Shown: in pieces, positions 1 to 64,000 of the stretch
Position numbering within the stretch: position 1 is the stretch's first letter
Layout of the letters: the number at the start of each line of letters is the position of its first letter
NCBI GenBank assembly: GCA_963791045.1
Contig: CAWBQK010000006.1
Coordinates: forward strand, 347,656-411,655
From: Candidatus Latescibacterota bacterium
GTDB taxonomy: Bacteria; Krumholzibacteriota; Krumholzibacteriia; WVZY01
Direction: 5' to 3'
Length of the DNA stretch: 64,000 nt
Program-made: the position numbers and the translations under genes
Notes under the pieces: generated by a model
Told to the model about the DNA's origin: nothing
What the model saw: only the letters and a program-made list of their open reading frames with translations
The model's database searches: none

Positions 1-1
1 G

Positions 2-271
2 CGCAGCGCTCAGAGTAACCAGGAAATCCCCACCGGCAAAATCAAGCTGATCAAGAAATCACGGGATGATTACACCGTCTGGTTTTGCAACGACGTTCCA
101 GTTTTCCGTTTGGTCAAATGCGTAATCGAGCGTTCCAGAGAGACCGATACGGTTCCACGAATTGCCGGGATCCCCGTTTCGGGGCCCAAATACTCGAGAA
201 CGGAAGCTGAGTTGACCGCGTTTGGCGATGACGCCACGCCAATCCTCGGAACCGGTGACTCGACCCGGTGA
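2..271 (+). CDS. 3' end of a hypothetical protein (partial, runs off the window start)
   Basis: Frame 2 is open from base 2 to TGA 269-271 (RSAQSNQEIPTGKIKLIKK...LGTGDSTR*) and ends just before the RBS of the next gene. Confidence 0.6.
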   Translation, partial: RSAQSNQEIPTGKIKLIKKSRDDYTVWFCNDVPVFRLVKCVIERSRETDTVPRIAGIPVSGPKYSRTEAELTAFGDDATPILGTGDSTR

Positions 272-294
272 TCCGCACAAAGGAGGATGGCCCG

Positions 295-2652
295 ATGAGA
301 TACCCCTGGGGATTCATAGCTGTCTGCCTGGTGACAATCGCAGTCCTGGCACCGACCACCCCCCTTTCCGCTTTTACCCATTCCGAGACTCCCTCTCTCG
401 TTGCCGTCGGTGAGACACCGAGCATTTCGGCTGAACGTTATTACGTTAATGCGCAGGCGGTCGATGAGTTGGAGTTGATTGCACTTCGCAAAGCACTCAT
501 CGAAAACGGCGCGCAGAAGGTGAATCTTTTTCTCCCCCAGAAAATAATTGTCTGTGACGTGCCTGAGACCATGGATTTGGGGCGTTTCATCACGGACCCG
601 CGAGTTTCATTCTTCGAGGAAGCCCAGGTCGGTCCGCGGCTGATCGCGGACAACGGCGGCGGTCTGGATTTCGTGAAGATGTGCTACGACCGGTTGCAGC
701 GGCAATCTGCGGCCGGTGTGAACCACGATTTCAACGATGTCGTGGTGAGGTCCAGGCCGGAGGATATCGAGGCGTCAAAACACAAAATGACGATGTCTCC
801 CGTGTCAGGCATGGTCGAGGAAAGGACCATCGAACAAAACTCGGAGTTTCTGGTTGGAGATATACTTGTTCAGCTCGTTTTTCCCGAGAGTGCGGGCAGT
901 GCGGAAAACTGGACGGACGAGGTCATTGCCGATGCCGCATCGGGGGCGTTTGCCGCCGTGATGGATTTCCAGGCGCAGTTCGGTTTTGCTCCGATTCATT
1001 ATGTGCTGAGGAGTGAATCGAAGGTGCCCACGACCTACGAGCCGATTCGTACGGAGATGGACGAGCATGTCGAGTGGATCTATGAAGTCATGACAAACCT
1101 CGGAATCACGGCCGGCAGGTCGGCTGAACTGATGGTGCATGATTTCAACAACTTCTTCAGGCGATACTACGCGACCGACTGGGCGTTCACCGCGTTTATC
1201 GCGAACAGCGAGAACGCTCCGAACCACAGGTTCGCCGATCAGTTTTACACCGCATACGCGACGCTCGGCGGTCCCTATCTTGTGATACCATTTCCCGCGG
1301 GCGAGAATCCAAACGATATCGATCCCTGGCTCGTTTACTCCACAGTTTTTCAGCACGAGATGGGTCACGTTTTTTGGGCGCTCGATGAGTATCCTGCGGA
1401 GATCAACTTGTCCACGTGCTCCTCCCGTACAGGGTATCTCAATTACGCGAACGGCAACAAGGTCACGCAGCTTCTCGATGGCACTTACGGACACTGTCCG
1501 GGAGTGGAAACCGAAGTCTGCATTATGTGGCTTGCCAAGGAGGACCACGGCCGACCGGTCTGCCCATTCACGGAGGGGCAGCTCGGGATCATTGATTTTA
1601 ACAAGAACAATATCCCCGATGTGTTCGATGCGGCCCCAATGGTTGAGTTCGAAGGCGCGGCGGTTGAAACCGTCCAGGCTCCCGATCTGACGATCAATAT
1701 GAAGGCGATTGCGGGCGCCGTGCAAAATATTAACCCGCTCCAGGATCCCGATGCCCGGCGAAGCTACGCGCCGCCGCTCAAGGACGCCGTGCTCACAGTC
1801 GACGGGATCGGCAATGTTCGGCTCTCGCCACAGGATGGCAGGTGGGACGAGACGGAGGAGGATCTGTCGATCACAATCAAGGGGATTAAGGTTGGGTTGA
1901 CGGAAGTTGGCCTGACTGTCAGGAACTCGTTCGGGAAATCGTCCGCCGAGATCATCAAGAAGATTTATTTCGCCGGAATTAATTTCGCGTTGTTCGATGC
2001 CAAACCGAGATCCGACGGCATCGAGGTGAAGTGGAGCACCGTGGGCGAGACTTTTGGCGCGCGTTTGGATCTCTACAGGATCGACACGTCTTTCGGCGCG
2101 CCCGATACCACACTTCTCGCGGGAGATGTCCAGCCCAATCCGCACTCTGGCGGCGCTTTCAATCAGTATGCGTATATGGACAAGGATATCCGTCCCGGCT
2201 ACGACTACAGGTATTTCGTCGAAGGTTACTTCGAATTTGTTTACAACGATACGACGATCGAGTACAACCCGGTTTCCGGCACGTTCGGGGCGCAGAGCAT
2301 GTTCCCGATACCGTCCGGACAGCTGTCGTCTTACGTGTCGCCGAACCCGTTCAACCACGTTACGAAGATATCGGTTCGTGTCCCCAACACGTATGCGGCA
2401 CCTGTCGGAGACAACCCGAACGCGACGAATGGAGTATCCCAACCGCAGCAGTCGGATGTGGAAGTCACCGTGTTCGATGTTCAAGGCAAAAGGGTCAAAC
2501 GGATATTCAAGGGAAGCATGTATGGGGGAGTGAGGAACTTCGAATGGGACGGAACAAATGAGAACAACATCGCGGTTACATCGGGTGTCTACTTTGTTAA
2601 GACTAACGCTGGGCCCGCCGCCGAGGTTAGAAAGATAGTTCTGGTTCGGTAA
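295..2652 (+). CDS. Secreted zinc metalloprotease (HExxH) with C-terminal FlgD-Ig/T9SS-CTD-like domain
   Basis: AGGAGG at 281-286 before ATG 295; signal peptide; FQHEMGHVFWALDEY zinc motif; C-terminus PNPFN...VFDVQGKRVK...WDGTNE...SGVYFV...RKIVLVR. Confidence 0.85.
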   Translation: MRYPWGFIAVCLVTIAVLAPTTPLSAFTHSETPSLVAVGETPSISAERYYVNAQAVDELELIALRKALIENGAQKVNLFLPQKIIVCDVPETMDLGRFITDPRVSFFEEAQVGPRLIADNGGGLDFVKMCYDRLQRQSAAGVNHDFNDVVVRSRPEDIEASKHKMTMSPVSGMVEERTIEQNSEFLVGDILVQLVFPESAGSAENWTDEVIADAASGAFAAVMDFQAQFGFAPIHYVLRSESKVPTTYEPIRTEMDEHVEWIYEVMTNLGITAGRSAELMVHDFNNFFRRYYATDWAFTAFIANSENAPNHRFADQFYTAYATLGGPYLVIPFPAGENPNDIDPWLVYSTVFQHEMGHVFWALDEYPAEINLSTCSSRTGYLNYANGNKVTQLLDGTYGHCPGVETEVCIMWLAKEDHGRPVCPFTEGQLGIIDFNKNNIPDVFDAAPMVEFEGAAVETVQAPDLTINMKAIAGAVQNINPLQDPDARRSYAPPLKDAVLTVDGIGNVRLSPQDGRWDETEEDLSITIKGIKVGLTEVGLTVRNSFGKSSAEIIKKIYFAGINFALFDAKPRSDGIEVKWSTVGETFGARLDLYRIDTSFGAPDTTLLAGDVQPNPHSGGAFNQYAYMDKDIRPGYDYRYFVEGYFEFVYNDTTIEYNPVSGTFGAQSMFPIPSGQLSSYVSPNPFNHVTKISVRVPNTYAAPVGDNPNATNGVSQPQQSDVEVTVFDVQGKRVKRIFKGSMYGGVRNFEWDGTNENNIAVTSGVYFVKTNAGPAAEVRKIVLVR

Positions 2653-2957
2653 CTTGCCTGGTCCGCGGCGGTACAACCGTCAACCGAATCGACGCGGGAT
2701 GTATTGATGTCGCGCGAGCGCGCTGGAGTTCGCGCGCGGATCAACTGCGATCGCCGATACGTCGCCGCGTTTGATTGTTAGTGTCGACAACGTTGAAGAA
2801 ATTCTTTCCGCACGTTGCTTTCCTACTGCAAGAGTTGATTTGTTGAAAGTAAAATCACTTTCACGCCGCGTACGCCTTGCACGCGCTCTCCCGTTGTGAT
2901 ATATTTCATCTGTTGCTGCTGTTTTACCGCTTTTTCGAATTGGCTTGCATTTTGTGC

Positions 2958-2986
2958 TTGACGGAATCCCCGAGATACTCTAATTT
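2958..2986 (+). promoter_or_regulatory. Putative sigma70-type promoter
   Basis: TTGACG-17 nt-TAATTT in AT-rich intergenic DNA upstream of the ORF at 3090. Confidence 0.4.
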
Positions 2987-3089
2987 TACACAAGATATTG
3001 TGTAGCATCTTCATCCAAGCACAGCATCCTGTGGCTCCCCAATTGGTGTTTTTAGACCGTTTTGCGCCATTTACCATGAGGAGAGTGTC

Positions 3090-3272
3090 ATGGGTAAGCC
3101 CGAAAAAGCGAACTTGTTGACCAAAGATAAAGAATATGTAAAGTACGTTCAGCTTTTGCGGCGAGCGGAGATGGATGGTCGTTTGGATGGGAAGTACACA
3201 TGCAGACTCTGTGGAATGAAGTTCCACACGAGAGAACAGAGTGAAGCATGTTGCAAGATTCCGGTCGCTTAG
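3090..3272 (+). CDS. Small Cys-rich, zinc-finger-like protein (60 aa)
   Basis: GAGGAG RBS; YTCRLCGMKFHTREQSEACC resembles a C2H2/C2HC finger. Confidence 0.65.
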   Translation: MGKPEKANLLTKDKEYVKYVQLLRRAEMDGRLDGKYTCRLCGMKFHTREQSEACCKIPVA

Positions 3273-3288
3273 AATCGGGTGAGCATCG

Positions 3289-3693
3289 ATGCCAGGAACA
3301 AAGACGAATATAATCAACCAATACTGTTCCGTATGCAAAGACCACTTCGATATGGAAGTGGTCAAGCAGGGAAGCAGTAAGGGTGTGATTTGGTTGAAAT
3401 GTCCGGGATGCCAGGGCTTCTTGCCCTACATGTCGGACGAGAACGAGGAGCCCTCGGATCGCGACGGCCAGCAGGGTGCGGGTAACGAACTCGCGCTCGA
3501 AGATCTGGATATCGAAACTGCGAAAGAGTACTCGGAATCCCAGATCTACGATGTTGGCGATATCATCCATCACCGCTCATGGAACGACTTTGGGAAGATA
3601 ATTTCCAAAGAGACGTTGCCCGGGAATCGCAGGACGATTTGTGTTCAGTTTCTGAGACAGGGAAAAATTCAGCTTCTCGAAGGGGTGGCATAG
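3289..3693 (+). CDS. Zinc-ribbon protein with acidic linker and C-terminal Tudor/SH3-like domain
   Basis: CSVC...CPGC pair; acidic linker; YDVGDIIHHRSWNDFGKII resembles the PcrA/UvrD C-terminal and CarD-like domains. Confidence 0.75.
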   Translation: MPGTKTNIINQYCSVCKDHFDMEVVKQGSSKGVIWLKCPGCQGFLPYMSDENEEPSDRDGQQGAGNELALEDLDIETAKEYSESQIYDVGDIIHHRSWNDFGKIISKETLPGNRRTICVQFLRQGKIQLLEGVA

Positions 3694-4544
3694 GAACAGT
3701 CTTCTATAGTCTTCTTTCGAAGCCCCGGTTTTGGCCCGGCGTAAGGAACAGGTTTCTCCTTGCGGCCGGGTTATTGTCTTTAATAACGGCTTCCCCTGCC
3801 TATGCGATCGGCCCGTTCGAAGACGTCGCGCGATTGTCGACATTTTTGAGGTCGCCGCAGCGAGGGACCATCTCGAGCTCGATAACGCGGGCGAACGCGC
3901 AGGGCGAAGCCTCCTCCTTTTTCTGGCTCGCCGGCCAGGTCCCCGTCCGATCCAACTTCTTTTTGCAGGTAGATGTTCCGTATATATCCGTTGCGCGTGG
4001 CGAAGACATTGAGGATGGTTTTGGTGACATCAATGTTCTGGCCAGGGTCCGGGCCTGGGAAGGAAACCGGAAGCGGCTTTTCCTCATGGGGACATTCAGG
4101 CTCGGTTCGGGGTCTGCGTCTCTTTTTCCGTATTCGACGGCGAGCTCGGATGTCGAAATCGGACTGGCTTTCGTCGATTCCGTGGGGACGGTGTCAGGGA
4201 TGGGTGGTTTGGAACCCCTCCGTTCGATCTCCTATTGGATGAATTTGTCAGCTTCTTATATTGTTCGACTCAACGACAGGCTCGACGAGGCCGAGCTTCA
4301 CGGCGACCATCTCGATTTTGGCGGAGGCGTCATTTATCCGCTGACACACCGGATAGAAATCGAAGCAGGAGGAATGGGCCTGTTTTTCAAGTCGGGAGCG
4401 GTGCGCGAAATCTACTATGGCCAGGTTGTGGGTCGATTCTCCCCGTCCATCGACTTGTTCTTAACCATTCAGGCCGAACGCGGTAAATGGCAGGATCGCG
4501 CCATCGACGGCTCTGTTTCCATCGGCATGTTGGTGTCTTTGTAA
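3690..4544 (+). CDS. Putative exported outer-membrane beta-barrel protein (start codon uncertain)
   Basis: Signal-like RNRFLLAAGLLSLITASPAYA; amphipathic beta strands; DGFGDINV motif. The ORF-track start 3579 overlaps the upstream gene and no canonical start lies before the signal peptide. Confidence 0.6.
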   Translation: MGTVFYSLLSKPRFWPGVRNRFLLAAGLLSLITASPAYAIGPFEDVARLSTFLRSPQRGTISSSITRANAQGEASSFFWLAGQVPVRSNFFLQVDVPYISVARGEDIEDGFGDINVLARVRAWEGNRKRLFLMGTFRLGSGSASLFPYSTASSDVEIGLAFVDSVGTVSGMGGLEPLRSISYWMNLSASYIVRLNDRLDEAELHGDHLDFGGGVIYPLTHRIEIEAGGMGLFFKSGAVREIYYGQVVGRFSPSIDLFLTIQAERGKWQDRAIDGSVSIGMLVSL

Positions 4545-4741
4545 CCGCCCTCCTTATTGGAATTCCCGCTCAAAGTTGATACAACCCGTTTGCAGTTTGC
4601 CGACGCCGAATCATTTTGCGGAGTTGCCGGAAAAACCGGCGCGTTCCCGACGGTTTCTTTTTGCGGTCTTTGAGGTGTTATTCAAGCCGGGTCTTTCTCG
4701 CGGTAAGCCTCGATTTCACCCGTAAATACGGGGTTTTTCCG

Positions 4742-4756
4742 TGGCACGGAGATTGC
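4742..4756 (+). promoter_or_regulatory. sigma54 (-24/-12) promoter
   Basis: TGGCACGGAGATTGC matches TGGCACG-N4-TTGC exactly, ~105 nt upstream of the ATG at 4861. Confidence 0.7.
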
Positions 4757-4860
4757 CTTGAGATGTTTCAGCAAGCACCCTCTCGCTCGCAGGTATACAA
4801 CATGATGGTCTTAGCAGCGGGTTCCCGGACCGGCAAAAGGGGAATCGGCGCGGAGGGAAG

Positions 4861-6285
4861 ATGAGGACAGTTTTTGTGGTCGATGACGACCTTTTGATGC
4901 GCGAGACCCTGACTCGGCTCCTGCAACGAAATGAGTACCGGGTACGGTCTTTTCCGTCGCCCTCTCACGCACTCCCCTTGATTGACCTGGGTTATCCAGA
5001 CGCAATTGTAACGGATCATCAAATGCCCGGGATGACCGGGGTCGGGTTCGCCCGTTGTTTGAAAGAACGGAATCTCGCGATTCCGATGCTGATGGTTACG
5101 GGAAGCTCCAGCCTCGAATTCGAAGAAGAAGCCCGGTGCGCCGGTGTGGTCCAGGTTTTCAAAAAGCCATTGAAAGACACACGCGGTCTGGTCTTCTCGC
5201 TCGAGCGTGCCATAGCGGATCACGACGAAACGTCGAGAAACGCCGGGTTGGACCATCTGCGCATGAGTTTTTTGACGGGGCTTGCCCATGAACTTCGCAC
5301 TCCTCTTACCGCGATAAAACTCGCGTTGGACAATCTGTTCACCACGCATGCTTCGGATGTTCCGGCGCCCCAGGAAAAACTCGTCGCGATCGGACAGAGA
5401 AACATCGACAGGATAATCCAGCTGGTCGAGGGACAACTCGACCTGCTGCAGATCACACTAGGCGACGTGTCGGTGAGTCGCCGTTGTGTGGATCTGCGCG
5501 ATGCGCTCGAACGTGCCGTCGGCGATACGCCGCCGGGTGTCAGGCGACTGGTCGAGATCGACGGCGAACGTATTTTTATGTTCACGGATCCGGATCGTCT
5601 GGGCGCCGCGGTGAGATACGTCCTTGAGAGGGGCTCGTTCAATCGTAACGAGCCGGTCCGAGTCCGTTTCGCAACGGACGACGATGGCTACGGTGTTGAG
5701 ATCGAGTTCGAAAATACCAGCATCGCGGGGATTCTAGGCCCCGACACGACCGCGGGACTAACCTGTGGAACCGGAAACGCGCCCGCGGCGGCCCCGGATG
5801 AGTGTTTTGAAACCCGAGCGTTCCACCGCATCGTCGCGTCGCTTTCGGGCGAATTCCAGCTCGAAAGCGGCCGGACCGGTGAGCGTATCCGTCTCCGTTT
5901 TCCTCTGCGGCCCCGGTACGAGCACCGGGAAGACTTCTTGCTGCCCGTCAACGGGCTTCGCGAAGCGGCGATGCTCAGCGGAAAGACGATATCGTTGGTC
6001 GAGTGCGTCGTCGACTCCGGCGGCCAGGACGACCCGGTCTTTTCGCCCGCCGAGCGAGATCTGTTCGAGCGTTCGCGTTCGGTGCTTTCGGATGGTGATG
6101 TGCTGGTTCGAGGCCGCGCCGAGCAATCATACTGTCTGGCTCTCGTCGACCGGTGCGCCGATGATCTCGATCGCATTGCCGATTTTCTCTCCAATTGTTC
6201 ACACGTTGAAATCATTACCGGCACGCCCGCCCCGGAGTCAATCGAGGGACGGCGCGCCGCCACAGACCTGGAGCCCGTAGCTTAA
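4861..6285 (+). CDS. Hybrid response regulator / histidine kinase-like protein (REC + HisKA, degenerate ATPase region)
   Basis: VVDDD...TDHQMPGMTG...KKP receiver; LAHELRTPLTAIK H-box; no recognisable N/G boxes afterwards. Confidence 0.85.
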   Translation: MRTVFVVDDDLLMRETLTRLLQRNEYRVRSFPSPSHALPLIDLGYPDAIVTDHQMPGMTGVGFARCLKERNLAIPMLMVTGSSSLEFEEEARCAGVVQVFKKPLKDTRGLVFSLERAIADHDETSRNAGLDHLRMSFLTGLAHELRTPLTAIKLALDNLFTTHASDVPAPQEKLVAIGQRNIDRIIQLVEGQLDLLQITLGDVSVSRRCVDLRDALERAVGDTPPGVRRLVEIDGERIFMFTDPDRLGAAVRYVLERGSFNRNEPVRVRFATDDDGYGVEIEFENTSIAGILGPDTTAGLTCGTGNAPAAAPDECFETRAFHRIVASLSGEFQLESGRTGERIRLRFPLRPRYEHREDFLLPVNGLREAAMLSGKTISLVECVVDSGGQDDPVFSPAERDLFERSRSVLSDGDVLVRGRAEQSYCLALVDRCADDLDRIADFLSNCSHVEIITGTPAPESIEGRRAATDLEPVA

Positions 6286-6324
6286 AACCCAAGCTCGTTT
6301 TCATTTACGCTATAAATTGTTGGG

Positions 6325-7791
6325 CTACGCTTTGCTTTCAAGAAGAGCCTTCATCTTGGACTTCTTCTTGTGCGTGGATGTGGGAGGTGACTGGGGATTC
6401 GTTGGGTTTATGCTCTTCTCTCTCTCCTCGAGATCGACAAGGATAATACTTAGCGGGGTTTCGATCGTCGTCGGAACCGAGCGCGGCGGCTTGGTGAAAA
6501 CAAAGTGTCCGTCGGACGCCGTTTCGACAATTTTTCTCAAGGCGTCTGCGCCCTCGGTGTCGCCGCACGTGCAGTGATGCACCTCTCCGGATTCGAAGTA
6601 CACACGGCCTTTGCCCGAATCGGCGTAAATTCTCAATACTCCAGTGCGGCCCTGGGAATTGATCATGGTCAAAACGTCGCGGATTTTGAACTGGTTGAGT
6701 CTGCCCGAAAGCGATTGATGTGGCTCGAACCCACGGACAATCATGTAAGTGAGTGGAGAACCGAAGATTACAAGAACGGCGAGTGCGAGAAGCAACACGT
6801 TGAGATGCCGCCGCAGAGTATGAACGACTCCGTCGGCGACGCCGGATACGCGCGCCGCTCCCGCCTTGACGAAAGCAGTGAACCGGTTTGGATCATCGCC
6901 GCCCATCGCGGGAGCTCCTGGTTGAGCGCCGCCCTCGGTCAGCATTAGAAACTGCTGCCTGGCCCAGTCGTGGTCGGGGTCGCGCGCAAGAATCTTGCTG
7001 AGCAAAGCGAGAACCTGGTTTCTGTCTCCTGTTGTTCCCGATTCCATTAAGACTCTTGCCTCGCGGGCAAGTTTGCCGATTTCGCTCTTCTTCTTTATTG
7101 CGAGCGCGTCCGTCCGCAACGCAAAGTAACGATCTTCTTTTACAAGAACGAGCGCCTTTTCGATCTCCGCGACCGCACCGTCAGGGTCATCAAGCGCGAG
7201 GTGGCATCGAGCCTTGCGGTAATGAAGGTCCGCATTTTCGGGTTGGGTTGTCAGAAGAACGGATAGCTTGGGTAAAGCCTCGGTATAAGCGTTCCGGGCG
7301 AGGAGAGAGTCAATATCCGCTTCGAGGTATGCCGACAGTTTCTGCGCAACATCGTTGCTCCTGTCAATGATCTCCTGGTCGTACGGTTTGAGGATGAGTG
7401 CGCGTGTCAGAAGACCCCGCGCATATTGAAGCTTGTCCGTCGCCTCGTAGATGATCGCCAACTCGAGCATCGCCGAGAGATGGTTTGGCTCTCGGATGAG
7501 CGCCGCCTTGTAAAGCATCTCGGCCAGGGGATAATTGTCCGCCAGAAACATCTCCCGGGCGCTCTCTACCAATTCGTCCGCCGTCGCGGTCGTGTCGAAT
7601 TCCAATGCGGAGAAAACCTTCACTGACGGCGATTCGGGTTTGGCGGTGATATACCCGTATACCGGCCCCATATCGGGGGGCACCTGTGCGCGGACGGTCC
7701 CCGACAACAGAGTAATCGCGAGACAAACCGCGAAGATGGCGTATGTGGACATGGAGGTTCTCATCGTGGGTGGATATGTCGCAACATCCAT
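6325..7791 (-). CDS. TPR-repeat membrane protein with C-terminal DUF4388 domain
   Basis: Signal peptide, several TPR-like repeats, a TM helix, then LSGRLNQFKIRDVLTMINSQGRTGVLRI...GRVYFESGEVHH typical of DUF4388. Confidence 0.8.
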   Translation of the reverse strand: MDVATYPPTMRTSMSTYAIFAVCLAITLLSGTVRAQVPPDMGPVYGYITAKPESPSVKVFSALEFDTTATADELVESAREMFLADNYPLAEMLYKAALIREPNHLSAMLELAIIYEATDKLQYARGLLTRALILKPYDQEIIDRSNDVAQKLSAYLEADIDSLLARNAYTEALPKLSVLLTTQPENADLHYRKARCHLALDDPDGAVAEIEKALVLVKEDRYFALRTDALAIKKKSEIGKLAREARVLMESGTTGDRNQVLALLSKILARDPDHDWARQQFLMLTEGGAQPGAPAMGGDDPNRFTAFVKAGAARVSGVADGVVHTLRRHLNVLLLALAVLVIFGSPLTYMIVRGFEPHQSLSGRLNQFKIRDVLTMINSQGRTGVLRIYADSGKGRVYFESGEVHHCTCGDTEGADALRKIVETASDGHFVFTKPPRSVPTTIETPLSIILVDLEEREKSINPTNPQSPPTSTHKKKSKMKALLESKA

Positions 7792-7891
7792 ACCAGACCC
7801 ACCGAAAAAGAAATCGATTATATGATTCTATTACAGTAGGTTATGGTCAGGGAGTTCGGTGAGTTTCTGATCCCGGCGTCAAAATGCGATT

Positions 7892-8464
7892 TTACAGCTC
7901 CAGATCGTCCGAGATTTCCTGCATCGCCGCGATCACATTCCCGATGTGCGTGCTGAGCTCCACCCCAATGAGTTCGGCGCCCTCGTTGATTTCCTCCCGA
8001 TTGACGGCTCGTGCGAAACTCTTGTCTTTGAGCTTTTTCTTGACCGATTTGACCGTCACATCAGCAATCTTTTTGGATGGCCGGACAAGCGTGACCGCCG
8101 TCACCATCCCGCAGAGTTCATCGACGGCGAAGAGGGTTTTTTCGAGCGTTGTGTCTCGCGAGACGTTGGTGTGGCTTGCGTGGGAAAGAACGGCCTTTAT
8201 CAAAGATTCGTCATAGCCGCGCTCGCGGAGGATCTCAGCCCCCTTGAAGGGATGGTCCTCGAGCGTCGGGAATTTCTCGTAATCGAAGTCGTGGATGAGG
8301 CCGATGACGCCCCAGAGCTCCTCGTCCTCGGCGTTGAGCCTGGCGTAGTAACGCATCGCCGCCTCGACGGAGAGTCCGTGTTTGATGAGATTCTCATTCT
8401 TCGTGTATTCTCTGAGCAGGGCCATGGCCTCGCCGCGATCGGGGATGTTCACGGTTCTCTCCAT
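7892..8464 (-). CDS. HD/HDIG-domain metal-dependent phosphohydrolase
   Basis: LIKHGLSVEAAM, GLIHDFDYE, LFAVDELCG, FARAVNRE motifs; start set at ATG 8464 (MERTVNIP). Confidence 0.9.
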   Translation of the reverse strand: MERTVNIPDRGEAMALLREYTKNENLIKHGLSVEAAMRYYARLNAEDEELWGVIGLIHDFDYEKFPTLEDHPFKGAEILRERGYDESLIKAVLSHASHTNVSRDTTLEKTLFAVDELCGMVTAVTLVRPSKKIADVTVKSVKKKLKDKSFARAVNREEINEGAELIGVELSTHIGNVIAAMQEISDDLEL

Positions 8465-8575
8465 TGAGGGGGTTCGAGTTTGCGTTGCAAAAGCGTATCT
8501 TCTATATTTTAAGCCTGTTTGAGCCCCAAGCGTCAATAGCCGATCGGCGAGAAAACTCGCGATAGAAATCAGATT

Positions 8576-10360
8576 ATGACCGACGACCCAAAGGCAAAAA
8601 GAAAACAAGCCATTCGCGTGGTGCGCGGGTATCTCATGCGATACCGGGCCCGGCTGGTGTCGGGAGCGCTTTGTCTTGTTTTGACGAACGCTCTGCTGCT
8701 CGCCAACCCATGGATACTCAAAATGGCGATCGATCAGCTCGAGGTGGGTATTCCGCGCGAGCGCCTCGCCCAGCTCGCCGGTATGTTCGTCGCCGTTACG
8801 GTTGTCAGCGGTCTTTTCCGCTTTCTGATGAGACGTGTAATCATCGGCGTGTCGCGAAAGATAGAGTACGACATGCGGGGTGATTTCTTCTCGCATCTCG
8901 AAAAGCTCAGCTCCTCTTTTTACAACAAAAATAGAACCGGCGATCTGATGGCGCTCGCGACAAACGATCTCAACGCTGTCCGCGCGCTCGTCGGTCCCGG
9001 TGTGATGTACTCGATGAATACCGTGGTTGTCGGTAGTCTCGCTCTGTCGCTGATGATCGTGTTGTCCTGGAAGCTCACGGTGGTCGCGCTCCTCCCGCTT
9101 GTGATCCTCGCCGTGGGGATGTATTACAGCATGAAACTTATTCACCAGTACTTCGAGCGCGTCCAAAAAAGATTTGGCGATCTCAATTCCCGCGCCCAGG
9201 AGAATCTCTCGGGGATCCGGGTCATCCGGACCTATGCGAGGGAGGCCAACGAGATCCGGGAGTTCGAAGAGCAGAGCCAGGTGTATGTGAAAGCAAACAT
9301 GAAGCTCTACAAGGTGCAGAGTCTTCTCTCTCCTCTTCTAACCAGCGTCGCCGGCCTCGGCGGGTTGTTTATTCTGGGGTACGGCGGCAAGCAGGTGATA
9401 GACGGGACGATTACACTGGGGACGTTCGTTGCTTTCAGCGGCTATATGACGATGTTAATTTGGCCGATGATAGCGCTGGGATGGGTGATGAATATCATGG
9501 AGAGGGGCCTGGCGTCGATGCAGCGGATAAACGTCGTCATGAACGCGGAACCTGATATCACGGATGCCGCCGTGGCCGAAGGAGACGCTCCCATCGAACC
9601 TCGTGACCGCTCGATCGTTTTCGACAATGTGTCGTTCGCCTACCACACGGAATCAGGAAGGGCCCGTGTCCTCGAAAACCTCGACTTTAAAATCCAGGAC
9701 GGGGAAACGGTCGCGGTTGTTGGGCCGACGGGATCGGGTAAATCGACTCTTGTGTCGTTGATATTGAGGCTTTACGACCCTCAAGAGGGTCGTATTCTTG
9801 TCGGCGGCGTGCCCGTCACCGAAATTCCGCTCTCAAAGCTCCGGACCCTGGTCGGCCTTATTCCGCAGGACATTTTCCTGTTCTCGGACACGATTGCAGA
9901 GAACATTTCGTTTGGCGTTGCATCGCTCGACAAGGGCGATCTCGATCGTTTGAGCCGCGTTGCCGCGATGGACGGCGAGATAGAGGGTTTTCCGAAAAAG
10001 TTTGAGACGATGATCGGCGAGCGGGGCATCAATCTCTCGGGCGGGCAGAAACAAAGACTTGCCATTGCGCGCGCCGTAGCGAAGGACCCGGCGATCTTGA
10101 TTCTTGACGATGCGCTTTCGAGCGTGGACACCGATACCGAGGAAAAGATCCTGTCATCGCTCCGCTCCGAAATGAAATCGAGAACGGCGATATTGATTTC
10201 ACACCGGATATCGACGGTTCGCGAGGCGGACAGGATTCTTGTCCTGGACGAGGGTCGTCTGGTCGAGATGGGAACACACGAGGAGCTCATTGAGCGGCGC
10301 GGTCTCTACGCCGACATGTTTCACAAACAGCGGATAATGTACGACCTCGAACACCAATAA
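8576..10360 (+). CDS. ABC exporter, fused permease/ATPase (MdlA/YheI-like), subunit 1
   Basis: 6-TM region, GPTGSGKS Walker A, LSGGQKQR signature, ILILDDALS (non-canonical Walker B, D in place of E). Confidence 0.95.
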   Translation: MTDDPKAKRKQAIRVVRGYLMRYRARLVSGALCLVLTNALLLANPWILKMAIDQLEVGIPRERLAQLAGMFVAVTVVSGLFRFLMRRVIIGVSRKIEYDMRGDFFSHLEKLSSSFYNKNRTGDLMALATNDLNAVRALVGPGVMYSMNTVVVGSLALSLMIVLSWKLTVVALLPLVILAVGMYYSMKLIHQYFERVQKRFGDLNSRAQENLSGIRVIRTYAREANEIREFEEQSQVYVKANMKLYKVQSLLSPLLTSVAGLGGLFILGYGGKQVIDGTITLGTFVAFSGYMTMLIWPMIALGWVMNIMERGLASMQRINVVMNAEPDITDAAVAEGDAPIEPRDRSIVFDNVSFAYHTESGRARVLENLDFKIQDGETVAVVGPTGSGKSTLVSLILRLYDPQEGRILVGGVPVTEIPLSKLRTLVGLIPQDIFLFSDTIAENISFGVASLDKGDLDRLSRVAAMDGEIEGFPKKFETMIGERGINLSGGQKQRLAIARAVAKDPAILILDDALSSVDTDTEEKILSSLRSEMKSRTAILISHRISTVREADRILVLDEGRLVEMGTHEELIERRGLYADMFHKQRIMYDLEHQ

Positions 10361-10378
10361 TAAAAAGGAACCTTCGGG

Positions 10379-12184
10379 TTGGATTTTTTTGACGAAGATG
10401 AAGTGCAGGCCAAGTCTTACGACGCGGCGCTGATGAGGCGAATCCTGGCGTATCTCAAGCCATACAAGAAGCTTGTGGCTGTGTGTATCGCTTTGCTCCT
10501 TCTCGTTTCGCTCTTTCAGCTCGCCCCGCCGTATCTCGTCAAGGTGGCGATTGACCGGTATATTTCGCCCATGTCCGAACTGGATGTGGGGGCGCGCTAC
10601 GCGGGGCTGGCGAAAATCGTCGCGATCTTTTTTGGGATTCTGATGGTGGCATTTGTGTCCAGCTATCTCCAGATCTACGTCATGGCGTTTGTCGGCCAGC
10701 GCGTGATGTTTGATTTGAGGATGCAGATCTTCAAACATCTTCAGAAAAAAGAAGTCGCGTATTTCGACAAGAACCCGGTGGGACGTTTGATGACACGGCT
10801 TACGAGCGATGTCGAAGTTCTGAACGAGACATTTACGTCCGGTGTTGTGGCCATTTTCCTCGATGTGTTCACTTTGATCGGGATTATGGTCGTGTTGTGT
10901 TATCTCAATCTCAAGCTGGCGCTTATCACCTTTGTGGTTCTCCCGTTCCTGTTCGTCGCCGCGATGATTTTCAGACGCCGTGTCCGAACGAGTTACCGGT
11001 CGGTCCGCAAGCGAGTCGCGGCCATCAACGCGTTTCTCCAGGAGAATATTACGGGGATGAGTGTGGTCCAGGTGTTCAACCGCGAGTCCGCGCAGTTCGA
11101 CAAGTTCGGCGGACGCAACAAGGGGCTCTACCGTGCCCATATCGACACCATCATGGCCTACGCGGTTTTCTTCCCCATGATCGAAATCTTGAGCTCCGTG
11201 GCGATCGCGTTGATCCTCTGGTACGGCGGGGGAGCCGTCTCTTCGGGTGCGATGACATTCGGCGCGTTGGTCGCCTTTATCCAGTACGCGCAGCGATTTT
11301 ACAGGCCGATAAGCGATCTGAGCGAGAAGTACAACATCCTCCAGTCCGCGATGGCGTCATCAGAGCGGATTTTCGAACTCCTCGACACCGATCCAACGTT
11401 GCGGGATCCATCCGAACCCGCGACGATCCCGACATCACCCGCGCGGGTCGTATTTGACAACGTGAGTTTCTCCTACAACCCGGGAGAAGAGGTTCTGCAC
11501 AATGTGAGCTTCACCGTCGAACCGGGCGAGAAGGTGGCAATCGTCGGATACACCGGATCGGGAAAAACCACGATCATAAATTTGCTCTCGCGACTCTACG
11601 ATACCAGCGAGGGCCGAATACTGATCGACGACACGGATATTCGCGATTTCGCCCAGCGGGATCTCCACAGGTACATCGCAACGGTGCTTCAGGATGTGTT
11701 TTTGTTTTCGGGTGACATCGCCTACAACATCCATCTCGGTGATTTGGAAATCAGCGACGAGCGCATCCGAGAGGTGTCGCGGTACATAAACGCGGAGAAG
11801 TTTATCGACAAATTGAGGGGAGGGTATGCCGAGAAAGTCGGCGAGCGCGGCCGCACCCTCTCGGTCGGGGAGAGACAGCTGCTATCCTTTGCCCGCGCCC
11901 TTGTTTACGAGCCTAAGATACTTGTCCTCGATGAGGCGACATCAAGTGTCGATACCGATACCGAATATCTTGTCCAGGACGCACTCAAGAAGTTCATGTC
12001 CGGTCGTACCTCGATCGTAATCGCACACCGCCTGTCGACAATCCGCCATGTCGACCGGATTATCGTTCTGCACAATGGGCAAATCGTCGAAGAGGGGAGC
12101 CATCGTGACCTGCTGGGCCGGGGTGGGCTCTATTCCAACCTCTACGAACTCCAGTACAAGGATCAGGAGAAAAAGATTTCCTGA
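10379..12184 (+). CDS. ABC exporter, fused permease/ATPase (MdlB/YheH-like), subunit 2
   Basis: GYTGSGKT, degenerate signature LSVGERQ, ILVLDEATS; classic asymmetric heterodimer with the upstream gene; TTG start. Confidence 0.95.
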   Translation: MDFFDEDEVQAKSYDAALMRRILAYLKPYKKLVAVCIALLLLVSLFQLAPPYLVKVAIDRYISPMSELDVGARYAGLAKIVAIFFGILMVAFVSSYLQIYVMAFVGQRVMFDLRMQIFKHLQKKEVAYFDKNPVGRLMTRLTSDVEVLNETFTSGVVAIFLDVFTLIGIMVVLCYLNLKLALITFVVLPFLFVAAMIFRRRVRTSYRSVRKRVAAINAFLQENITGMSVVQVFNRESAQFDKFGGRNKGLYRAHIDTIMAYAVFFPMIEILSSVAIALILWYGGGAVSSGAMTFGALVAFIQYAQRFYRPISDLSEKYNILQSAMASSERIFELLDTDPTLRDPSEPATIPTSPARVVFDNVSFSYNPGEEVLHNVSFTVEPGEKVAIVGYTGSGKTTIINLLSRLYDTSEGRILIDDTDIRDFAQRDLHRYIATVLQDVFLFSGDIAYNIHLGDLEISDERIREVSRYINAEKFIDKLRGGYAEKVGERGRTLSVGERQLLSFARALVYEPKILVLDEATSSVDTDTEYLVQDALKKFMSGRTSIVIAHRLSTIRHVDRIIVLHNGQIVEEGSHRDLLGRGGLYSNLYELQYKDQEKKIS

Positions 12185-12216
12185 CCTGTGGTGGCATTTG
12201 GTATCCTTACCCCCAA

Positions 12217-13398
12217 ATGCGCGCCATCGATGTAATCTTTGAGACGTTGGCCCACTTTGTTAAGCGGGACGACAGCCCGCCGCCCGGTATCCCCGCGCGC
12301 GTGGGCCCCCAATTCGAACGCGAATTTGTTTCGTTGTGCGAGTGGCATTCTCTCTCTCCGATCGTCGTTGAATCGCTTGGCAAACTCGCCCTGGGCCCGG
12401 TTTTATCCGATTTTAGCTGCCGCCGGCTCAGGTCGAATGCCGCGTTTTTGCGGGCCCGAAACGAAACGACATTCGAGGATCTCCGAGAGCTTGTCGGGCG
12501 CTTAGCCGAAATGAACGTACCCTGTCTCGTTATGGACGACGTCTTGTCGGCGCTTTCTCTATGTTCCGATCCATCCGACCGCCCAGTCGAATCGATAAAT
12601 CTCCTCGTACACGAAAGCGACTGGGAGTCGATTGTCACGCTGTGTGGCAAACTGGGGTACAAAAGGGACGTTCGGGATCCGGAGTTCGAGAGCGGGGATG
12701 ATGCCCTCGATTATTATCAGTATTTCACTCCATGCCGTCTTCGAAATGAAAAAGGAACCCAGTTGGGATTGAGCTTTCGTCTCTTCGATCTTGGCGACCC
12801 CGAACCCGAGGAAGCGGCCTGGCGTCATGCGCGGGAGTTCGACGCAGGTGGAGTGAAGTTGATGGGTATCGGGTTCGAAGATCATTTCCTGCGAACGTGT
12901 ATGCGGCTCAATATGACACGGTTCGAAAGGCTCCTGTTTGCCGTGGACGCGGGACTGGTTTTGTCGGGACATGGGGATGGACTTGACTGGGCTTATATCG
13001 AGAAACGCGTCCGCGCCAGATCGTTCTACCCGGCTTTCTATTGTGCGTGCGACCGCGTCATGGATTCGCTCGCATTCCCCGCGGTGCGCCGAATGACACC
13101 GGCGCCGGGCAGAGCGCGCAAAAGGATGTTCGACATGATTTGGCGGCCGGGACGTTTGGGGCTGCTCGCGGGCAGACAGATTCGGTCCCACCGCTTCCGG
13201 TTTTATTTTCTTGAAAGCGGAACGCTTGCCGAGAAATTGCAACTCGTCGCGAAGCTAGCCGCGCCGCGGCCGGAATGGGTGTCTGCATTCTTCGGACGCC
13301 CCTACAAACCATGGCTGAAATACAAATTTGTCGTTCAAACGTTTACAAGCCGGCACGGTATGCCGCTTGAACAGGGGAAGGACCTTCGCTACCAGTGA
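12217..13398 (+). CDS. Nucleotidyltransferase family protein (NTP_transf_5-like), apparently degenerate active site
   Basis: LVGRLAEMNVPCLVM...RPVESINLLVHESDW...LGY layout matches the family, but LKG and DxD positions are altered. Confidence 0.65.
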   Translation: MRAIDVIFETLAHFVKRDDSPPPGIPARVGPQFEREFVSLCEWHSLSPIVVESLGKLALGPVLSDFSCRRLRSNAAFLRARNETTFEDLRELVGRLAEMNVPCLVMDDVLSALSLCSDPSDRPVESINLLVHESDWESIVTLCGKLGYKRDVRDPEFESGDDALDYYQYFTPCRLRNEKGTQLGLSFRLFDLGDPEPEEAAWRHAREFDAGGVKLMGIGFEDHFLRTCMRLNMTRFERLLFAVDAGLVLSGHGDGLDWAYIEKRVRARSFYPAFYCACDRVMDSLAFPAVRRMTPAPGRARKRMFDMIWRPGRLGLLAGRQIRSHRFRFYFLESGTLAEKLQLVAKLAAPRPEWVSAFFGRPYKPWLKYKFVVQTFTSRHGMPLEQGKDLRYQ

Positions 13399-13628
13399 AA
13401 CCCAGCATCGTCCTGGATACACGCGGATTGTTTTGTCCGCTGCCGATCGTAAAGACGTCCGACGCGATCAAGAGTGTCGATCCCGGATCGATAGTCGAAG
13501 TCGTTTCGGATGATCCGGCGATCGAGTTCGATCTCCCCGCGTGGTGCCAGAGCCAGGGGCACGCTATACTGTCGGCGAAAAAAGAAGAGGGCATTTACCG
13601 CTACCTTGTCAAAAAACGCCGTGCCTAA
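13395..13628 (+). CDS. tusA: TusA/SirA-family sulfur (selenium) carrier
   Basis: LDTRGLFCPLP motif, VVSDDP, 77 aa; GTGA overlap with upstream stop. Confidence 0.9.
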   Translation: MKPSIVLDTRGLFCPLPIVKTSDAIKSVDPGSIVEVVSDDPAIEFDLPAWCQSQGHAILSAKKEEGIYRYLVKKRRA

Positions 13629-13633
13629 GTTTG

Positions 13634-13740
13634 GGGACGGTGATGACGCCCTCACCGCTCAGTATCGCGGCGTCGGACCACAAGCATGTAGCAGCATTGA
13701 GCCGCCGCTCAAATTCGGGTTCGAACGTCATCACCGTCCC
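13634..13740. repeat. Intergenic element bounded by a perfect 15-bp inverted repeat
   Basis: GGGACGGTGATGACG (13634-13648) and CGTCATCACCGTCCC (13726-13740); internal hairpin TTGAGC-CGCC-GCTCAA. Confidence 0.85.
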
Positions 13741-13779
13741 TCAACATATGGTGTGATCAGCTTGGAGTGATTTCTGAAA

Positions 13780-14826
13780 ATGACTGATGGAAAAAAGATA
13801 AGACTGACGCAGTACGCGTCGTGCGCCGGCTGAGCGGCCAAGTTCAGCGCGGCGGGTCTGCGCGATATACTCAAACACGTGCCGCCGTCGATCGACCCCA
13901 ATCTTCTCGTGGGGTTTGGTGCGGCGGACGATGCAGGTGTGTACCGTCTCGACGATGATACGGCACTCGTGGTTACGGTCGACTTCTTTACCCCCATTGT
14001 TGATGACCCTTTTGATTTTGGCAGGATCGCCGCAGTGAACTCCTTGAGCGACGTCTACGCGATGGGTGGAGAGCCTCTCGTTGCGCTCAACGTCGCGGCT
14101 TTTCCCGAGGGGAAATTCCCTCCCACCGTTCTTGCCGATATTCTCAAAGGCGGCGCGGCCGGCGCGCTCGCGGCGGGGGTCGTGATTGCCGGGGGCCATA
14201 CCGTGGCCGACGAGGAACTCAAATACGGTTTGTCGGTTGTCGGCAAGATTCACCCCGACCGCGTGATCCGCAACGACGGCGCTCGCCCCGGTGACGATCT
14301 CGTGCTGACGAAACCTCTGGGCACGGGTGTGCTTTCAACGCGTCACAGGGCGGGGCAACTCGACGAGCCTGGATACGGCGTTCTCGTCAATTCAATGGCG
14401 ATGCTCAATAAGCAGGCATCGGAACTAATGCGGGATTTCGACGCGCATGCGTCGACGGACATCACGGGGTACGGATTTCTGGGGCACACATTCGAGATGG
14501 CTGAAGGCAGTGGTGTCACGATCGAGATTCTTGCCGAAGCGATTCCCACACTGCCCGGCGCGATTGATGCCGCCAGGGATGGTTTCCTGACCGGTGGTGG
14601 GGGAACCAATCGAATTTTTGTGGCGGATCGTCTTAAATGGAAAACCCCCTCGGATGAGATTCTGGAGCACATCCTCTTTGATCCCCAGACCTCCGGCGGA
14701 CTGCTGATCGCAATCCCTCATGAAAAGAGCGCGCGCTTCTTGAAGGAACTCGAGCTCGTTTGTCCCCACGCCGCAATCGTTGGGCGTGTCACGAATCGCC
14801 AGGATACGCCGCTCGTGGTTGTTTGA
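13780..14826 (+). CDS. selD: Selenide, water dikinase (selenophosphate synthetase), selenocysteine-containing
   Basis: GGAG RBS, ATG 13780, MTDGKKIRLTQYASCAG-U-AAK with in-frame TGA 13831-13833 at the catalytic position; DDAGVY, TVDFFTPIVDDP, TDITGYG, DPQTSGGLL motifs. Confidence 0.97.
13847..13863 (+). promoter_or_regulatory. Bacterial SECIS-like hairpin
   Basis: GCGCGG-CGGGT-CTGCGC stem-loop with G-rich loop starting 20 nt after the Sec TGA. Confidence 0.7.
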
Positions 14827-14862
14827 TTTTTCCCAGGTTGAAAAGAACGCCGGCCGGCGCGA

Positions 14863-16185
14863 TCAGAAGTTCAACGTCATGCGGCGCTGCTTGATGGGCG
14901 CTGGTTTGGAGACGAGTATCGTTTCGTCGGTCAGGCTGGGATCGAAGAGATCCACCAGATACGAATCGCGCACGATGTCGTAGAGAAGCCGTTCGTCCTT
15001 GGGTACGGGGCGTTTGGATGGAAGCTTGACCGTCCGCGGGTTGACGAAGCGGTCACCGATCTTGATTCGGTAGTCGAGGTGTGGACCCGTGGAAATTCCC
15101 GTCGAGCCGACATAACCAATGACCTGCCCCTGTTGGACCCTCGCGCCTTTGCGCACGCCTTTGCCAAAGTTTCTTAGATGGAGATAGTAGGTCGTGTACC
15201 GGTTGTTGTGCCGGATCTTGACGTAGTTCCCGTTCGCGGAATGTCGTTCCGCCGCCACGACCGTCCCGCCCCCCGTCGCCCGCACCGGCGTTCCTATTGG
15301 CGCCGCGTAGTCGACCCCGAGATGCGGGGAGTAGTGTTTCTTGACGGGGTGCATCCTGCGGTAGCTGAAGTTCGACGATACACGCGAATATTTCAAGGGG
15401 GCTCGGAGAAGCGATTTTTGCAGCGATTTTCCCTTTTCATCGAAATAACTGGGTTCTCCGCTTGCAAGAATGTAGCGAAATGCGAAATGTTCCTCGCCCT
15501 GACAACAGATCCTTGCCGCGAGGACGTGCCCGATTAGTGAGCGTCCGTCGGGGAACACCTTTTTCTCGAAAAGGATCGAAAACGTGTCGTTGGCCCGGAT
15601 ATCCTTAAAGAAATCAATGTCCCACTGAAAAATAACCGCGAGATAAGAAGCGAGTTCCGGGTCGGCATCGATCCTCTGGAGTGTGACATATATCGACTGG
15701 TCGATGATTCCACTCGCGACAAAATGATCGACGCGGTAGGGAATCGTATCGATCCGGCTTTCGTACGATTCGCCAATCTTCTGGACATTGAGGATTTTCT
15801 CGTTATCCACGATGAACCTGAGACTGTCGAGATCGCCGTCGCCGTCCGAGTACACCGAAAACTTCTGTCCCGGCTGGACTTTCTTGAAATTGAAATTGTC
15901 ACGCGTTGCGCTGACGATGTTCTGGATTTCAAGCGGTGAAATCCCCGCCCGCTGCATTTCTACAAAAAACGGTGTGCCCCGCGAGATCTCGCCATGGACG
16001 ACGGACTCGGATTCGAGCTGTGTGGCGGCCATGCTGGCGGTGGTCTCGTTGTCGTTCAGGAGACCTTCGAGTGATTGCTTGGAATTGTCTTCCGCGCCCA
16101 TGCGGAGCGGTGACAGTACCGAGTCCCGAGCCGCATAGAGTCCGAAGGCGGCGAGCATGATCAAGATGGGCAAGAATTTTCGCAT
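14863..16185 (-). CDS. M23 family peptidoglycan DD-endopeptidase (MepM-like)
   Basis: HLGVDYAAPIGTPV, YLHL, STGPHLDY motifs; N-terminal anchor and OapA/Csd3-like region. Confidence 0.93.
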   Translation of the reverse strand: MRKFLPILIMLAAFGLYAARDSVLSPLRMGAEDNSKQSLEGLLNDNETTASMAATQLESESVVHGEISRGTPFFVEMQRAGISPLEIQNIVSATRDNFNFKKVQPGQKFSVYSDGDGDLDSLRFIVDNEKILNVQKIGESYESRIDTIPYRVDHFVASGIIDQSIYVTLQRIDADPELASYLAVIFQWDIDFFKDIRANDTFSILFEKKVFPDGRSLIGHVLAARICCQGEEHFAFRYILASGEPSYFDEKGKSLQKSLLRAPLKYSRVSSNFSYRRMHPVKKHYSPHLGVDYAAPIGTPVRATGGGTVVAAERHSANGNYVKIRHNNRYTTYYLHLRNFGKGVRKGARVQQGQVIGYVGSTGISTGPHLDYRIKIGDRFVNPRTVKLPSKRPVPKDERLLYDIVRDSYLVDLFDPSLTDETILVSKPAPIKQRRMTLNF

Positions 16186-16240
16186 GCGAGAATGAGGCCT
16201 TTGCTATTTTTGTATGTATACGTCAACCACGGTGCTTTGA

Positions 16241-16256
16241 TGCAAGCAAAGTACCA
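16241..16256 (-). promoter_or_regulatory. sigma54 (-24/-12) promoter
   Basis: Minus strand TGGTACTTTGCTTGCA (GG-N10-GC with TTGCA), ~55 nt upstream of the M23 start. Confidence 0.6.
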
Positions 16257-16319
16257 GAATCATCGGACAGAAGGCCCGAATATGGCAAGAGAAATTTTAC
16301 GGCGGCGAATAGCCGTAAC

Positions 16320-18649
16320 TTATTTAAGGAGAACAAGTTTCCTTGTGAGGCTTTGTTCTCCCGCTATCACCAGCTGCGCGAAATAGATGCCACTTGGCAG
16401 CGGAGTGCCCGTGACGGATTTGCCGTTCCACGTGGCTTCGTACACCCCGGGGGCAAGCTGTTTGTCGACCAGCGTCGCAACCGTCTGTCCTGCAACGTTA
16501 TAGATTCGGAGGCTGACCGCTGTGGGCCCCACGCTCCCGTGGGTCTCGCCGACCGTGTACGGAATATTGGTGGTCGGGTTGAACGGGTTCGGGTAGTTGG
16601 CCCCGAGCCGGCTCGCCAATTGCGGCGGGTCGCCGATCGCCGTGATGTCCGCAACCGCGATCGTTTCCGAGTAGCTCCACGGGCTCACCTGGTTTTGGGC
16701 GTCACGGGCGCGGACGCGGTATGTGTAGTCCCCCGTCTCGTGGGGTGTGATGGCGAGAAGCGTGTCGGTGAGACCGGTCGCGACGATATTCTTTGCTTCG
16801 TAGGTCGGGACGGGACCGGGAATATCGACGTAGATGCCTTCCTCCAGATATGCGTAGTCCGTTACATAGTTGACGCGGACTTCGAGCTCCTGCCCGAGAA
16901 ACTGGGTGAGCGGAAAAATCGCTTCGACCCACCCGCCGCTCGCGCCGTTTATGCCGTTGCCGCGGTTGTTGCCGTTGCGGATCGCAGTTCGTCGTAATGT
17001 TGCCGGGAACGGTTTCCCATGTGGAGCTGCCATTGGTGCTTACTTCAAAATAGGCATAGTCGTAGTCGGACTCGATGTCGTACCAGGTCTGGAACGTGAA
17101 TGTGTCCGTTTCAGCCGTGACCGTGTAGAACGTTTCCGTTCTCAATGTGTGCGACGAGCCGTCTACCGCCCCCGAGTAGTAACTTCCCGAACCTTCGTAC
17201 GAACGGGCCGAAGACGTGTAGAAGCCGTCATAAATCCACAGGGGAGACGTTGTGTTGGCCGGGTCCTCGGCAACCGATCCCAGGTTTTTGTATTCGAGGA
17301 CGTCGTAGGACATGACCGGATTCGGATCCGCGGGGTCACCCGGGCTCCAGTTCACCGTATAATGCGGGTAGTACGAATCGTCAACTGCGTACATCGTTGG
17401 AACCCAGGGCGGCAGCACGCGATCGGGATTGTCGGCGAGCTGGAGGAGCAGCATGTTCATCGGGAGAAGGAGATCGAATGTAGGTTGTATCAGCGTGTCG
17501 GGTGGGGCAAAGCCACCCTGAGCGGATGAGTTCATTTCGGGCGTAAAGCAGAAAATGGCGTCTTTGTTGGTTGTGTCACCGTACGCCCAGTCATCCGAGT
17601 CACCGTTGACCGGGTAGATGGCGCCCATTGCCAGGTTGCCCGCGAAGTATCCGTTTGACGACGTCAGCGTATCGCCGAGTGCGAAAAAGAGATCGTGGTC
17701 GTCGGTGTAGATCGCGTCATACGCCCATGGGTAGAGGAGGAGTTCGCCATAGCTGTGATATGAAAAGGCGAGGATGAATTCATGATTCTCGCAGAAGTCC
17801 CGGACCGCCTGGGTCTCGGGTTCAGAAAATCCCGACGTGCCACGGTATGTAATGTTGCTCGGATCCGGGCGACGAACCAACGTCATCGAATCCCCACTGG
17901 TAACCATAGTTCCGGTTGAGATCGACGCCGAAGCTCGAGTCGAGATTGTCCCGTCGGTTTTTCCGCCACCAATAGTCAGAGTCTCCCGTGTGATTCTGTT
18001 CGACGTATACGTGACCGTCGGGGTTGATCATCGGCGCGATATAGATCTCGCGGCTGTCGACCATGTCGGTCACTTCGGGGATGATTCCATAATTGGTAAG
18101 GAGATATTCGGCAAATTTGAGTGGAACGTCGACACTCATGAGTTCGCGTGCGTGGTGGTTGCCCATGTACAACACTTCGGGTTCGCCTTCACTCCAGCGC
18201 CACGTTATCCGAGATTTTGAGAACGTAAATCGTTGCTGCCTTCGATACTCGTCCCCATCGAACTGAGCTCGGCGATGTCGGAATAGGCCGTTGCGAGCGA
18301 TGTGAGCGCTGTCTCCATCTCTGCATATGTCGAGTAGAGGCCGAGGTTGGCGTCGAGCTGGGCGGCGGCGCTCACCATATCGGGTGTTCTTACGACCGAT
18401 ATGGGAATCGCGAGTGAGTGGAGGTAAGCGAGTTGCTTGTCGTTGACCAGGACGTCATAAAAACCGTCACGGCTGAAAGCGAGGATTTCTATGTCGTGCT
18501 CGATTATTGATTTGACCAGCGCTTGTCCTTTGTAGGGCACGCGTACGAGGTAAGAGCTGTCGGACGCCGCCGCGGGTTCCGCGGTCAGCCCGAGGACAAA
18601 AGACAAAAATAAAAAAGCCGCGCAAAGATCCGGCTAAAAGAACCCGCAT
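16320..18649 (-). CDS. Secreted M14 zinc carboxypeptidase (carboxypeptidase T-like) with InhA/MAM-like and FlgD-Ig/CTD domains; split by at least 4 frameshifts
   Basis: Fragments in changing frames give HHARE, NPDG, WRKNR, GVDLNRNY, FSEPET, SYHSY, GDSDDW, WYDIESDYDY and NYPNPFNP...RKLVLLK; GGAGG RBS before ATG 18649. Confidence 0.88.
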
Positions 18650-18900
18650 CGTACCCTCCGTGATTGGTGTCGAAGCATTAATCTGTATAGTCGTGGTCGG
18701 GCGATTATTATGTAATTATACCGGAGTTTGTCGAAACAATCAATCGTAAACCCTTTATTCTTAGGTTGTTCTGCGTGTGGTTCTTGTTTGGCGGCCCGAA
18801 CACTCCGTTGCGTGTTGGCGCTGCATCAATTACATTAACCACATGGTCATGACAACGCTTTCGACATAAAACTGAATTACTGCAGCTCAATTGGATTTCA

Positions 18901-19734
18901 TTGGAAAAATCTCTCAAAAAACGCCTCGAGATTCTCAAGAACCGCGCGAAGGAAATCCAGGCGCTTCGCAATGCGCGCCTCGGGATCAGCGATTCAGCAG
19001 ATGGCGATACATCCTGCACGCTCGACGCCGCCGCGCCGGGTGAGGCGCGCGTGGTCGATGGGGCGCCGTTTTATCAGATATTGACTCACTGCGAAAATGT
19101 GGTCGATGATGCGGCGGATCTCTCGCGCCGATTTGGAGGGCTCGTGGAACGCGGGCGCTGGAGTGAGATAGCGGCGGAGGAATTCGGCGAGCGGTATACG
19201 GCGGGCGAGTTTTGTTTTTTCGATATTGAGACGACGGGGCTTTCGCCGAACACGTATGTATTTCTTTGCGGGATGATGTATGTCGAAGACGGACGCTTTA
19301 TCATCGACCAGGCCTTTGCCCGCGACTACTCAGAGGAGATCGGGATGCTCCGGTATGTCGAAGACGTCTACCGGCGGTATCCAGTGATGATTACCTACAA
19401 CGGCGCGAGTTTTGACATTCCATTTGTCGGCACACGGATGGCGGTTGCGAGGATCGAAAGCGGCGGGCCGACCGCGCATATCGATTTGATCGCCCCGGCG
19501 AGACGTGCTTTCAAAAAGACACTTCCAAACTGCAAGCTTGAAACGATAGAACGCAACCTTCGCGGTTCCGCTCGTGTCGGCGATATCCCCGGGGCCGAAA
19601 TCCCGGTGGCGTATCATGATTTTGTCCGTACCGGCGACGCGGCGAAGATCAAAAAGATCCTGTACCACAACCGTATGGATCTGATTGCGATGGTGTCGCT
19701 CATCGACCATCTCATCCCACAAAAGCTCATGTGA
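18901..19734 (+). CDS. RNase_H_2 / YprB (MrfB)-like DEDD exonuclease
   Basis: FFDIETTGLS, TYNGASFDIPF, HIDL, YHNRMDL motifs; adjacent to a YprA-like helicase. Confidence 0.88.
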   Translation: MEKSLKKRLEILKNRAKEIQALRNARLGISDSADGDTSCTLDAAAPGEARVVDGAPFYQILTHCENVVDDAADLSRRFGGLVERGRWSEIAAEEFGERYTAGEFCFFDIETTGLSPNTYVFLCGMMYVEDGRFIIDQAFARDYSEEIGMLRYVEDVYRRYPVMITYNGASFDIPFVGTRMAVARIESGGPTAHIDLIAPARRAFKKTLPNCKLETIERNLRGSARVGDIPGAEIPVAYHDFVRTGDAAKIKKILYHNRMDLIAMVSLIDHLIPQKLM

Positions 19735-19831
19735 ACGGCCGGGCGACGGCACAACCACCCCTTGTCTCGAATATCGAGTTTTGGAATAGTGCTTTGGATC
19801 GCCCCAAACCAGTGCTAAAATACCGCGCAAG

Positions 19832-22293
19832 ATGAAAGTCGAACAGTTTCTCACAAAACTTCGGTCGTCAAATTTTTACGGCGGCCAAATCGTTCACGCC
19901 GAGCGTCTCCCCGAACGCAAGGCGCGCTTTGCCGCGCTTTCGCCGCCGCCGCCCGATCGAATAGCTCGTATCCTCGACGGCGAAAAAATCAAAAAACTCT
20001 ATACACACCAGACCGCGTCAATCAAGAACACACGCGCCGGTCGGCACGTCGTCGTTGTTACGGGGACGGCGAGCGGAAAGACGATTTGTTACAACATCCC
20101 CGTTCTCGAGAAGATCGTTCAGGATCCTTCGGCGTGCGCGTTGTATCTGTACCCGACCAAGGCGCTAGCGCAGGATCAGCTGAGGACACTTCACAGGTAC
20201 CAGGCGGCGGATCCCGAGCTCCCGTTGAAAACGGGAACGTACGACGGAGACACGCCCCCGACCACACGAAGAAAACTGAAGAACGAAGCCAATGTGCTTC
20301 TCACCAACCCCGACATGCTTCATTCCGGGATTCTGCCAAACCACGGCACATGGTCGCATTTTTTCAGTCGTCTCAAGTTTGTGGTGATCGATGAGATCCA
20401 TACGTATCGGGGCGTGTTTGGATCGAATGTAAGCCACGTCCTCAACCGTTTGAGCCGGATATGTGCGCACTATGGGGCGTCTCCGGTGTTTATTTGCTGT
20501 TCGGCAACCATCAAAAACCCGCTCGAACTTGCCGAGAGGCTGACGGGCAAATCGATGACGCTCGTCGATGCCGACGGGTCTCCACGCGGCGAAAAGACAT
20601 TTGTTTTCTGGAACCCGCCTTATATCGGCGAAGATCGTATGGAAAGAAAAAGCGCCAACGCCGAAGCGGCGCGGGTTCTCGCCGAGCTCGTGGCCGAAGA
20701 TCACCAGGTGATCACGTTCGTCCGTGCCAGGGTTGTGAGCGAAGTCATTGCGCGCTACGCGAAGGACATGCTCGACAAGATGTCTCCGTCGCGCGCGAAA
20801 ACGGTTCATTCGTACCGGGGCGGTTATCTTCCCGAAGAACGCCGGCGCATCGAGCAGGCGCTTTTTTCGGGGGAACTGAAGGCTGTGGTGAGTACCAATG
20901 CGCTCGAACTTGGGATCGATGTGGGGAGTCTCGAGAGCGCGCTTCTCGTGGGGTATCCGGGGAGTATCGCGTCGACATGGCAGCAAGCGGGACGCGCGGG
21001 CCGAGGCAAGGAGCCGTCGCTCGTCATGCTCATTCCGCACGATTCGCCGATCGACCAGTACATGGTCAAGCATCCCGGCTACTTCTTCGGCCGGTCACCG
21101 GAAAACGCGGTGATCGATTCGAAGAATCCACATGTGGTTCTCTCCCAGGTGCGCTCGGCGGCATTCGAACTGCCGATCGCCAAGAAAGACTGGGATTTCT
21201 TTGGAGAATACTGCGGGGCGATCCTTCAGATTCTCGAGGAAGATCACCAGCTAAAACGCAAAGCGGATAAGTACTACTGGTCGGGAGGAAGCTACCCGTC
21301 CGGCCGATGTATCGCTTAGAAACATCGGGGATCACGTCTACACGATCATTGAAGAGGGTGATGAGAACAAGGTCATCGGCACGATCGACGAGATCAGCGC
21401 CTTTATGCAGGTTCACAAAGAAGCGGTTTATATGCACGCGGGAGAGACCTATTTTGTGAACTCGCTCGATCTCGTCAAAAAGATCGCGTTCATTGAAAAG
21501 GTCGACACGGACTACTACACACAGTCGATTACCGAGGTCAAAATAAAGATCGAAGAAGAGGAACTCGAGAAGACGTGGCGAAGGAGCGAGTGCCACTTCG
21601 GCGACCTGTCGGTGACGTCGGTCACATACATGTTCAAGAAGATCAAGTTCGGGAGCCGCGACTCGCTTGGATTTGGCGCGCTCGACCTGCCGCCGCAGAC
21701 GCTTCTAACAAGCGGTATGTGGCTGATTCCACTCGAAGATGTGTATATCCATGTGAAGAAAGCACGGCGTGTGCCCCGTGAAGGTCTGCTCGGGATTTCG
21801 AATGTGATCAAAGAGGTTATTCCGATATTTGCCATGTGCGACATTATGGATATTGGCGCCGCCGTGGATTCATCGGCGGCGAACGCGCCCGCAATTTTTG
21901 TGTACGATCGCTTTCCCGGCGGTCTCGGTTTTGCCCACAAGGCGTACGAAATGATAGAGGATGTCATGACGGCGTGCCTCGACCTCATCGACAGGTGTCC
22001 CTGTGAGAACGGGTGCCCGTCATGTGTCGGCTCGCCAATCCCGCCATTTTCGCAGACCGATCCCGACGCAACGGCGCGCGGCCTTATTCCCGATAAGGAA
22101 GCGGCGAAATCAATTCTCCACGCCCTGCTCGAAATGGAAGCGTATGTGCCGAGCCTGAGCGAAAGGGAAGACGAGGAAGCCGCCGCCGAAGTCGATCTCG
22201 CTCTGCTTAAACTCGAAGAAACTTCCGCAGCCCCTGGAAAAGAAACTCCGCGAACGCGTCGATTCCCTCAAACGCCCCCGCGCCAAGAAATAA
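19832..22293 (+). CDS. DEAD/DEAH-box helicase with DUF1998 (YprA/MrfA/Hrq1 family); frameshift near 21300 and probably near 22215
   Basis: TGTASGKT, PTKALAQDQ, DEIH, SAT, LELGIDVG, QQAGRAGR, CPCENGCPSC. Removing one base near 21300 restores YPSADVSLRNIG. An alternative tail KLPQPLEKKLRERVDSLKRPRAKK* ends at 22293 (ORF track ends 22400). Confidence 0.92.
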
Positions 22294-22483
22294 CCCCGAC
22301 CAACGCCTTTGCGCCTCGGGACGATGCGGTCTTTCTCTGGCCCTCGCGTGAAGGCCCGGCACGGGTCCTGTCATCGGTCACCCCGCGCGTGCTCGCTTAA
22401 GCTTCGTGCGGATCGCTGATTCGCTGATAGCAGCGATTTGCACTCGGTTTACTCATCTGCCGACAACAATGCCGTGTTTGCCA

Positions 22484-22545
22484 CCCGCACTCCGCTACGC
22501 TCGACGTGCGCGGGGGCCCCACCGGCGAGCGAAGCGAAGTGCGGG
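22484..22545. repeat. REP-like imperfect palindrome
   Basis: CCCGCACTCCGCTACGCTCG (22484-22503) vs CGAGCGAAGCGAAGTGCGGG (22526-22545), 18/20 complementary, between convergent genes. Confidence 0.7.
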
Positions 22546-22624
22546 GTATCATGCTCAGAGGCTTCAACAACCCAGAACGCGAGCAGCCACCCGTGCCTGC
22601 TCTCAAAGAGGAAGATCGCGCCGT

Positions 22625-23176
22625 CTACGCGAGTTTGTTGAGGGCGGTGGAGTAGGTTTCGTAGTCGGATTCGGAGAAGAGGACGAAGCGGATTTCGTCC
22701 AATTGGTTTTCGTGTGCGGCGGCAAAGTCGGCGACAGTTGTCACCGCGATCGACGCGGCACGGTCGATGGGGAAGCTGTAGGCGCCGGTGCTTATCGACG
22801 GGAATGAGATCGTTCGCAGCATGTTGAATAAAGCGATCCGGAGTGAATTCTTGTAGGCGGATGCGAGCAGCTCGGGTTCACGGCCGTCGCCGCCGCGCCA
22901 TATCGGACCCACGGTGTGGATCACGTTTCGCGCTTTGAGGTTGCCGCCGGTTGTGATGACCGCCTCGCCCGTAGCCAGACGGCCGATTTTGGCGACGACC
23001 CCTTTGCATTCCTCCAGGATCGCGGGTCCGCCCGTTCTGTGTATCGCGCCGTCGACGCCACCGCCGCCGAGGAGGGTCGAATTGGCCGCGTTTACGATCG
23101 CATCCGTGTCTTGCTGTGTGATGTCACCCTGTATTGTGACCAGCCGCGTGGCTCCTATAGAGATTTCAGTCCGCAT
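22625..23176 (-). CDS. ymdB: Macro domain O-acetyl-ADP-ribose deacetylase (YmdB-like)
   Basis: GDIT, AIVNAAN, GGGGVDGAIH, VIHTVGP, FPSISTGAY motifs. Confidence 0.93.
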   Translation of the reverse strand: MRTEISIGATRLVTIQGDITQQDTDAIVNAANSTLLGGGGVDGAIHRTGGPAILEECKGVVAKIGRLATGEAVITTGGNLKARNVIHTVGPIWRGGDGREPELLASAYKNSLRIALFNMLRTISFPSISTGAYSFPIDRAASIAVTTVADFAAAHENQLDEIRFVLFSESDYETYSTALNKLA

Positions 23177-23657
23177 TCTTGTCTCCCGCGTCGCCGTCTC
23201 GTTCCGCGAGTCTGAACGCTTCGCGTAGCGCATGTTCCGGATCCTTGGCGACAATAACATCGGGTGAGGGCGTGTGACTCTTCAGGCTCACAACAGGGAC
23301 CCCGAGCTGGAGGGCGTACGCGATTTCGGAAAGTGTTCCGGGTCCGCCGCAGATCGCGATCAGGACACGCGAAGATCGCACGATGATCACATTGCGCGCG
23401 ATTCCGAGGCCCGTCGCGATCGGAACGCGCACGTAAGGGTTGGCTGATTCCATCGATTCGCCGGGGAGTATGCCGATCGTGAGTCCGCCTGTTTCGGATG
23501 CGCCGCGGCACGCCGCCTCCATCACACCGCCGAGCCCGCCGCAAACGAGGGCGTATCCCGCCTGGGCGATACCGCGTCCGATTTCCTGCGCCATTTCGGC
23601 GACGGATTCGTCGCACGAACCCGATCCGATGACACCAATAATTTTCTCAGGACGCAT
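23166..23657 (-). CDS. TIGR00725-like SLOG/LOG-superfamily nucleotide-binding protein
   Basis: IGVIGS, CGGLGGVMEAACRGA, GILPG, ARNVIIV, GGPGTLSEIAYA. Confidence 0.9.
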   Translation of the reverse strand: MRPEKIIGVIGSGSCDESVAEMAQEIGRGIAQAGYALVCGGLGGVMEAACRGASETGGLTIGILPGESMESANPYVRVPIATGLGIARNVIIVRSSRVLIAICGGPGTLSEIAYALQLGVPVVSLKSHTPSPDVIVAKDPEHALREAFRLAERDGDAGDKNAD

Positions 23658-23680
23658 ATGACACCGCCGTGTTTGTGGGA

Positions 23681-24250
23681 TCAGTTCGGCGTGACCGAGA
23701 GATACCCTTCCGATATCGCGCGCGACCCGGCCGCGCTGCTTGTCGCCAGATCTTCGAGGTCGAGTTCCACCGTGCCGAAGGTCACGACGGCGACGCTTGG
23801 GTCGTTGAAGGTGACCGTGAAGGCGCCGCTGCAGGCCACGGATTCGTAACTGTAATTGCCGGGGTTGATTTCACGGTAAATAAACAAAATCGAACCCGGA
23901 TCGGACTCGGCCAGAGCCCGGTTCGATGTTCCAAAAAGAGTCGCGGGTGTCTGATTTTGAACGAAGAAGCCCATCTCGACCTCGTAGATCATACCGCCGA
24001 TCTCGTAGGTTGCGATGGAACTGTATCGGTCTCCGCCCCCTTGAGGGATATACACGGTAACCGTATTTTCATTGGATACACACATTTCAACCGGTTCGGG
24101 GGTCCCCGATATCTGGGCTGCAAAACCGGACTCTCCCCGGCAAAGCCTGTCGGCGGGGTCCGTCGGGTCATCCCCATTCCCGCACCCCAAGGCCAAAACT
24201 GTTGAAAATACAAGGGTTTGGAGCAAGATTTGCTTAAGATGTGTTCTCAT
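23681..24250 (-). CDS. Hypothetical lipoprotein
   Basis: AAGGA RBS, MRTHLKQ..., lipobox LALG-C, beta-rich mature part. Confidence 0.75.
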   Translation of the reverse strand: MRTHLKQILLQTLVFSTVLALGCGNGDDPTDPADRLCRGESGFAAQISGTPEPVEMCVSNENTVTVYIPQGGGDRYSSIATYEIGGMIYEVEMGFFVQNQTPATLFGTSNRALAESDPGSILFIYREINPGNYSYESVACSGAFTVTFNDPSVAVVTFGTVELDLEDLATSSAAGSRAISEGYLSVTPN

Positions 24251-24287
24251 GGATTTCCTTTTTGAACAGTTGTAAGATCTTTTGTAC

Positions 24288-24317
24288 AATATAGATTCCG
24301 GCTTGTGGGCGCGTCAA
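24288..24317 (-). promoter_or_regulatory. Putative sigma70-type promoter of the lipoprotein-SLOG-Macro unit
   Basis: Minus strand TTGACG-18 nt-TATATT. Confidence 0.4.
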
Positions 24318-24406
24318 GTCGGGGCTTTCCCGCCCTGGCAGAAATCGACGTCAGCACATCACAAAATTGACATAAATCAAGTTTTGCGACCGCGGAGGAT
24401 TATGCG

Positions 24407-26101
24407 ATGCGAATTATGGGTGTCCACGACGGACATAATGCAGCGGCATGTATTTACGAAGACGGGCGTTTGACGGCGGCTATTCAGGAAGAGCGGCTGC
24501 TGCGGGTGAAGAACTGGGCGGGTGTTCCCGAAAAAGCGATCCAGTCGGTTCTGGAAATCGCGGGACTCACGATGGCGGATATCGATCATGTGGCGTTGAA
24601 CGGAAATCATATGCCGTACCCGAAGGACCGCCAGGAAATCATGGCGGAATATCGGCGGTCCGGATCGATGTCGATGTCGGTCAAGAAGTTCCTCCGGCAC
24701 ACGTATCTCAGGACAGCCTACCAGGACAAGAGAAAGCGCGAACGCGCAGCGGCGCTCACCAAAACCGGAGTGCCGACGGAAAAACTGGTGTTCGTCGATC
24801 ATCATCTCTGCCATGCGTCCGCGGCGTACTACGGTCTGGGAAATTACGACGATGACATTCTCGTTTTGACAAACGACGGCGCGGGCGACGGTCTCTGCGC
24901 GACGGTCAATGTCGGCCGCAAGGGCAAGCTCGAACGCATCGCGTCGGTTCCCGAAGCGGAATCGATCGGTAATATCTATGCGATGGTGACCTTCATCCTC
25001 GGAATGGTTCCTCTCGAACACGAGTACAAACTGATGGGTATGGCGCCCTATGCGCACGTCGAACAGGCGCGGCCCGTATATGAGAGCCTTCGCGCCCTTA
25101 TGGATTTCGACAAAAGCGATCCATACGTGTGGCACCGCGTCGGCGATTGCCCGGAGACCTATTTCTCGTACGACTATCTCACCAAGCTCCTCGAGTTGAA
25201 ACGCTTTGACGCCGTGTGTGCGGGCCTCCAGAAATTTACCGAAGAGATGCTCACAACCTGGGTGTCCAACTGTATCCGAGAGACGGGTATTAAGAAACTC
25301 GCGCTCGGCGGCGGTGTTTTTATGAACGTTAAGGTCAACCAGGCGATAATGGAGCTTCCTGAAGTTGAGTCGATGTTCATCTATCCGTCGTGCGGCGACG
25401 AGACGAATACGATGGGCGCCGCTTACTGGACGTACGCCCAGCACGCCGACGTGAAGACGATGGCCCCGCTCGACAATCTCTATCTGGGATTGACATTTGA
25501 TGACGACAGCGTCCTCAAGGCATTGAAAGAGACCGACGGCTGCGAATGGGAATATTTCGAGGACGTCGAGTCTGAGGTGGCGCGACTTCTCGAAGACGGC
25601 CAGGTCGTCGCTCGATTCAAGGGACGCGGCGAGTTCGGCGCCCGCGCGCTGGGGAACCGGTCGATCGTCGGCGATCCGTGTCGTGACGGCGTCATCCGTG
25701 AAATCAATGACATGATCAAGAGCCGTGACTTCTGGATGCCGTTTGCGCCGTCGATGGTGCCGGAAGCGGCGGAGAAGTATCTGATAAACGACAAGAAGAT
25801 CGAAGCTCCCTATATGATTCTCGCCTTCGACACGACCGAAGACCGGGGCGATATGCCCGCGGCGATTCATCCGTACGACTTTACGGCGCGACCCCAGGTC
25901 GTCACCAAGAAAATGAACCCGGATTACCACCGGCTGATTCAGGAATTCAAAAAGAGAACGGGACGAGGTGTCATTCTCAACACATCGTTCAACCTGCACG
26001 GGTTCCCAATCGTCGATTCTCCCGAGGACGCCATCGGCGTGCTAAAGAACTCAGGACTGCGGTATCTGGCGCTGGGGAATTACATCGTTAGGAAGATCTG
26101 A
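24407..26101 (+). CDS. Carbamoyltransferase (NodU/CmcH family)
   Basis: GVHDGHNAAA, QEERL, HHLCHA, EYKLMGMAPY, GGGVFMNVKVN, EFGARALGNRS, RDFWMPFAPS, LNTSFNLHGFPIV. Confidence 0.95.
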   Translation: MRIMGVHDGHNAAACIYEDGRLTAAIQEERLLRVKNWAGVPEKAIQSVLEIAGLTMADIDHVALNGNHMPYPKDRQEIMAEYRRSGSMSMSVKKFLRHTYLRTAYQDKRKRERAAALTKTGVPTEKLVFVDHHLCHASAAYYGLGNYDDDILVLTNDGAGDGLCATVNVGRKGKLERIASVPEAESIGNIYAMVTFILGMVPLEHEYKLMGMAPYAHVEQARPVYESLRALMDFDKSDPYVWHRVGDCPETYFSYDYLTKLLELKRFDAVCAGLQKFTEEMLTTWVSNCIRETGIKKLALGGGVFMNVKVNQAIMELPEVESMFIYPSCGDETNTMGAAYWTYAQHADVKTMAPLDNLYLGLTFDDDSVLKALKETDGCEWEYFEDVESEVARLLEDGQVVARFKGRGEFGARALGNRSIVGDPCRDGVIREINDMIKSRDFWMPFAPSMVPEAAEKYLINDKKIEAPYMILAFDTTEDRGDMPAAIHPYDFTARPQVVTKKMNPDYHRLIQEFKKRTGRGVILNTSFNLHGFPIVDSPEDAIGVLKNSGLRYLALGNYIVRKI

Positions 26102-27978
26102 TGTGCGGAATACTCGGGGTCGCGAGCTCCGGGGGAGTCCCGATCACGGCCGAGATAATCGAGAGCATGCGGGACACGATGGCACACCGTGGACCGGATG
26201 ACGCGGGTCTTTACATCGATGGAAATATCGGGCTGGGCCACCGCCGGTTGAGCATTATCGACATCGAAGGCGGAATCCAGCCGATGGCCACTCCCGACGG
26301 CTCGATCCACGTAATCCACAACGGAGAGATCTATAATTTCATGTCCGTACGCCGCGATCTCGAAGAGAGCGGTGTCGAGTTCAGCACGCGTTCGGATACC
26401 GAGGTGGTGCTTCGGGCTTATGAAAAATGGGGCCCCTCGTGTGTTGAACGGCTTCACGGGATTTTCGCCTTTGGGATATGGGATTCGAGGAAAAAGCGTC
26501 TGTTTATAGCGCGCGACCGTTTGGGGATCAAGCCGCTTTACTACGCCACCGACCCCGATAGATTTATCTTCGCCTCCGAAATCAAAGCTTTTCTGAAACA
26601 CCCGGACTTCGATCGCACGGTGGACCCGCGCGCCGTCGACCGCTATTTTTCGTTTGGGTACATCCCGGCGCCCGACACGATATTCGCAACAGTCAAAAAA
26701 CTCCTTCCCGCTCATTATCTCATCTGGGAAAACGGCACGATTCGAACCGACCGTTACTGGCGGTTCGAGCCGCGCGGGCAGGAGAGCGATAAGACCAATG
26801 TTGAGTGGACCGACGAGTTCCGCGATGTATTTCAGAAAGCGGTATCGAGGCAAATGATAAGCGATGTTCCCCTCGGCGCGTTTTTGAGCGGCGGCATCGA
26901 TTCGAGCCTCATCGTATGGATGATGTCCCAGTCGACCGACGAGCCGGTGAGAACATTTACCATCGGGTTCGGACAAGATGGAATGAGCGAGGCGCCGTAC
27001 GCGAAAATCGTCGCGGATCGGTTCTCGACGCGGCACGAGGAATTCGAAGTGACGCCCGAAGCCATCGATATTCTGCCAAAACTCGTATGGCATCTTGACG
27101 AACCGTTTGCCGACTCATCCGCTCTTCCCACATATTTTGTCAGCAAGATTACGCGGGAGCAAGTGACCGTCGCTCTGTCGGGGGACGGAGGGGACGAACT
27201 CTTCGCCGGATACACCCGGCACCAGGGTGAGCGGCTCACCCGTGGGTTCCAGGCGCTTCCGCCGTGGGCGCGGTCGGGGATTGTCGGCGCGTTGAAAAAA
27301 GGCGGTCCCCAAAAGCTCAAACGGCTGGAAAACGTGTTGGCCAACGCCGAGCTGGATTTTGTGACGCGGTATCGGAACAAAGAGGCTCTCTCGCAGTCGA
27401 TCGACAGGCTGGGTTTGTACTCCGACAATTTCAGGTCGGATGTTGGTGATGACGATTCGATCGAACAGCTTCTTGAACTCGCGCGAATTACATCGGATGC
27501 GGATTATATTGACCGGTTGACCCAGTTCGATCTCGAATTCTACCTGCCGAACGACATGTTGACAAAAGTCGACAAGATGAGCATGGCGTCTTCCCTCGAG
27601 GTGCGTGTTCCTTTTCTTGACGAAACTGTTCTTGAAATCGCGGCGAGGATTCCCACGAGATTAAAACTAAGAGGTTTTACGACAAAGTATCTTCTCAGAC
27701 GTCTTGCCGCCGAAGTTCTCCCTCGTGAAATCACTCAACGGCGAAAGCAGGGGTTCGGGATTCCGCTCCAGGGGTGGTTCAGGGGCCAGCTGACGAGCTA
27801 CGCGCGTGAAATGCTCCTCGATACGCGCACACTTTCGCGCGGCTATTTTGACCGCCCGGCGCTCGAGACCGTTCTCGATGATCACGAAAACGGCCGATTC
27901 GACCACGGGCACCTGATTTACGCGCTTATCTCTTTCGAGTTGTGGAACCGGGTGTTCATCGATAACGAAGGAGCCTGA
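26101..27978 (+). CDS. asnB: Asparagine synthase-like glutamine amidotransferase, copy 1
   Basis: MCGI N-terminal Cys, HRGPD, HRRLSIID, NGEIYN, LSGGIDSS, SGDGGDELFAGY, LEVRVPFLD; TGA/ATG overlap with upstream gene. Confidence 0.95.
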   Translation: MCGILGVASSGGVPITAEIIESMRDTMAHRGPDDAGLYIDGNIGLGHRRLSIIDIEGGIQPMATPDGSIHVIHNGEIYNFMSVRRDLEESGVEFSTRSDTEVVLRAYEKWGPSCVERLHGIFAFGIWDSRKKRLFIARDRLGIKPLYYATDPDRFIFASEIKAFLKHPDFDRTVDPRAVDRYFSFGYIPAPDTIFATVKKLLPAHYLIWENGTIRTDRYWRFEPRGQESDKTNVEWTDEFRDVFQKAVSRQMISDVPLGAFLSGGIDSSLIVWMMSQSTDEPVRTFTIGFGQDGMSEAPYAKIVADRFSTRHEEFEVTPEAIDILPKLVWHLDEPFADSSALPTYFVSKITREQVTVALSGDGGDELFAGYTRHQGERLTRGFQALPPWARSGIVGALKKGGPQKLKRLENVLANAELDFVTRYRNKEALSQSIDRLGLYSDNFRSDVGDDDSIEQLLELARITSDADYIDRLTQFDLEFYLPNDMLTKVDKMSMASSLEVRVPFLDETVLEIAARIPTRLKLRGFTTKYLLRRLAAEVLPREITQRRKQGFGIPLQGWFRGQLTSYAREMLLDTRTLSRGYFDRPALETVLDDHENGRFDHGHLIYALISFELWNRVFIDNEGA

Positions 27979-27980
27979 GG

Positions 27981-28967
27981 TTGATCGTCTGCATGGTCAC
28001 CAACATGTACCCCACCGATGACAATCCCGGCTTCGGCGCATTTGTCAAATCGCAGATCGATTCGATTGTTGCCGAGGGTCACGAGGTGAGCGTCTTGAAG
28101 ATCGACGGCCGCTCGTCGGGTTGGAATTATGCGATGGCCGTTGGGCGGCTCAACCGCATGCTGGCGCGGAACCGGTTCGAGATCGTGCATGCCCACTACG
28201 GGCTGAGCGGCGTTGTCGCCGCAATGCAGTACAAGTGTCCCTTCGTTATTTCGTACTGCGGAGATGACCTTCTCGGAACATCGGACGGCGCGGGCGGGAT
28301 CACAAAAAAGAGCCGCATGGTTGTCCGGTCGAGCCAATATGTCGCCCGGCGCGCCGGCGGTATAATCGTGAAGAGCAAACACATGATCGAGAAGATCGAG
28401 TCACCCGCGGCGAGAGAGAGAACCGTCGTTATCCCCAACGGTGTTGATTTCGAGTTGTTTTGTCCGAGGGACATGTTATCGGCGAGAAAAGAACTCGGGT
28501 TCGCCGAGGACAAAGGTTACATCCTCTTTCCGGGTATTCCCGATGAGCCGGTGAAGCGAGTCGATCTGGCGAAGGAAGCCATTGCCATGCTTCGCGAAGA
28601 CTGCCCCGACGTTGAACTCGTCGCGATGCATCATCAACCGCAGGAAACGGTTCCGGTGTACATGAACGCATGCGACGCGATGGTTCTCACTTCCGACTCG
28701 GAGGGTTCGCCGAACGTAATTAAGGAGGCCATGGCGTGCAACACGCCGATCGTCACGGTCGACGCGGGGGACGCATGGGACGTTATCGAAGGCACAGACC
28801 AGTGTTTCCGCGCGGAGAGGACGCCCGTCGATATTGCGGAAAAACTCGATGCGGCGATCAAGGCGGGGACGAGAAGTAACGGACGGGAGCGGATCGGGCA
28901 TCTCGAACTCTCACAAGTGGCAAAACGGGTAGTGGATGTCTACCAGACTGTTCTGGACAGGGCATGA
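27981..28967 (+). CDS. Glycosyltransferase family 4
   Basis: VTNMYP, VHAHYG, VIPNGVD, SEGSPNVIKEAMAC (EX7E). Confidence 0.9.
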   Translation: MIVCMVTNMYPTDDNPGFGAFVKSQIDSIVAEGHEVSVLKIDGRSSGWNYAMAVGRLNRMLARNRFEIVHAHYGLSGVVAAMQYKCPFVISYCGDDLLGTSDGAGGITKKSRMVVRSSQYVARRAGGIIVKSKHMIEKIESPAARERTVVIPNGVDFELFCPRDMLSARKELGFAEDKGYILFPGIPDEPVKRVDLAKEAIAMLREDCPDVELVAMHHQPQETVPVYMNACDAMVLTSDSEGSPNVIKEAMACNTPIVTVDAGDAWDVIEGTDQCFRAERTPVDIAEKLDAAIKAGTRSNGRERIGHLELSQVAKRVVDVYQTVLDRA

Positions 28968-28987
28968 AGTAACGGAGTTGCTTTCCA

Positions 28988-30856
28988 ATGTGCGGGATTT
29001 GCGGACAATACAATTTCGGGTCGGGTGAGCCCGTCGATCGCGAGATCATCGAAAAGATGACCGCGAAGCTGGTCCATCGCGGGCCGGATGACGAGGGATT
29101 TCACCTGTCGGGATCGCTCGGACTCGGTTTTCGAAGACTTTCGATAATCGATCTCGAGGCGGGGCACCAACCCATGTCGGACGAAGAAGGCAACATCTGG
29201 GTTGTCCTCAACGGCGAGATCTACAATTTTCCCGAGATCCGGCGTATTCTCGAAAATCTCGGATACGTCTTTCGCACACGCGCGGACACCGAGGTTCTCG
29301 TCCATGGTTACAAAGAATGGGGGCTCGATGTCCTCGACCGGCTGAACGGGATGTTTGGCTTGGCCATATGGGATGAGCGGAAAAGGCTTCTCATGGTCGC
29401 CCGCGATCGGATGGGCATCAAGCCCCTGTATTATTCTATCGACAACGACACGCTTCTCTTCGGTTCCGAAATCCGCGCAATCCTCGCCGCAAAAATCGGC
29501 AAGCCCTCCCCCGACGCCAAAGCGCTCAACATGTTTCTTCAGTACAGGTACACGCCATCACCGCTCACCGTTTTCGACGGCATTCGCAAGCTCGCGCCCG
29601 GTACGCGGCTGGTTGTCAGAGACGGATCGCCGTCGGTCGAGCGCTGGTGGAATTTCAAGCCGGAACCGTTTGACCCCATGCCCACCCCTCTGCGCGCGAT
29701 CGGAGAGTTAGAAGACCTCTACAAGCGAGCCATCGAGAGACAACTGATAAGCGACGTTCCCGTTGGAGTCCTGCTCAGCGGCGGACTCGATTCGGGTCTC
29801 TTGCTTGCGCTCATGAATCTTTACGGGCGGGCCTGGAAGACGTTTTCGATCGGGTACGGCGCTGATTTCCAGGACGACGAACTCGCGCTCGCCGCCCGGA
29901 CGGCCGAGATCATGAATGCGCCAAACTACTCGGTTCGCCTCGACAGGGAGATGTTCGAGGAGAGTATGGCGGCCATTGTCGAATCGCTCGAGGAACCGGT
30001 CGCGGCGACATCCGTGATTCCGATGTACCACCTGTGCCGCAAGGCGCGCGAAGAAGTGAAGGTGGTTCTCGTCGGACAGGGGCCCGATGAGCTATTCGGC
30101 GGTTATCTGCGGCATGTGGGCGTTCGATACGGCGCGTACTGGAGGGCGGTTCCCGCCTGGCTTCGCGGTCCGATCGGCGGCGCGCTCGGCCGGTTGCCCC
30201 GGAATGAAACCATCAAACGCGCGCTTTACTCTCTCGATGTTGAATCGCGGATGAAGCGATACCAGCAGGTCTTCTCCATTGTCCCGGGCGACTCGATGGA
30301 GCGCCTGTTCAAACAAGGCGTGCTCCCGGAAGGGGCGAGCGACGAGATTCTCGATTGTTGGAGGGATCTCGAACCGCTGATGGAGGATACGGACGAACTT
30401 GGCGGGCTTCAGTTCATTGAGATCCGGTCCTCTCTGCCCGACGAGCTTCTCATGTACGGGGACAAGCTCTCCATGGCGCACGGCCTGGAGGCGCGGGTTC
30501 CGTATCTCGACCAGGAGATCGTCCAATATGTGGAGAGACTCTCGGCCTCGTTCAAGGTTCGGGGCGGTTCGCGGAAGTGGCTCCACCGTGAAGTCGGGAA
30601 ACGGTTCATGCCCCCCGAAGTTACGGGACGGAGAAAGCTCGGTTTTGCCTCGCCCGTCGATGACTGGCTTCGCGACTCGGTGGACAGTCAAATGTTGACG
30701 TCGCTTTCGGCAAACGGATCGATGATATACGACTATTTACGGCACGATGAAGTTCAGCGGCTAATTGCGGATCACCGCGCCGGCCGTTCGAATAATTTCA
30801 AGATTCTCTTCAGTATCGTTGTCCTCGAAGAGTGGCTGCGGAAGTTCGTTGGATAA
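28988..30856 (+). CDS. asnB: Asparagine synthase-like glutamine amidotransferase, copy 2
   Basis: MCGICG, HRGPDD, RRLSIID, NGEIYN, LSGGLDS, GQGPDELFGGY, LEARVPYLD. Confidence 0.95.
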   Translation: MCGICGQYNFGSGEPVDREIIEKMTAKLVHRGPDDEGFHLSGSLGLGFRRLSIIDLEAGHQPMSDEEGNIWVVLNGEIYNFPEIRRILENLGYVFRTRADTEVLVHGYKEWGLDVLDRLNGMFGLAIWDERKRLLMVARDRMGIKPLYYSIDNDTLLFGSEIRAILAAKIGKPSPDAKALNMFLQYRYTPSPLTVFDGIRKLAPGTRLVVRDGSPSVERWWNFKPEPFDPMPTPLRAIGELEDLYKRAIERQLISDVPVGVLLSGGLDSGLLLALMNLYGRAWKTFSIGYGADFQDDELALAARTAEIMNAPNYSVRLDREMFEESMAAIVESLEEPVAATSVIPMYHLCRKAREEVKVVLVGQGPDELFGGYLRHVGVRYGAYWRAVPAWLRGPIGGALGRLPRNETIKRALYSLDVESRMKRYQQVFSIVPGDSMERLFKQGVLPEGASDEILDCWRDLEPLMEDTDELGGLQFIEIRSSLPDELLMYGDKLSMAHGLEARVPYLDQEIVQYVERLSASFKVRGGSRKWLHREVGKRFMPPEVTGRRKLGFASPVDDWLRDSVDSQMLTSLSANGSMIYDYLRHDEVQRLIADHRAGRSNNFKILFSIVVLEEWLRKFVG

Positions 30857-30910
30857 CGAGTGGGAAGTTACGGTTGACCGTTACGATTTTGACGGAGTAG
30901 TGTACCCGGC

Positions 30911-31963
30911 ATGTATTCAATCTGGATAGATCTCGAGAACGCGCCGCACGTGCCGTTTTTCAAGCCGTTGATTGTCGGTTTGCAGGAACGCGGGCATAAG
31001 ACGTATGTCACAGTGCGCGATTTTGGGTACACGCGCGACCTGATCGAGGCAACGGGCATTCCGTACGATATGATTGGCAAGCACGCTGGAAAAAACTTCG
31101 GACGCAAGGTCTTCAGCATCCTGGGGCGTGTGGGTGGTTTGATGCGTTGGGCGGGCGGCAAGGGGATCGATGTGGCGGTGAGTCACGGATCGCGTTCGCT
31201 TGTTCTTGCGGGTGCGGCGCTCCGAATTCCTACCGTCACGATGTACGACTACGAGTTCGTGTCGACCTCTATCTTCAATCGGCTTTCTTCCAAAGTCCTT
31301 CTGCCCGACATTCTTCCTGACGATCTTCTTGGCAAATTGGGGCTCGAACCCGGTCGGCTCGCGAAATACCCGGGCTTGAAAGAAGAGGTGTACCTGGGCG
31401 ATTTCACACCTGACCCCACCGTGTTGAAGGACCTCAATGTTGGAGCCGACCAGATCGTGGTTGTGGTGCGCCCGCCGGCGACCGTCGCGCACTATCACAA
31501 CCCGTTGAGCGAAGAGATTGTCCAGAGAATCCTCGATCGCCTTGACGGCGTGGAGAACGCCGTCGGGATAATCACACCGAGGACGAAAGAACAGGCCGCG
31601 TCGATAAAAGCATCGTTAAAAACCCCGTCGAAATTCAGGGTCCTCGAAAAACCGGTCAACGGGTTGAATCTCATCGCCCACGCGGACCTGGTGGTCGGCG
31701 GCGGGGGAACGATGAACCGCGAAGCGGCGATGCTCGGCGTGCCGGTTTACAGCGTTTTCACAGGCAGGGTGGGAACCATCGACAAGGCGCTCTCCGAACA
31801 AGGAAAGCTCACTCTCGTCCGTTCCCTCGATGATGTTGGCCTGGTGACATTCGAGAAGCGTGACGTTTCCGACTATGCCGCGCAGGCCTCCGCGCGAAAA
31901 CAACGAAGCGACGAGCTCGTCGCTTCGATTTGCGCGGAAATCCTCGAGACGGCGGGGCGCTGA
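30911..31963 (+). CDS. DUF354 family protein (GT-B-like fold)
   Basis: IWIDLENAPHVPFF, VSHGSR, YPGLKEEVYL, GGGGTMNREAAMLGVP. Confidence 0.85.
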   Translation: MYSIWIDLENAPHVPFFKPLIVGLQERGHKTYVTVRDFGYTRDLIEATGIPYDMIGKHAGKNFGRKVFSILGRVGGLMRWAGGKGIDVAVSHGSRSLVLAGAALRIPTVTMYDYEFVSTSIFNRLSSKVLLPDILPDDLLGKLGLEPGRLAKYPGLKEEVYLGDFTPDPTVLKDLNVGADQIVVVVRPPATVAHYHNPLSEEIVQRILDRLDGVENAVGIITPRTKEQAASIKASLKTPSKFRVLEKPVNGLNLIAHADLVVGGGGTMNREAAMLGVPVYSVFTGRVGTIDKALSEQGKLTLVRSLDDVGLVTFEKRDVSDYAAQASARKQRSDELVASICAEILETAGR

Positions 31964-31975
31964 GCGCTTCTCCGG

Positions 31976-33049
31976 CTATTTCACAGTCTTTCTGAAATCC
32001 CGGAATATAATCAACAAGATCGACCAAAGCGTGTCAAAGGTTCCGTTGCAGCTGCGAAGCCATCTATCCGCCTGCTCGGCGAACATCGCGTTGTCCGTAA
32101 GCTCGTGGAGCTTGCGGAGCATGCGGATGTGGGCCCGGTGATAAAAGGGGTTGGCAATATTGAAGTGATTCTTGAGCCCCGGGTTGGGGGCGAGGCTGTA
32201 CAAACTGTACCCGCGCCAATCGAACTTCGGCAGCATGTCGGCGGCCGCGGTGACCCCCATCTCGAACAGGCGCCCGGCCTCGGACAGACCGGTGTATTTC
32301 CAGAAATAATAAATATTGATCAGCGTATGAAAGTGGCCGTTCAAAATGTGATGCGGCGGCGACGATACTACCTCTTCAAAAAACAAGCCGCCGCTCGTCG
32401 TTCGTGAACCCAATCCGTCTTCTTCCAGCGGTCTGGCAAGAGGGACAAATCCTTTTTCGGCGATATCCAGGAAGCGCGCGTCTCCGAATAACCAGTGTGC
32501 CCAAAGAAGCGCGTTCATGCAGTAGATCTGAAAGTACGCCGACGACCACGGCGCCGTGACCTTGTACTGATAGCCGAGGTCAAAATCGGCGCGCCACAAA
32601 ACGGCCGTCCGGCCTTCTATGTTCACCTCGGCGGCGGTGGCGGCAATATATTCGAACTGCCGGGCGCAGAGGAGCAGATCGTCGCGATTCCCTGTTTCCA
32701 CATATTTTTTTGCGTGTTTGATGGCAAAGTGAGCGATATTCGCGGGGATGCGCCGTTTGCCCGCGACACCGCGTTGGCCCACTGCGTCGTAGTCGATAAA
32801 ATGAATCCCTTCGTCGTCCACATGGGGTGACAGTTTGGTCCAGTCGACCGTATCGAACGACGGAAATGGATCGTTACGGGCTGGTTCATCCGTTGGCGGC
32901 GTCCACGACGAAAACGGGGCGTTCATATCCTCGGCGCACCGCGCAGTCCATTTCCTGGCGCGCGGAAATGCGGAAATGACCCATGCCAATCCGCCGACGA
33001 CAACAACTCCGGCGATGACGAGTATCCAATTGAAGATTATGGAAATCAT
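31976..33049 (-). CDS. D-glucuronyl C5-epimerase family protein, N-terminally membrane-anchored
   Basis: APWSSAYFQ, FFEEV..PPHHILNGHFHTLINIY, MLPKFD..GYSLYSL, YHRAHIRMLRKL follow the C5-epim_C pattern. Confidence 0.8.
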   Translation of the reverse strand: MISIIFNWILVIAGVVVVGGLAWVISAFPRARKWTARCAEDMNAPFSSWTPPTDEPARNDPFPSFDTVDWTKLSPHVDDEGIHFIDYDAVGQRGVAGKRRIPANIAHFAIKHAKKYVETGNRDDLLLCARQFEYIAATAAEVNIEGRTAVLWRADFDLGYQYKVTAPWSSAYFQIYCMNALLWAHWLFGDARFLDIAEKGFVPLARPLEEDGLGSRTTSGGLFFEEVVSSPPHHILNGHFHTLINIYYFWKYTGLSEAGRLFEMGVTAAADMLPKFDWRGYSLYSLAPNPGLKNHFNIANPFYHRAHIRMLRKLHELTDNAMFAEQADRWLRSCNGTFDTLWSILLIIFRDFRKTVK

Positions 33050-33050
33050 T

Positions 33051-33893
33051 TTACAGGGCCGCTCCTCGATCGGACGCTTTTCGCGGTTTCGATACCGCAA
33101 GGGCCGCGCCGCACGCAAACATGACGGAGAGAATCAGAGATACAATAACAAATAAGGTCCGGGGTTTGTCGTACAAGCTTGGTGTCACTGCGTTATTGTA
33201 TCTGTTTTCTCCCATAAATACCCGGAATAGCCGGGATACGGGCCGGGGAAGCTTCTCCCAACGAATATTTTTGTAATTATCGAACAGGTATGGATACCCG
33301 GGATCTTGGTCGTAAATTTGCGCGAATAACTCATCGTTATCATGGATTTCTTTGGCCGTTGCGATTCGGTCGTCATCCGTTCGCCACACAAACGAGGCGT
33401 CCGATGGTGAAATGACGAGCCAGCGATCGCCGGAGCGGAACTCGATCATCGTATGGCCGCCGCCGCGTCCGTCTTCGTTGTCGAGTAATTGCAATTTCCT
33501 CGCCGGAATGTCCAGTTTCCAAAGCGCGTTGAGAAGCGTGCGCGACATCGTCCCACACGCCCCGTATGTCGAGTGGCCCTCGACGCCAAACCCACCGTAT
33601 CGGAGGCAGACCGCCGATGTTACATTGAACGGCGATGTGCTCTCCCATTGGGAGTATCGATCCATGTCTTGTTTTAACAATGGGTTGCGAGTCTTTTGAT
33701 AGATTTCTTTTGAGAGTTTGAGGGCGATCTCCTCGTTGCTCTCCGTGCCCTCATTGGAAAGCGCGGTGTCGATGAGCCGATCGAGGAAACGTTCGCGTTC
33801 GCGGATTTTAATCGAGAAAAAGAGAGCGCCGATGAGTGAGACGGTCAGCCCAACGGCACACACAATGAAGAGTATCGATCGGAATTTACGCAT
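33051..33893 (-). CDS. Membrane-anchored transglutaminase-like protein
   Basis: TM helices at both ends; GACGTMS...ARKLQL...GHTMIEF...WLVISPS (Cys-His, with Ser at the usual Asp). Confidence 0.65.
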   Translation of the reverse strand: MRKFRSILFIVCAVGLTVSLIGALFFSIKIRERERFLDRLIDTALSNEGTESNEEIALKLSKEIYQKTRNPLLKQDMDRYSQWESTSPFNVTSAVCLRYGGFGVEGHSTYGACGTMSRTLLNALWKLDIPARKLQLLDNEDGRGGGHTMIEFRSGDRWLVISPSDASFVWRTDDDRIATAKEIHDNDELFAQIYDQDPGYPYLFDNYKNIRWEKLPRPVSRLFRVFMGENRYNNAVTPSLYDKPRTLFVIVSLILSVMFACGAALAVSKPRKASDRGAAL

Positions 33894-33901
33894 CGCCCAC
33901 T

Positions 33902-34642
33902 TCAGGCCTTTTCCATCTCGAGTCGGAATGTGCTCTTGAGAAAGTAAGCGGCCGCTGCGTTTCCGAGAAGAAACTTTCCGATTGTTCCGAAACGGTAGAG
34001 GGGCTCCCATCGGATTTGCGGATTCTCAAAGCCCGCCTCCTCGAGAAGTCGCGCCCACACATCGGGATTTTGGTGCTTGAACCATTCGATGGTTGGACAA
34101 AACGGATTCTTCAAGCCAATAGTGTCAAAGAAATTGTGCCGGGAACAGTCGACCACAATGATCTTCGCCCCTTCGTTTCCCAAACCGCCGATAGCGGTGA
34201 GAATTGTTTTGTATGAGTTCCAGGATTCATTTTTGTAGAGAAGCGTGACACACGCGTCTTCATCCAGGTGGTTTATCGACGCGTGTGAGAATATGATGTC
34301 GAACTTTTCGCCGTCGGTTGGGTATTCCTGGATGGTGCGTGGATCGAGCGTCACATTTGCGTCGGGTAGTTGTGCGCGGATCTTCTCGAAAGTGCTCGTG
34401 ACGCCGGACATGCTTCCCGCCGCTTCGGGCTCGAGGCAGATGACCTCGCGCGCCCCCGCACAGGCGGCGTAGAAACTATAAATACCGCTGCCGCCGCCAA
34501 TGTCGAGTATGCGTTTGTCGGCGATCTCGACCCCGTCGAAAAGGTCCTCGAGTTGTCTTTGGGCCCAGACTTTCGAAGTTACGAAGCCCATGTCGACAAT
34601 CGTCGAAAAGTAGTCGTCAACAGATGATGTCAGCGCTGCCAT
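33902..34642 (-). CDS. Class I SAM-dependent methyltransferase
   Basis: ILDIGGGSG motif I, FDIIFSHASINHL. Confidence 0.88.
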   Translation of the reverse strand: MAALTSSVDDYFSTIVDMGFVTSKVWAQRQLEDLFDGVEIADKRILDIGGGSGIYSFYAACAGAREVICLEPEAAGSMSGVTSTFEKIRAQLPDANVTLDPRTIQEYPTDGEKFDIIFSHASINHLDEDACVTLLYKNESWNSYKTILTAIGGLGNEGAKIIVVDCSRHNFFDTIGLKNPFCPTIEWFKHQNPDVWARLLEEAGFENPQIRWEPLYRFGTIGKFLLGNAAAAYFLKSTFRLEMEKA

Positions 34643-34716
34643 CGATGGTGTCCTCCAGGATTGTCCAGCCTGCCGCCGTCAAACAAGACCGGCTGATTGG
34701 ATTTGCCGCCATAGTA

Positions 34717-36453
34717 TCACAACTCAAGGCTACCCGCGTCCTCATTCATCATCCGGTGCATCCGGCAGATGATGAACGCTCGGAACGCGAGGACATTTGC
34801 GTCGAGGGTCGGCTTCTTGAAGCGATCGCGATACAGCCCCCGTGGACGCCGGGTGATCGCGCCAAGTGTTTCGCGAATCCGCGTGGGCAGAAGATACTTC
34901 GGGTGTGTTTCCGGCCGGCTCGGCCCACCCGATTTTTGAATTTGTGTGTTGTTTTCGAGGAATCCCAAAAGGCTCGAAGGGAGCAATCCGCCGCCCTCCG
35001 TGGCGCCAATCTCACGCTTCATCAATTTGACGAGTTCAGGTGACCGGAAAATATTCGTCGGTGTGTCTATCGCCGAGCGGACGGCGTAAGGGATGTCCGG
35101 CCCCATACGCGTTGCGACGTCCATAAACGGTTTGCGCCCGAGACGAAGCGAGTCGGGGATCGTGCGGACATAATCGACGATCCCTCGTGACAGAAACGGG
35201 TTTATGAGTTCAACGTACGAGCACTTGAGATCGTTCAGGGCGGCCATGACATAAGGCATCCTGAAATTGTAATAGAGGCGGTCCCGCCATCTTAATAGAG
35301 GCTCGCCTTCGCGTTTTAAGAGGTGTGCGGGGAGTTCCTGTTGGGGGAGATCGTCGACAACCCCGGGCGGAAGATTGGCGTAATCGGAGAGGAGCAGACA
35401 ATTGACATACCGTCTGACACCAAAATCCGTATAAGCGGGCATCCGCATCCCGAAGCACTCGTCGCCTCTGATCACGCCGTCCGCGCCGCTTTCAAAAATG
35501 TCTTTCCATATTTTGAATCCATCCATGTATCCCGCCACCGCGTCCACGCGCCCCTCGCCCGCCACAAAATATCTGTCAAAAAGTGTGTCGATGGGTTCGT
35601 TCGACATGTCGGTCTCAAAAAAACGGTGGTTGAGCCCGAGGTGTGCGGCGAGTTGAGAGGCGATGTAAGCGTCGTTACCCTTGTCTTCGAGCGCGGTTCT
35701 TAGTCCCCACGTCACGCATCTTAGCCCATCCCTGTTCTTGAGCCACATCAAGATCGCCCGGCTGTCGACGCCGCCCGAAAGCGGGAGAACCCACCGGGCC
35801 GTGTCGATGTCGAGCGCGTCGAATGTGTGCGTAATCGCCTCGCCGAGCCCTTCCGCGTGGTCTTTCCTCGCGCGCCGGACCGGTTCTATTTCGTTGCTCG
35901 TTTGATGCGTGTCGAGCCGCCAGCTTCGGCGATCGAGGACGATCCGCGAACTCGAACGCATCACCGAAATCCGGCGGTCCCATGAATTGTCCGGCCCGAG
36001 CTGTCCGCTCGAGAGCATCCAGGGATACGCGGCGGGGTTGGGTTCGAACGAACCGAGAAATGCCACGATGGCCCGTTGGGATGTGGACGCGAGGAAGAGT
36101 TCGTCCGTTTTAGCGTACCAGACGGTTCGCGAGCCCACGGGGTCGTTAATGATTTCAATAGAGTCATCGCCACACCGGACGAGCGCATACGTCCCGTCGG
36201 GAACCGGCGCTCCTGGACGCCACCAATCCGTACCCGGATCGATCAAGATTCCGAGGCAGACACTGGCGCCGTGGCGTGGAATCGACGCCGTTGGGTTGAG
36301 TAGGACGGTCGTGACACCCGTCTCATTCGCCGTCGCGGGGGCGGGCGGCGTGATGTTGTCGGGTGTGAGCCGTTCATTCAACCGGTCGATTGCGGATTCC
36401 AGGCGAAGTGTCGCATTGGGATCTCGCGGGCATATGCAGATCAATTTGGCCAT
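34717..36453 (-). CDS. Asparagine synthase-related protein lacking the N-terminal catalytic Cys
   Basis: DPVGSRTVWY, LPLSGGVDSRAI PP-loop, RGDECFG, INPFL; begins MAKLIC rather than MCG. Confidence 0.8.
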   Translation of the reverse strand: MAKLICICPRDPNATLRLESAIDRLNERLTPDNITPPAPATANETGVTTVLLNPTASIPRHGASVCLGILIDPGTDWWRPGAPVPDGTYALVRCGDDSIEIINDPVGSRTVWYAKTDELFLASTSQRAIVAFLGSFEPNPAAYPWMLSSGQLGPDNSWDRRISVMRSSSRIVLDRRSWRLDTHQTSNEIEPVRRARKDHAEGLGEAITHTFDALDIDTARWVLPLSGGVDSRAILMWLKNRDGLRCVTWGLRTALEDKGNDAYIASQLAAHLGLNHRFFETDMSNEPIDTLFDRYFVAGEGRVDAVAGYMDGFKIWKDIFESGADGVIRGDECFGMRMPAYTDFGVRRYVNCLLLSDYANLPPGVVDDLPQQELPAHLLKREGEPLLRWRDRLYYNFRMPYVMAALNDLKCSYVELINPFLSRGIVDYVRTIPDSLRLGRKPFMDVATRMGPDIPYAVRSAIDTPTNIFRSPELVKLMKREIGATEGGGLLPSSLLGFLENNTQIQKSGGPSRPETHPKYLLPTRIRETLGAITRRPRGLYRDRFKKPTLDANVLAFRAFIICRMHRMMNEDAGSLEL

Positions 36454-36644
36454 AAAAGACGGGCTGCCTCCGAGTTGTTTCCAATCATACCGCTCCAACC
36501 GGTTTCATACCAGCAAGATGTCTGCCGAACCCCCCGCCCGCCCCGGGATTGGTGTGGAGGGATCCCTCGGGTTTGTATAAACTTATAGTAGAAGATGGTT
36601 TTGATTGTGTGAAATCATACCCGCGCCCTGGGGGGGCAAGATCG

Positions 36645-37316
36645 ATGGATATGAGTAACGGCGATTCGCCGCACGGGGACACCGTGGAGAACCGGGCCGA
36701 CCGCCACCGGATGGTCGAGGAGCAAATCCGGCGGCGGGATGTCAGCGATCCCCGCGTGCTTTGGGCGATGGAGACCGTTCCTCGTCACCTGTTCGTTCGG
36801 CCAGAGGATTTTGCCCACGCCTACGACGACTGCCCGCTGCCCCTCGTCCTGGGACAGACCATTTCGCAACCCTACATTGTGGCGTTGATGACCGAGCTGC
36901 TAGAACTCCAACCCGCCCACCGCGTGCTTGAAATCGGGACGGGGTCGGGGTACCAGTCCGCCGTGTTGTCGCTCCTCGCCGACGATGTCATGTCCATCGA
37001 ATGGGTCGAACCGCTCGGATTAGAAGCGCGCGGACGGCTGGCGTCTCTCGGGTACGACAACGTGGAGGTCAGGATCGGCGATGGATACGCGGGATGGCCG
37101 GACGCGGCGCCCTTCGATGCGATCATAGTTACGGCAGCTCCCGAACGCGTCCCCGCCGCGCTTGTCGAGCAACTCGCCGACGGCGGACGGATGGCGATCC
37201 CTGTGGGCGCGCATTTCCAGGAGTTGTATCGAATCGTTAAAAAGGGCGACAAGACGGTCGAAGAAAAAATCGCGAACGTCCGCTTTGTGCCGATGGTGGA
37301 AGGGGAGGAAAGCTAG
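36645..37316 (+). CDS. pcm: Protein-L-isoaspartate O-methyltransferase
   Basis: VPRHLF, GQTISQPYIVA, VLEIGTGSGYQ, GDGYAGW, APFDAIIVTAA, VRFVPM. Confidence 0.96.
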   Translation: MDMSNGDSPHGDTVENRADRHRMVEEQIRRRDVSDPRVLWAMETVPRHLFVRPEDFAHAYDDCPLPLVLGQTISQPYIVALMTELLELQPAHRVLEIGTGSGYQSAVLSLLADDVMSIEWVEPLGLEARGRLASLGYDNVEVRIGDGYAGWPDAAPFDAIIVTAAPERVPAALVEQLADGGRMAIPVGAHFQELYRIVKKGDKTVEEKIANVRFVPMVEGEES

Positions 37317-37332
37317 TCGTCCCGTCAAGCGT

Positions 37333-37698
37333 TTACGTCGTCGGATCCTCGCCGACGGTGACCCTGACTGTTGTGTGAATCCCGCCGCGAATGAGAAAAT
37401 CTCCAACGACTTCCATGAAGAGCGGTTTGCACGCGCCCGAGAGATCGTCGAGGATCTTGTTCACCACTGCCTCGTGAAAGGCCCCCTCGTTCCTGTATGA
37501 CCAGAGATACAACTTCAGCGACTTGAGCTCGACGCAAAGTTCATCGGGGACGTAACGGATACGAATGGTCGCGAAATCAGGTTGTCCGGTACGCGGACAG
37601 AGACACGTAAACTCGGGCGTCTCCATGGAAATCATGTACGGGCGCCCGGGCTGCGGGTTGGGGAAGAGTTCGAGTTCTTTTGACGGATCTGCGCTCAT
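37333..37698 (-). CDS. queF: NADPH-dependent 7-cyano-7-deazaguanine reductase (short type)
   Basis: [45 protein letters not shown]. Confidence 0.96.
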
Positions 37699-37885
37699 TG
37701 GTTCTCCTTCTTTTTCCCAGTACACTAACCTTTTCCCTCCTATTATCAAGCACCGCGCTGGGAGAGCCGGTGCGGTCTTTCTCTGGCCCTTTCGCGGGAG
37801 CCAGCGAGAATCCACCGTCGGCGTAGCCGGCGGTTAGTCGAGCGAAGCGGAGCGAGGGCCTGCGGAAGACCGCGCCGGACGAAGG

Positions 37886-40450
37886 TTATTTAATGGTGAT
37901 GCGGGCGGCGTGGATGCCCTGGTAGCTGTCGTCGTCAAAGAAATAGTCGCGCAGCCAGTGTGTCGGTTGGTGCTTCATCTCCAGAAGTTTGACATAGACA
38001 TCGTACTCGCCCGGTGCGGCGTTCGAAGGGATCCGGAGGCTGGTTTCGTCGAGGACGAAATCGCCGGCGTTCCATGTGTCCGGGCTCAGGAACCCATTTC
38101 GGATCTTGTGGTACTCGCTGAATCGGTATCGCCGACCGGTAAACTTCTCTTTGAACTTGCGCATAATTTTTGGGAACGGTTTCCCGGCAAATGGGAGTTG
38201 GGGGCTTGCGTGGTCGAAGCGTACGGCCACCATGTAGTTTCGGAAGTGATACTCCGATGATCCCGACCACACCAGCTCGATGCCGAGGGGATCGCCCTCT
38301 TCCAGGGTCGCGCCGTTCAGTCTGATTCCCTCGAGGGTTGCCTTTCCGGCCGCAAGCCCGATCGATTCGAAGTCGTGAGGAAGAGAGTCGAGAACAAACG
38401 GGCGGTCGAAGGATTCCGCCTCGCCGCCCTGAATCCCCGTCCACCGGTAAACGACGAACGCCTCGTCATCGCTAATTGGCTCGAAAATATCGGGGCGGCT
38501 GTCGAACTTGGCGCGAATCGATGGAAACATATCCGCCGTCATTGCCCAGTACTCGAGCCTGAGTCCCCGTGGGAATCTATTGTTGATGACGACGTGTGTT
38601 CCGCGATTGGTTTCGAGAAGTTTTGCCGCGTGCGCCACCGATGTGTAGGGGCTCATGATGTCACGCGCCGAACGCATCCGCTCTTCGAGGTGGACGTCAT
38701 TTGGAGGCGCATGCTGGTCGAATGTACACACGACGTGGTTTGGCGTGAATGCCGTGACCGAGTAAGCGGTCAACGGGTCGGAGGCGATAACCCATTTGTC
38801 GCCGTCCATCGGTGTTAGGGCCGCCAGGTCATCCTTCCACAAGAGATAACTGTTAGCGCGTTCGGACTGGATAACGGACGGCGTGAATGTGTTTTTGCCA
38901 AAGACCGGTTTGAGGCCCAAAATGACCGCGATAATCGCGACGAACGCAAGGCCCCATGTGAACGGACGCAGAAGCCGCTTATCTGATTTCAATGATGAGA
39001 ACGACAATAAGAAGTACGCGGCGACAAAATAGAACGGACACAGGTTGTTCAACCGCGCGATCAAATACGTCATGGCGTTCCGGACCGGGGGCAGGAGAAC
39101 GGGGTTGAACAAAACGAGAATCACTGTCAGCGATGCCGCAAACGCGTACCCGAGGAACGCGTGTCTTTTTCTGGAGATCCACAGCGGTATGATCGCAATT
39201 AGAGACACAATGCCGACGGGGCCAAACCACTTGTAAACCTGGAGTGGATCGGCGATATAAAGGTGTTGAGTAATAAAGACGACACCCTGGACTTCGCCGT
39301 GGAGTTCATTCGCCCGCGGGAATGCCGTCAGATAACGGAAGAGTCCGTAGGGAAGCATCCCCAACACGACAATCGCGCCAAGAAGAAGGACTCTCTGGAA
39401 GTGGGTTCTGCCGTTGTTTTGTGGGAAGCAGACCTTCCAGATGAGAATCGTAACCCCGGCAAGTCCGACGAGTATTCCAAAAAAGACATGCGTGGCGGCC
39501 GCCGCAAAACCAAAGATGGCCGCGGGGATGAGGTCGCGTTTATTTCCAGTGGTCAGGAATGAAAGCCCGAAGGCGAGAACATAAAGAAAAAAGAGGGTTC
39601 CAAAACGATGTGAGTAGAATGACTGGCGGATCATCGTGCCGCCGAAGCCTTCATCAAGCGCGATAAGAAAAAGCGCCGCCGAGAGAACGGCGATCTTGCG
39701 GTCGCCAAAGAAAAGAATGCCCGTTGAGTATACGCAGAGAAGAAGCAGGACTGCGAACACCGCGTTTATCGCGGTGAGAAAAGCCAGGGGGGCGAGTCCG
39801 AGATAGCCAGCGGAGTACCCGTAGAAAACGTGGAGCAGGCCCTTGCGGAGGTCTTCTCCGTTCGCGCCGGGGTCCGCATAAAATGCCGTCCGCGGGAACA
39901 GCTCTCCCGTGTCCCGGATTTCGGTGACATACGCGATGTGGTCCAGGGCGTCCGATGTAAATCCGATGGGCGGGCCGCTGCGGAGCACGAGAACAAAAAC
40001 GGCGACGAGAAGCACGGCGAACATTCCGATCAGTAAGCGGTCTCCCCGGCTCATTACCTTCGGTTCTTCTCTGGATGGAGACGGATGATCGAGAAATCCC
40101 CACGCGGCGACGAGGATCATGACGGCGGGGAGCGCCGAGGTGAGCGTCCCCAGGGATAACTTCCCCAATACGGCGGCAAAGGCAAGACCCAAAAAGAGCG
40201 CGAGCCCGAATGCCGCCGCGGCGGTGATGTTGGCCAGGAAATCGGTTTTGTCCGGGATAATCCGGTCGCGGATGATTATTCCGGGGAGCACAATCGTATA
40301 AAGGAGTAAAAAAGGAATCCCGAGGACGGCCGAGACGGTGGATAGATCTTGCCAGGGAATTATATAATAGAGAGGGGTGAGGAGAACAATCAGTCCGGCA
40401 ACCGGCCGTTGGCCGGTCAAAAACCGATTCTTAAGGCTCCCTTTTTGCAT
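37886..40450 (-). CDS. Large polytopic membrane protein, putative GT-C fold glycosyltransferase (start uncertain)
   Basis: Many TM helices, loop motif SDALDH, soluble C-terminal domain (LSPDTWNAGDFVLDE...APGEYDV); lies next to GT4 genes. Confidence 0.65.
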   Translation of the reverse strand: MQKGSLKNRFLTGQRPVAGLIVLLTPLYYIIPWQDLSTVSAVLGIPFLLLYTIVLPGIIIRDRIIPDKTDFLANITAAAAFGLALFLGLAFAAVLGKLSLGTLTSALPAVMILVAAWGFLDHPSPSREEPKVMSRGDRLLIGMFAVLLVAVFVLVLRSGPPIGFTSDALDHIAYVTEIRDTGELFPRTAFYADPGANGEDLRKGLLHVFYGYSAGYLGLAPLAFLTAINAVFAVLLLLCVYSTGILFFGDRKIAVLSAALFLIALDEGFGGTMIRQSFYSHRFGTLFFLYVLAFGLSFLTTGNKRDLIPAAIFGFAAAATHVFFGILVGLAGVTILIWKVCFPQNNGRTHFQRVLLLGAIVVLGMLPYGLFRYLTAFPRANELHGEVQGVVFITQHLYIADPLQVYKWFGPVGIVSLIAIIPLWISRKRHAFLGYAFAASLTVILVLFNPVLLPPVRNAMTYLIARLNNLCPFYFVAAYFLLSFSSLKSDKRLLRPFTWGLAFVAIIAVILGLKPVFGKNTFTPSVIQSERANSYLLWKDDLAALTPMDGDKWVIASDPLTAYSVTAFTPNHVVCTFDQHAPPNDVHLEERMRSARDIMSPYTSVAHAAKLLETNRGTHVVINNRFPRGLRLEYWAMTADMFPSIRAKFDSRPDIFEPISDDEAFVVYRWTGIQGGEAESFDRPFVLDSLPHDFESIGLAAGKATLEGIRLNGATLEEGDPLGIELVWSGSSEYHFRNYMVAVRFDHASPQLPFAGKPFPKIMRKFKEKFTGRRYRFSEYHKIRNGFLSPDTWNAGDFVLDETSLRIPSNAAPGEYDVYVKLLEMKHQPTHWLRDYFFDDDSYQGIHAARITIK

Positions 40451-40594
40451 AATATAGCCGGGACTCGCGAGTACGATACCTGGCGCGAGTCTTATAAACG
40501 TAGAAATAACAACCGTTTTGACTTTATACCATAGAACACAGTGTGATAGCATCCTAAATTTGAAGGACACAAACGGACCCGTTTTCGAAAAATA

Positions 40595-41737
40595 ATGAAG
40601 ATTTGTATCGTATCACCCAACTTCCCACTGTATTTCCGACGCGACAGGACCGCTAAGTTTGCCGGCGCCGAAGTGCAGGCGGTTTTTCTTGCCGGTGCGC
40701 TTCGGGACGCCGGACACGAGCTTACGGTCGCCGTCGCCAATCAGCGCCCCCGTGAGTCGTTTCCGCACAAGGTCGCGAACGCGTACCGTTCCGAGGACGG
40801 TCTTCCCGTGGTTCGTTTTTTTCATCCGCGAATGACTGGGATGCAGCGAGTATTCCGGGAAGTCAACGCGGATGTGTATTACCAGCGAAATGCATCGATG
40901 CTCACGGGTGCGACGGCGCTTTTCTGTAAACGACAGGGACGGGTATTTGTCTATGGCGCCGGGAGCAATACGGATTTTTCATTTCGTGAAGCGAGAATGG
41001 ACAGTTTTCGGGACAGACTATTATTTTATCTTGGCTTGAAGCTTGCCGACGGGGTCGTGGTCCAGAATGAATATCAAAAGGAATGCTATGACGAAAGACA
41101 TTCCGCTCCGGTTCGTGTCATCCCCAACGGAGTGAATGTTCCGGCGGATGAGGTTCCGGGGGGGCGGGAACTGATAGTGTGGGTTGGCGGTATCAGGAAG
41201 ATAAAACAACCTGAATTGTATCTCGAACTCGCACGCCGGCTGCCGGCCCATAGATTTGTTTTGATCGGTGGTGGGTCGGGTGTCGAACCCGAATTCGAAC
41301 GGCAGATCATCTCCGACGCAGGAGGAATCGAAAACCTCCAGCTCACCGGGCACCTTTCGCATGACGAAACGCGCGAGTATCTGGGGCACGCGGCAATCCT
41401 CGTAAATACGTCGCACGTGGAGGGCTTCCCAAACGCATATCTCGAGGCGTGGAGCCGGGGGGTTCCCGTGGTGTCTTTCAATGACGTCGATGGGCTCGTC
41501 GCGAGAGAACGGCTCGGAGTGATATGCCGGGGAATTGACGAGATGGAAACGGCCGTTCGTGCCGCGCTCGAAGATGCTCCCGGCGCCGTCGAGACGGGAA
41601 AGCGAGCGCGTAAACTGGTGGCCGAACGATTTTCCGGCCCCGTCCTTGCGGCGAGATACGTCGAGTTCTTCGAAGAACTCATCGCGCGCAACCAGAGAGC
41701 CAGAAAACGAATCAAAAAAAGCGACACCGCGGGATAA
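40595..41737 (+). CDS. Glycosyltransferase family 4
   Basis: GAEVQ, VIPNGV, WVGGIRKIKQP, EGFPNAYLEAW. Confidence 0.92.
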   Translation: MKICIVSPNFPLYFRRDRTAKFAGAEVQAVFLAGALRDAGHELTVAVANQRPRESFPHKVANAYRSEDGLPVVRFFHPRMTGMQRVFREVNADVYYQRNASMLTGATALFCKRQGRVFVYGAGSNTDFSFREARMDSFRDRLLFYLGLKLADGVVVQNEYQKECYDERHSAPVRVIPNGVNVPADEVPGGRELIVWVGGIRKIKQPELYLELARRLPAHRFVLIGGGSGVEPEFERQIISDAGGIENLQLTGHLSHDETREYLGHAAILVNTSHVEGFPNAYLEAWSRGVPVVSFNDVDGLVARERLGVICRGIDEMETAVRAALEDAPGAVETGKRARKLVAERFSGPVLAARYVEFFEELIARNQRARKRIKKSDTAG

Positions 41738-41760
41738 CTCTAATTACGGATGAGCATCAA

Positions 41761-42909
41761 ATGAGCGGGTGCGGGAAAAAACACAACATACTGATCCTCG
41801 AGAACTACTTCTCGATGGGCGGGCTCGAAAAGAAACTATACGATTTTGTGGCCCGAATCGACCGGGATCACTTTCGTGTCGTGGTGTGCTGTCTCAAGGA
41901 GGGCGGCCACTTCAAGGATGCGTTTATCGATCTGGGGGTGCCGTTCTACGAGGGACTTCTGAAGTCCAAATACGATATCTTTGCCTATCAACGGCTGCTC
42001 CGGATTCTGAAAACCGAGAGTATCGACCTGGTCTACACGCTCCCGCATCCGAACAGCATGATATTTTCGGCAATGGCGCGGCGAACAAACCGCGTAAAAG
42101 CGACTGTCGTGTCTGTCCACGGGACCGGCGGCCCCATGGGGGGGAGGATGGTGCGCGGGTATCTGAGGCCGATATTCAGCGGCATCGATCGGTTTATCGC
42201 CGTGGCCAACGAGCACAAGAGATACCTCATGGATGTGGAGGGCCTCGATGAGTCCAAGATCGTCGTGATCCACAACGGCGTGGATGTGGAGAGGTATCAT
42301 CCCGGGGCTCCGGACGCAACGCTCAAAGACGTGTTCGGAATCGACGAGAATGAACGAGTCGTTGTGACCGTCGCTTCGCTCAACCCCTATAAGGGCATTG
42401 ATGTGTTTCTTCGCGGCGCCGCCGAGGTTCTTCGAAGCGCGCCGGATACGCGTTTTATCATTGTCGGCGACGGCCCCGAGCGTCCGTCGCTCGAGAGCTT
42501 TGCGGCCGATCTGGGGATTGCCGAGCGTGTTACGTTCACCGGTATCCGCTCGGATGTCGACGCGATTCTCAGGCTGGGGTGTGTTTTCGTCCTCCCCTCG
42601 CGAACCGAAGCGTTCCCGAATGTTATCCTCGAGGCAATGGCGACGGGGCTCCCCGTCGTGTCGACCGATGTGGGTAGTGTGGGCGAACTTGTTTTTGACG
42701 ATGAGACCGGTATCAAGATCCCCGTGGATGATGCGTCGGCGTTAAGCGGAGCGGTCGGCGACCTTCTTGCCGACCAGGAGAAAGCAGAACGCTGGGGGAC
42801 AAACGGCCGGCGAATGGTCGAGGAGAAATTCCGTATCGAAGGAATGTGCGACAAGCGCGAACATCTCTTTGGCGATCTGTTGTGTGGCGACGAGAGAAGG
42901 GAAGGATAA
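41761..42909 (+). CDS. Glycosyltransferase family 4
   Basis: GGLEK, IHNGVD, KGIDVF, VGDGPER, EAFPNVILEAMATG. Confidence 0.93.
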   Translation: MSGCGKKHNILILENYFSMGGLEKKLYDFVARIDRDHFRVVVCCLKEGGHFKDAFIDLGVPFYEGLLKSKYDIFAYQRLLRILKTESIDLVYTLPHPNSMIFSAMARRTNRVKATVVSVHGTGGPMGGRMVRGYLRPIFSGIDRFIAVANEHKRYLMDVEGLDESKIVVIHNGVDVERYHPGAPDATLKDVFGIDENERVVVTVASLNPYKGIDVFLRGAAEVLRSAPDTRFIIVGDGPERPSLESFAADLGIAERVTFTGIRSDVDAILRLGCVFVLPSRTEAFPNVILEAMATGLPVVSTDVGSVGELVFDDETGIKIPVDDASALSGAVGDLLADQEKAERWGTNGRRMVEEKFRIEGMCDKREHLFGDLLCGDERREG

Positions 42910-42961
42910 CACGCAATCTAGTTGGTCGGTCCGTACACTCCGTCGGCGGGCGTGGCAGGTT

Positions 42962-45058
42962 TTATTCTCCAATTGAAATCTCACGCCATGAAAGAAGTCC
43001 CGGCTGGGAGTCGGGCTCGGGTTTGATTTCAAAACCGAAGGGCACGCTCCTGTCCAGAATCGACGGGTCGTACTGCGCGATACATTGCCCGGTCAAGCGG
43101 ACGCCCTGAGAGAAGATCGACCCTTCATGATAACAAAGCACCGGGAGCGAATAGCCCCGCTCGTTGAAAAAACCGCCGTAATCCTCGCCGAGAACAACCG
43201 ACCCGAAAACCCCGTCGTTGTTGATATCAATATTAAATCGTCCCTTTGACACACGGATCACCGGGCGGTTGGTGATGTCGATTGTCTTTACAAGATCAAA
43301 CATGTCGCCATCGTCATTCAGGTCGATTCGAAGAAGTGTCTCGTCAAAGACATCCGTTTCGGTCCGGCTCAGTTCTTCGTCGAAGATGAAGGGATCGCCT
43401 CGGTGCCCGCCGCGTCCATTGATGCGCACGTCGGTCTCGGCATAGACGAGCCCGCGAATCAATGTGACGGCCTCATCTCCGACATCCCCCGCATAACAGG
43501 CAAATCCCGCGCCCCTCGGCTGGATGTCGATGCTTGCCGCGGCGATAATCGCGGGGAAGTTCGTCATCGCGTGAGCGGTTTCGGGTTCGAGGAACGCCAG
43601 CGTCTGTTTGTCTGTTCCCGAGCGATTGTATTGATGTCGCCAAACGTAGTTGCCGTCGTTGAGGTCCGAGCGGTGGGTGATCATCAGGTGCATTCGTGTC
43701 GGCCCTCCTATCACGAATGACCCTTCCTTGGGAAAATTTTCGATTACCGTGCTGCCGCCCGGGATGGTTACGGTTTTCGAAGGCCACCGGTACGGGTCGC
43801 CTTCAGCGATAACGATTGAGCCGTGGACGACAAGATTGGTTTGGATATTTCCGATGTCGAGTTCGGAATCGTCGATATAGAAGATGCCCGAAATGACGAT
43901 GGCCGGAGTCTCGCCGGCGCCCGCACAGGTGGGACATGAGACGTCGTTGTCGGGACCGATTTGGGAATCGCCGGCGCATCGAAAGCACATGACGCCGACC
44001 TGACGCTGTGAATTGATCCAGCCGAGAAACTTCTCCGCGGACGCGAAGTAGTGGCCGTCTCCGTCCCCCGGGATTGCATAGAAAAAGTGGGGTGTGGGCG
44101 GCGGATACGACGCCAGCCCGGTTACGAGTTCATAGAATGCGCGAAAATCCGGACGCGGGTCGATGATCGGTTCCGGCCTGGAAACGCCGACATCGACCGG
44201 CTGGGTTCCGTCGGCGATGCGGATGTCGGTTTCTGTGTCAACAAGTCCACGCCCGTCGGAGACGACCCCGATGGCCGCGCCGACCAGAGCCGATGTCTTG
44301 CTCACATACATATCGTCGAGATCCCCATCGTGGTTGAGGTCGATTCCCTCGCTCCATTCGCTGAGATCCTCGAAATCCTTGATTTCACCAAACGCCCCGA
44401 CGGTGATTCCATTCGCTCGCACCGAGCCGTGGATAACTGCGGGGCCCGCTGTGTGCGACGTCCCGACGATGATGTTTCCCGCGGTGGTGACTCGTCCGTA
44501 CACGGCGTTTGCCCCGTCGATATCAATCGAGCCGTCATTTTGCGCATTATTGTGGATGTCGCCGACCACCCTCAAACCCGCTCCGTCTGGTTCGCCGATG
44601 GCGATTTCATTTCCCGCCGCGATGACATGATTGTAGGCGGTCATCGGGTCCGACCAGATCGCTTCGACGGTTTTTACGGCTCCGTCGACACGGCTGGTGA
44701 CAACGATCCGGACGAGATTCGGCGGAATGGAGGGATCGTAGATGCCGTCTCCGTCATCCGACGCATCGTACACCGTGACGTCATAGGAGCCGCGGTCGGA
44801 AGCCACCTCGGTGAATCCATCCCGCCAGCCGGGATCTCCAACGAGCGTCCGGACGGATCGGTCCAGCGCCGCCTGCGCGACGTTCAGCGCGTCGCTATCG
44901 ATGTGGCCGGCGGACTGGGGGACGATTTCATCACGGAGTGATGGCTGTTTGCGCGTGACGCTCACACGAATCACAATAATCGCCGCCACGGCTACAAACA
45001 TGATAGCCGCGGTCCAGCGTTTTAGTGTCGCAAACCGATCCTCGCGATACGGATCCAT
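42962..45058 (-). CDS. PilX-like membrane-anchored exported protein with Zn-finger and DxNxDG motifs
   Basis: N-terminal TM, ALNVAQAALD helix, GSYDVTV, VRIVVTSRV (PilX-like); CFRCAGD/CPTCAGAG; DLNHDGD, DLNDDGD, DINNDG; ends SWREI. Confidence 0.6.
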   Translation of the reverse strand: MDPYREDRFATLKRWTAAIMFVAVAAIIVIRVSVTRKQPSLRDEIVPQSAGHIDSDALNVAQAALDRSVRTLVGDPGWRDGFTEVASDRGSYDVTVYDASDDGDGIYDPSIPPNLVRIVVTSRVDGAVKTVEAIWSDPMTAYNHVIAAGNEIAIGEPDGAGLRVVGDIHNNAQNDGSIDIDGANAVYGRVTTAGNIIVGTSHTAGPAVIHGSVRANGITVGAFGEIKDFEDLSEWSEGIDLNHDGDLDDMYVSKTSALVGAAIGVVSDGRGLVDTETDIRIADGTQPVDVGVSRPEPIIDPRPDFRAFYELVTGLASYPPPTPHFFYAIPGDGDGHYFASAEKFLGWINSQRQVGVMCFRCAGDSQIGPDNDVSCPTCAGAGETPAIVISGIFYIDDSELDIGNIQTNLVVHGSIVIAEGDPYRWPSKTVTIPGGSTVIENFPKEGSFVIGGPTRMHLMITHRSDLNDGNYVWRHQYNRSGTDKQTLAFLEPETAHAMTNFPAIIAAASIDIQPRGAGFACYAGDVGDEAVTLIRGLVYAETDVRINGRGGHRGDPFIFDEELSRTETDVFDETLLRIDLNDDGDMFDLVKTIDITNRPVIRVSKGRFNIDINNDGVFGSVVLGEDYGGFFNERGYSLPVLCYHEGSIFSQGVRLTGQCIAQYDPSILDRSVPFGFEIKPEPDSQPGLLSWREISIGE

Positions 45059-45106
45059 TTGGGCGCCGCCTCCGGTGAAGTCGTGCAGTGGTGAGTTTTT
45101 TGTATT

Positions 45107-45586
45107 CTACAGGTTTGGGAGTTCCTGAACCATCCCCGATGGGGAAATCCGGATACTTTTTTGCTTGCCGTTCGGGTCGTTGAGCTCGAGAACCAACGGA
45201 ACGCCGTGATTTTCGACGGTGCCGTCCGCGGCGATTTCGATATAACCGCCGGGGTGCGTGCCGTTGGGCGTAATAGAGACCCCTTTGGGGAAACACCGCC
45301 GCTTGTCGGGTGTGTCCGGTACCCAGCGCCCGGGGGCCTGTTCGCGAAGAATCTTGCAATCGCCGGTCCCGATATCGTAGTGAATCCGGTACCGTGCGTT
45401 GCCGGCGATCGCTTTCTGACGTGTCAGAAAGATCTGGTTGCAGACCAGTTCGGTCGCTTTATCGAGACGCTGTTCTTTGGGAAAACTGAAAAATGATGGA
45501 ATGAACTCGGCGACGACGAGGACAGTAATACTGACAAACACGAAGATTTTGAGATGTCGAACGCCAGATTTGTGTGAGCGGCTCAT
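45107..45586 (-). CDS. FimT/GspH-like minor pilin with degenerate prepilin motif
   Basis: KSG-VRHLKIFVFVSITVLVVAEFIPSF then LTRQKAIA, and IRISPSGMV at the end. Confidence 0.65.
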   Translation of the reverse strand: MSRSHKSGVRHLKIFVFVSITVLVVAEFIPSFFSFPKEQRLDKATELVCNQIFLTRQKAIAGNARYRIHYDIGTGDCKILREQAPGRWVPDTPDKRRCFPKGVSITPNGTHPGGYIEIAADGTVENHGVPLVLELNDPNGKQKSIRISPSGMVQELPNL

Positions 45587-45692
45587 ATGATTTAATCTCG
45601 CGCCGTCTTGGTGATCGGCGTTTTTGTAAAGATCAACCCTCAGCGAGTCCGGGCAAACGTGGTGTCTGCGCGGCCAATTCCCGCTATGGCAA

Positions 45693-45708
45693 AGCAATTT
45701 CCATTCCT
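45693..45708 (-). promoter_or_regulatory. Possible sigma54 promoter
   Basis: Minus strand AGGAATGGAAATTGCT (GG-N10-GC, TTGCT) ~105 nt upstream of the FimT-like start. Confidence 0.4.
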
Positions 45709-46103
45709 CGCGCATAGCTGATGGCCGCCGACGGCCGCTGAGGTTTTTTGTCCGACCGGCACAGGGGCTGGCTTGTAACATATGGTTGTATAATTGGTTG
45801 CGATGCCATGCGCGCGCCTAGATGCCGGCCGGAGCCGCGCGAACGACCTGCGATCCCGTATGAAGAGTGGGTCCGGCGCGGCGAATTTTTGATCGAAGCG
45901 GCCGCCGCGGGCAATTTGCATCCCTTTGCATCGCAAAGACGTCTGCCGTCAGCAGGTTGAAAATCAGCCTCGCCGGTAGCCTCGGGCTCGGCCGATGTGC
46001 GAAGACGGCGTTGACAGACCGCACGCGGCTAATTAGTATCCCCCTTGTATTTTTTCATTCAATGCGGAATGACTGATATCGATGGGGCGAAGGGACATTC
46101 GAT

Positions 46104-48090
46104 ATGGCAGGCAGAGCGCCAAAATCCAAACCGAAGAAAAAGACCGCGGGCAAGAGCACGCGATCTCCGAAATCGACAAAGAAGACGACAGCCAAAAAAT
46201 CAAAGGCGAAGCCCTCGAAGAGGGCCAAGTCTGTGAAGAAGGCGAAGCCTGGGAGGTGAAGAGGGCGAAATCAACGAAGGGTGTGAAGGCCGTGAAGGGA
46301 AGGAAGACAACGAAGAGGGCCGCCTCCACGCGGAAGGCCGGCGGCTCGACCAAGGCGAAGTCAGGCGATGGTATAGAGGGGCTCCCGCTGTTTGATGCCG
46401 AGACCACGGCAGATACAACCACCGCCACGGCGACGTTGCCCGAACCGGAAGCGGCCGTTGCCGTGTTGCCCGAACCGGTGACTGAGACTCCGGCGCCGAG
46501 ACGTTCGAGAAAAACAAAGAACGGTTACCAGGACGCCCATTCGATCGCTCGTCGTCAGCGGGAGATCTCGATCAGCGAGTTTTTTGCAAAGAACCGACAC
46601 CTGCTTGGGTTCGACAGCCTGCCCAAGGCGCTCCTCACCGCCGTCAAAGGAAGCCGTGGACAATTCCCTCGATGCCTGTGAAGAAGCGGGTACTTCTCCC
46701 CGAACCTGCTTGTTGAGATCAAGGAGATTGGCGAGAACCGTTACACTCTTCGTGTCGAGGATTCGGGCCCGGGAATCGTCAAATCGCAGGTCCCGAAGAT
46801 ATTTGGCAAACTGCTGTACGGTTCCAAGTTTCACGTTCTCAAGCAGGCCAGGGGACAGCAGGGCATTGGGATTTCCGCGGCCGTGATGTACTCGCAGCTC
46901 ACGACGGGCAAGCCGGTCAAGGTCACGACCAGAACCGGGTCCGAAGCAGGATGCCAACGTATACGAGCTCCAGATCGACACCAAGACAAACAGCCCGATC
47001 ATTATCAAGCGAAACCAACAGGGACTGGGAGAGCCAGCACGGCACCCGGATCGAGATGGAAATCCTCGCGTCCTACAAAAAGGGTCAGACGATCGGTGGA
47101 CGCATATCTCCACCAGGTCGCGATGGCGAACCCGCACGCCCAGCTGGTGTATCGCCCTCCCCGCGGCGCCGAGATGGTGTACGAACGGCTCGACCGACGA
47201 ACTGCCGCTCGAGGCGAGGGCGATCAAACCACACCCCCATGGCGTTGAACTGGGTGTGCTTCTCGATATGCTCAAGCTGACCAAGGCCCGGAACGTAAAG
47301 GGATTTCTCGAAAGCGGAGTTTTCGCGGATGGGCGCGCGCGGCATCGCTCGATGTTCTCGAGTCGCCGGGGTCCCGCCAACGACGTCGCCGAAGAGAGTG
47401 ACCCGCGACCAGGCGGAGAGCATGATCAGCCGCCTTCGCCAAGGCGAAGATTATGAAACCGCCCACGGACTGCCTGTCTCCGATCGGTGAAGAATCTGCT
47501 GCTCAAAAGCGTCGAGCGCGAGGTGGAGCCGAAATTTCTACACCGCGGTGACACGGCCGCCCGCCGTATACCGGGGCAACCCTTTCCAGATCGAAGTGGC
47601 GCTGGCGTACGGCGGTTCAAAACTTCCCGATGACGAAATCGTCAAGCTGTACAGGTTTGCCAACCGGGCGCCGCTCATTTACCAGCAGTCCGCGTGCGCG
47701 ATTGCCAATTCGGTCGATCGGCACCGCATGGAGGAGATACGGCGTCTCGCAGTCCCGCGGCGCGCTGCCGTCGGGTCCGCTGCTCATCGTCGTTCATATC
47801 GCTTCCGCGTGGGTTCCGTTTACATCGGAGAGCAAGGAGGCGATCGCCCACTACCCGGAGATCATAAAGGAAATCAAGCTGGCGCTGCAGGAGTGCGGCC
47901 GCCGCCTGGCCCGTTACATACGAAGAGGCGCGAAGGAGCGTGAAGAGGCGAAGAAACGTTCGTATATCGAACAGTACATTCCTCATATCGGGATGGCGCT
48001 CAGAGAAATCCTGTTCTTCTGAGCGAACGCGAAGAACAGCGTGTCGTCGAAAAACTCAGAACAACTCTCGAGAAGAGCCGGAAATTCTGA
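46104..48090 (+). CDS. top6B: DNA topoisomerase VI subunit B with Lys-rich N-terminal extension; many frameshifts
   Basis: Read across frames: [107 protein letters not shown]; stop TGA 48088-48090. Confidence 0.93.
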
Positions 48091-48107
48091 TTCGGAGAGG
48101 AATCACC

Positions 48108-49200
48108 TTGGCGGAAAACAAAACCGTAGTTAAAAAAATAAAAACCGAAGCAAAGAGGATCAAGGGAACGATCGTCGACGGCAGAAAGCCGTCGATGAAG
48201 TTTCCCCTGCGCGCGCTGTCAAACGTCCGATACCACGCGAAGAACGGGTATTTCGAAATGCGCGGGCGGAAGAAAGAGCGCACACTCACGGTTAACACCG
48301 TCAAGACCTTTGCCCAGACGCTGCGTATGATGTCGCTTTCAAAAGAACTTCTTGAAACCGACGACATCGCGACAAAGAGGGAAGCGTATTACGTGTCCAA
48401 GAACTGGGAGGCGGCACGTTTCAACGAACAGCCGGAGTCGGATGCGGTGATCGAGGACGTCGAGGCTTTTTTCGGTCTCAACCGTGAACAGCTCGGTTTC
48501 ATCCCGGAGGAAAAGGGTGGTGACGTGGCCGGGCAACTCGTCGTGATCGACGAGGACAGGGATACTCGTAAAAAGCTCAAGATCGACTGCACGAAATTTG
48601 GAAGTGGCGCTTACTCGATTCCGATCGCCGTCGAACAGCTCGAATTCGATACGAAGGCAAAATTTATTCTCGTGATCGAGACTGCGGGAATGTTTCAGCG
48701 TCTCGTCAAACACAACTACTGGAGAACAGCGAACTGTATTCTTGTTTCGATGGGAGGTGTTCCGACGCGGGCGTGCCGGCGTTTTATCCGGCGCATAGCG
48801 GACGCCAAGAACATCCCCGTCTATGTCTTTGTGGATGGCGACCCTTACGGAATAAGCAATATTTACAGGACGCTGAAGGTCGGGAGCGGAAACGCCGCCC
48901 ATCTGAACGAGTTTTTCTGCGTCCCCCAGGCCCGTTTTCTCGGGATCACGCCACAGGATATCATTGACCTACAAGCTTCCCACGCACCCACTGAAGGAAG
49001 TTGACGTAAAAAGAGCCAAGGATGCATTGAAGAACGATCCGTTCATTCTTCATCACAAACCGTGGCAGAGGGCGTTGCAGCAGATGGTCAAGATGGGTGT
49101 GAGGGCGGAACAGCAGGCGCTGGCAAAGCATGGGCTCAACTACGTGATCGAGACCTATTTGCCCGAGAAACTCAGTAAGCCGGAGCAATTTCTCCCATAG
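48108..49200 (+). CDS. top6A: DNA topoisomerase VI subunit A (Spo11-like); one frameshift near 48968
   Basis: GAGG RBS + TTG 48108; TKREAYY catalytic Tyr motif, NEQPESD, VIETAGMF and DGDPYG TOPRIM, KVGS, AEQQAL, YLPEKL. Confidence 0.95.
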
Positions 49201-49212
49201 GGACGCGGTTCG

Positions 49213-49761
49213 TTATTCGTCTTCCCAGTACCCCTCGAGTTCGACGCCGAGCCCGCTGGCGAGCCGGTTGATGAAACTGTAGTATGCGGCCACCTGCGCG
49301 ATATCGAGGATGTCCACGTCCTTGAAGTCGGCCGCCCGCAGCGCGTCGATATCCGACTTCTCGATGTTGTTCGGTTCGATGGTCAACTTTTTTGCGTAGG
49401 CCATCATCGCGATGTCTTTCTCGGGGACATCCGCATTGTGGAAATCTCCCTCGACGGCGCCTATCAAAAACGGATTCTTCGTCAACTGGTAAAGACTCTT
49501 TTTGTGATGGCGAAGACAGTACTCACACTTGTTGGCCGCCGAAACGACGATTGCGATCATCTCGCGCTGCATTCGGCTCAGGTTTGATTTCCCGGTCATC
49601 AAGTGCTTGTAGAAATCGTAGTGAAACTTGAGGGCGTGAGGATTGAGACTTTGGACTTTGAGGACGTTGTCGACACCCTCGAATGGGTCGCCGTACTTCT
49701 TGTAATAGGTCTTCAGGTAATCCGTCGCCTCGTCTTCATCGATTGATTTGATCCATGCCAT
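49213..49761 (-). CDS. AhpD/CMD-like peroxidase-related enzyme
   Basis: GGAGG RBS; MAWIK, LSRMQREMIAIVVSAANKCEYCLRHH, FINRLASGLGV. Confidence 0.9.
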   Translation of the reverse strand: MAWIKSIDEDEATDYLKTYYKKYGDPFEGVDNVLKVQSLNPHALKFHYDFYKHLMTGKSNLSRMQREMIAIVVSAANKCEYCLRHHKKSLYQLTKNPFLIGAVEGDFHNADVPEKDIAMMAYAKKLTIEPNNIEKSDIDALRAADFKDVDILDIAQVAAYYSFINRLASGLGVELEGYWEDE

Positions 49762-49863
49762 TCGATTTCGCCTCCGGTCGAACGTCAATTTTGTCTCAAC
49801 GGCGATGTTCATTATGACAAACCCATCCGTGAGTTGAAAGAGATGTTTGAGGGATTCGGATAC

Positions 49864-49885
49864 AAAAAAAAGCCACCGAGGCGGC
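49864..49885 (-). terminator. Rho-independent terminator after the pilin gene
   Basis: Minus strand GCCGC-CTCG-GTGGC followed by T8. Confidence 0.7.
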
Positions 49886-49934
49886 AATTTGATTTCAAAA
49901 GATATATGAACGTGAATCGGAGTGGTGGTACGGG

Positions 49935-50393
49935 CTATTCACCGACGATCATGTGCGGTAGCAGGATCACACTTTGGCCGTGCCCCTTCATGGTGTATCC
50001 GCCACCAGGCAGTTTGGTAATGCTAATCTCGCCGGGACTCGCCGGGTCCGCGTTCCAGGGTACCGCGGTAACGGCGCGTGTGAACGGATTGTCGGGATAC
50101 ACACCCTTCGGGAGAAGGGCGCGAACTTCGGCGTCGTCGGCCGGCTGCGGATAGACGCCGCCGTGGTCAACCGAGAACAATTCGACGCCGGACTGGATGA
50201 CGTGCATGTTGTTTCGGACCGCGGTTTCCTTCGAACGGCGAACGAGACGCATGAAGTTCGGGATCGAGATTGCGGCCAGGATTCCGATGATCAACACGAC
50301 GATCATGAGTTCGATCAACGTAAATCCTCGTGAAACACGCCGTCGAGGCGCGTGCAGTCGCGTTTCCATTTCGATGTTATTGTTTTTGCGCAT
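49935..50393 (-). CDS. Type IV pilin / pseudopilin (start may be 50369)
   Basis: RG-FTLIELMIVVLIIGILAAISIPNF prepilin cleavage/methylation motif; GVYP, NPFT. Confidence 0.92.
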   Translation of the reverse strand: MRKNNNIEMETRLHAPRRRVSRGFTLIELMIVVLIIGILAAISIPNFMRLVRRSKETAVRNNMHVIQSGVELFSVDHGGVYPQPADDAEVRALLPKGVYPDNPFTRAVTAVPWNADPASPGEISITKLPGGGYTMKGHGQSVILLPHMIVGE

Positions 50394-50659
50394 AATTTTG
50401 AATTGTCTCGTGTCTGTCTAACGGGCCGCCTGCTTTTCGTCCGGCGGACCAAATCCTCAGTGTCCGCGGGAGAGTATGAAATAAACATGCCATCTTGGAT
50501 GTTTTTATCCGATCTTGTAATCGCCTTTTGTATAATATGTTATGGTGATCAAGCCGGTAATCCAAAGATATCTCTGGTTCGCGGATATATCTGATCCGGC
50601 GCGAAATGCAAATTTGAATACCGTTCCCGAGCAAAAACGACCGGTCCCTGGGGGGTGTC

Positions 50660-50688
50660 TTGACGTTCACGAAACCCTTCATTATAGT
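50660..50688 (+). promoter_or_regulatory. sigma70-type promoter of the Lon-like protease gene
   Basis: TTGACG-17 nt-TATAGT, 34 nt upstream of the ATG, with GGAGG RBS. Confidence 0.6.
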
Positions 50689-50722
50689 GGATGGTAATTC
50701 AATTCACACCAGGGGAGGATTC

Positions 50723-53146
50723 ATGACCAGAATATCTCGATTCAGAATAAAACCCAACGAATTACGGTGGACGTGCAACCCGAACTCACTGGGCTTCAGG
50801 ACAACTGATGAAATCCCATGCTGCCAGGATATTATCGGGCAGGAACGGGCGCTGGACGCCATCCGGCTCGGGCTGGAAATCGAAAGCCCCGGGTACAACA
50901 TTTTCGTTTCCGGCCTGACGGGAACGGGCAAAACAACAACGCTCAAATCTCTTCTGCAGAGTATGCAGCATGGGAAGAATAAACTTCAGGACATCTGCTA
51001 CGTACATAATTTCCGTGCGTCGGACATGCCGGTTTGCGTCAAGCTCCCGGCGGGCGAGGGTGGGAAATTCAAGAGATATGTTGCCGACATGCTCCGAACT
51101 CTCAAAAAGCACATTCCCCGGGTCATCGAGGGGGAGGCCTATGGAAAACGCCAGAAGCAAATCCTCGAGGAACTCCAGGGAAAGCGATCGGCGCTCGCCA
51201 AGGAACTCGAAAAGAAAATAGCTGATAGAAATTTCCGTTTGCTCGAGGTTCAATATGGCCCGTATACGAGACCGGTCGTATTGCCCGTTATCGGCGATGA
51301 GCCGGTGGAAATGGACAAGCTCGCCGCGCTGCTCGAGGAGAAGGCGATCACTGAGGCGGACGTCGAGCGCATTAAAAAGGACCATGATTTTCTCGGCGGT
51401 GAAATGGAAGCGTTCATGAAGATCGCGCGAGATCTCGACCGTCAGTTGGCGGACAAGATTTCGTGGCTGGAAAAAGAAAATGTCAGTCCGATCATCAACA
51501 CGTGCGTTGAAGAACTCAAGGAGCGGTTCGAGATGGGCAAGGTCCATCACTATCTCGATGAGCTTCGTGAGTACTGTATCGACAACATCGATGTATTCAA
51601 GGAAACGGTGGGAGAACAGAAGGAGCGTGATGAGCCGGCCGAGAGTTTTGTCGAGTTCGAGGTCAATCTCCTCGTCGATAACTCGCGGGCGAAGGAAGCT
51701 CCCGTGATTATTGAGACCTCTCCTGCTTACGGAAATCTGTTTGGCTCGATCGATCGTGTCCATGAAGGCCGTGGTGAGTACCGTTCAGACCAAACGATGA
51801 TCAGGGCGGGATCGCTGGTACGCGCTAACGGGGGCTATCTGGTGTTGAGTCTCACCGATGTCATCGAGGAACCGGCGGTGTGGCCGGCGCTCAAACGGGC
51901 CCTCAAAAACCAGAAGGTGGCGATCCAGAGCTTTGATTCGGTGCTGTTCCTCTCCTCTTCAGGAATCAAGCCCGAGCCGATCGAGATTGACGTAAAGGTC
52001 GCACTGGTCGGAGACGCGTATTCCTACAATATCCTCTACAACTATGACGAGGATTTCAAAAAGATATTCAAGGTGAAAGCAGAATTTGACACTGAGATGC
52101 CGAATGAAGGCGAGAACCTCGGGAAGTACTCGTTGTTTGTCAAAAGTATCATCGACAAAGAGGAAATGCGTGCGTTTCACAAGACGGCCGTTGCCGCGAT
52201 TGCCGAGGAAGGCTCGAGAATCGCGGGACGCCAGGATAAACTCACGACGAAGTTCAGCGATGTTGCCGATATCGTCAGGGAGGCGAACTATTGGGCGGGG
52301 AAGGATAACGCACGCATCGTAAAAGCCAAACATGTGGCGAAGGCGATTGACGAGAGGGTCAAACGCGTCAACCTCGTCGAGGAAAAAATCAGCGAGATGC
52401 TCAACGATGGGACGATCCTTATCGATATCGACGGCGCAAAGATCGGACAGGTGAACGGGCTCTCCGTGTATGACGTGGGCGATTACTCGTTCGGCAAACC
52501 GAGCCGGATCACGGTTGAGACGGCGATGGGCCGGGCCGGTCTGATAAATATCGAACGCGAGGCGGACCTGAGCGGCAAGACACACAACAAGGGTGTGTTG
52601 ATTATCGAAGGGTTCTTCCGCAGGAAATTCGCGCAAGAGAGACCGCTCACGATGAGTTCGAGCATATGTTTTGAACAGTCCTACTCGGGTATCGATGGAG
52701 ACAGCGCTTCGTCGACCGAGATCTACGGGCTCCTCTCTAGTCTTGGGGAAATTCCCCTCCGTCAGGACATCGCCGTCACCGGCTCGGTCAACCAGAAGGG
52801 GGAGATCCAGCCCATCGGCGGCGTGAACGACAAGATCGAAGGTTTCTTCGACATTTGCAAGCACAAGGGCCTGACCGGGTCCCAGGGCGTGATGATCCCG
52901 AAGCTCAACGAGAACGACCTCATGCTGAAAAACGAGGTCATCCAGGCGGTTAAAAGCCGCAAGTTCCACATCTATTCGATTGAAACGATCGATGAGGGAA
53001 TCGAAGTGCTTGCCGGTATGAAATCGGGGAAGAGACTCGAAAACGGCGAGTTCGAAAAGAAATCGGTCAACTACCTTGTCGACAAGAAGCTCACGAAGTT
53101 TGCCGAGCACATCCGCGAATTCGAAGCAGGTGATGAAAAGGAATAA
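50723..53146 (+). CDS. Lon-like (LonC/AAA_32) S16 protease
   Basis: IIGQERA, GLTGTGKT, RANGGYL, GQVNGLSV, FEQSYSGIDGDSAS (Ser), PIGGVNDKIEGF (Lys). Confidence 0.93.
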   Translation: MTRISRFRIKPNELRWTCNPNSLGFRTTDEIPCCQDIIGQERALDAIRLGLEIESPGYNIFVSGLTGTGKTTTLKSLLQSMQHGKNKLQDICYVHNFRASDMPVCVKLPAGEGGKFKRYVADMLRTLKKHIPRVIEGEAYGKRQKQILEELQGKRSALAKELEKKIADRNFRLLEVQYGPYTRPVVLPVIGDEPVEMDKLAALLEEKAITEADVERIKKDHDFLGGEMEAFMKIARDLDRQLADKISWLEKENVSPIINTCVEELKERFEMGKVHHYLDELREYCIDNIDVFKETVGEQKERDEPAESFVEFEVNLLVDNSRAKEAPVIIETSPAYGNLFGSIDRVHEGRGEYRSDQTMIRAGSLVRANGGYLVLSLTDVIEEPAVWPALKRALKNQKVAIQSFDSVLFLSSSGIKPEPIEIDVKVALVGDAYSYNILYNYDEDFKKIFKVKAEFDTEMPNEGENLGKYSLFVKSIIDKEEMRAFHKTAVAAIAEEGSRIAGRQDKLTTKFSDVADIVREANYWAGKDNARIVKAKHVAKAIDERVKRVNLVEEKISEMLNDGTILIDIDGAKIGQVNGLSVYDVGDYSFGKPSRITVETAMGRAGLINIEREADLSGKTHNKGVLIIEGFFRRKFAQERPLTMSSSICFEQSYSGIDGDSASSTEIYGLLSSLGEIPLRQDIAVTGSVNQKGEIQPIGGVNDKIEGFFDICKHKGLTGSQGVMIPKLNENDLMLKNEVIQAVKSRKFHIYSIETIDEGIEVLAGMKSGKRLENGEFEKKSVNYLVDKKLTKFAEHIREFEAGDEKE

Positions 53147-54141
53147 AGACGCCGCATCAGGTGACGGAATCGAGTACTCGCCGGAAGAGCTCATCAAAAA
53201 CACGGCCCGCGAGCTGGGGTTCTCGCTTGCGGGAATCACCGGTGTATCGCCCAGCCCGCAATCAGACCTTGTTTTCGACAGATGGATCCGGGAGGGAAAG
53301 CACGGGGAGATGCGTTATCTGTCCGGGGGGGCGGACAAGCGTCATGATCCGGGACTGCTGCTCGACGGCGCAAAAAGTATCATCTGCGTCGCCGTGAACC
53401 ATTATTCCGAGACAAAAGAGAAACGGAACAGCGCGGCCGCGCGCGAAGGGCGTGGCCGCGTGGCCGTTTATGCACAGGGCCGCGACTATCACGAGGTCAT
53501 GACGGATATGTTGTGGGAACTCGAAGTCCGAATGATGGATTTCTTTCCGGATCTGAAAGCGAAAGCGGTCGTTGATACGCAGCCGATATCCGAGCGCGAT
53601 CTCGCCATCAAGTCGGGAATCGCCTGGCTGGGCAAGAACACCTGTGTGATTTCTCCCGAATATGGTTCGTGGATCTTTCTCGGTGCGCTACTTACAAACC
53701 TGACGCTTGAGCCCGATCAGCCCCTCAAAAGTCTTTGTGGGAAGTGTACGAATTGTATTGCTGCGTGCCCCACGGACGCGTTGTCCGAGTTTTCCCTCGA
53801 TTCCAACAAATGTATCTCATACCTCACGATCGAAAAGAGGGGAGGAAATCCCGGCGGAGCTCCACCGTTCTATCGGCCATCACCTTTTTGGATGCGATGA
53901 ATGCCAGCGGGTGTGTCCATTCAACAAGGCTGCGAAGGAGTCCCTGGTGTTTGACGCACGGGACTTCAATCCGATTGTGGATATGACGATTGAAGACCTC
54001 GTCGATATTTCCGACGAGGCCTTCAAAGAGTCTGCGCGTCTTACCGCGATCCGGCGGTGTAAGGCGGAGGGACTAAGACGAAACGCTCGAATCGTGCTCG
54101 GAAACCGAATGGCAGAACCGGATGAACCCCTGGAGCCTTAG
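53133..54141 (+). CDS. queG: Epoxyqueuosine reductase; frameshift near 53843
   Basis: YAQGRDYH, WLGKN, GSWIFLG, CGKCTNCIAACPT, CISYLTIE, then in the other frame FGCDECQRVCPFN. Confidence 0.94.
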
Positions 54142-54203
54142 GGTGTCGTTCCCGCCGTCTTATCGACCGGATAAAAATCCCACGACACGATCGCCGCGCC
54201 GGC

Positions 54204-55319
54204 TTAAGATTTGACGGCGACTTTCAAATCACTCAAGTCATTCAGGATGCGGAAATGCATCTTGATGTTGAGAATCTCAAAGATATCGTTGATGAGCTTG
54301 GGAATGTTCATCAACGCGAGATCCCCTCCGTCTTCCCGAAGCGTGGCCACGGTGCCGAGCAAAAGGCCAACGCCCGAACTACTTATGAAGTCCGTCTCGG
54401 AAAGATCTATGACGAGGGTCTTGTGGCCCGAACCGCGCACCTGGCTGATGGCCGCGTCGAATTTCGGAACCGTCGTGGAGTTGATGCTCCCCGTGGGTTT
54501 GACTATCACCGTCTCGTCAGAGTTGGTGGGGACTATATCGATTGAAAGCGTGTTCATTTCTGCCCTCCTGGTCAGATCGTAGCCATGTCCATCTTTTCTT
54601 TCGATCTTGAAACGTGTGGAATTCTCGTTACGGACCCGCTTGTAATCCAATTCCGTTGCTATTTCCTGGAGAAGAAAGAGGCCGAGACCTCTTTTGCTGC
54701 GCTGTCTGATTTTGTCGCCGACATTGATGCTTTTCTTAACCGCTGTTGAAAACGGCGCGGCGTTGTCGGTGTAGGTTACATCAATATCGGTGTCGCCGAA
54801 CGAGAGCGACACGGACACAACTGGTCTTTTCCCTTGAAATTCGCCGTGTTCGAGTGAATTTGCCGCCAATTCGTACAAACACAATCGAAGATAGGATAAC
54901 GACGCCTCGTCAAGCGGGACGGACGCTCCGAGAAGAAGCACCGCGGTTGTCAGTTGTTCGAGGGTGTTATTCGGTTCGGTGCAGCAAATCCGGTACTCGA
55001 TGTGTTTTCCGGAATCGTTCGGTGGCTTTACACATTCGAATTCACATGCCGCGCAGTAGGTGGTCGATCCGGGCGGCGTCACCGCGGTCTCCACTCGCGC
55101 TTCGTCGGTTTGAACGGTGCTCTGGATTTGCTGGAGCATGACGAACGCCATGACCGGCATGTGCGTTGGATAGAACAGATCTATGTTCGAGTACCCGAGA
55201 TTTGAACAGTAGTTCATGTACTTCTGGAGGTGGTCAAAATGGGCGGTAGTGACCGACCTGTCGATTTCCAGCGAAATCGAGCGATCCACAAAATCTATGG
55301 ATTGGACGATCAAGTACAT
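54204..55319 (-). CDS. Fused anti-sigma kinase (RsbW-like HATPase) and anti-anti-sigma STAS (RsbV-like) protein
   Basis: LCLYELAANSLEHG, YTDNAAPF, RGLGLFLL, then IDLSETDFISSSGVGLL; AGGA RBS before 55319. Confidence 0.88.
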   Translation of the reverse strand: MYLIVQSIDFVDRSISLEIDRSVTTAHFDHLQKYMNYCSNLGYSNIDLFYPTHMPVMAFVMLQQIQSTVQTDEARVETAVTPPGSTTYCAACEFECVKPPNDSGKHIEYRICCTEPNNTLEQLTTAVLLLGASVPLDEASLSYLRLCLYELAANSLEHGEFQGKRPVVSVSLSFGDTDIDVTYTDNAAPFSTAVKKSINVGDKIRQRSKRGLGLFLLQEIATELDYKRVRNENSTRFKIERKDGHGYDLTRRAEMNTLSIDIVPTNSDETVIVKPTGSINSTTVPKFDAAISQVRGSGHKTLVIDLSETDFISSSGVGLLLGTVATLREDGGDLALMNIPKLINDIFEILNIKMHFRILNDLSDLKVAVKS

Positions 55320-55322
55320 TTC

Positions 55323-56882
55323 CTATGTCCTCTGTCCCGGCTCGCGCGCGCCGACGGCCATGACATTCTCGGTCAGACTCAGCCCAAGCAGCGCGATGTC
55401 ATCGGCCTGGGACGCGCCGTGCCGGAATCGTCGCTCTGATTTCACAAGGTTGGGAATGAGCTGTTTTGCGCCCGAACCCGCGTACGCTTTGCAAACCGCC
55501 AGGATCCTTTCGAAGCCGAACTGACTGTCCTGTTCGTTCATCGATTCGTTGAGACCGTCGGTGTATTGAAGCACAAGCATTCCCGGTCGAAACTTCAGCC
55601 GATACTCCGCGATGTGATCGTCGAACATGTTGGGGGGAAGTATCCCCATCGGGGGACCTTCCATTTTGTGGAACTCGCAGCGCCCCGTCGACTTGTCAAA
55701 ACACGCAAGCGGGTTGTGGCCCGCATTGGAATAGACCATCTCGCCGGTCCGCGAGTTCAGGTTGGCGATGAAAAAGGTCACAAACATGTTTGGCTTGAGC
55801 GTCTTTTTGATCGACACGTTGAGTTCTTTGATTAGGCTGGCGGGTGAAAGCCCTCTGGCCGTGAGCGTGTGGACCATGATCTTGAGCATGCCCATGACAA
55901 CGAGTCCCGGGACGCCCTTGCCGGACACGTCGGCCATCACGAGCGATATGTTTTCATCATCGATGGGGATGACATCGAGGTAATCGCCGCCGACCTCGGT
56001 TGCGGATTCGTAGTGTATCGCTACTTCGAATCCTTCCGGTTCCGGCACAGTCGCCGGTATCAACGTGGCTTGAATTTCGCGTGCGATTTCAATCTCTTTT
56101 TCCATTCTCTCTTTGATGACGATTTCTTTTTGGGCTTTTGCTATTCGCTCCGCCATCTCATTGAACGATTCGGCAAGAACGCGGAATTCGTTCTTGGTCT
56201 TCAGATAAATTTTTGTCTCGAGATTGCCCTCTCCGAGTTTGTTGACGCCCTCCATCAGGTGTTTCATCGGTTGAGAAATTCGTCTGAAGAGAATGAGCGA
56301 CAAAATCGCTCCAACACCCAGCGCGAACAAGATTCCAATAATCGAAATCGTCAGCGCCCGGCGAATTGACGCATTCATCTCCTTCTTCGAATATGTCAGG
56401 TGGACATTTCCGACCACCCGGTCCAGGCTTTTTACCGGCGTGTCGATATGGTAGGAACTCACGCTCTCGTAGAGGGTTTCATCCGTTCCGACGAATGGAG
56501 ACTGCTTGATCGTGTATCCCTCATAGTCTACCGCGTAGCGTTTCGAGACATGCTGCAGTTGTTCGTGTCCATAAATGATTCCGTCGGCGTCGGTTATGAT
56601 GACCGATTCCACGCTTTGACTGTTTTCAAGGATCGTCTTGACCATGGGGAAAAGCTCAAACTCGGGGTCGGAGCGGAGGAGAGCTTTTTCGCTGCTCAGT
56701 GCAATGTTACGCCCCTGGAGAACCAGCCCTTTTTCAATCTCGTCGGTCAGAATTCGCTTCTCATGGATGATGAGAAAATAGGAGATCGAAAGCACGGTCA
56801 GCCCGAGCAGCGCGATGGCGCCCACGCAAAGCTGTGTCCGCAGCGAATGGAAAGGATTTATTTTGAATCTCTTACTTTGCAC
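55323..56882 (-). CDS. Membrane sensor PP2C/SpoIIE phosphatase with HAMP (RsbU-like)
   Basis: TM-periplasmic domain-TM-HAMP; EVGGDYLD, ADVSGKG, NAGH, YTDGLNE, DDIALL. Confidence 0.93.
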   Translation of the reverse strand: MQSKRFKINPFHSLRTQLCVGAIALLGLTVLSISYFLIIHEKRILTDEIEKGLVLQGRNIALSSEKALLRSDPEFELFPMVKTILENSQSVESVIITDADGIIYGHEQLQHVSKRYAVDYEGYTIKQSPFVGTDETLYESVSSYHIDTPVKSLDRVVGNVHLTYSKKEMNASIRRALTISIIGILFALGVGAILSLILFRRISQPMKHLMEGVNKLGEGNLETKIYLKTKNEFRVLAESFNEMAERIAKAQKEIVIKERMEKEIEIAREIQATLIPATVPEPEGFEVAIHYESATEVGGDYLDVIPIDDENISLVMADVSGKGVPGLVVMGMLKIMVHTLTARGLSPASLIKELNVSIKKTLKPNMFVTFFIANLNSRTGEMVYSNAGHNPLACFDKSTGRCEFHKMEGPPMGILPPNMFDDHIAEYRLKFRPGMLVLQYTDGLNESMNEQDSQFGFERILAVCKAYAGSGAKQLIPNLVKSERRFRHGASQADDIALLGLSLTENVMAVGAREPGQRT

Positions 56883-58883
56883 GGTACACGCCGCTCAGTT
56901 TTTGAAGTTCTTCGTGGGCCTTGCTCAAATATCGTTTCGCCTTGTTGTTCTCGGGATCTACGGCCAGCGCCTTCTGCCAGATATCGATCGCCTCGGTATA
57001 ATTGTGGTCTGAATAGAGCCGCATGCCGACGAAGAGATATGCTTTTGTCAAAAGCTGCGACACATTGTGGTAGTTTGGATCCATGGCCCATACCTTGGTA
57101 AACGAACTAATGGCGCCGTCAAAATCGCCTTCGTCAAAAGCGGTCATTCCGTTGCGGTATTGAACGTCGAGCAGTTTGGCGTCAACGTTCGGCGCGGTCA
57201 CGGTGGGTGAAGTCATTTCATCGACGGGTGTTGTCTGGAGCGCCGCGAGGGCCGCCTCGGCCCTGCGGTTCTTATATGTCGTGATGTCATTGAGAAGCCC
57301 AGGGTCATTGGGCTTGAACTGAAGGGCTGTCTCGATCGACGCGATGGCGGCGTCAAAATCTCCTCTGGCGGCGGCCGCCTCAGTCTGCGTCCCGAGGCGT
57401 TTGATCTGTTCGTCGATGCTTAGACGGCACTTGTCCCTGTACTCGGCGGCGAGCGCGTTGTTGGGGGCAATTCGCAGCGCCTCTTCAAACCCCATCAACG
57501 CCGCGGTAAAATTCCTGTCCGCGTAGTGGTCGATGCTCGTTTTGAGAAGCTGTGACATGAGCGAATGCGAATTCTGTGCGGCGACGATTTCTCCGTTGCA
57601 TCGTTTGACCGACGCGATGGCGGCGGGATCATCCGGCTTGACGGACAACGCCTGGTTGGCGTGGAATAACCCCTGAACGAAATCGCCCTGATTGACAGAA
57701 TCATCCGCCTTTGACATTGCGCTTTCATATCTGGACTGAGTTTTTGAATTCAATCGCGTGTTCGTTGTCGGGATTCCACAAGAGAGCCAATTCATACTGT
57801 TCGGCGGCTTTATCGAATTCGCCGACCGGCATACAATCGATCGCCCTGGCTGATCGCAGTGTAAATCTGCGACTGCTCCATCTCTGCCATTCGATTTGTC
57901 AGCTTGGTATTGACCTCGTCTTCGAGACGCCGGCGGGCTTCCATCTGCCGGTCGGCCCGGGACGCTCCGAATTTGATGGTGAGAGAGAATCGGTGGTTGT
58001 TGCCCAGATCCTCGTCGCGGTAAGCGTAATCGAGAGCAAACTGTTTGAAACGCGCACCAAAACCAAATGTCGCCGTGGCGTCGTCGAGCCCCGCGCGAAG
58101 CGCGAGGAATCCGTTGTACATCACTTCCTGTCCGATCCTGACATTGAACGGTGAGTAACGTGGATTGACAAGATCGAGAGACGTAACGAGAAGGAAGTCG
58201 CCACCCCCTGATATCGCGGAAACGCCAGCCGCCACGTTGAAGGGATCCGATACCTTGTCGTTGTCGAGCTTGACCGACGGCTCGATGAGATTCTGGATAG
58301 CAAATCCCTCGCGAAAGCCTTTTATGAACGAGTTACCGGAGAGAGTCTGGGTAGCCATCAGGCCGACGTCGAAGCCGAAGCCCGATCCGCTGTATTCACC
58401 GAACGACTGATTGTCCAGCTTGAGGTTCAAGCCGGCGGTCAGCGAAGAGGTGATATTTCTTGCATACCCGAGAAGAATACGTGTTTGCGCGTTGCTCAAG
58501 TCGGATGACAAGAGGCGATTGGTATAGTCCCGCTCTTCGATTCCACCGATATCCAGGCGTATAAGACTGATTCCGAGTGTGCCGTAGTTAAGAAGCGGAT
58601 GTACGTAACTTGCGGCATGATAGACCGATTTGGAATCGAATAGAGTGGTTCTGTAGAATAAAAATTGTTTCCACTGGAGCTGGCCGAGCCCGGCCGGGTT
58701 GTAGGCCTGCACCGACGCGTCATATGCATGGCTGACACCGGCAGCGCCCATGGCATTGGATCGCGCGCCGGTTCCGAGCACGAATGGGAGCTCGGTGCCG
58801 TACGACTGGGCTCGCGTGTCCGCTGCGCCGCCGACGACGGCGGAACCCAGGACGATTATTAATGCCAACAGACGCAGTTTCAT
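56872..58883 (-). CDS. PorV/PorQ-like outer-membrane barrel fused to TPR repeats; two frameshifts (~57825, ~57737)
   Basis: Signal peptide; GTGARSNAMG, YNPAGL, GFGFDVG, LALRAG, FALDYAY...NNHRFSL; then coiled coil and TPRs. The bridging frame reads GEFDKAAEQYELALLWNPDNEHA, itself a TPR. Confidence 0.85.
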
Positions 58884-61800
58884 TACCGGACAACCCCAAC
58901 TTTGCGTTTGATCGATGTGTCGGAACCGTTTTCGCCATGAACCTCGAGGACGAGATAGTAGACTCCGTTGTTTACAACGTCGCCGTCGCCGTTGCGTCCG
59001 TCCCAGGCCAGATCCTGATGGAGACCCGGGTCTCTGGTCTTGTTGTCGAGAAGAGTCGCGACTGGTTTTCCCCAAATGGTGTACAGCTTTAACGTTACGG
59101 TCGATTTTTGTTCGAGATAATAGGTTATCGTGGTTTTCTCCCTTCCCGCGGCAAACGGGTTGGGATAGTTCGTGTAGGCGGAATTGACGTCGTTTGCCAG
59201 GACGGTCGTCCATTCGCTCGCGAGCGGGAACGACTGCCCGTCTGACGCTGTGATGTTTGCCGGCGTATGCACGGCATAGTCGGACACTTCAATGGACGCG
59301 GCGTTGTCGACGACGAACCGGAACGTACGGTTCGAGAGACTGGCCTCAAAATCCAAAAGGACGCTCAGTGTATCGCTCGAAGCCGCGGGAACAATCGCGG
59401 TGCTCGAAGAGAGATTGAATACGATCTCGTCCGATTCAAACTGTCCGGAGACCGTCACGCTGTCGCTGGTGACAAGAAGGGCGCGGGCGGCAATCGACGA
59501 AGGATCGACAGAGGCGCCTTTCGAGTCTTCAACTCTCACGTGCAGGGCGTTGAGTTCGATCGCCGAGTAACCGCTGGGATCTCGGTTGTCGAGCGTAAGT
59601 TTGAATGCCTCCACGCCTGGTTCTCTGGCGCTGATGTTGGCCGGAATTTTTGACAACAACCCGGCGTCGGCATTTTCGCTGGGCAGCTGAAGCGTGACCG
59701 GGCCCGCCACAAAGGGGAACTGTCCGGAGATTCCAAATATCCGGTTGCCGTCGTTGAGGTCACGAACCATGATATCGGTTTGTTCGAGTCTTACTTCGAT
59801 TTCTGCGGGAGAGAAAAGAGCCTTGACGTCCACAATAACATTGAGTGCAGCCGACGACCCCGGCGACACGGTTACCGGCGAAACAAAACCACATTCGGCG
59901 GAAGGGGCCGTGTTGCTGGGAGCCGTGCAAACCGATACGGTATCGGCGCCGTGCAGGACATAAATCGACGAGAATGCGTTCCCCGGGAAAACGGGTCCGC
60001 CATTGGAGTCAACGAATTGCAGTGTCAACGAATCAACCTGAATCGACGATGCCGAACCCGAGCCATCGTGGTCGATCACCAGTTCCATGACCGGGACCGA
60101 GCTGAGACCCGGCGACACCGTGTTGGGCAGAAGGTCGGTGTACGTGGCGGTTACATCGTTCGCCGGTAGTTGGAATACGACTCTGTCCGAACGAATGGGG
60201 AAGTCATTTCCGGCCGGGTCGGCGGCCGCGACGGATACGACCGAGACGGTATTGATGTCCCGTGCGACAACCGCGCCCTTGTCATCGAGAGCCATGTGGA
60301 AGCCGGGTACCTGAGGGAGATTCTTGACGTTCACATATATATCGATGGTTTGAAGCACGTTCGGCGACAACACCAGGGGTGTGGTCAAATTTGCGGCGAA
60401 CAAGTTGCCCGAGCTGCCCGTCGGCTCGCCGTCGAAAAGCGTCGTGGACCCGACATCGATTCTCAGGGTGTTGATAACGATCGATGGATGAACCGCGGTC
60501 CCAGTCGTATCGTAGAAACTGAAACGCAAGTCGGTAAGAATCTCCCTTGCCGTCGAGGGGGTGGCGGGGTTCACAAGGCCAATCGAGAAAATGTGCAGGT
60601 TTTCCTGCCCCGTATTTGCCGTTAAGGAATTTCCATTGCTCGAAGAGACCAACAGACTTTCCGCGGCGGTATTTACCGTGACTGGCGTCGTCAACCAAGG
60701 AAAAGTGTCGCCGCTGTTGACCGGCGCCGGTTTGCCGTCATTCGCGTCCGTCAGCATTATTCCAACCGGATTCTGGATGCCGGCACGGAACGCCGCAAGC
60801 ACCGCGGAATCGGCGATGTTTCCGTTCAAATCGAGTATTACGGCTGATCCCGGATCAATGACCAGCGGCGCCGCGGGCCTTAGCGTGAGTGAACTCTCCG
60901 TCGAGTCGTTGACATTGAATGTGAAGTCGTTGCCCGATGGTTCGGAGATTGTAATTCCCTTGAACACATCATTCGCGGCAACAGGTGCGCCCGATCCTTC
61001 GTCTATGGCGATTTCGAGTCCGTCAAAATGTAACGGCGCGAAAAGCGAATCCGCGGAACTGTAATCGATGGCCAGGGAAAACAATTCGACATTTTGTTGC
61101 GATCTGTTCACCGACGCTGGGGCGCGGTTGAACAACGCGACAGAGACTCCCGCTGCGCGACTCTGTATGTTTATGGTCTCCGAGCATGTTGTTGCCGACA
61201 CATCGGAACTGTCGGTGGAATATGCGAATCCGCAAAACTCGATTTCCCCCACGGTGTCGGTTGATAAGGTCCAGACGATTGTCGTGTCCGCGCCTGGGAG
61301 GATGTCGGCAGGTGCGGGTGTTGGGCCTGACAGAATCGTTGCCGCCCCGTCCCCTGAAATCATGATGGGCGAAGGGCGAACTCCATACAGGGTATCCACC
61401 CCTTCATTTCGCGTGATCATGGAGAGTTCGATGATTTGGCCGGTGCTGTATGACGATCTATCACACACAAAGCTTGTTATGAGCGGATCGGTGGAGATCG
61501 TCTGATACGTTGAATTGACGATCGCGTCGTCAATCGGTCCATCATTGGAAGATTGAACTTCGATTCCGTTTATCGGAAGTCGAGCCTGGAAGGTCGCCCC
61601 GTCGTTCGGGGTCGCTACGACGGAAAACGTAATATGGACCCGCAGGCCGGAGGTGGGGATCGGTTCGTTGACGGAGAATGTGTTCCGCCACGAACTGCCC
61701 GCCCAACTAAGATACGCCAGCGGAGCTTCGAGACCCCGGTCGAATTTGGCCGGGTGACCGCCGGCTTCCTTCCATAGTCTTAATTCTGAGATGTCCGCGC

Positions 61801-63660
61801 CGGTGATGGCCGATCCGATGCTCTCGATATTGATATGTTCGAGTTTGTCGGACCATATTCCGTTCGCCGGAATGACGAAGCTCATAGCGAGCACGTCCTG
61901 GTTGTTCGGCGACGCATTATACGACGGCACGTGCCCTATTGAAATCTGGTCGGTTATCATTCCGTCAACGGTATCGGCGCCCGGCGAATTGATCGGGAAA
62001 TCCCCCTCGATCTCGGTGCCCGGCGGCAATACGGCGAGATCTGCGGGATCGAACAGTCTCAGATCGAATGTGGACGAATCAGTGACTGCGAGCGGAAGAT
62101 CGTAGGAGACAAAAATGTATGATATTTCGGCCGGGTTGAGCGATTGACCGAGGTGCTCGAACACAAACGACGCGCCGGTCGAACCGAGTGCGGCGAGACG
62201 TGTGTCGATACTCGGATCAAAGAGGCCGTTGCTGTCGACATCCGCATAGGCGTAGACACTGTCGATCTCGGCGCTGGACATTGTGCCCACCTGATAGAGT
62301 TTCAACTGATCGAGGTCAACCGGGTACGAGTATCCGTTGAAGAAACCGACGCCGAAATTAAGGTTATTTTTTGACCCGGGGGCGTGTACCTGATTCCCGA
62401 TGGGGTACGGGAATGCCGTCAACTGGTCCGGCTTGGGGATCATTATGATCGAGCTCTCGACAACGCTGCCGTCGATCGGTCCGTCGTTTGTGGATCTCAC
62501 GCCGACACCCATTGCCGGAATTGACATTTGTATTGTTCCCGCGACGAGATAGTCAGGGGCGATGTCGACTCCGAGATAAAAATGTTTTCGATCGCCGCAC
62601 GCATCGTCCAGCGGGGAGTCTAGCCCGGTTGTAATAAAAGAACGTCCGCCGGGCTCGGCCGGGTTTTCCGCCATGTCTCCGAGGTATATGTCGTCACCGG
62701 TTCCAGAGTCGAATACGCCATTGCCGCCGTCGGCATACAGTGCGAGCCGCGTGAAATGCTCGGATGAAGCCGTGCCTACATTTCGGATTATCAGCGTCTC
62801 CAGCGTGTCGACCGAATACCCGTTCGCGGGAATTCCGACATCGAGAACGAGAATGTCCGTTCCGCCTGTTACGATAAGACTGTCGATACTTGGGTAGACG
62901 GCCAGTTGGTACTTTCTCATTCCGTCGATTACGAGTTCGGCGGGTGTGGTGACGGGGAACGTGCCGATCATTGGATAGACAGGGTTGATGCCGATGTCGG
63001 ACGCAGCAAAAAGCGCAACCGAGATCGTGTCACCGTCGGCGGAGCAAAACGAGTCGATATCCGCAGTAACCAGGAGCCGTCTGACTTCACCCATCGGTAC
63101 CGTGAGGTTCAGCGATCGTGCGATCAGTGAACCAGTCGAAAAAGAAAGGTCACTGGCAAGGATCGCATCCCCCGCGTCGACGATCCCGTTGCCGTTCTCT
63201 TGATAGATCCTGACTTTTGAAAACGTGTTGTCGAAATCGTTTTGAGATCCGGCGCCGCGGGTCGTGTTTGTCAGGACAAGCGAGTCGAGCGTCGCGGGAC
63301 TCAGCGTGTTGTTGTAGATTTCAAAATAGAGAAGCGTCGCGTCCGTGTCTCCGCGCCCCGGAGCATATGAAGTTATCGGCAAGCTGGTAAGCTCGATGAC
63401 TTCGGAATTCTTGAACGCAAACGTTTTCGACGACACCACGGGTGAATCGATAGGTCCATCGTTGGACGAGATTACCTCGATGCCGTCGACCGGTATTCCC
63501 GGTTTGAAATGGTTGCCGTTTGCGGCGCTGGGGTTGATGTCCGCGACAATAAACACGTGAACTGCAGGGTCGATCGGCTCGTTCAGCCCGGAAATTTCAT
63601 AACGATCGCCGGAGTAAACCATCTCGCCAAGGTTGATATCCGTGGCTGGTTCGAATGTTC
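58883..63660 (-). CDS. Giant repeat-containing secreted/surface protein with C-terminal FlgD-Ig/T9SS-CTD-like domain (5' end missing)
   Basis: About 1590 codons, beta-rich, repeated NDGPID and DxxNGxFD motifs; ends NYPNPF...WDGRNGDG...NGVYYL...RKVGVVR; stop overlaps next ATG (TAATG). Confidence 0.88.
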
Positions 63661-63664
63661 CGCG

Positions 63665-64000
63665 GTGCAGGTCGGAGACCTGATCGACGTTGTTGCGGCG
63701 GGCGCGTTCGATGTTCGTCCCGCTGATGGTGTTGCACTTCGGCAACATCCGTGAGGGCGGCATCGGCTTCGGCGGGAAGGAACTTTCCGCGCCCCAGGCC
63801 GGCCTCATGGCCATGCTGACCAAGGGCATCGTGGCCGGCGAGATGGCCTGGCCCCTGGTGATCTCGGGCATGTTCATGGGCCTGGCCCTGATCCTGATCG
63901 GCGCGCCCAGCCCCATGCTCATCGCCGTGGGCATGTACCTGCCCTTCAACGTCACGTTCACGATCTTCGTGGGGGGGGTGGTGCGCTGGACGCTGGATAC
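63665..64000 (+). CDS. Internal fragment of an OPT-family oligopeptide transporter (no 5' part; one frameshift near 63710)
   Basis: VQVGDLIDVVAAGA / MFVPLMVLHFGN...ELSAPQAGLMAMLTKGIVAGEMAWPLV...SPMLIAVGMYLPFNVTFTIFVGGVVRW. Confidence 0.85.

Follow-up and report, generated by a model that had tools for sequence, protein, structure and literature searches.

The window, the whole stretch of 64,000 nucleotides analysed here, carries on its minus strand a four-gene operon (54204-63662 by ORF analysis) for a giant protein with a T9SS-type C-terminal domain (CTD), a PorV-family barrel with a TPR arm, an inner-membrane sensor phosphatase, and a kinase-STAS fusion, and the order of these genes is kept phylum-wide in relatives. 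With a modest lean in its favour, we read the operon as an outside-in trans-envelope signalling system that would act via contact between the TPR arm and the sensor and would be built on a T9SS cargo-carrier pair, its direction, stimulus, and target being conjectural. Somewhat more tentatively, at a little under an even chance, we propose a new signalling class in which the T9SS cargo adhesin would be the receptor or mechanical antenna, the TPR-armed PorV paralogue the transducer, and the sCache-HAMP enzyme with exchangeable output the receiver, in a host whose T9SS has SprA and PorU and no recognisable GldL/M/N. The combination had been called undescribed in an earlier note on this DNA, and literature searches found no paper on it.

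The gene set and junctions given in that note were found again: TAATG at 58883, an 11-nt overlap at 56872-56882, and a 3-nt gap at 55320-55322. The operon is real; however, the barrel and TPR parts are not a single ORF in the assembly, and the giant gene is truncated at the 5' side. The window reaches the end of contig C6, and the last part (63663-64000, plus strand) is foreign to the system, with a high-GC fragment of an OPT oligopeptide transporter encoded at 63690-63998 (66% GC). A chimeric contig join interrupts the giant gene at about 63662, and the ORF start at 63961 (1,692 aa) was rejected because of the OPT fragment, its high GC content, and the divergence of a related contig from the window sequence at 63662. 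The alignment of an intact orthologue of the barrel-TPR protein runs through three consecutive frames (58871-57828, 57820-57755, and 57741-56875), which indicates two single-base indels in the gene. The base at 57826 is absent from a related strain (one contig, depth 2.6; the related-strain contigs compared were short, and none covers the whole operon), and frameshifts were also present in 3 of 16 other genes of the genome compared (counted by hand, with three antisense shadows and one ambiguous match excluded). Barrel and TPR are fused in 95/99 related loci. The two frameshifts splitting the barrel from its tail are probably assembly errors; the assignment of the TPR part to the barrel protein was upheld, and a separate cytoplasmic TPR protein was rejected on the grounds of the fusion in relatives and the three-frame alignment.

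The remaining 3' part of the giant gene (58883-63662) encodes ~1,590 aa of a secreted protein with beta-sandwich domains, and among 64 orthologous open frames that are complete, 58 have lengths of 1,895-3,505 aa. The N-terminal domains of the orthologues are variable (DUF11, DUF7483, CBM96), and several full-length orthologues start with a signal-peptide-like sequence (judged by eye), an end lost in the window copy; self-BLAST of the giant turned up no internal repeats. At its C-terminus, the FlgD_ig score (23.6 bits) and the TIGR04183 score (21-22.7 bits against a cut-off of 23) were just below threshold. TIGR04183 matched 28/76 giant orthologues at E 0.01, and the C-terminus of the PorU model matched 76/76. 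The predicted model of the last ~102 aa (58883-59191; pLDDT 96.1) matched the PorU CTD 6za2_B (Z 11.6, rmsd 2.4, 93 aligned) and the CTDs of PorZ, NucA, and mirolase (Z 8.9-10); as modelled, the domain is a T9SS type-A-like fold. On a profile built from orthologues of the window giant's own CTD it scored 163 bits, with the other 99 matches in the genome at 115 and at 75 or below, and judged by sequence it is a conserved, distinct subtype among the CTDs of the genome. As for the host T9SS, SprA and PorU were over cut-off in 5/5 genomes. The TIGR models for GldL, GldM, and GldN had no match in the 4 to 7 phylum genomes searched (81-97% complete); they did match a Bacteroidota control.

The next gene begins with a signal peptide and an outer-membrane barrel (57828-58883) of the PorV/PorQ family (NF033709, 110.5 bits; cut-off, 90), modelled with 14 strands in the intact orthologue. 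The best Foldseek matches of the model were the PorV chains 8gl6_F and 6h3i_F (TM 0.64-0.66 by target length), with FadL ranked behind; a FadL transporter identity was rejected by this ranking, and the PorV type proposed earlier stood. The score on the canonical-PorV equivalog NF033710 was 43.5 (cut-off, 250), and a tail-less PorV sits behind porU on contig C7, the window barrel being a distinct paralogue. Past a short stretch in the third frame (57755-57820), between the two apparent single-base assembly errors, follows the TPR arm (56872-57741; domain search, model, and conservation), which measures ~330 aa as fused to the barrel and is composed of a proximal TPR/helical part, a variable low-confidence linker, and a conserved distal TPR pair (about 56875-57186). 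Because the arm lies behind a signal peptide as part of the barrel protein, it is presumably periplasmic. A Pfam search of the window proteins and the intact orthologue gave no peptidoglycan-binding domain on the arm and no PorP/SprF or OmpA match.

The sensor phosphatase (55323-56882) is composed of TM1 (aa 21-39), a DcuS-like sCache (56352-56768), TM2 (aa 181-199), HAMP, and a PP2C/SpoIIE domain whose catalytic motifs are intact. Among solved structures, DcuS was the best match to the periplasmic domain by sequence (E 3e-9); weak similarity to YfiN and YfiR-associated kinases and a weak SiaA match were also present. The sCache carries an invariant P-E-x-x-L motif (P35, E36, and L39 unchanged in 93/93 rows), and the conservation maxima fall on the distal TPRs and this motif in both output classes, PP2C and HD-GYP. 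The last gene (54204-55319) encodes an N-terminal domain of ~115 aa (no Pfam match, no Atlas match; not STAS-like by profile alignment, probability 0.2), an RsbW-like GHKL kinase, and an RsbV-like STAS. HMM searches agreed with the domains read from the letters alone (CTD just under cut-off, PorV/PorQ, TPRs, sCache_3_2-HAMP-SpoIIE, and HATPase_c_2-STAS).

The output side proved exchangeable, a feature that the earlier note had not seen. Over 115 loci, the output domain was PP2C in 74 and HD-GYP in 35, with 4 cut and 2 unassigned (Pfam HD_5 in 33/35 non-PP2C sensors tested), and the kinase/STAS genes were missing in 22/22 HD-GYP loci with enough sequence to check. Catalytic motifs were intact in both classes (PP2C metal-binding motifs, 70-71/71; HHExxDGxGYP-type, 35/35), as was the STAS phospho-acceptor serine motif (26/26); the kinase N-box was found by pattern in 21/26, and the G1-box glycine is atypical in this clade. 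Against the outside-in reading, the AU test did not reject that the HD-GYP type arose only once (p 0.089), with four PP2C/HD-GYP switches on the barrel tree (at least two forced) and two on the sensor tree. Since the PP2C block is replaced by HD-GYP behind the same input, the conserved core, as these comparisons of sequences indicate, is the envelope-spanning input and not the partner switch. The RsbU/V/W-type parts are all present at the window locus (PP2C with its motifs, GHKL kinase, and STAS with phospho-serine); the control of a sigma factor, which the earlier note named for such modules, was not supported, with no sigma gene within the window's operon and no SigB/F/G-type sigma (TIGR02980) over cut-off in any of 5 genomes. 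Pseudomonas SiaABCD is another system of this kind, with SiaA as a membrane PP2C feeding c-di-GMP. In contrast to RsbU/RsbV/RsbW and SiaABCD, the kinase here is fused to STAS or to PP2C, the switch is coupled to an outer-membrane barrel, and the window's operon is without a cognate sigma or cyclase.

The sensor periplasmic subfamily was present in 99/208 genomes of the host phylum, most likely Krumholzibacteriota. The sensor-first search gave 98 new loci, of which 10 near a contig end were excluded; in 81 of the remaining 88 (at least 2.7 kb upstream), the CTD giant and then PorV-TPR lay directly upstream of the sensor. The order is thus conserved across the phylum, which is more than chance adjacency, although relatives are not independent samples and operons are inherited whole. 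The giant gene stayed adjacent even where inverted (L051), and in genomes with paralogous operons every operon keeps its own giant. In the genome under study, 8 of 12 PorV-like loci follow a CTD protein, and a HAMP-PP2C sensor follows only the two TPR-tailed ones. The tail-first search gave seven additional matches, five with divergent TPR tails followed by sCache-HAMP-PP2C and two at contig ends. In a second subfamily (C10 type), the TPR barrel is followed by a kinase domain in 12/12 tailed loci and preceded by a CTD gene in 11/11 having upstream sequence. The exceptions count against the outside-in reading: solo sensors without barrel or TPR despite ample upstream sequence (L074, L111, L116, and L135), loci with a TPR remnant only (L081 and L143), an extra sensor copy behind an operon (L093), and divergent barrel-TPR-PP2C loci with no CTD giant seen upstream (L240-L243). 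Outside this range, a scan of genome contigs gave one true relative and 79 loci that matched mainly via HAMP, with barrel or CTD in 0/79; as many of these loci come from organisms without PorV, the control is a weak one. Among 151 genomes of the phylum of a Latescibacterota-labelled genome, the sensor profile gave two weak matches and the barrel-TPR profile matched by its barrel part alone, with no TPR tail, in 18/151; the latter was also the case for 3/151 in the class of a Melioribacteraceae-labelled genome.

Relay from the TPR tail to the phosphatase sensor domain had been proposed from the sequence. Complex prediction of the TPR arm with two sensor domains passed at 0.36 (runs 0.36, 0.34, and 0.37; best of three controls, 0.01), and the runs shared at least 44% of contacts with partner pLDDT of at least 76; the prediction came without an interface. 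Of the solved pairs, 116/157 reached the mark, as did 2/215 mismatched pairs; support from this pass is weak because the passes at 0.60 or below came from just 18 of the solved pairs and from both mismatches, and in this range, according to the tool, wrong predictions outnumber right ones unless the pairing was a likely one beforehand. The proposed relay is hence in line with the model at this weak level, and the arm may contact the periplasmic domain of the sensor. In mirror-tree analysis, all five parts correlated at 0.83-0.93, as co-inheritance predicts, with partial correlations of 0.22 (sensor-distal TPR), 0.04 (sensor-proximal TPR), 0.36 (sensor-barrel), and 0.20 (sensor-CTD). Inter-domain MI-APC for sensor-TPR, sensor-CTD, and CTD-barrel stayed within the local-permutation null, with too few sequences (92 operons, effective number 45).

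The outside-in reading would run as follows. The giant would be exported via SprA and, still uncleaved, be held through the CTD on a PorV-family barrel of its own; the folds and the gene pairing are observed, and the binding is suggested by PorV and PorP/SprF biology. The C-terminal TPR arm of the barrel would hang in the periplasm, where its distal TPR pair could bind the LLxxxPExxLxP patch of the sCache dimer, the candidate contact surfaces being drawn from conservation. A change in the state of the giant, most likely its loading on the barrel or a pull exerted once it attaches to a surface or cell, might then alter the engagement of arm and sensor, and HAMP would switch the sensor enzyme. 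At the window locus, where domains and motifs are in place, PP2C and the fused RsbW-like kinase would act against each other to set STAS serine phosphorylation; in one family, HD-GYP phosphodiesterase, likewise with its motifs, would lower c-di-GMP. The pathway would probably end in the control of attachment or of lifestyle, not in a SigB-type sigma. Against this reading, we know of no route by which a plugged PorV-type barrel passes a signal across the membrane. In T9SS cargo-shuttle pairs (PMC12618676), PorV goes with type A CTDs and PorP/SprF with the type B CTD adhesins cognate to it; shared features are the placement of a CTD cargo gene immediately before the gene for its own barrel, the PorV fold, and the CTD fold, whereas here a type-A-like CTD goes with a dedicated PorV paralogue, a fused TPR arm, and a linked inner-membrane enzyme, in a host outside Bacteroidota for which GldL/M/N were not found in the phylum genomes searched.

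The opposite direction has a precedent in LapA/LapD/LapG and Desulfovibrio DvhA/DvhD/DvhG (PMC13090378), giant-adhesin operons that likewise hold an inner-membrane regulator with a periplasmic domain; DvhD, an HD-GYP c-di-GMP switch, shares Cache and HD-GYP with the HD-GYP-type sensors here. By this analogy, the cytoplasmic domain would read the state of the cell, and, via HAMP and sCache, would grip or release the TPR arm, which would control how the giant adhesin is displayed or positioned and whether it is released. Either direction is compatible with the genomic linkage and with the weak complex pass. We consider such inside-out control unlikely: unlike the catalytically inactive LapD, the sensors here have intact PP2C and HD-GYP motifs; the commoner output pairs PP2C with a kinase and a STAS substrate of its own, an arrangement that looks like a signal generator; and the Lap/Dvh adhesins are T1SS substrates released by a BTLCP protease, whereas secretion here is of T9SS type and the LapG/DvhG protease (PF06035) was found in 0/5 genomes (control positive). 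In PorA-PorXY-SigP (PMC12152298), a T9SS cargo with its CTD feeds an inner-membrane sensor, as proposed here, in that the PorA CTD activates PorXY by binding the histidine kinase PorY in the periplasm; no dedicated tailed barrel, PP2C, or HD-GYP is described for that system. A comparable secretion feedback, with the sensor binding the still-periplasmic giant CTD and the arm serving as cargo chaperone or receiver instead of signal carrier, would suit the distinct CTD subtype, and GldL/GldM/GldN were not found in the phylum genomes searched, so that a periplasmic arm could aid export. It is rather improbable in our estimate, given that the six other CTD-barrel pairs of the genome are without tail and sensor, that L240-L243 keep barrel-TPR and sensor without the giant, and that the TPR-sensor prediction passed, if weakly.

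Without any physical relay, the sensor could be an ordinary small-molecule sCache protein encoded in one operon with the adhesin under its control, and the arm a structural anchor. The DcuS-like fold is a family of small-molecule sensors, which speaks against the outside-in reading; the match to DcuS and the few solo sensors fit such co-regulation. Tail and sensor co-occur, however, in the genome control, the tail-first search, and the C10 subfamily, the invariant residues lie in an N-terminal helical motif, and the position that we take to correspond to the DcuS pocket histidine is H in only 68/93 rows. Anchoring by cargo, barrel, and TPR protein is described for PG1035-PorP-PorE of Porphyromonas gingivalis (PMC9143113), where the contact chain of surface CTD protein, barrel, and periplasmic TPR part resembles the one predicted here; PorE, however, is a separate lipoprotein ending on peptidoglycan, whereas the TPRs here are fused, linked to a signalling enzyme, and without a peptidoglycan-binding domain by Pfam, and the type B CTD, PorP/SprF barrel, and OmpA domain of that system are replaced by a type-A-like CTD with no PorP/SprF or OmpA match. 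We hold co-regulation of mere neighbours to be similarly improbable to secretion feedback. Very improbable, in our view, is that the arm-sensor contact reports the spacing of outer and inner membranes or barrel assembly, with the giant as regulated output or passenger. RcsF-IgaA and YfiB-YfiR-YfiN are precedents; in the latter, as in TonB-dependent cell-surface signalling, a component in the outer membrane acts on a HAMP enzyme or regulator of the inner membrane via periplasmic protein contact, whereas the present system lacks both a soluble relay protein and a TonB receptor and takes its proposed input from T9SS cargo on a PorV barrel. The weak matches of the sensor with YfiN and with YfiR-associated kinases and the giant-less L240-L243 agree with such a gauge; the giant gene directly upstream in 81/88 loci, its adjacency even in L051, and its presence in each paralogous operon argue against it.

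Under the outside-in reading, the module would bear on how bacteria sense surface contact via giant adhesins: it would be a small, defined four-protein chain with two natural read-outs, STAS phosphorylation and c-di-GMP, and the question could be tested in vitro with the help of about a hundred natural variants and of candidate contact residues that are invariant. It also offers a putative cognate pairing of type-A CTD and PorV, seen at the level of genes, and, in an uncultured phylum, a T9SS whose motor is not recognisable. If the reading is true, PorV-family barrels, so far shuttles and anchors, would gain a role in signal transduction.

On rechecking of the sequence, the four minus-strand genes and the junctions between them were as the earlier note had described: giant CTD-bearing protein (58883..63662), barrel, TPR region, membrane phosphatase (55323..56882) and kinase-STAS fusion (54204..55319), in this order over 54204-63662. 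Pfam and NCBIfam gave a borderline CTD, PorV/PorQ family above cut-off, TPRs, sCache_3_2-HAMP-SpoIIE and HATPase_c_2-STAS. The single PorV-TPR ORF also claimed there is not found in the window assembly, in which the two parts lie in different frames; it is found in relatives. An intact orthologue aligns across three successive frames with nothing lost, and a single contig from a related strain is missing the base at 57826. Barrel and TPR form a fusion in 95 of 99 related loci, and frameshifts also occur in 3 of the 16 other genes compared for the window's genome (hand count). The two indels splitting barrel and TPR are read as assembly errors; real recent inactivation may be an alternative. 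The giant gene is cut, because the window ends with contig C6, its last ~340 bases hold an OPT-transporter fragment of foreign GC content (66%), and a related contig diverges at the edge of this fragment; complete orthologous giant frames were 1,895-3,505 aa in 58 of 64. The window copy of the module is imperfectly assembled. The conserved ~115-aa N-terminal domain of the kinase-STAS protein (54950-55319) had no family, Atlas or STAS match.

A Lon-family protease gene and a frameshifted queG (50660-54141) converge on the operon; queG is beside it in three relatives as well and marks the same chromosomal position. Further along, this bacterium carries both DNA topoisomerase VI genes, for subunit B (in several frames) and for subunit A (46082-49004), as well as a pilin or pseudopilin gene (49935-50393) and, by eye, a second pilin-like ORF (45107-45781).

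The gene order proved to be conserved in relatives. Among 17 loci selected by the barrel, barrel-TPR was followed by the sensor (sCache-HAMP enzyme), and the giant stood in front wherever the sequence reached, in one locus adjoining yet inverted. To avoid selection by the barrel, the sensor periplasmic domain alone was used as the query for the phylum sample (208 genomes, every one in the class of the window genome, which we take to fit Krumholzibacteriota; close homologues carry the labels Candidatus Krumholzibacteria or Latescibacterota), and the neighbourhoods of all unseen matches were taken. Matches were obtained in 99 of the 208 genomes; after 10 of the 98 new sensor loci were dropped (<2.7 kb upstream), CTD, barrel and TPR were directly in front of the sensor in 81 of the 88 scored, a count that includes non-independent kin and uses annotation profiles derived from seed loci. 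Of the seven exceptions, four sensors stand alone, two retain a TPR remnant and one is an extra copy. Searching in reverse, from the TPR tail, gave matches in 94/208 genomes, most rows by construction; coordinate comparison left seven new matches, two at contig ends and five divergent. In all five of the latter sCache-HAMP-PP2C comes next, and the upstream side shows a barrel without a CTD giant in four of them. L240-L244 are one family of loci, with divergent barrel-TPR, then sCache-HAMP-PP2C and a kinase-like gene, and no CTD giant detected upstream.

SprA and PorU were above cut-off in 5/5 genomes (in the window genome, SprA at C15:124945-129516 and porU-porV at C7:199678-204856), and GGDEF domains were found in 5/5. 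Our own CTD profile matched 100 ORFs in the window genome. GldM, GldN and GldL had no match by TIGR models in 4 to 7 genomes each, with the Bacteroidota control positive; the genome possibly has a T9SS without the known motor. On C1, C6, C7, C9, C10 and C18, 8 of 12 PorV-like genes are directly behind a CTD protein, which suggests that type-A-like cargo proteins and PorV paralogues generally form cognate pairs. A HAMP-PP2C sensor follows only the two TPR-tailed loci among these 12, and the remaining six PP2C loci all lack a neighbouring barrel. The second tailed locus represents a separate subfamily, found in 12/12 tailed loci checked; this system (L001:2261-19056; C10, about 30260-47055) comprises a giant invasin/Big_1 CTD protein, PorV-TPR, a frameshifted kinase-sCache-HAMP-PP2C fusion, a triple-STAS protein and a ParA-like ATPase gene, and the start of this order is shared by 12 related loci.

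In the model of an intact orthologue of the barrel protein (pLDDT 83.6), a 14-stranded barrel is followed by a long helix and proximal TPRs; two distal TPRs, the best-conserved part of the arm, come after a low-confidence linker. The best structural matches of this orthologue were PorV chains of the T9SS translocon; FadL ranked lower, and a FadL-like barrel was rejected. The last 430 aa of the giant (pLDDT 96.1) formed two beta-sandwich domains and a CTD matching those of PorU, PorZ, NucA and mirolase; the other matches (Ig-like adhesins, cohesins, sialidase N-terminal domain) make adhesion its likely role. The sensor periplasmic domain is DcuS-like, and its invariant residues form an N-terminal helical motif common to both output classes.

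These outputs (n = 115) were PP2C in 74, HD-GYP in 35, cut in 4 and unassigned in 2. Pfam HD_5 was found in 33 of the 35 non-PP2C sensor proteins submitted; the GYP-type motif was present in 35/35, and HDxGK was shown in 31/35; for the remaining four, the pattern had matched at an earlier site. Kinase and STAS genes, carried by the PP2C loci in varying fusions, are missing from 22/22 HD loci with downstream room. On the barrel tree (92 rows), output changes four times; strong branches force at least two of these changes, and the 27 HD rows all fall within one family. The sensor tree needs two changes, and a single origin of the HD-GYP type was not rejected (AU p 0.089). Given this exchange, what is conserved is the giant together with barrel-TPR and sCache-HAMP; at least two outputs exist, and the partner switch is one of them. 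Locus L109:2-19998 carries an HD-GYP-type operon and a PP2C-type one in tandem, and both have a giant and a barrel of their own. The subfamily sensors at L135:4894-6285 and L093:2371-4059 have no recognised cytoplasmic output domain.

For this module, of which parts, folds, linkage and output swap were observed, we lean slightly towards outside-in signalling, with direction and target presumptive. The CTD would tether the giant to its cognate barrel, the sensor may be engaged through the distal TPRs, and altered cargo loading or pull, the putative stimulus, would switch the enzyme via HAMP. Complex prediction with the arm and two sensor domains gave 0.36 against 0.01 for the best control (contact agreement ≥44%, partner pLDDT ≥76), returned no interface, and supports the contact weakly. 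Among solved pairs, 116 of 157 reached the mark, and among mismatched pairs 2 of 215; with scores of ≤0.60, however, only 18 solved pairs did, together with both mismatches. Covariation and mirror-tree analyses were uninformative. Co-regulation of the genes without physical contact appears unlikely. Equally unlikely is feedback between CTD and sensor, as PMC12152298 describes for PorA-PorY. Inside-out control after the manner of Lap/Dvh (PMC13090378) is improbable, if a little less so; against it, the enzymes here are intact and LapG was not found in 5/5 genomes. An envelope gauge seems very unlikely. As to the target, sigma-factor control is unsupported, no SigB/F/G-type sigma being above cut-off in five genomes.

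T9SS cargo/barrel pairs (PMC12618676) and the PorE-type TPR complex (PMC9143113) served for comparison. In full-text searches of mostly open-access papers, judged by titles and abstract openings, no report connected a PorV-family barrel bearing TPRs with a HAMP phosphatase or an HD-GYP domain, and none described T9SS in this phylum; supplementary neighbourhood tables may list such loci. The module is real, widespread and apparently undescribed, and represents a new architecture within a known kind, trans-envelope signalling.
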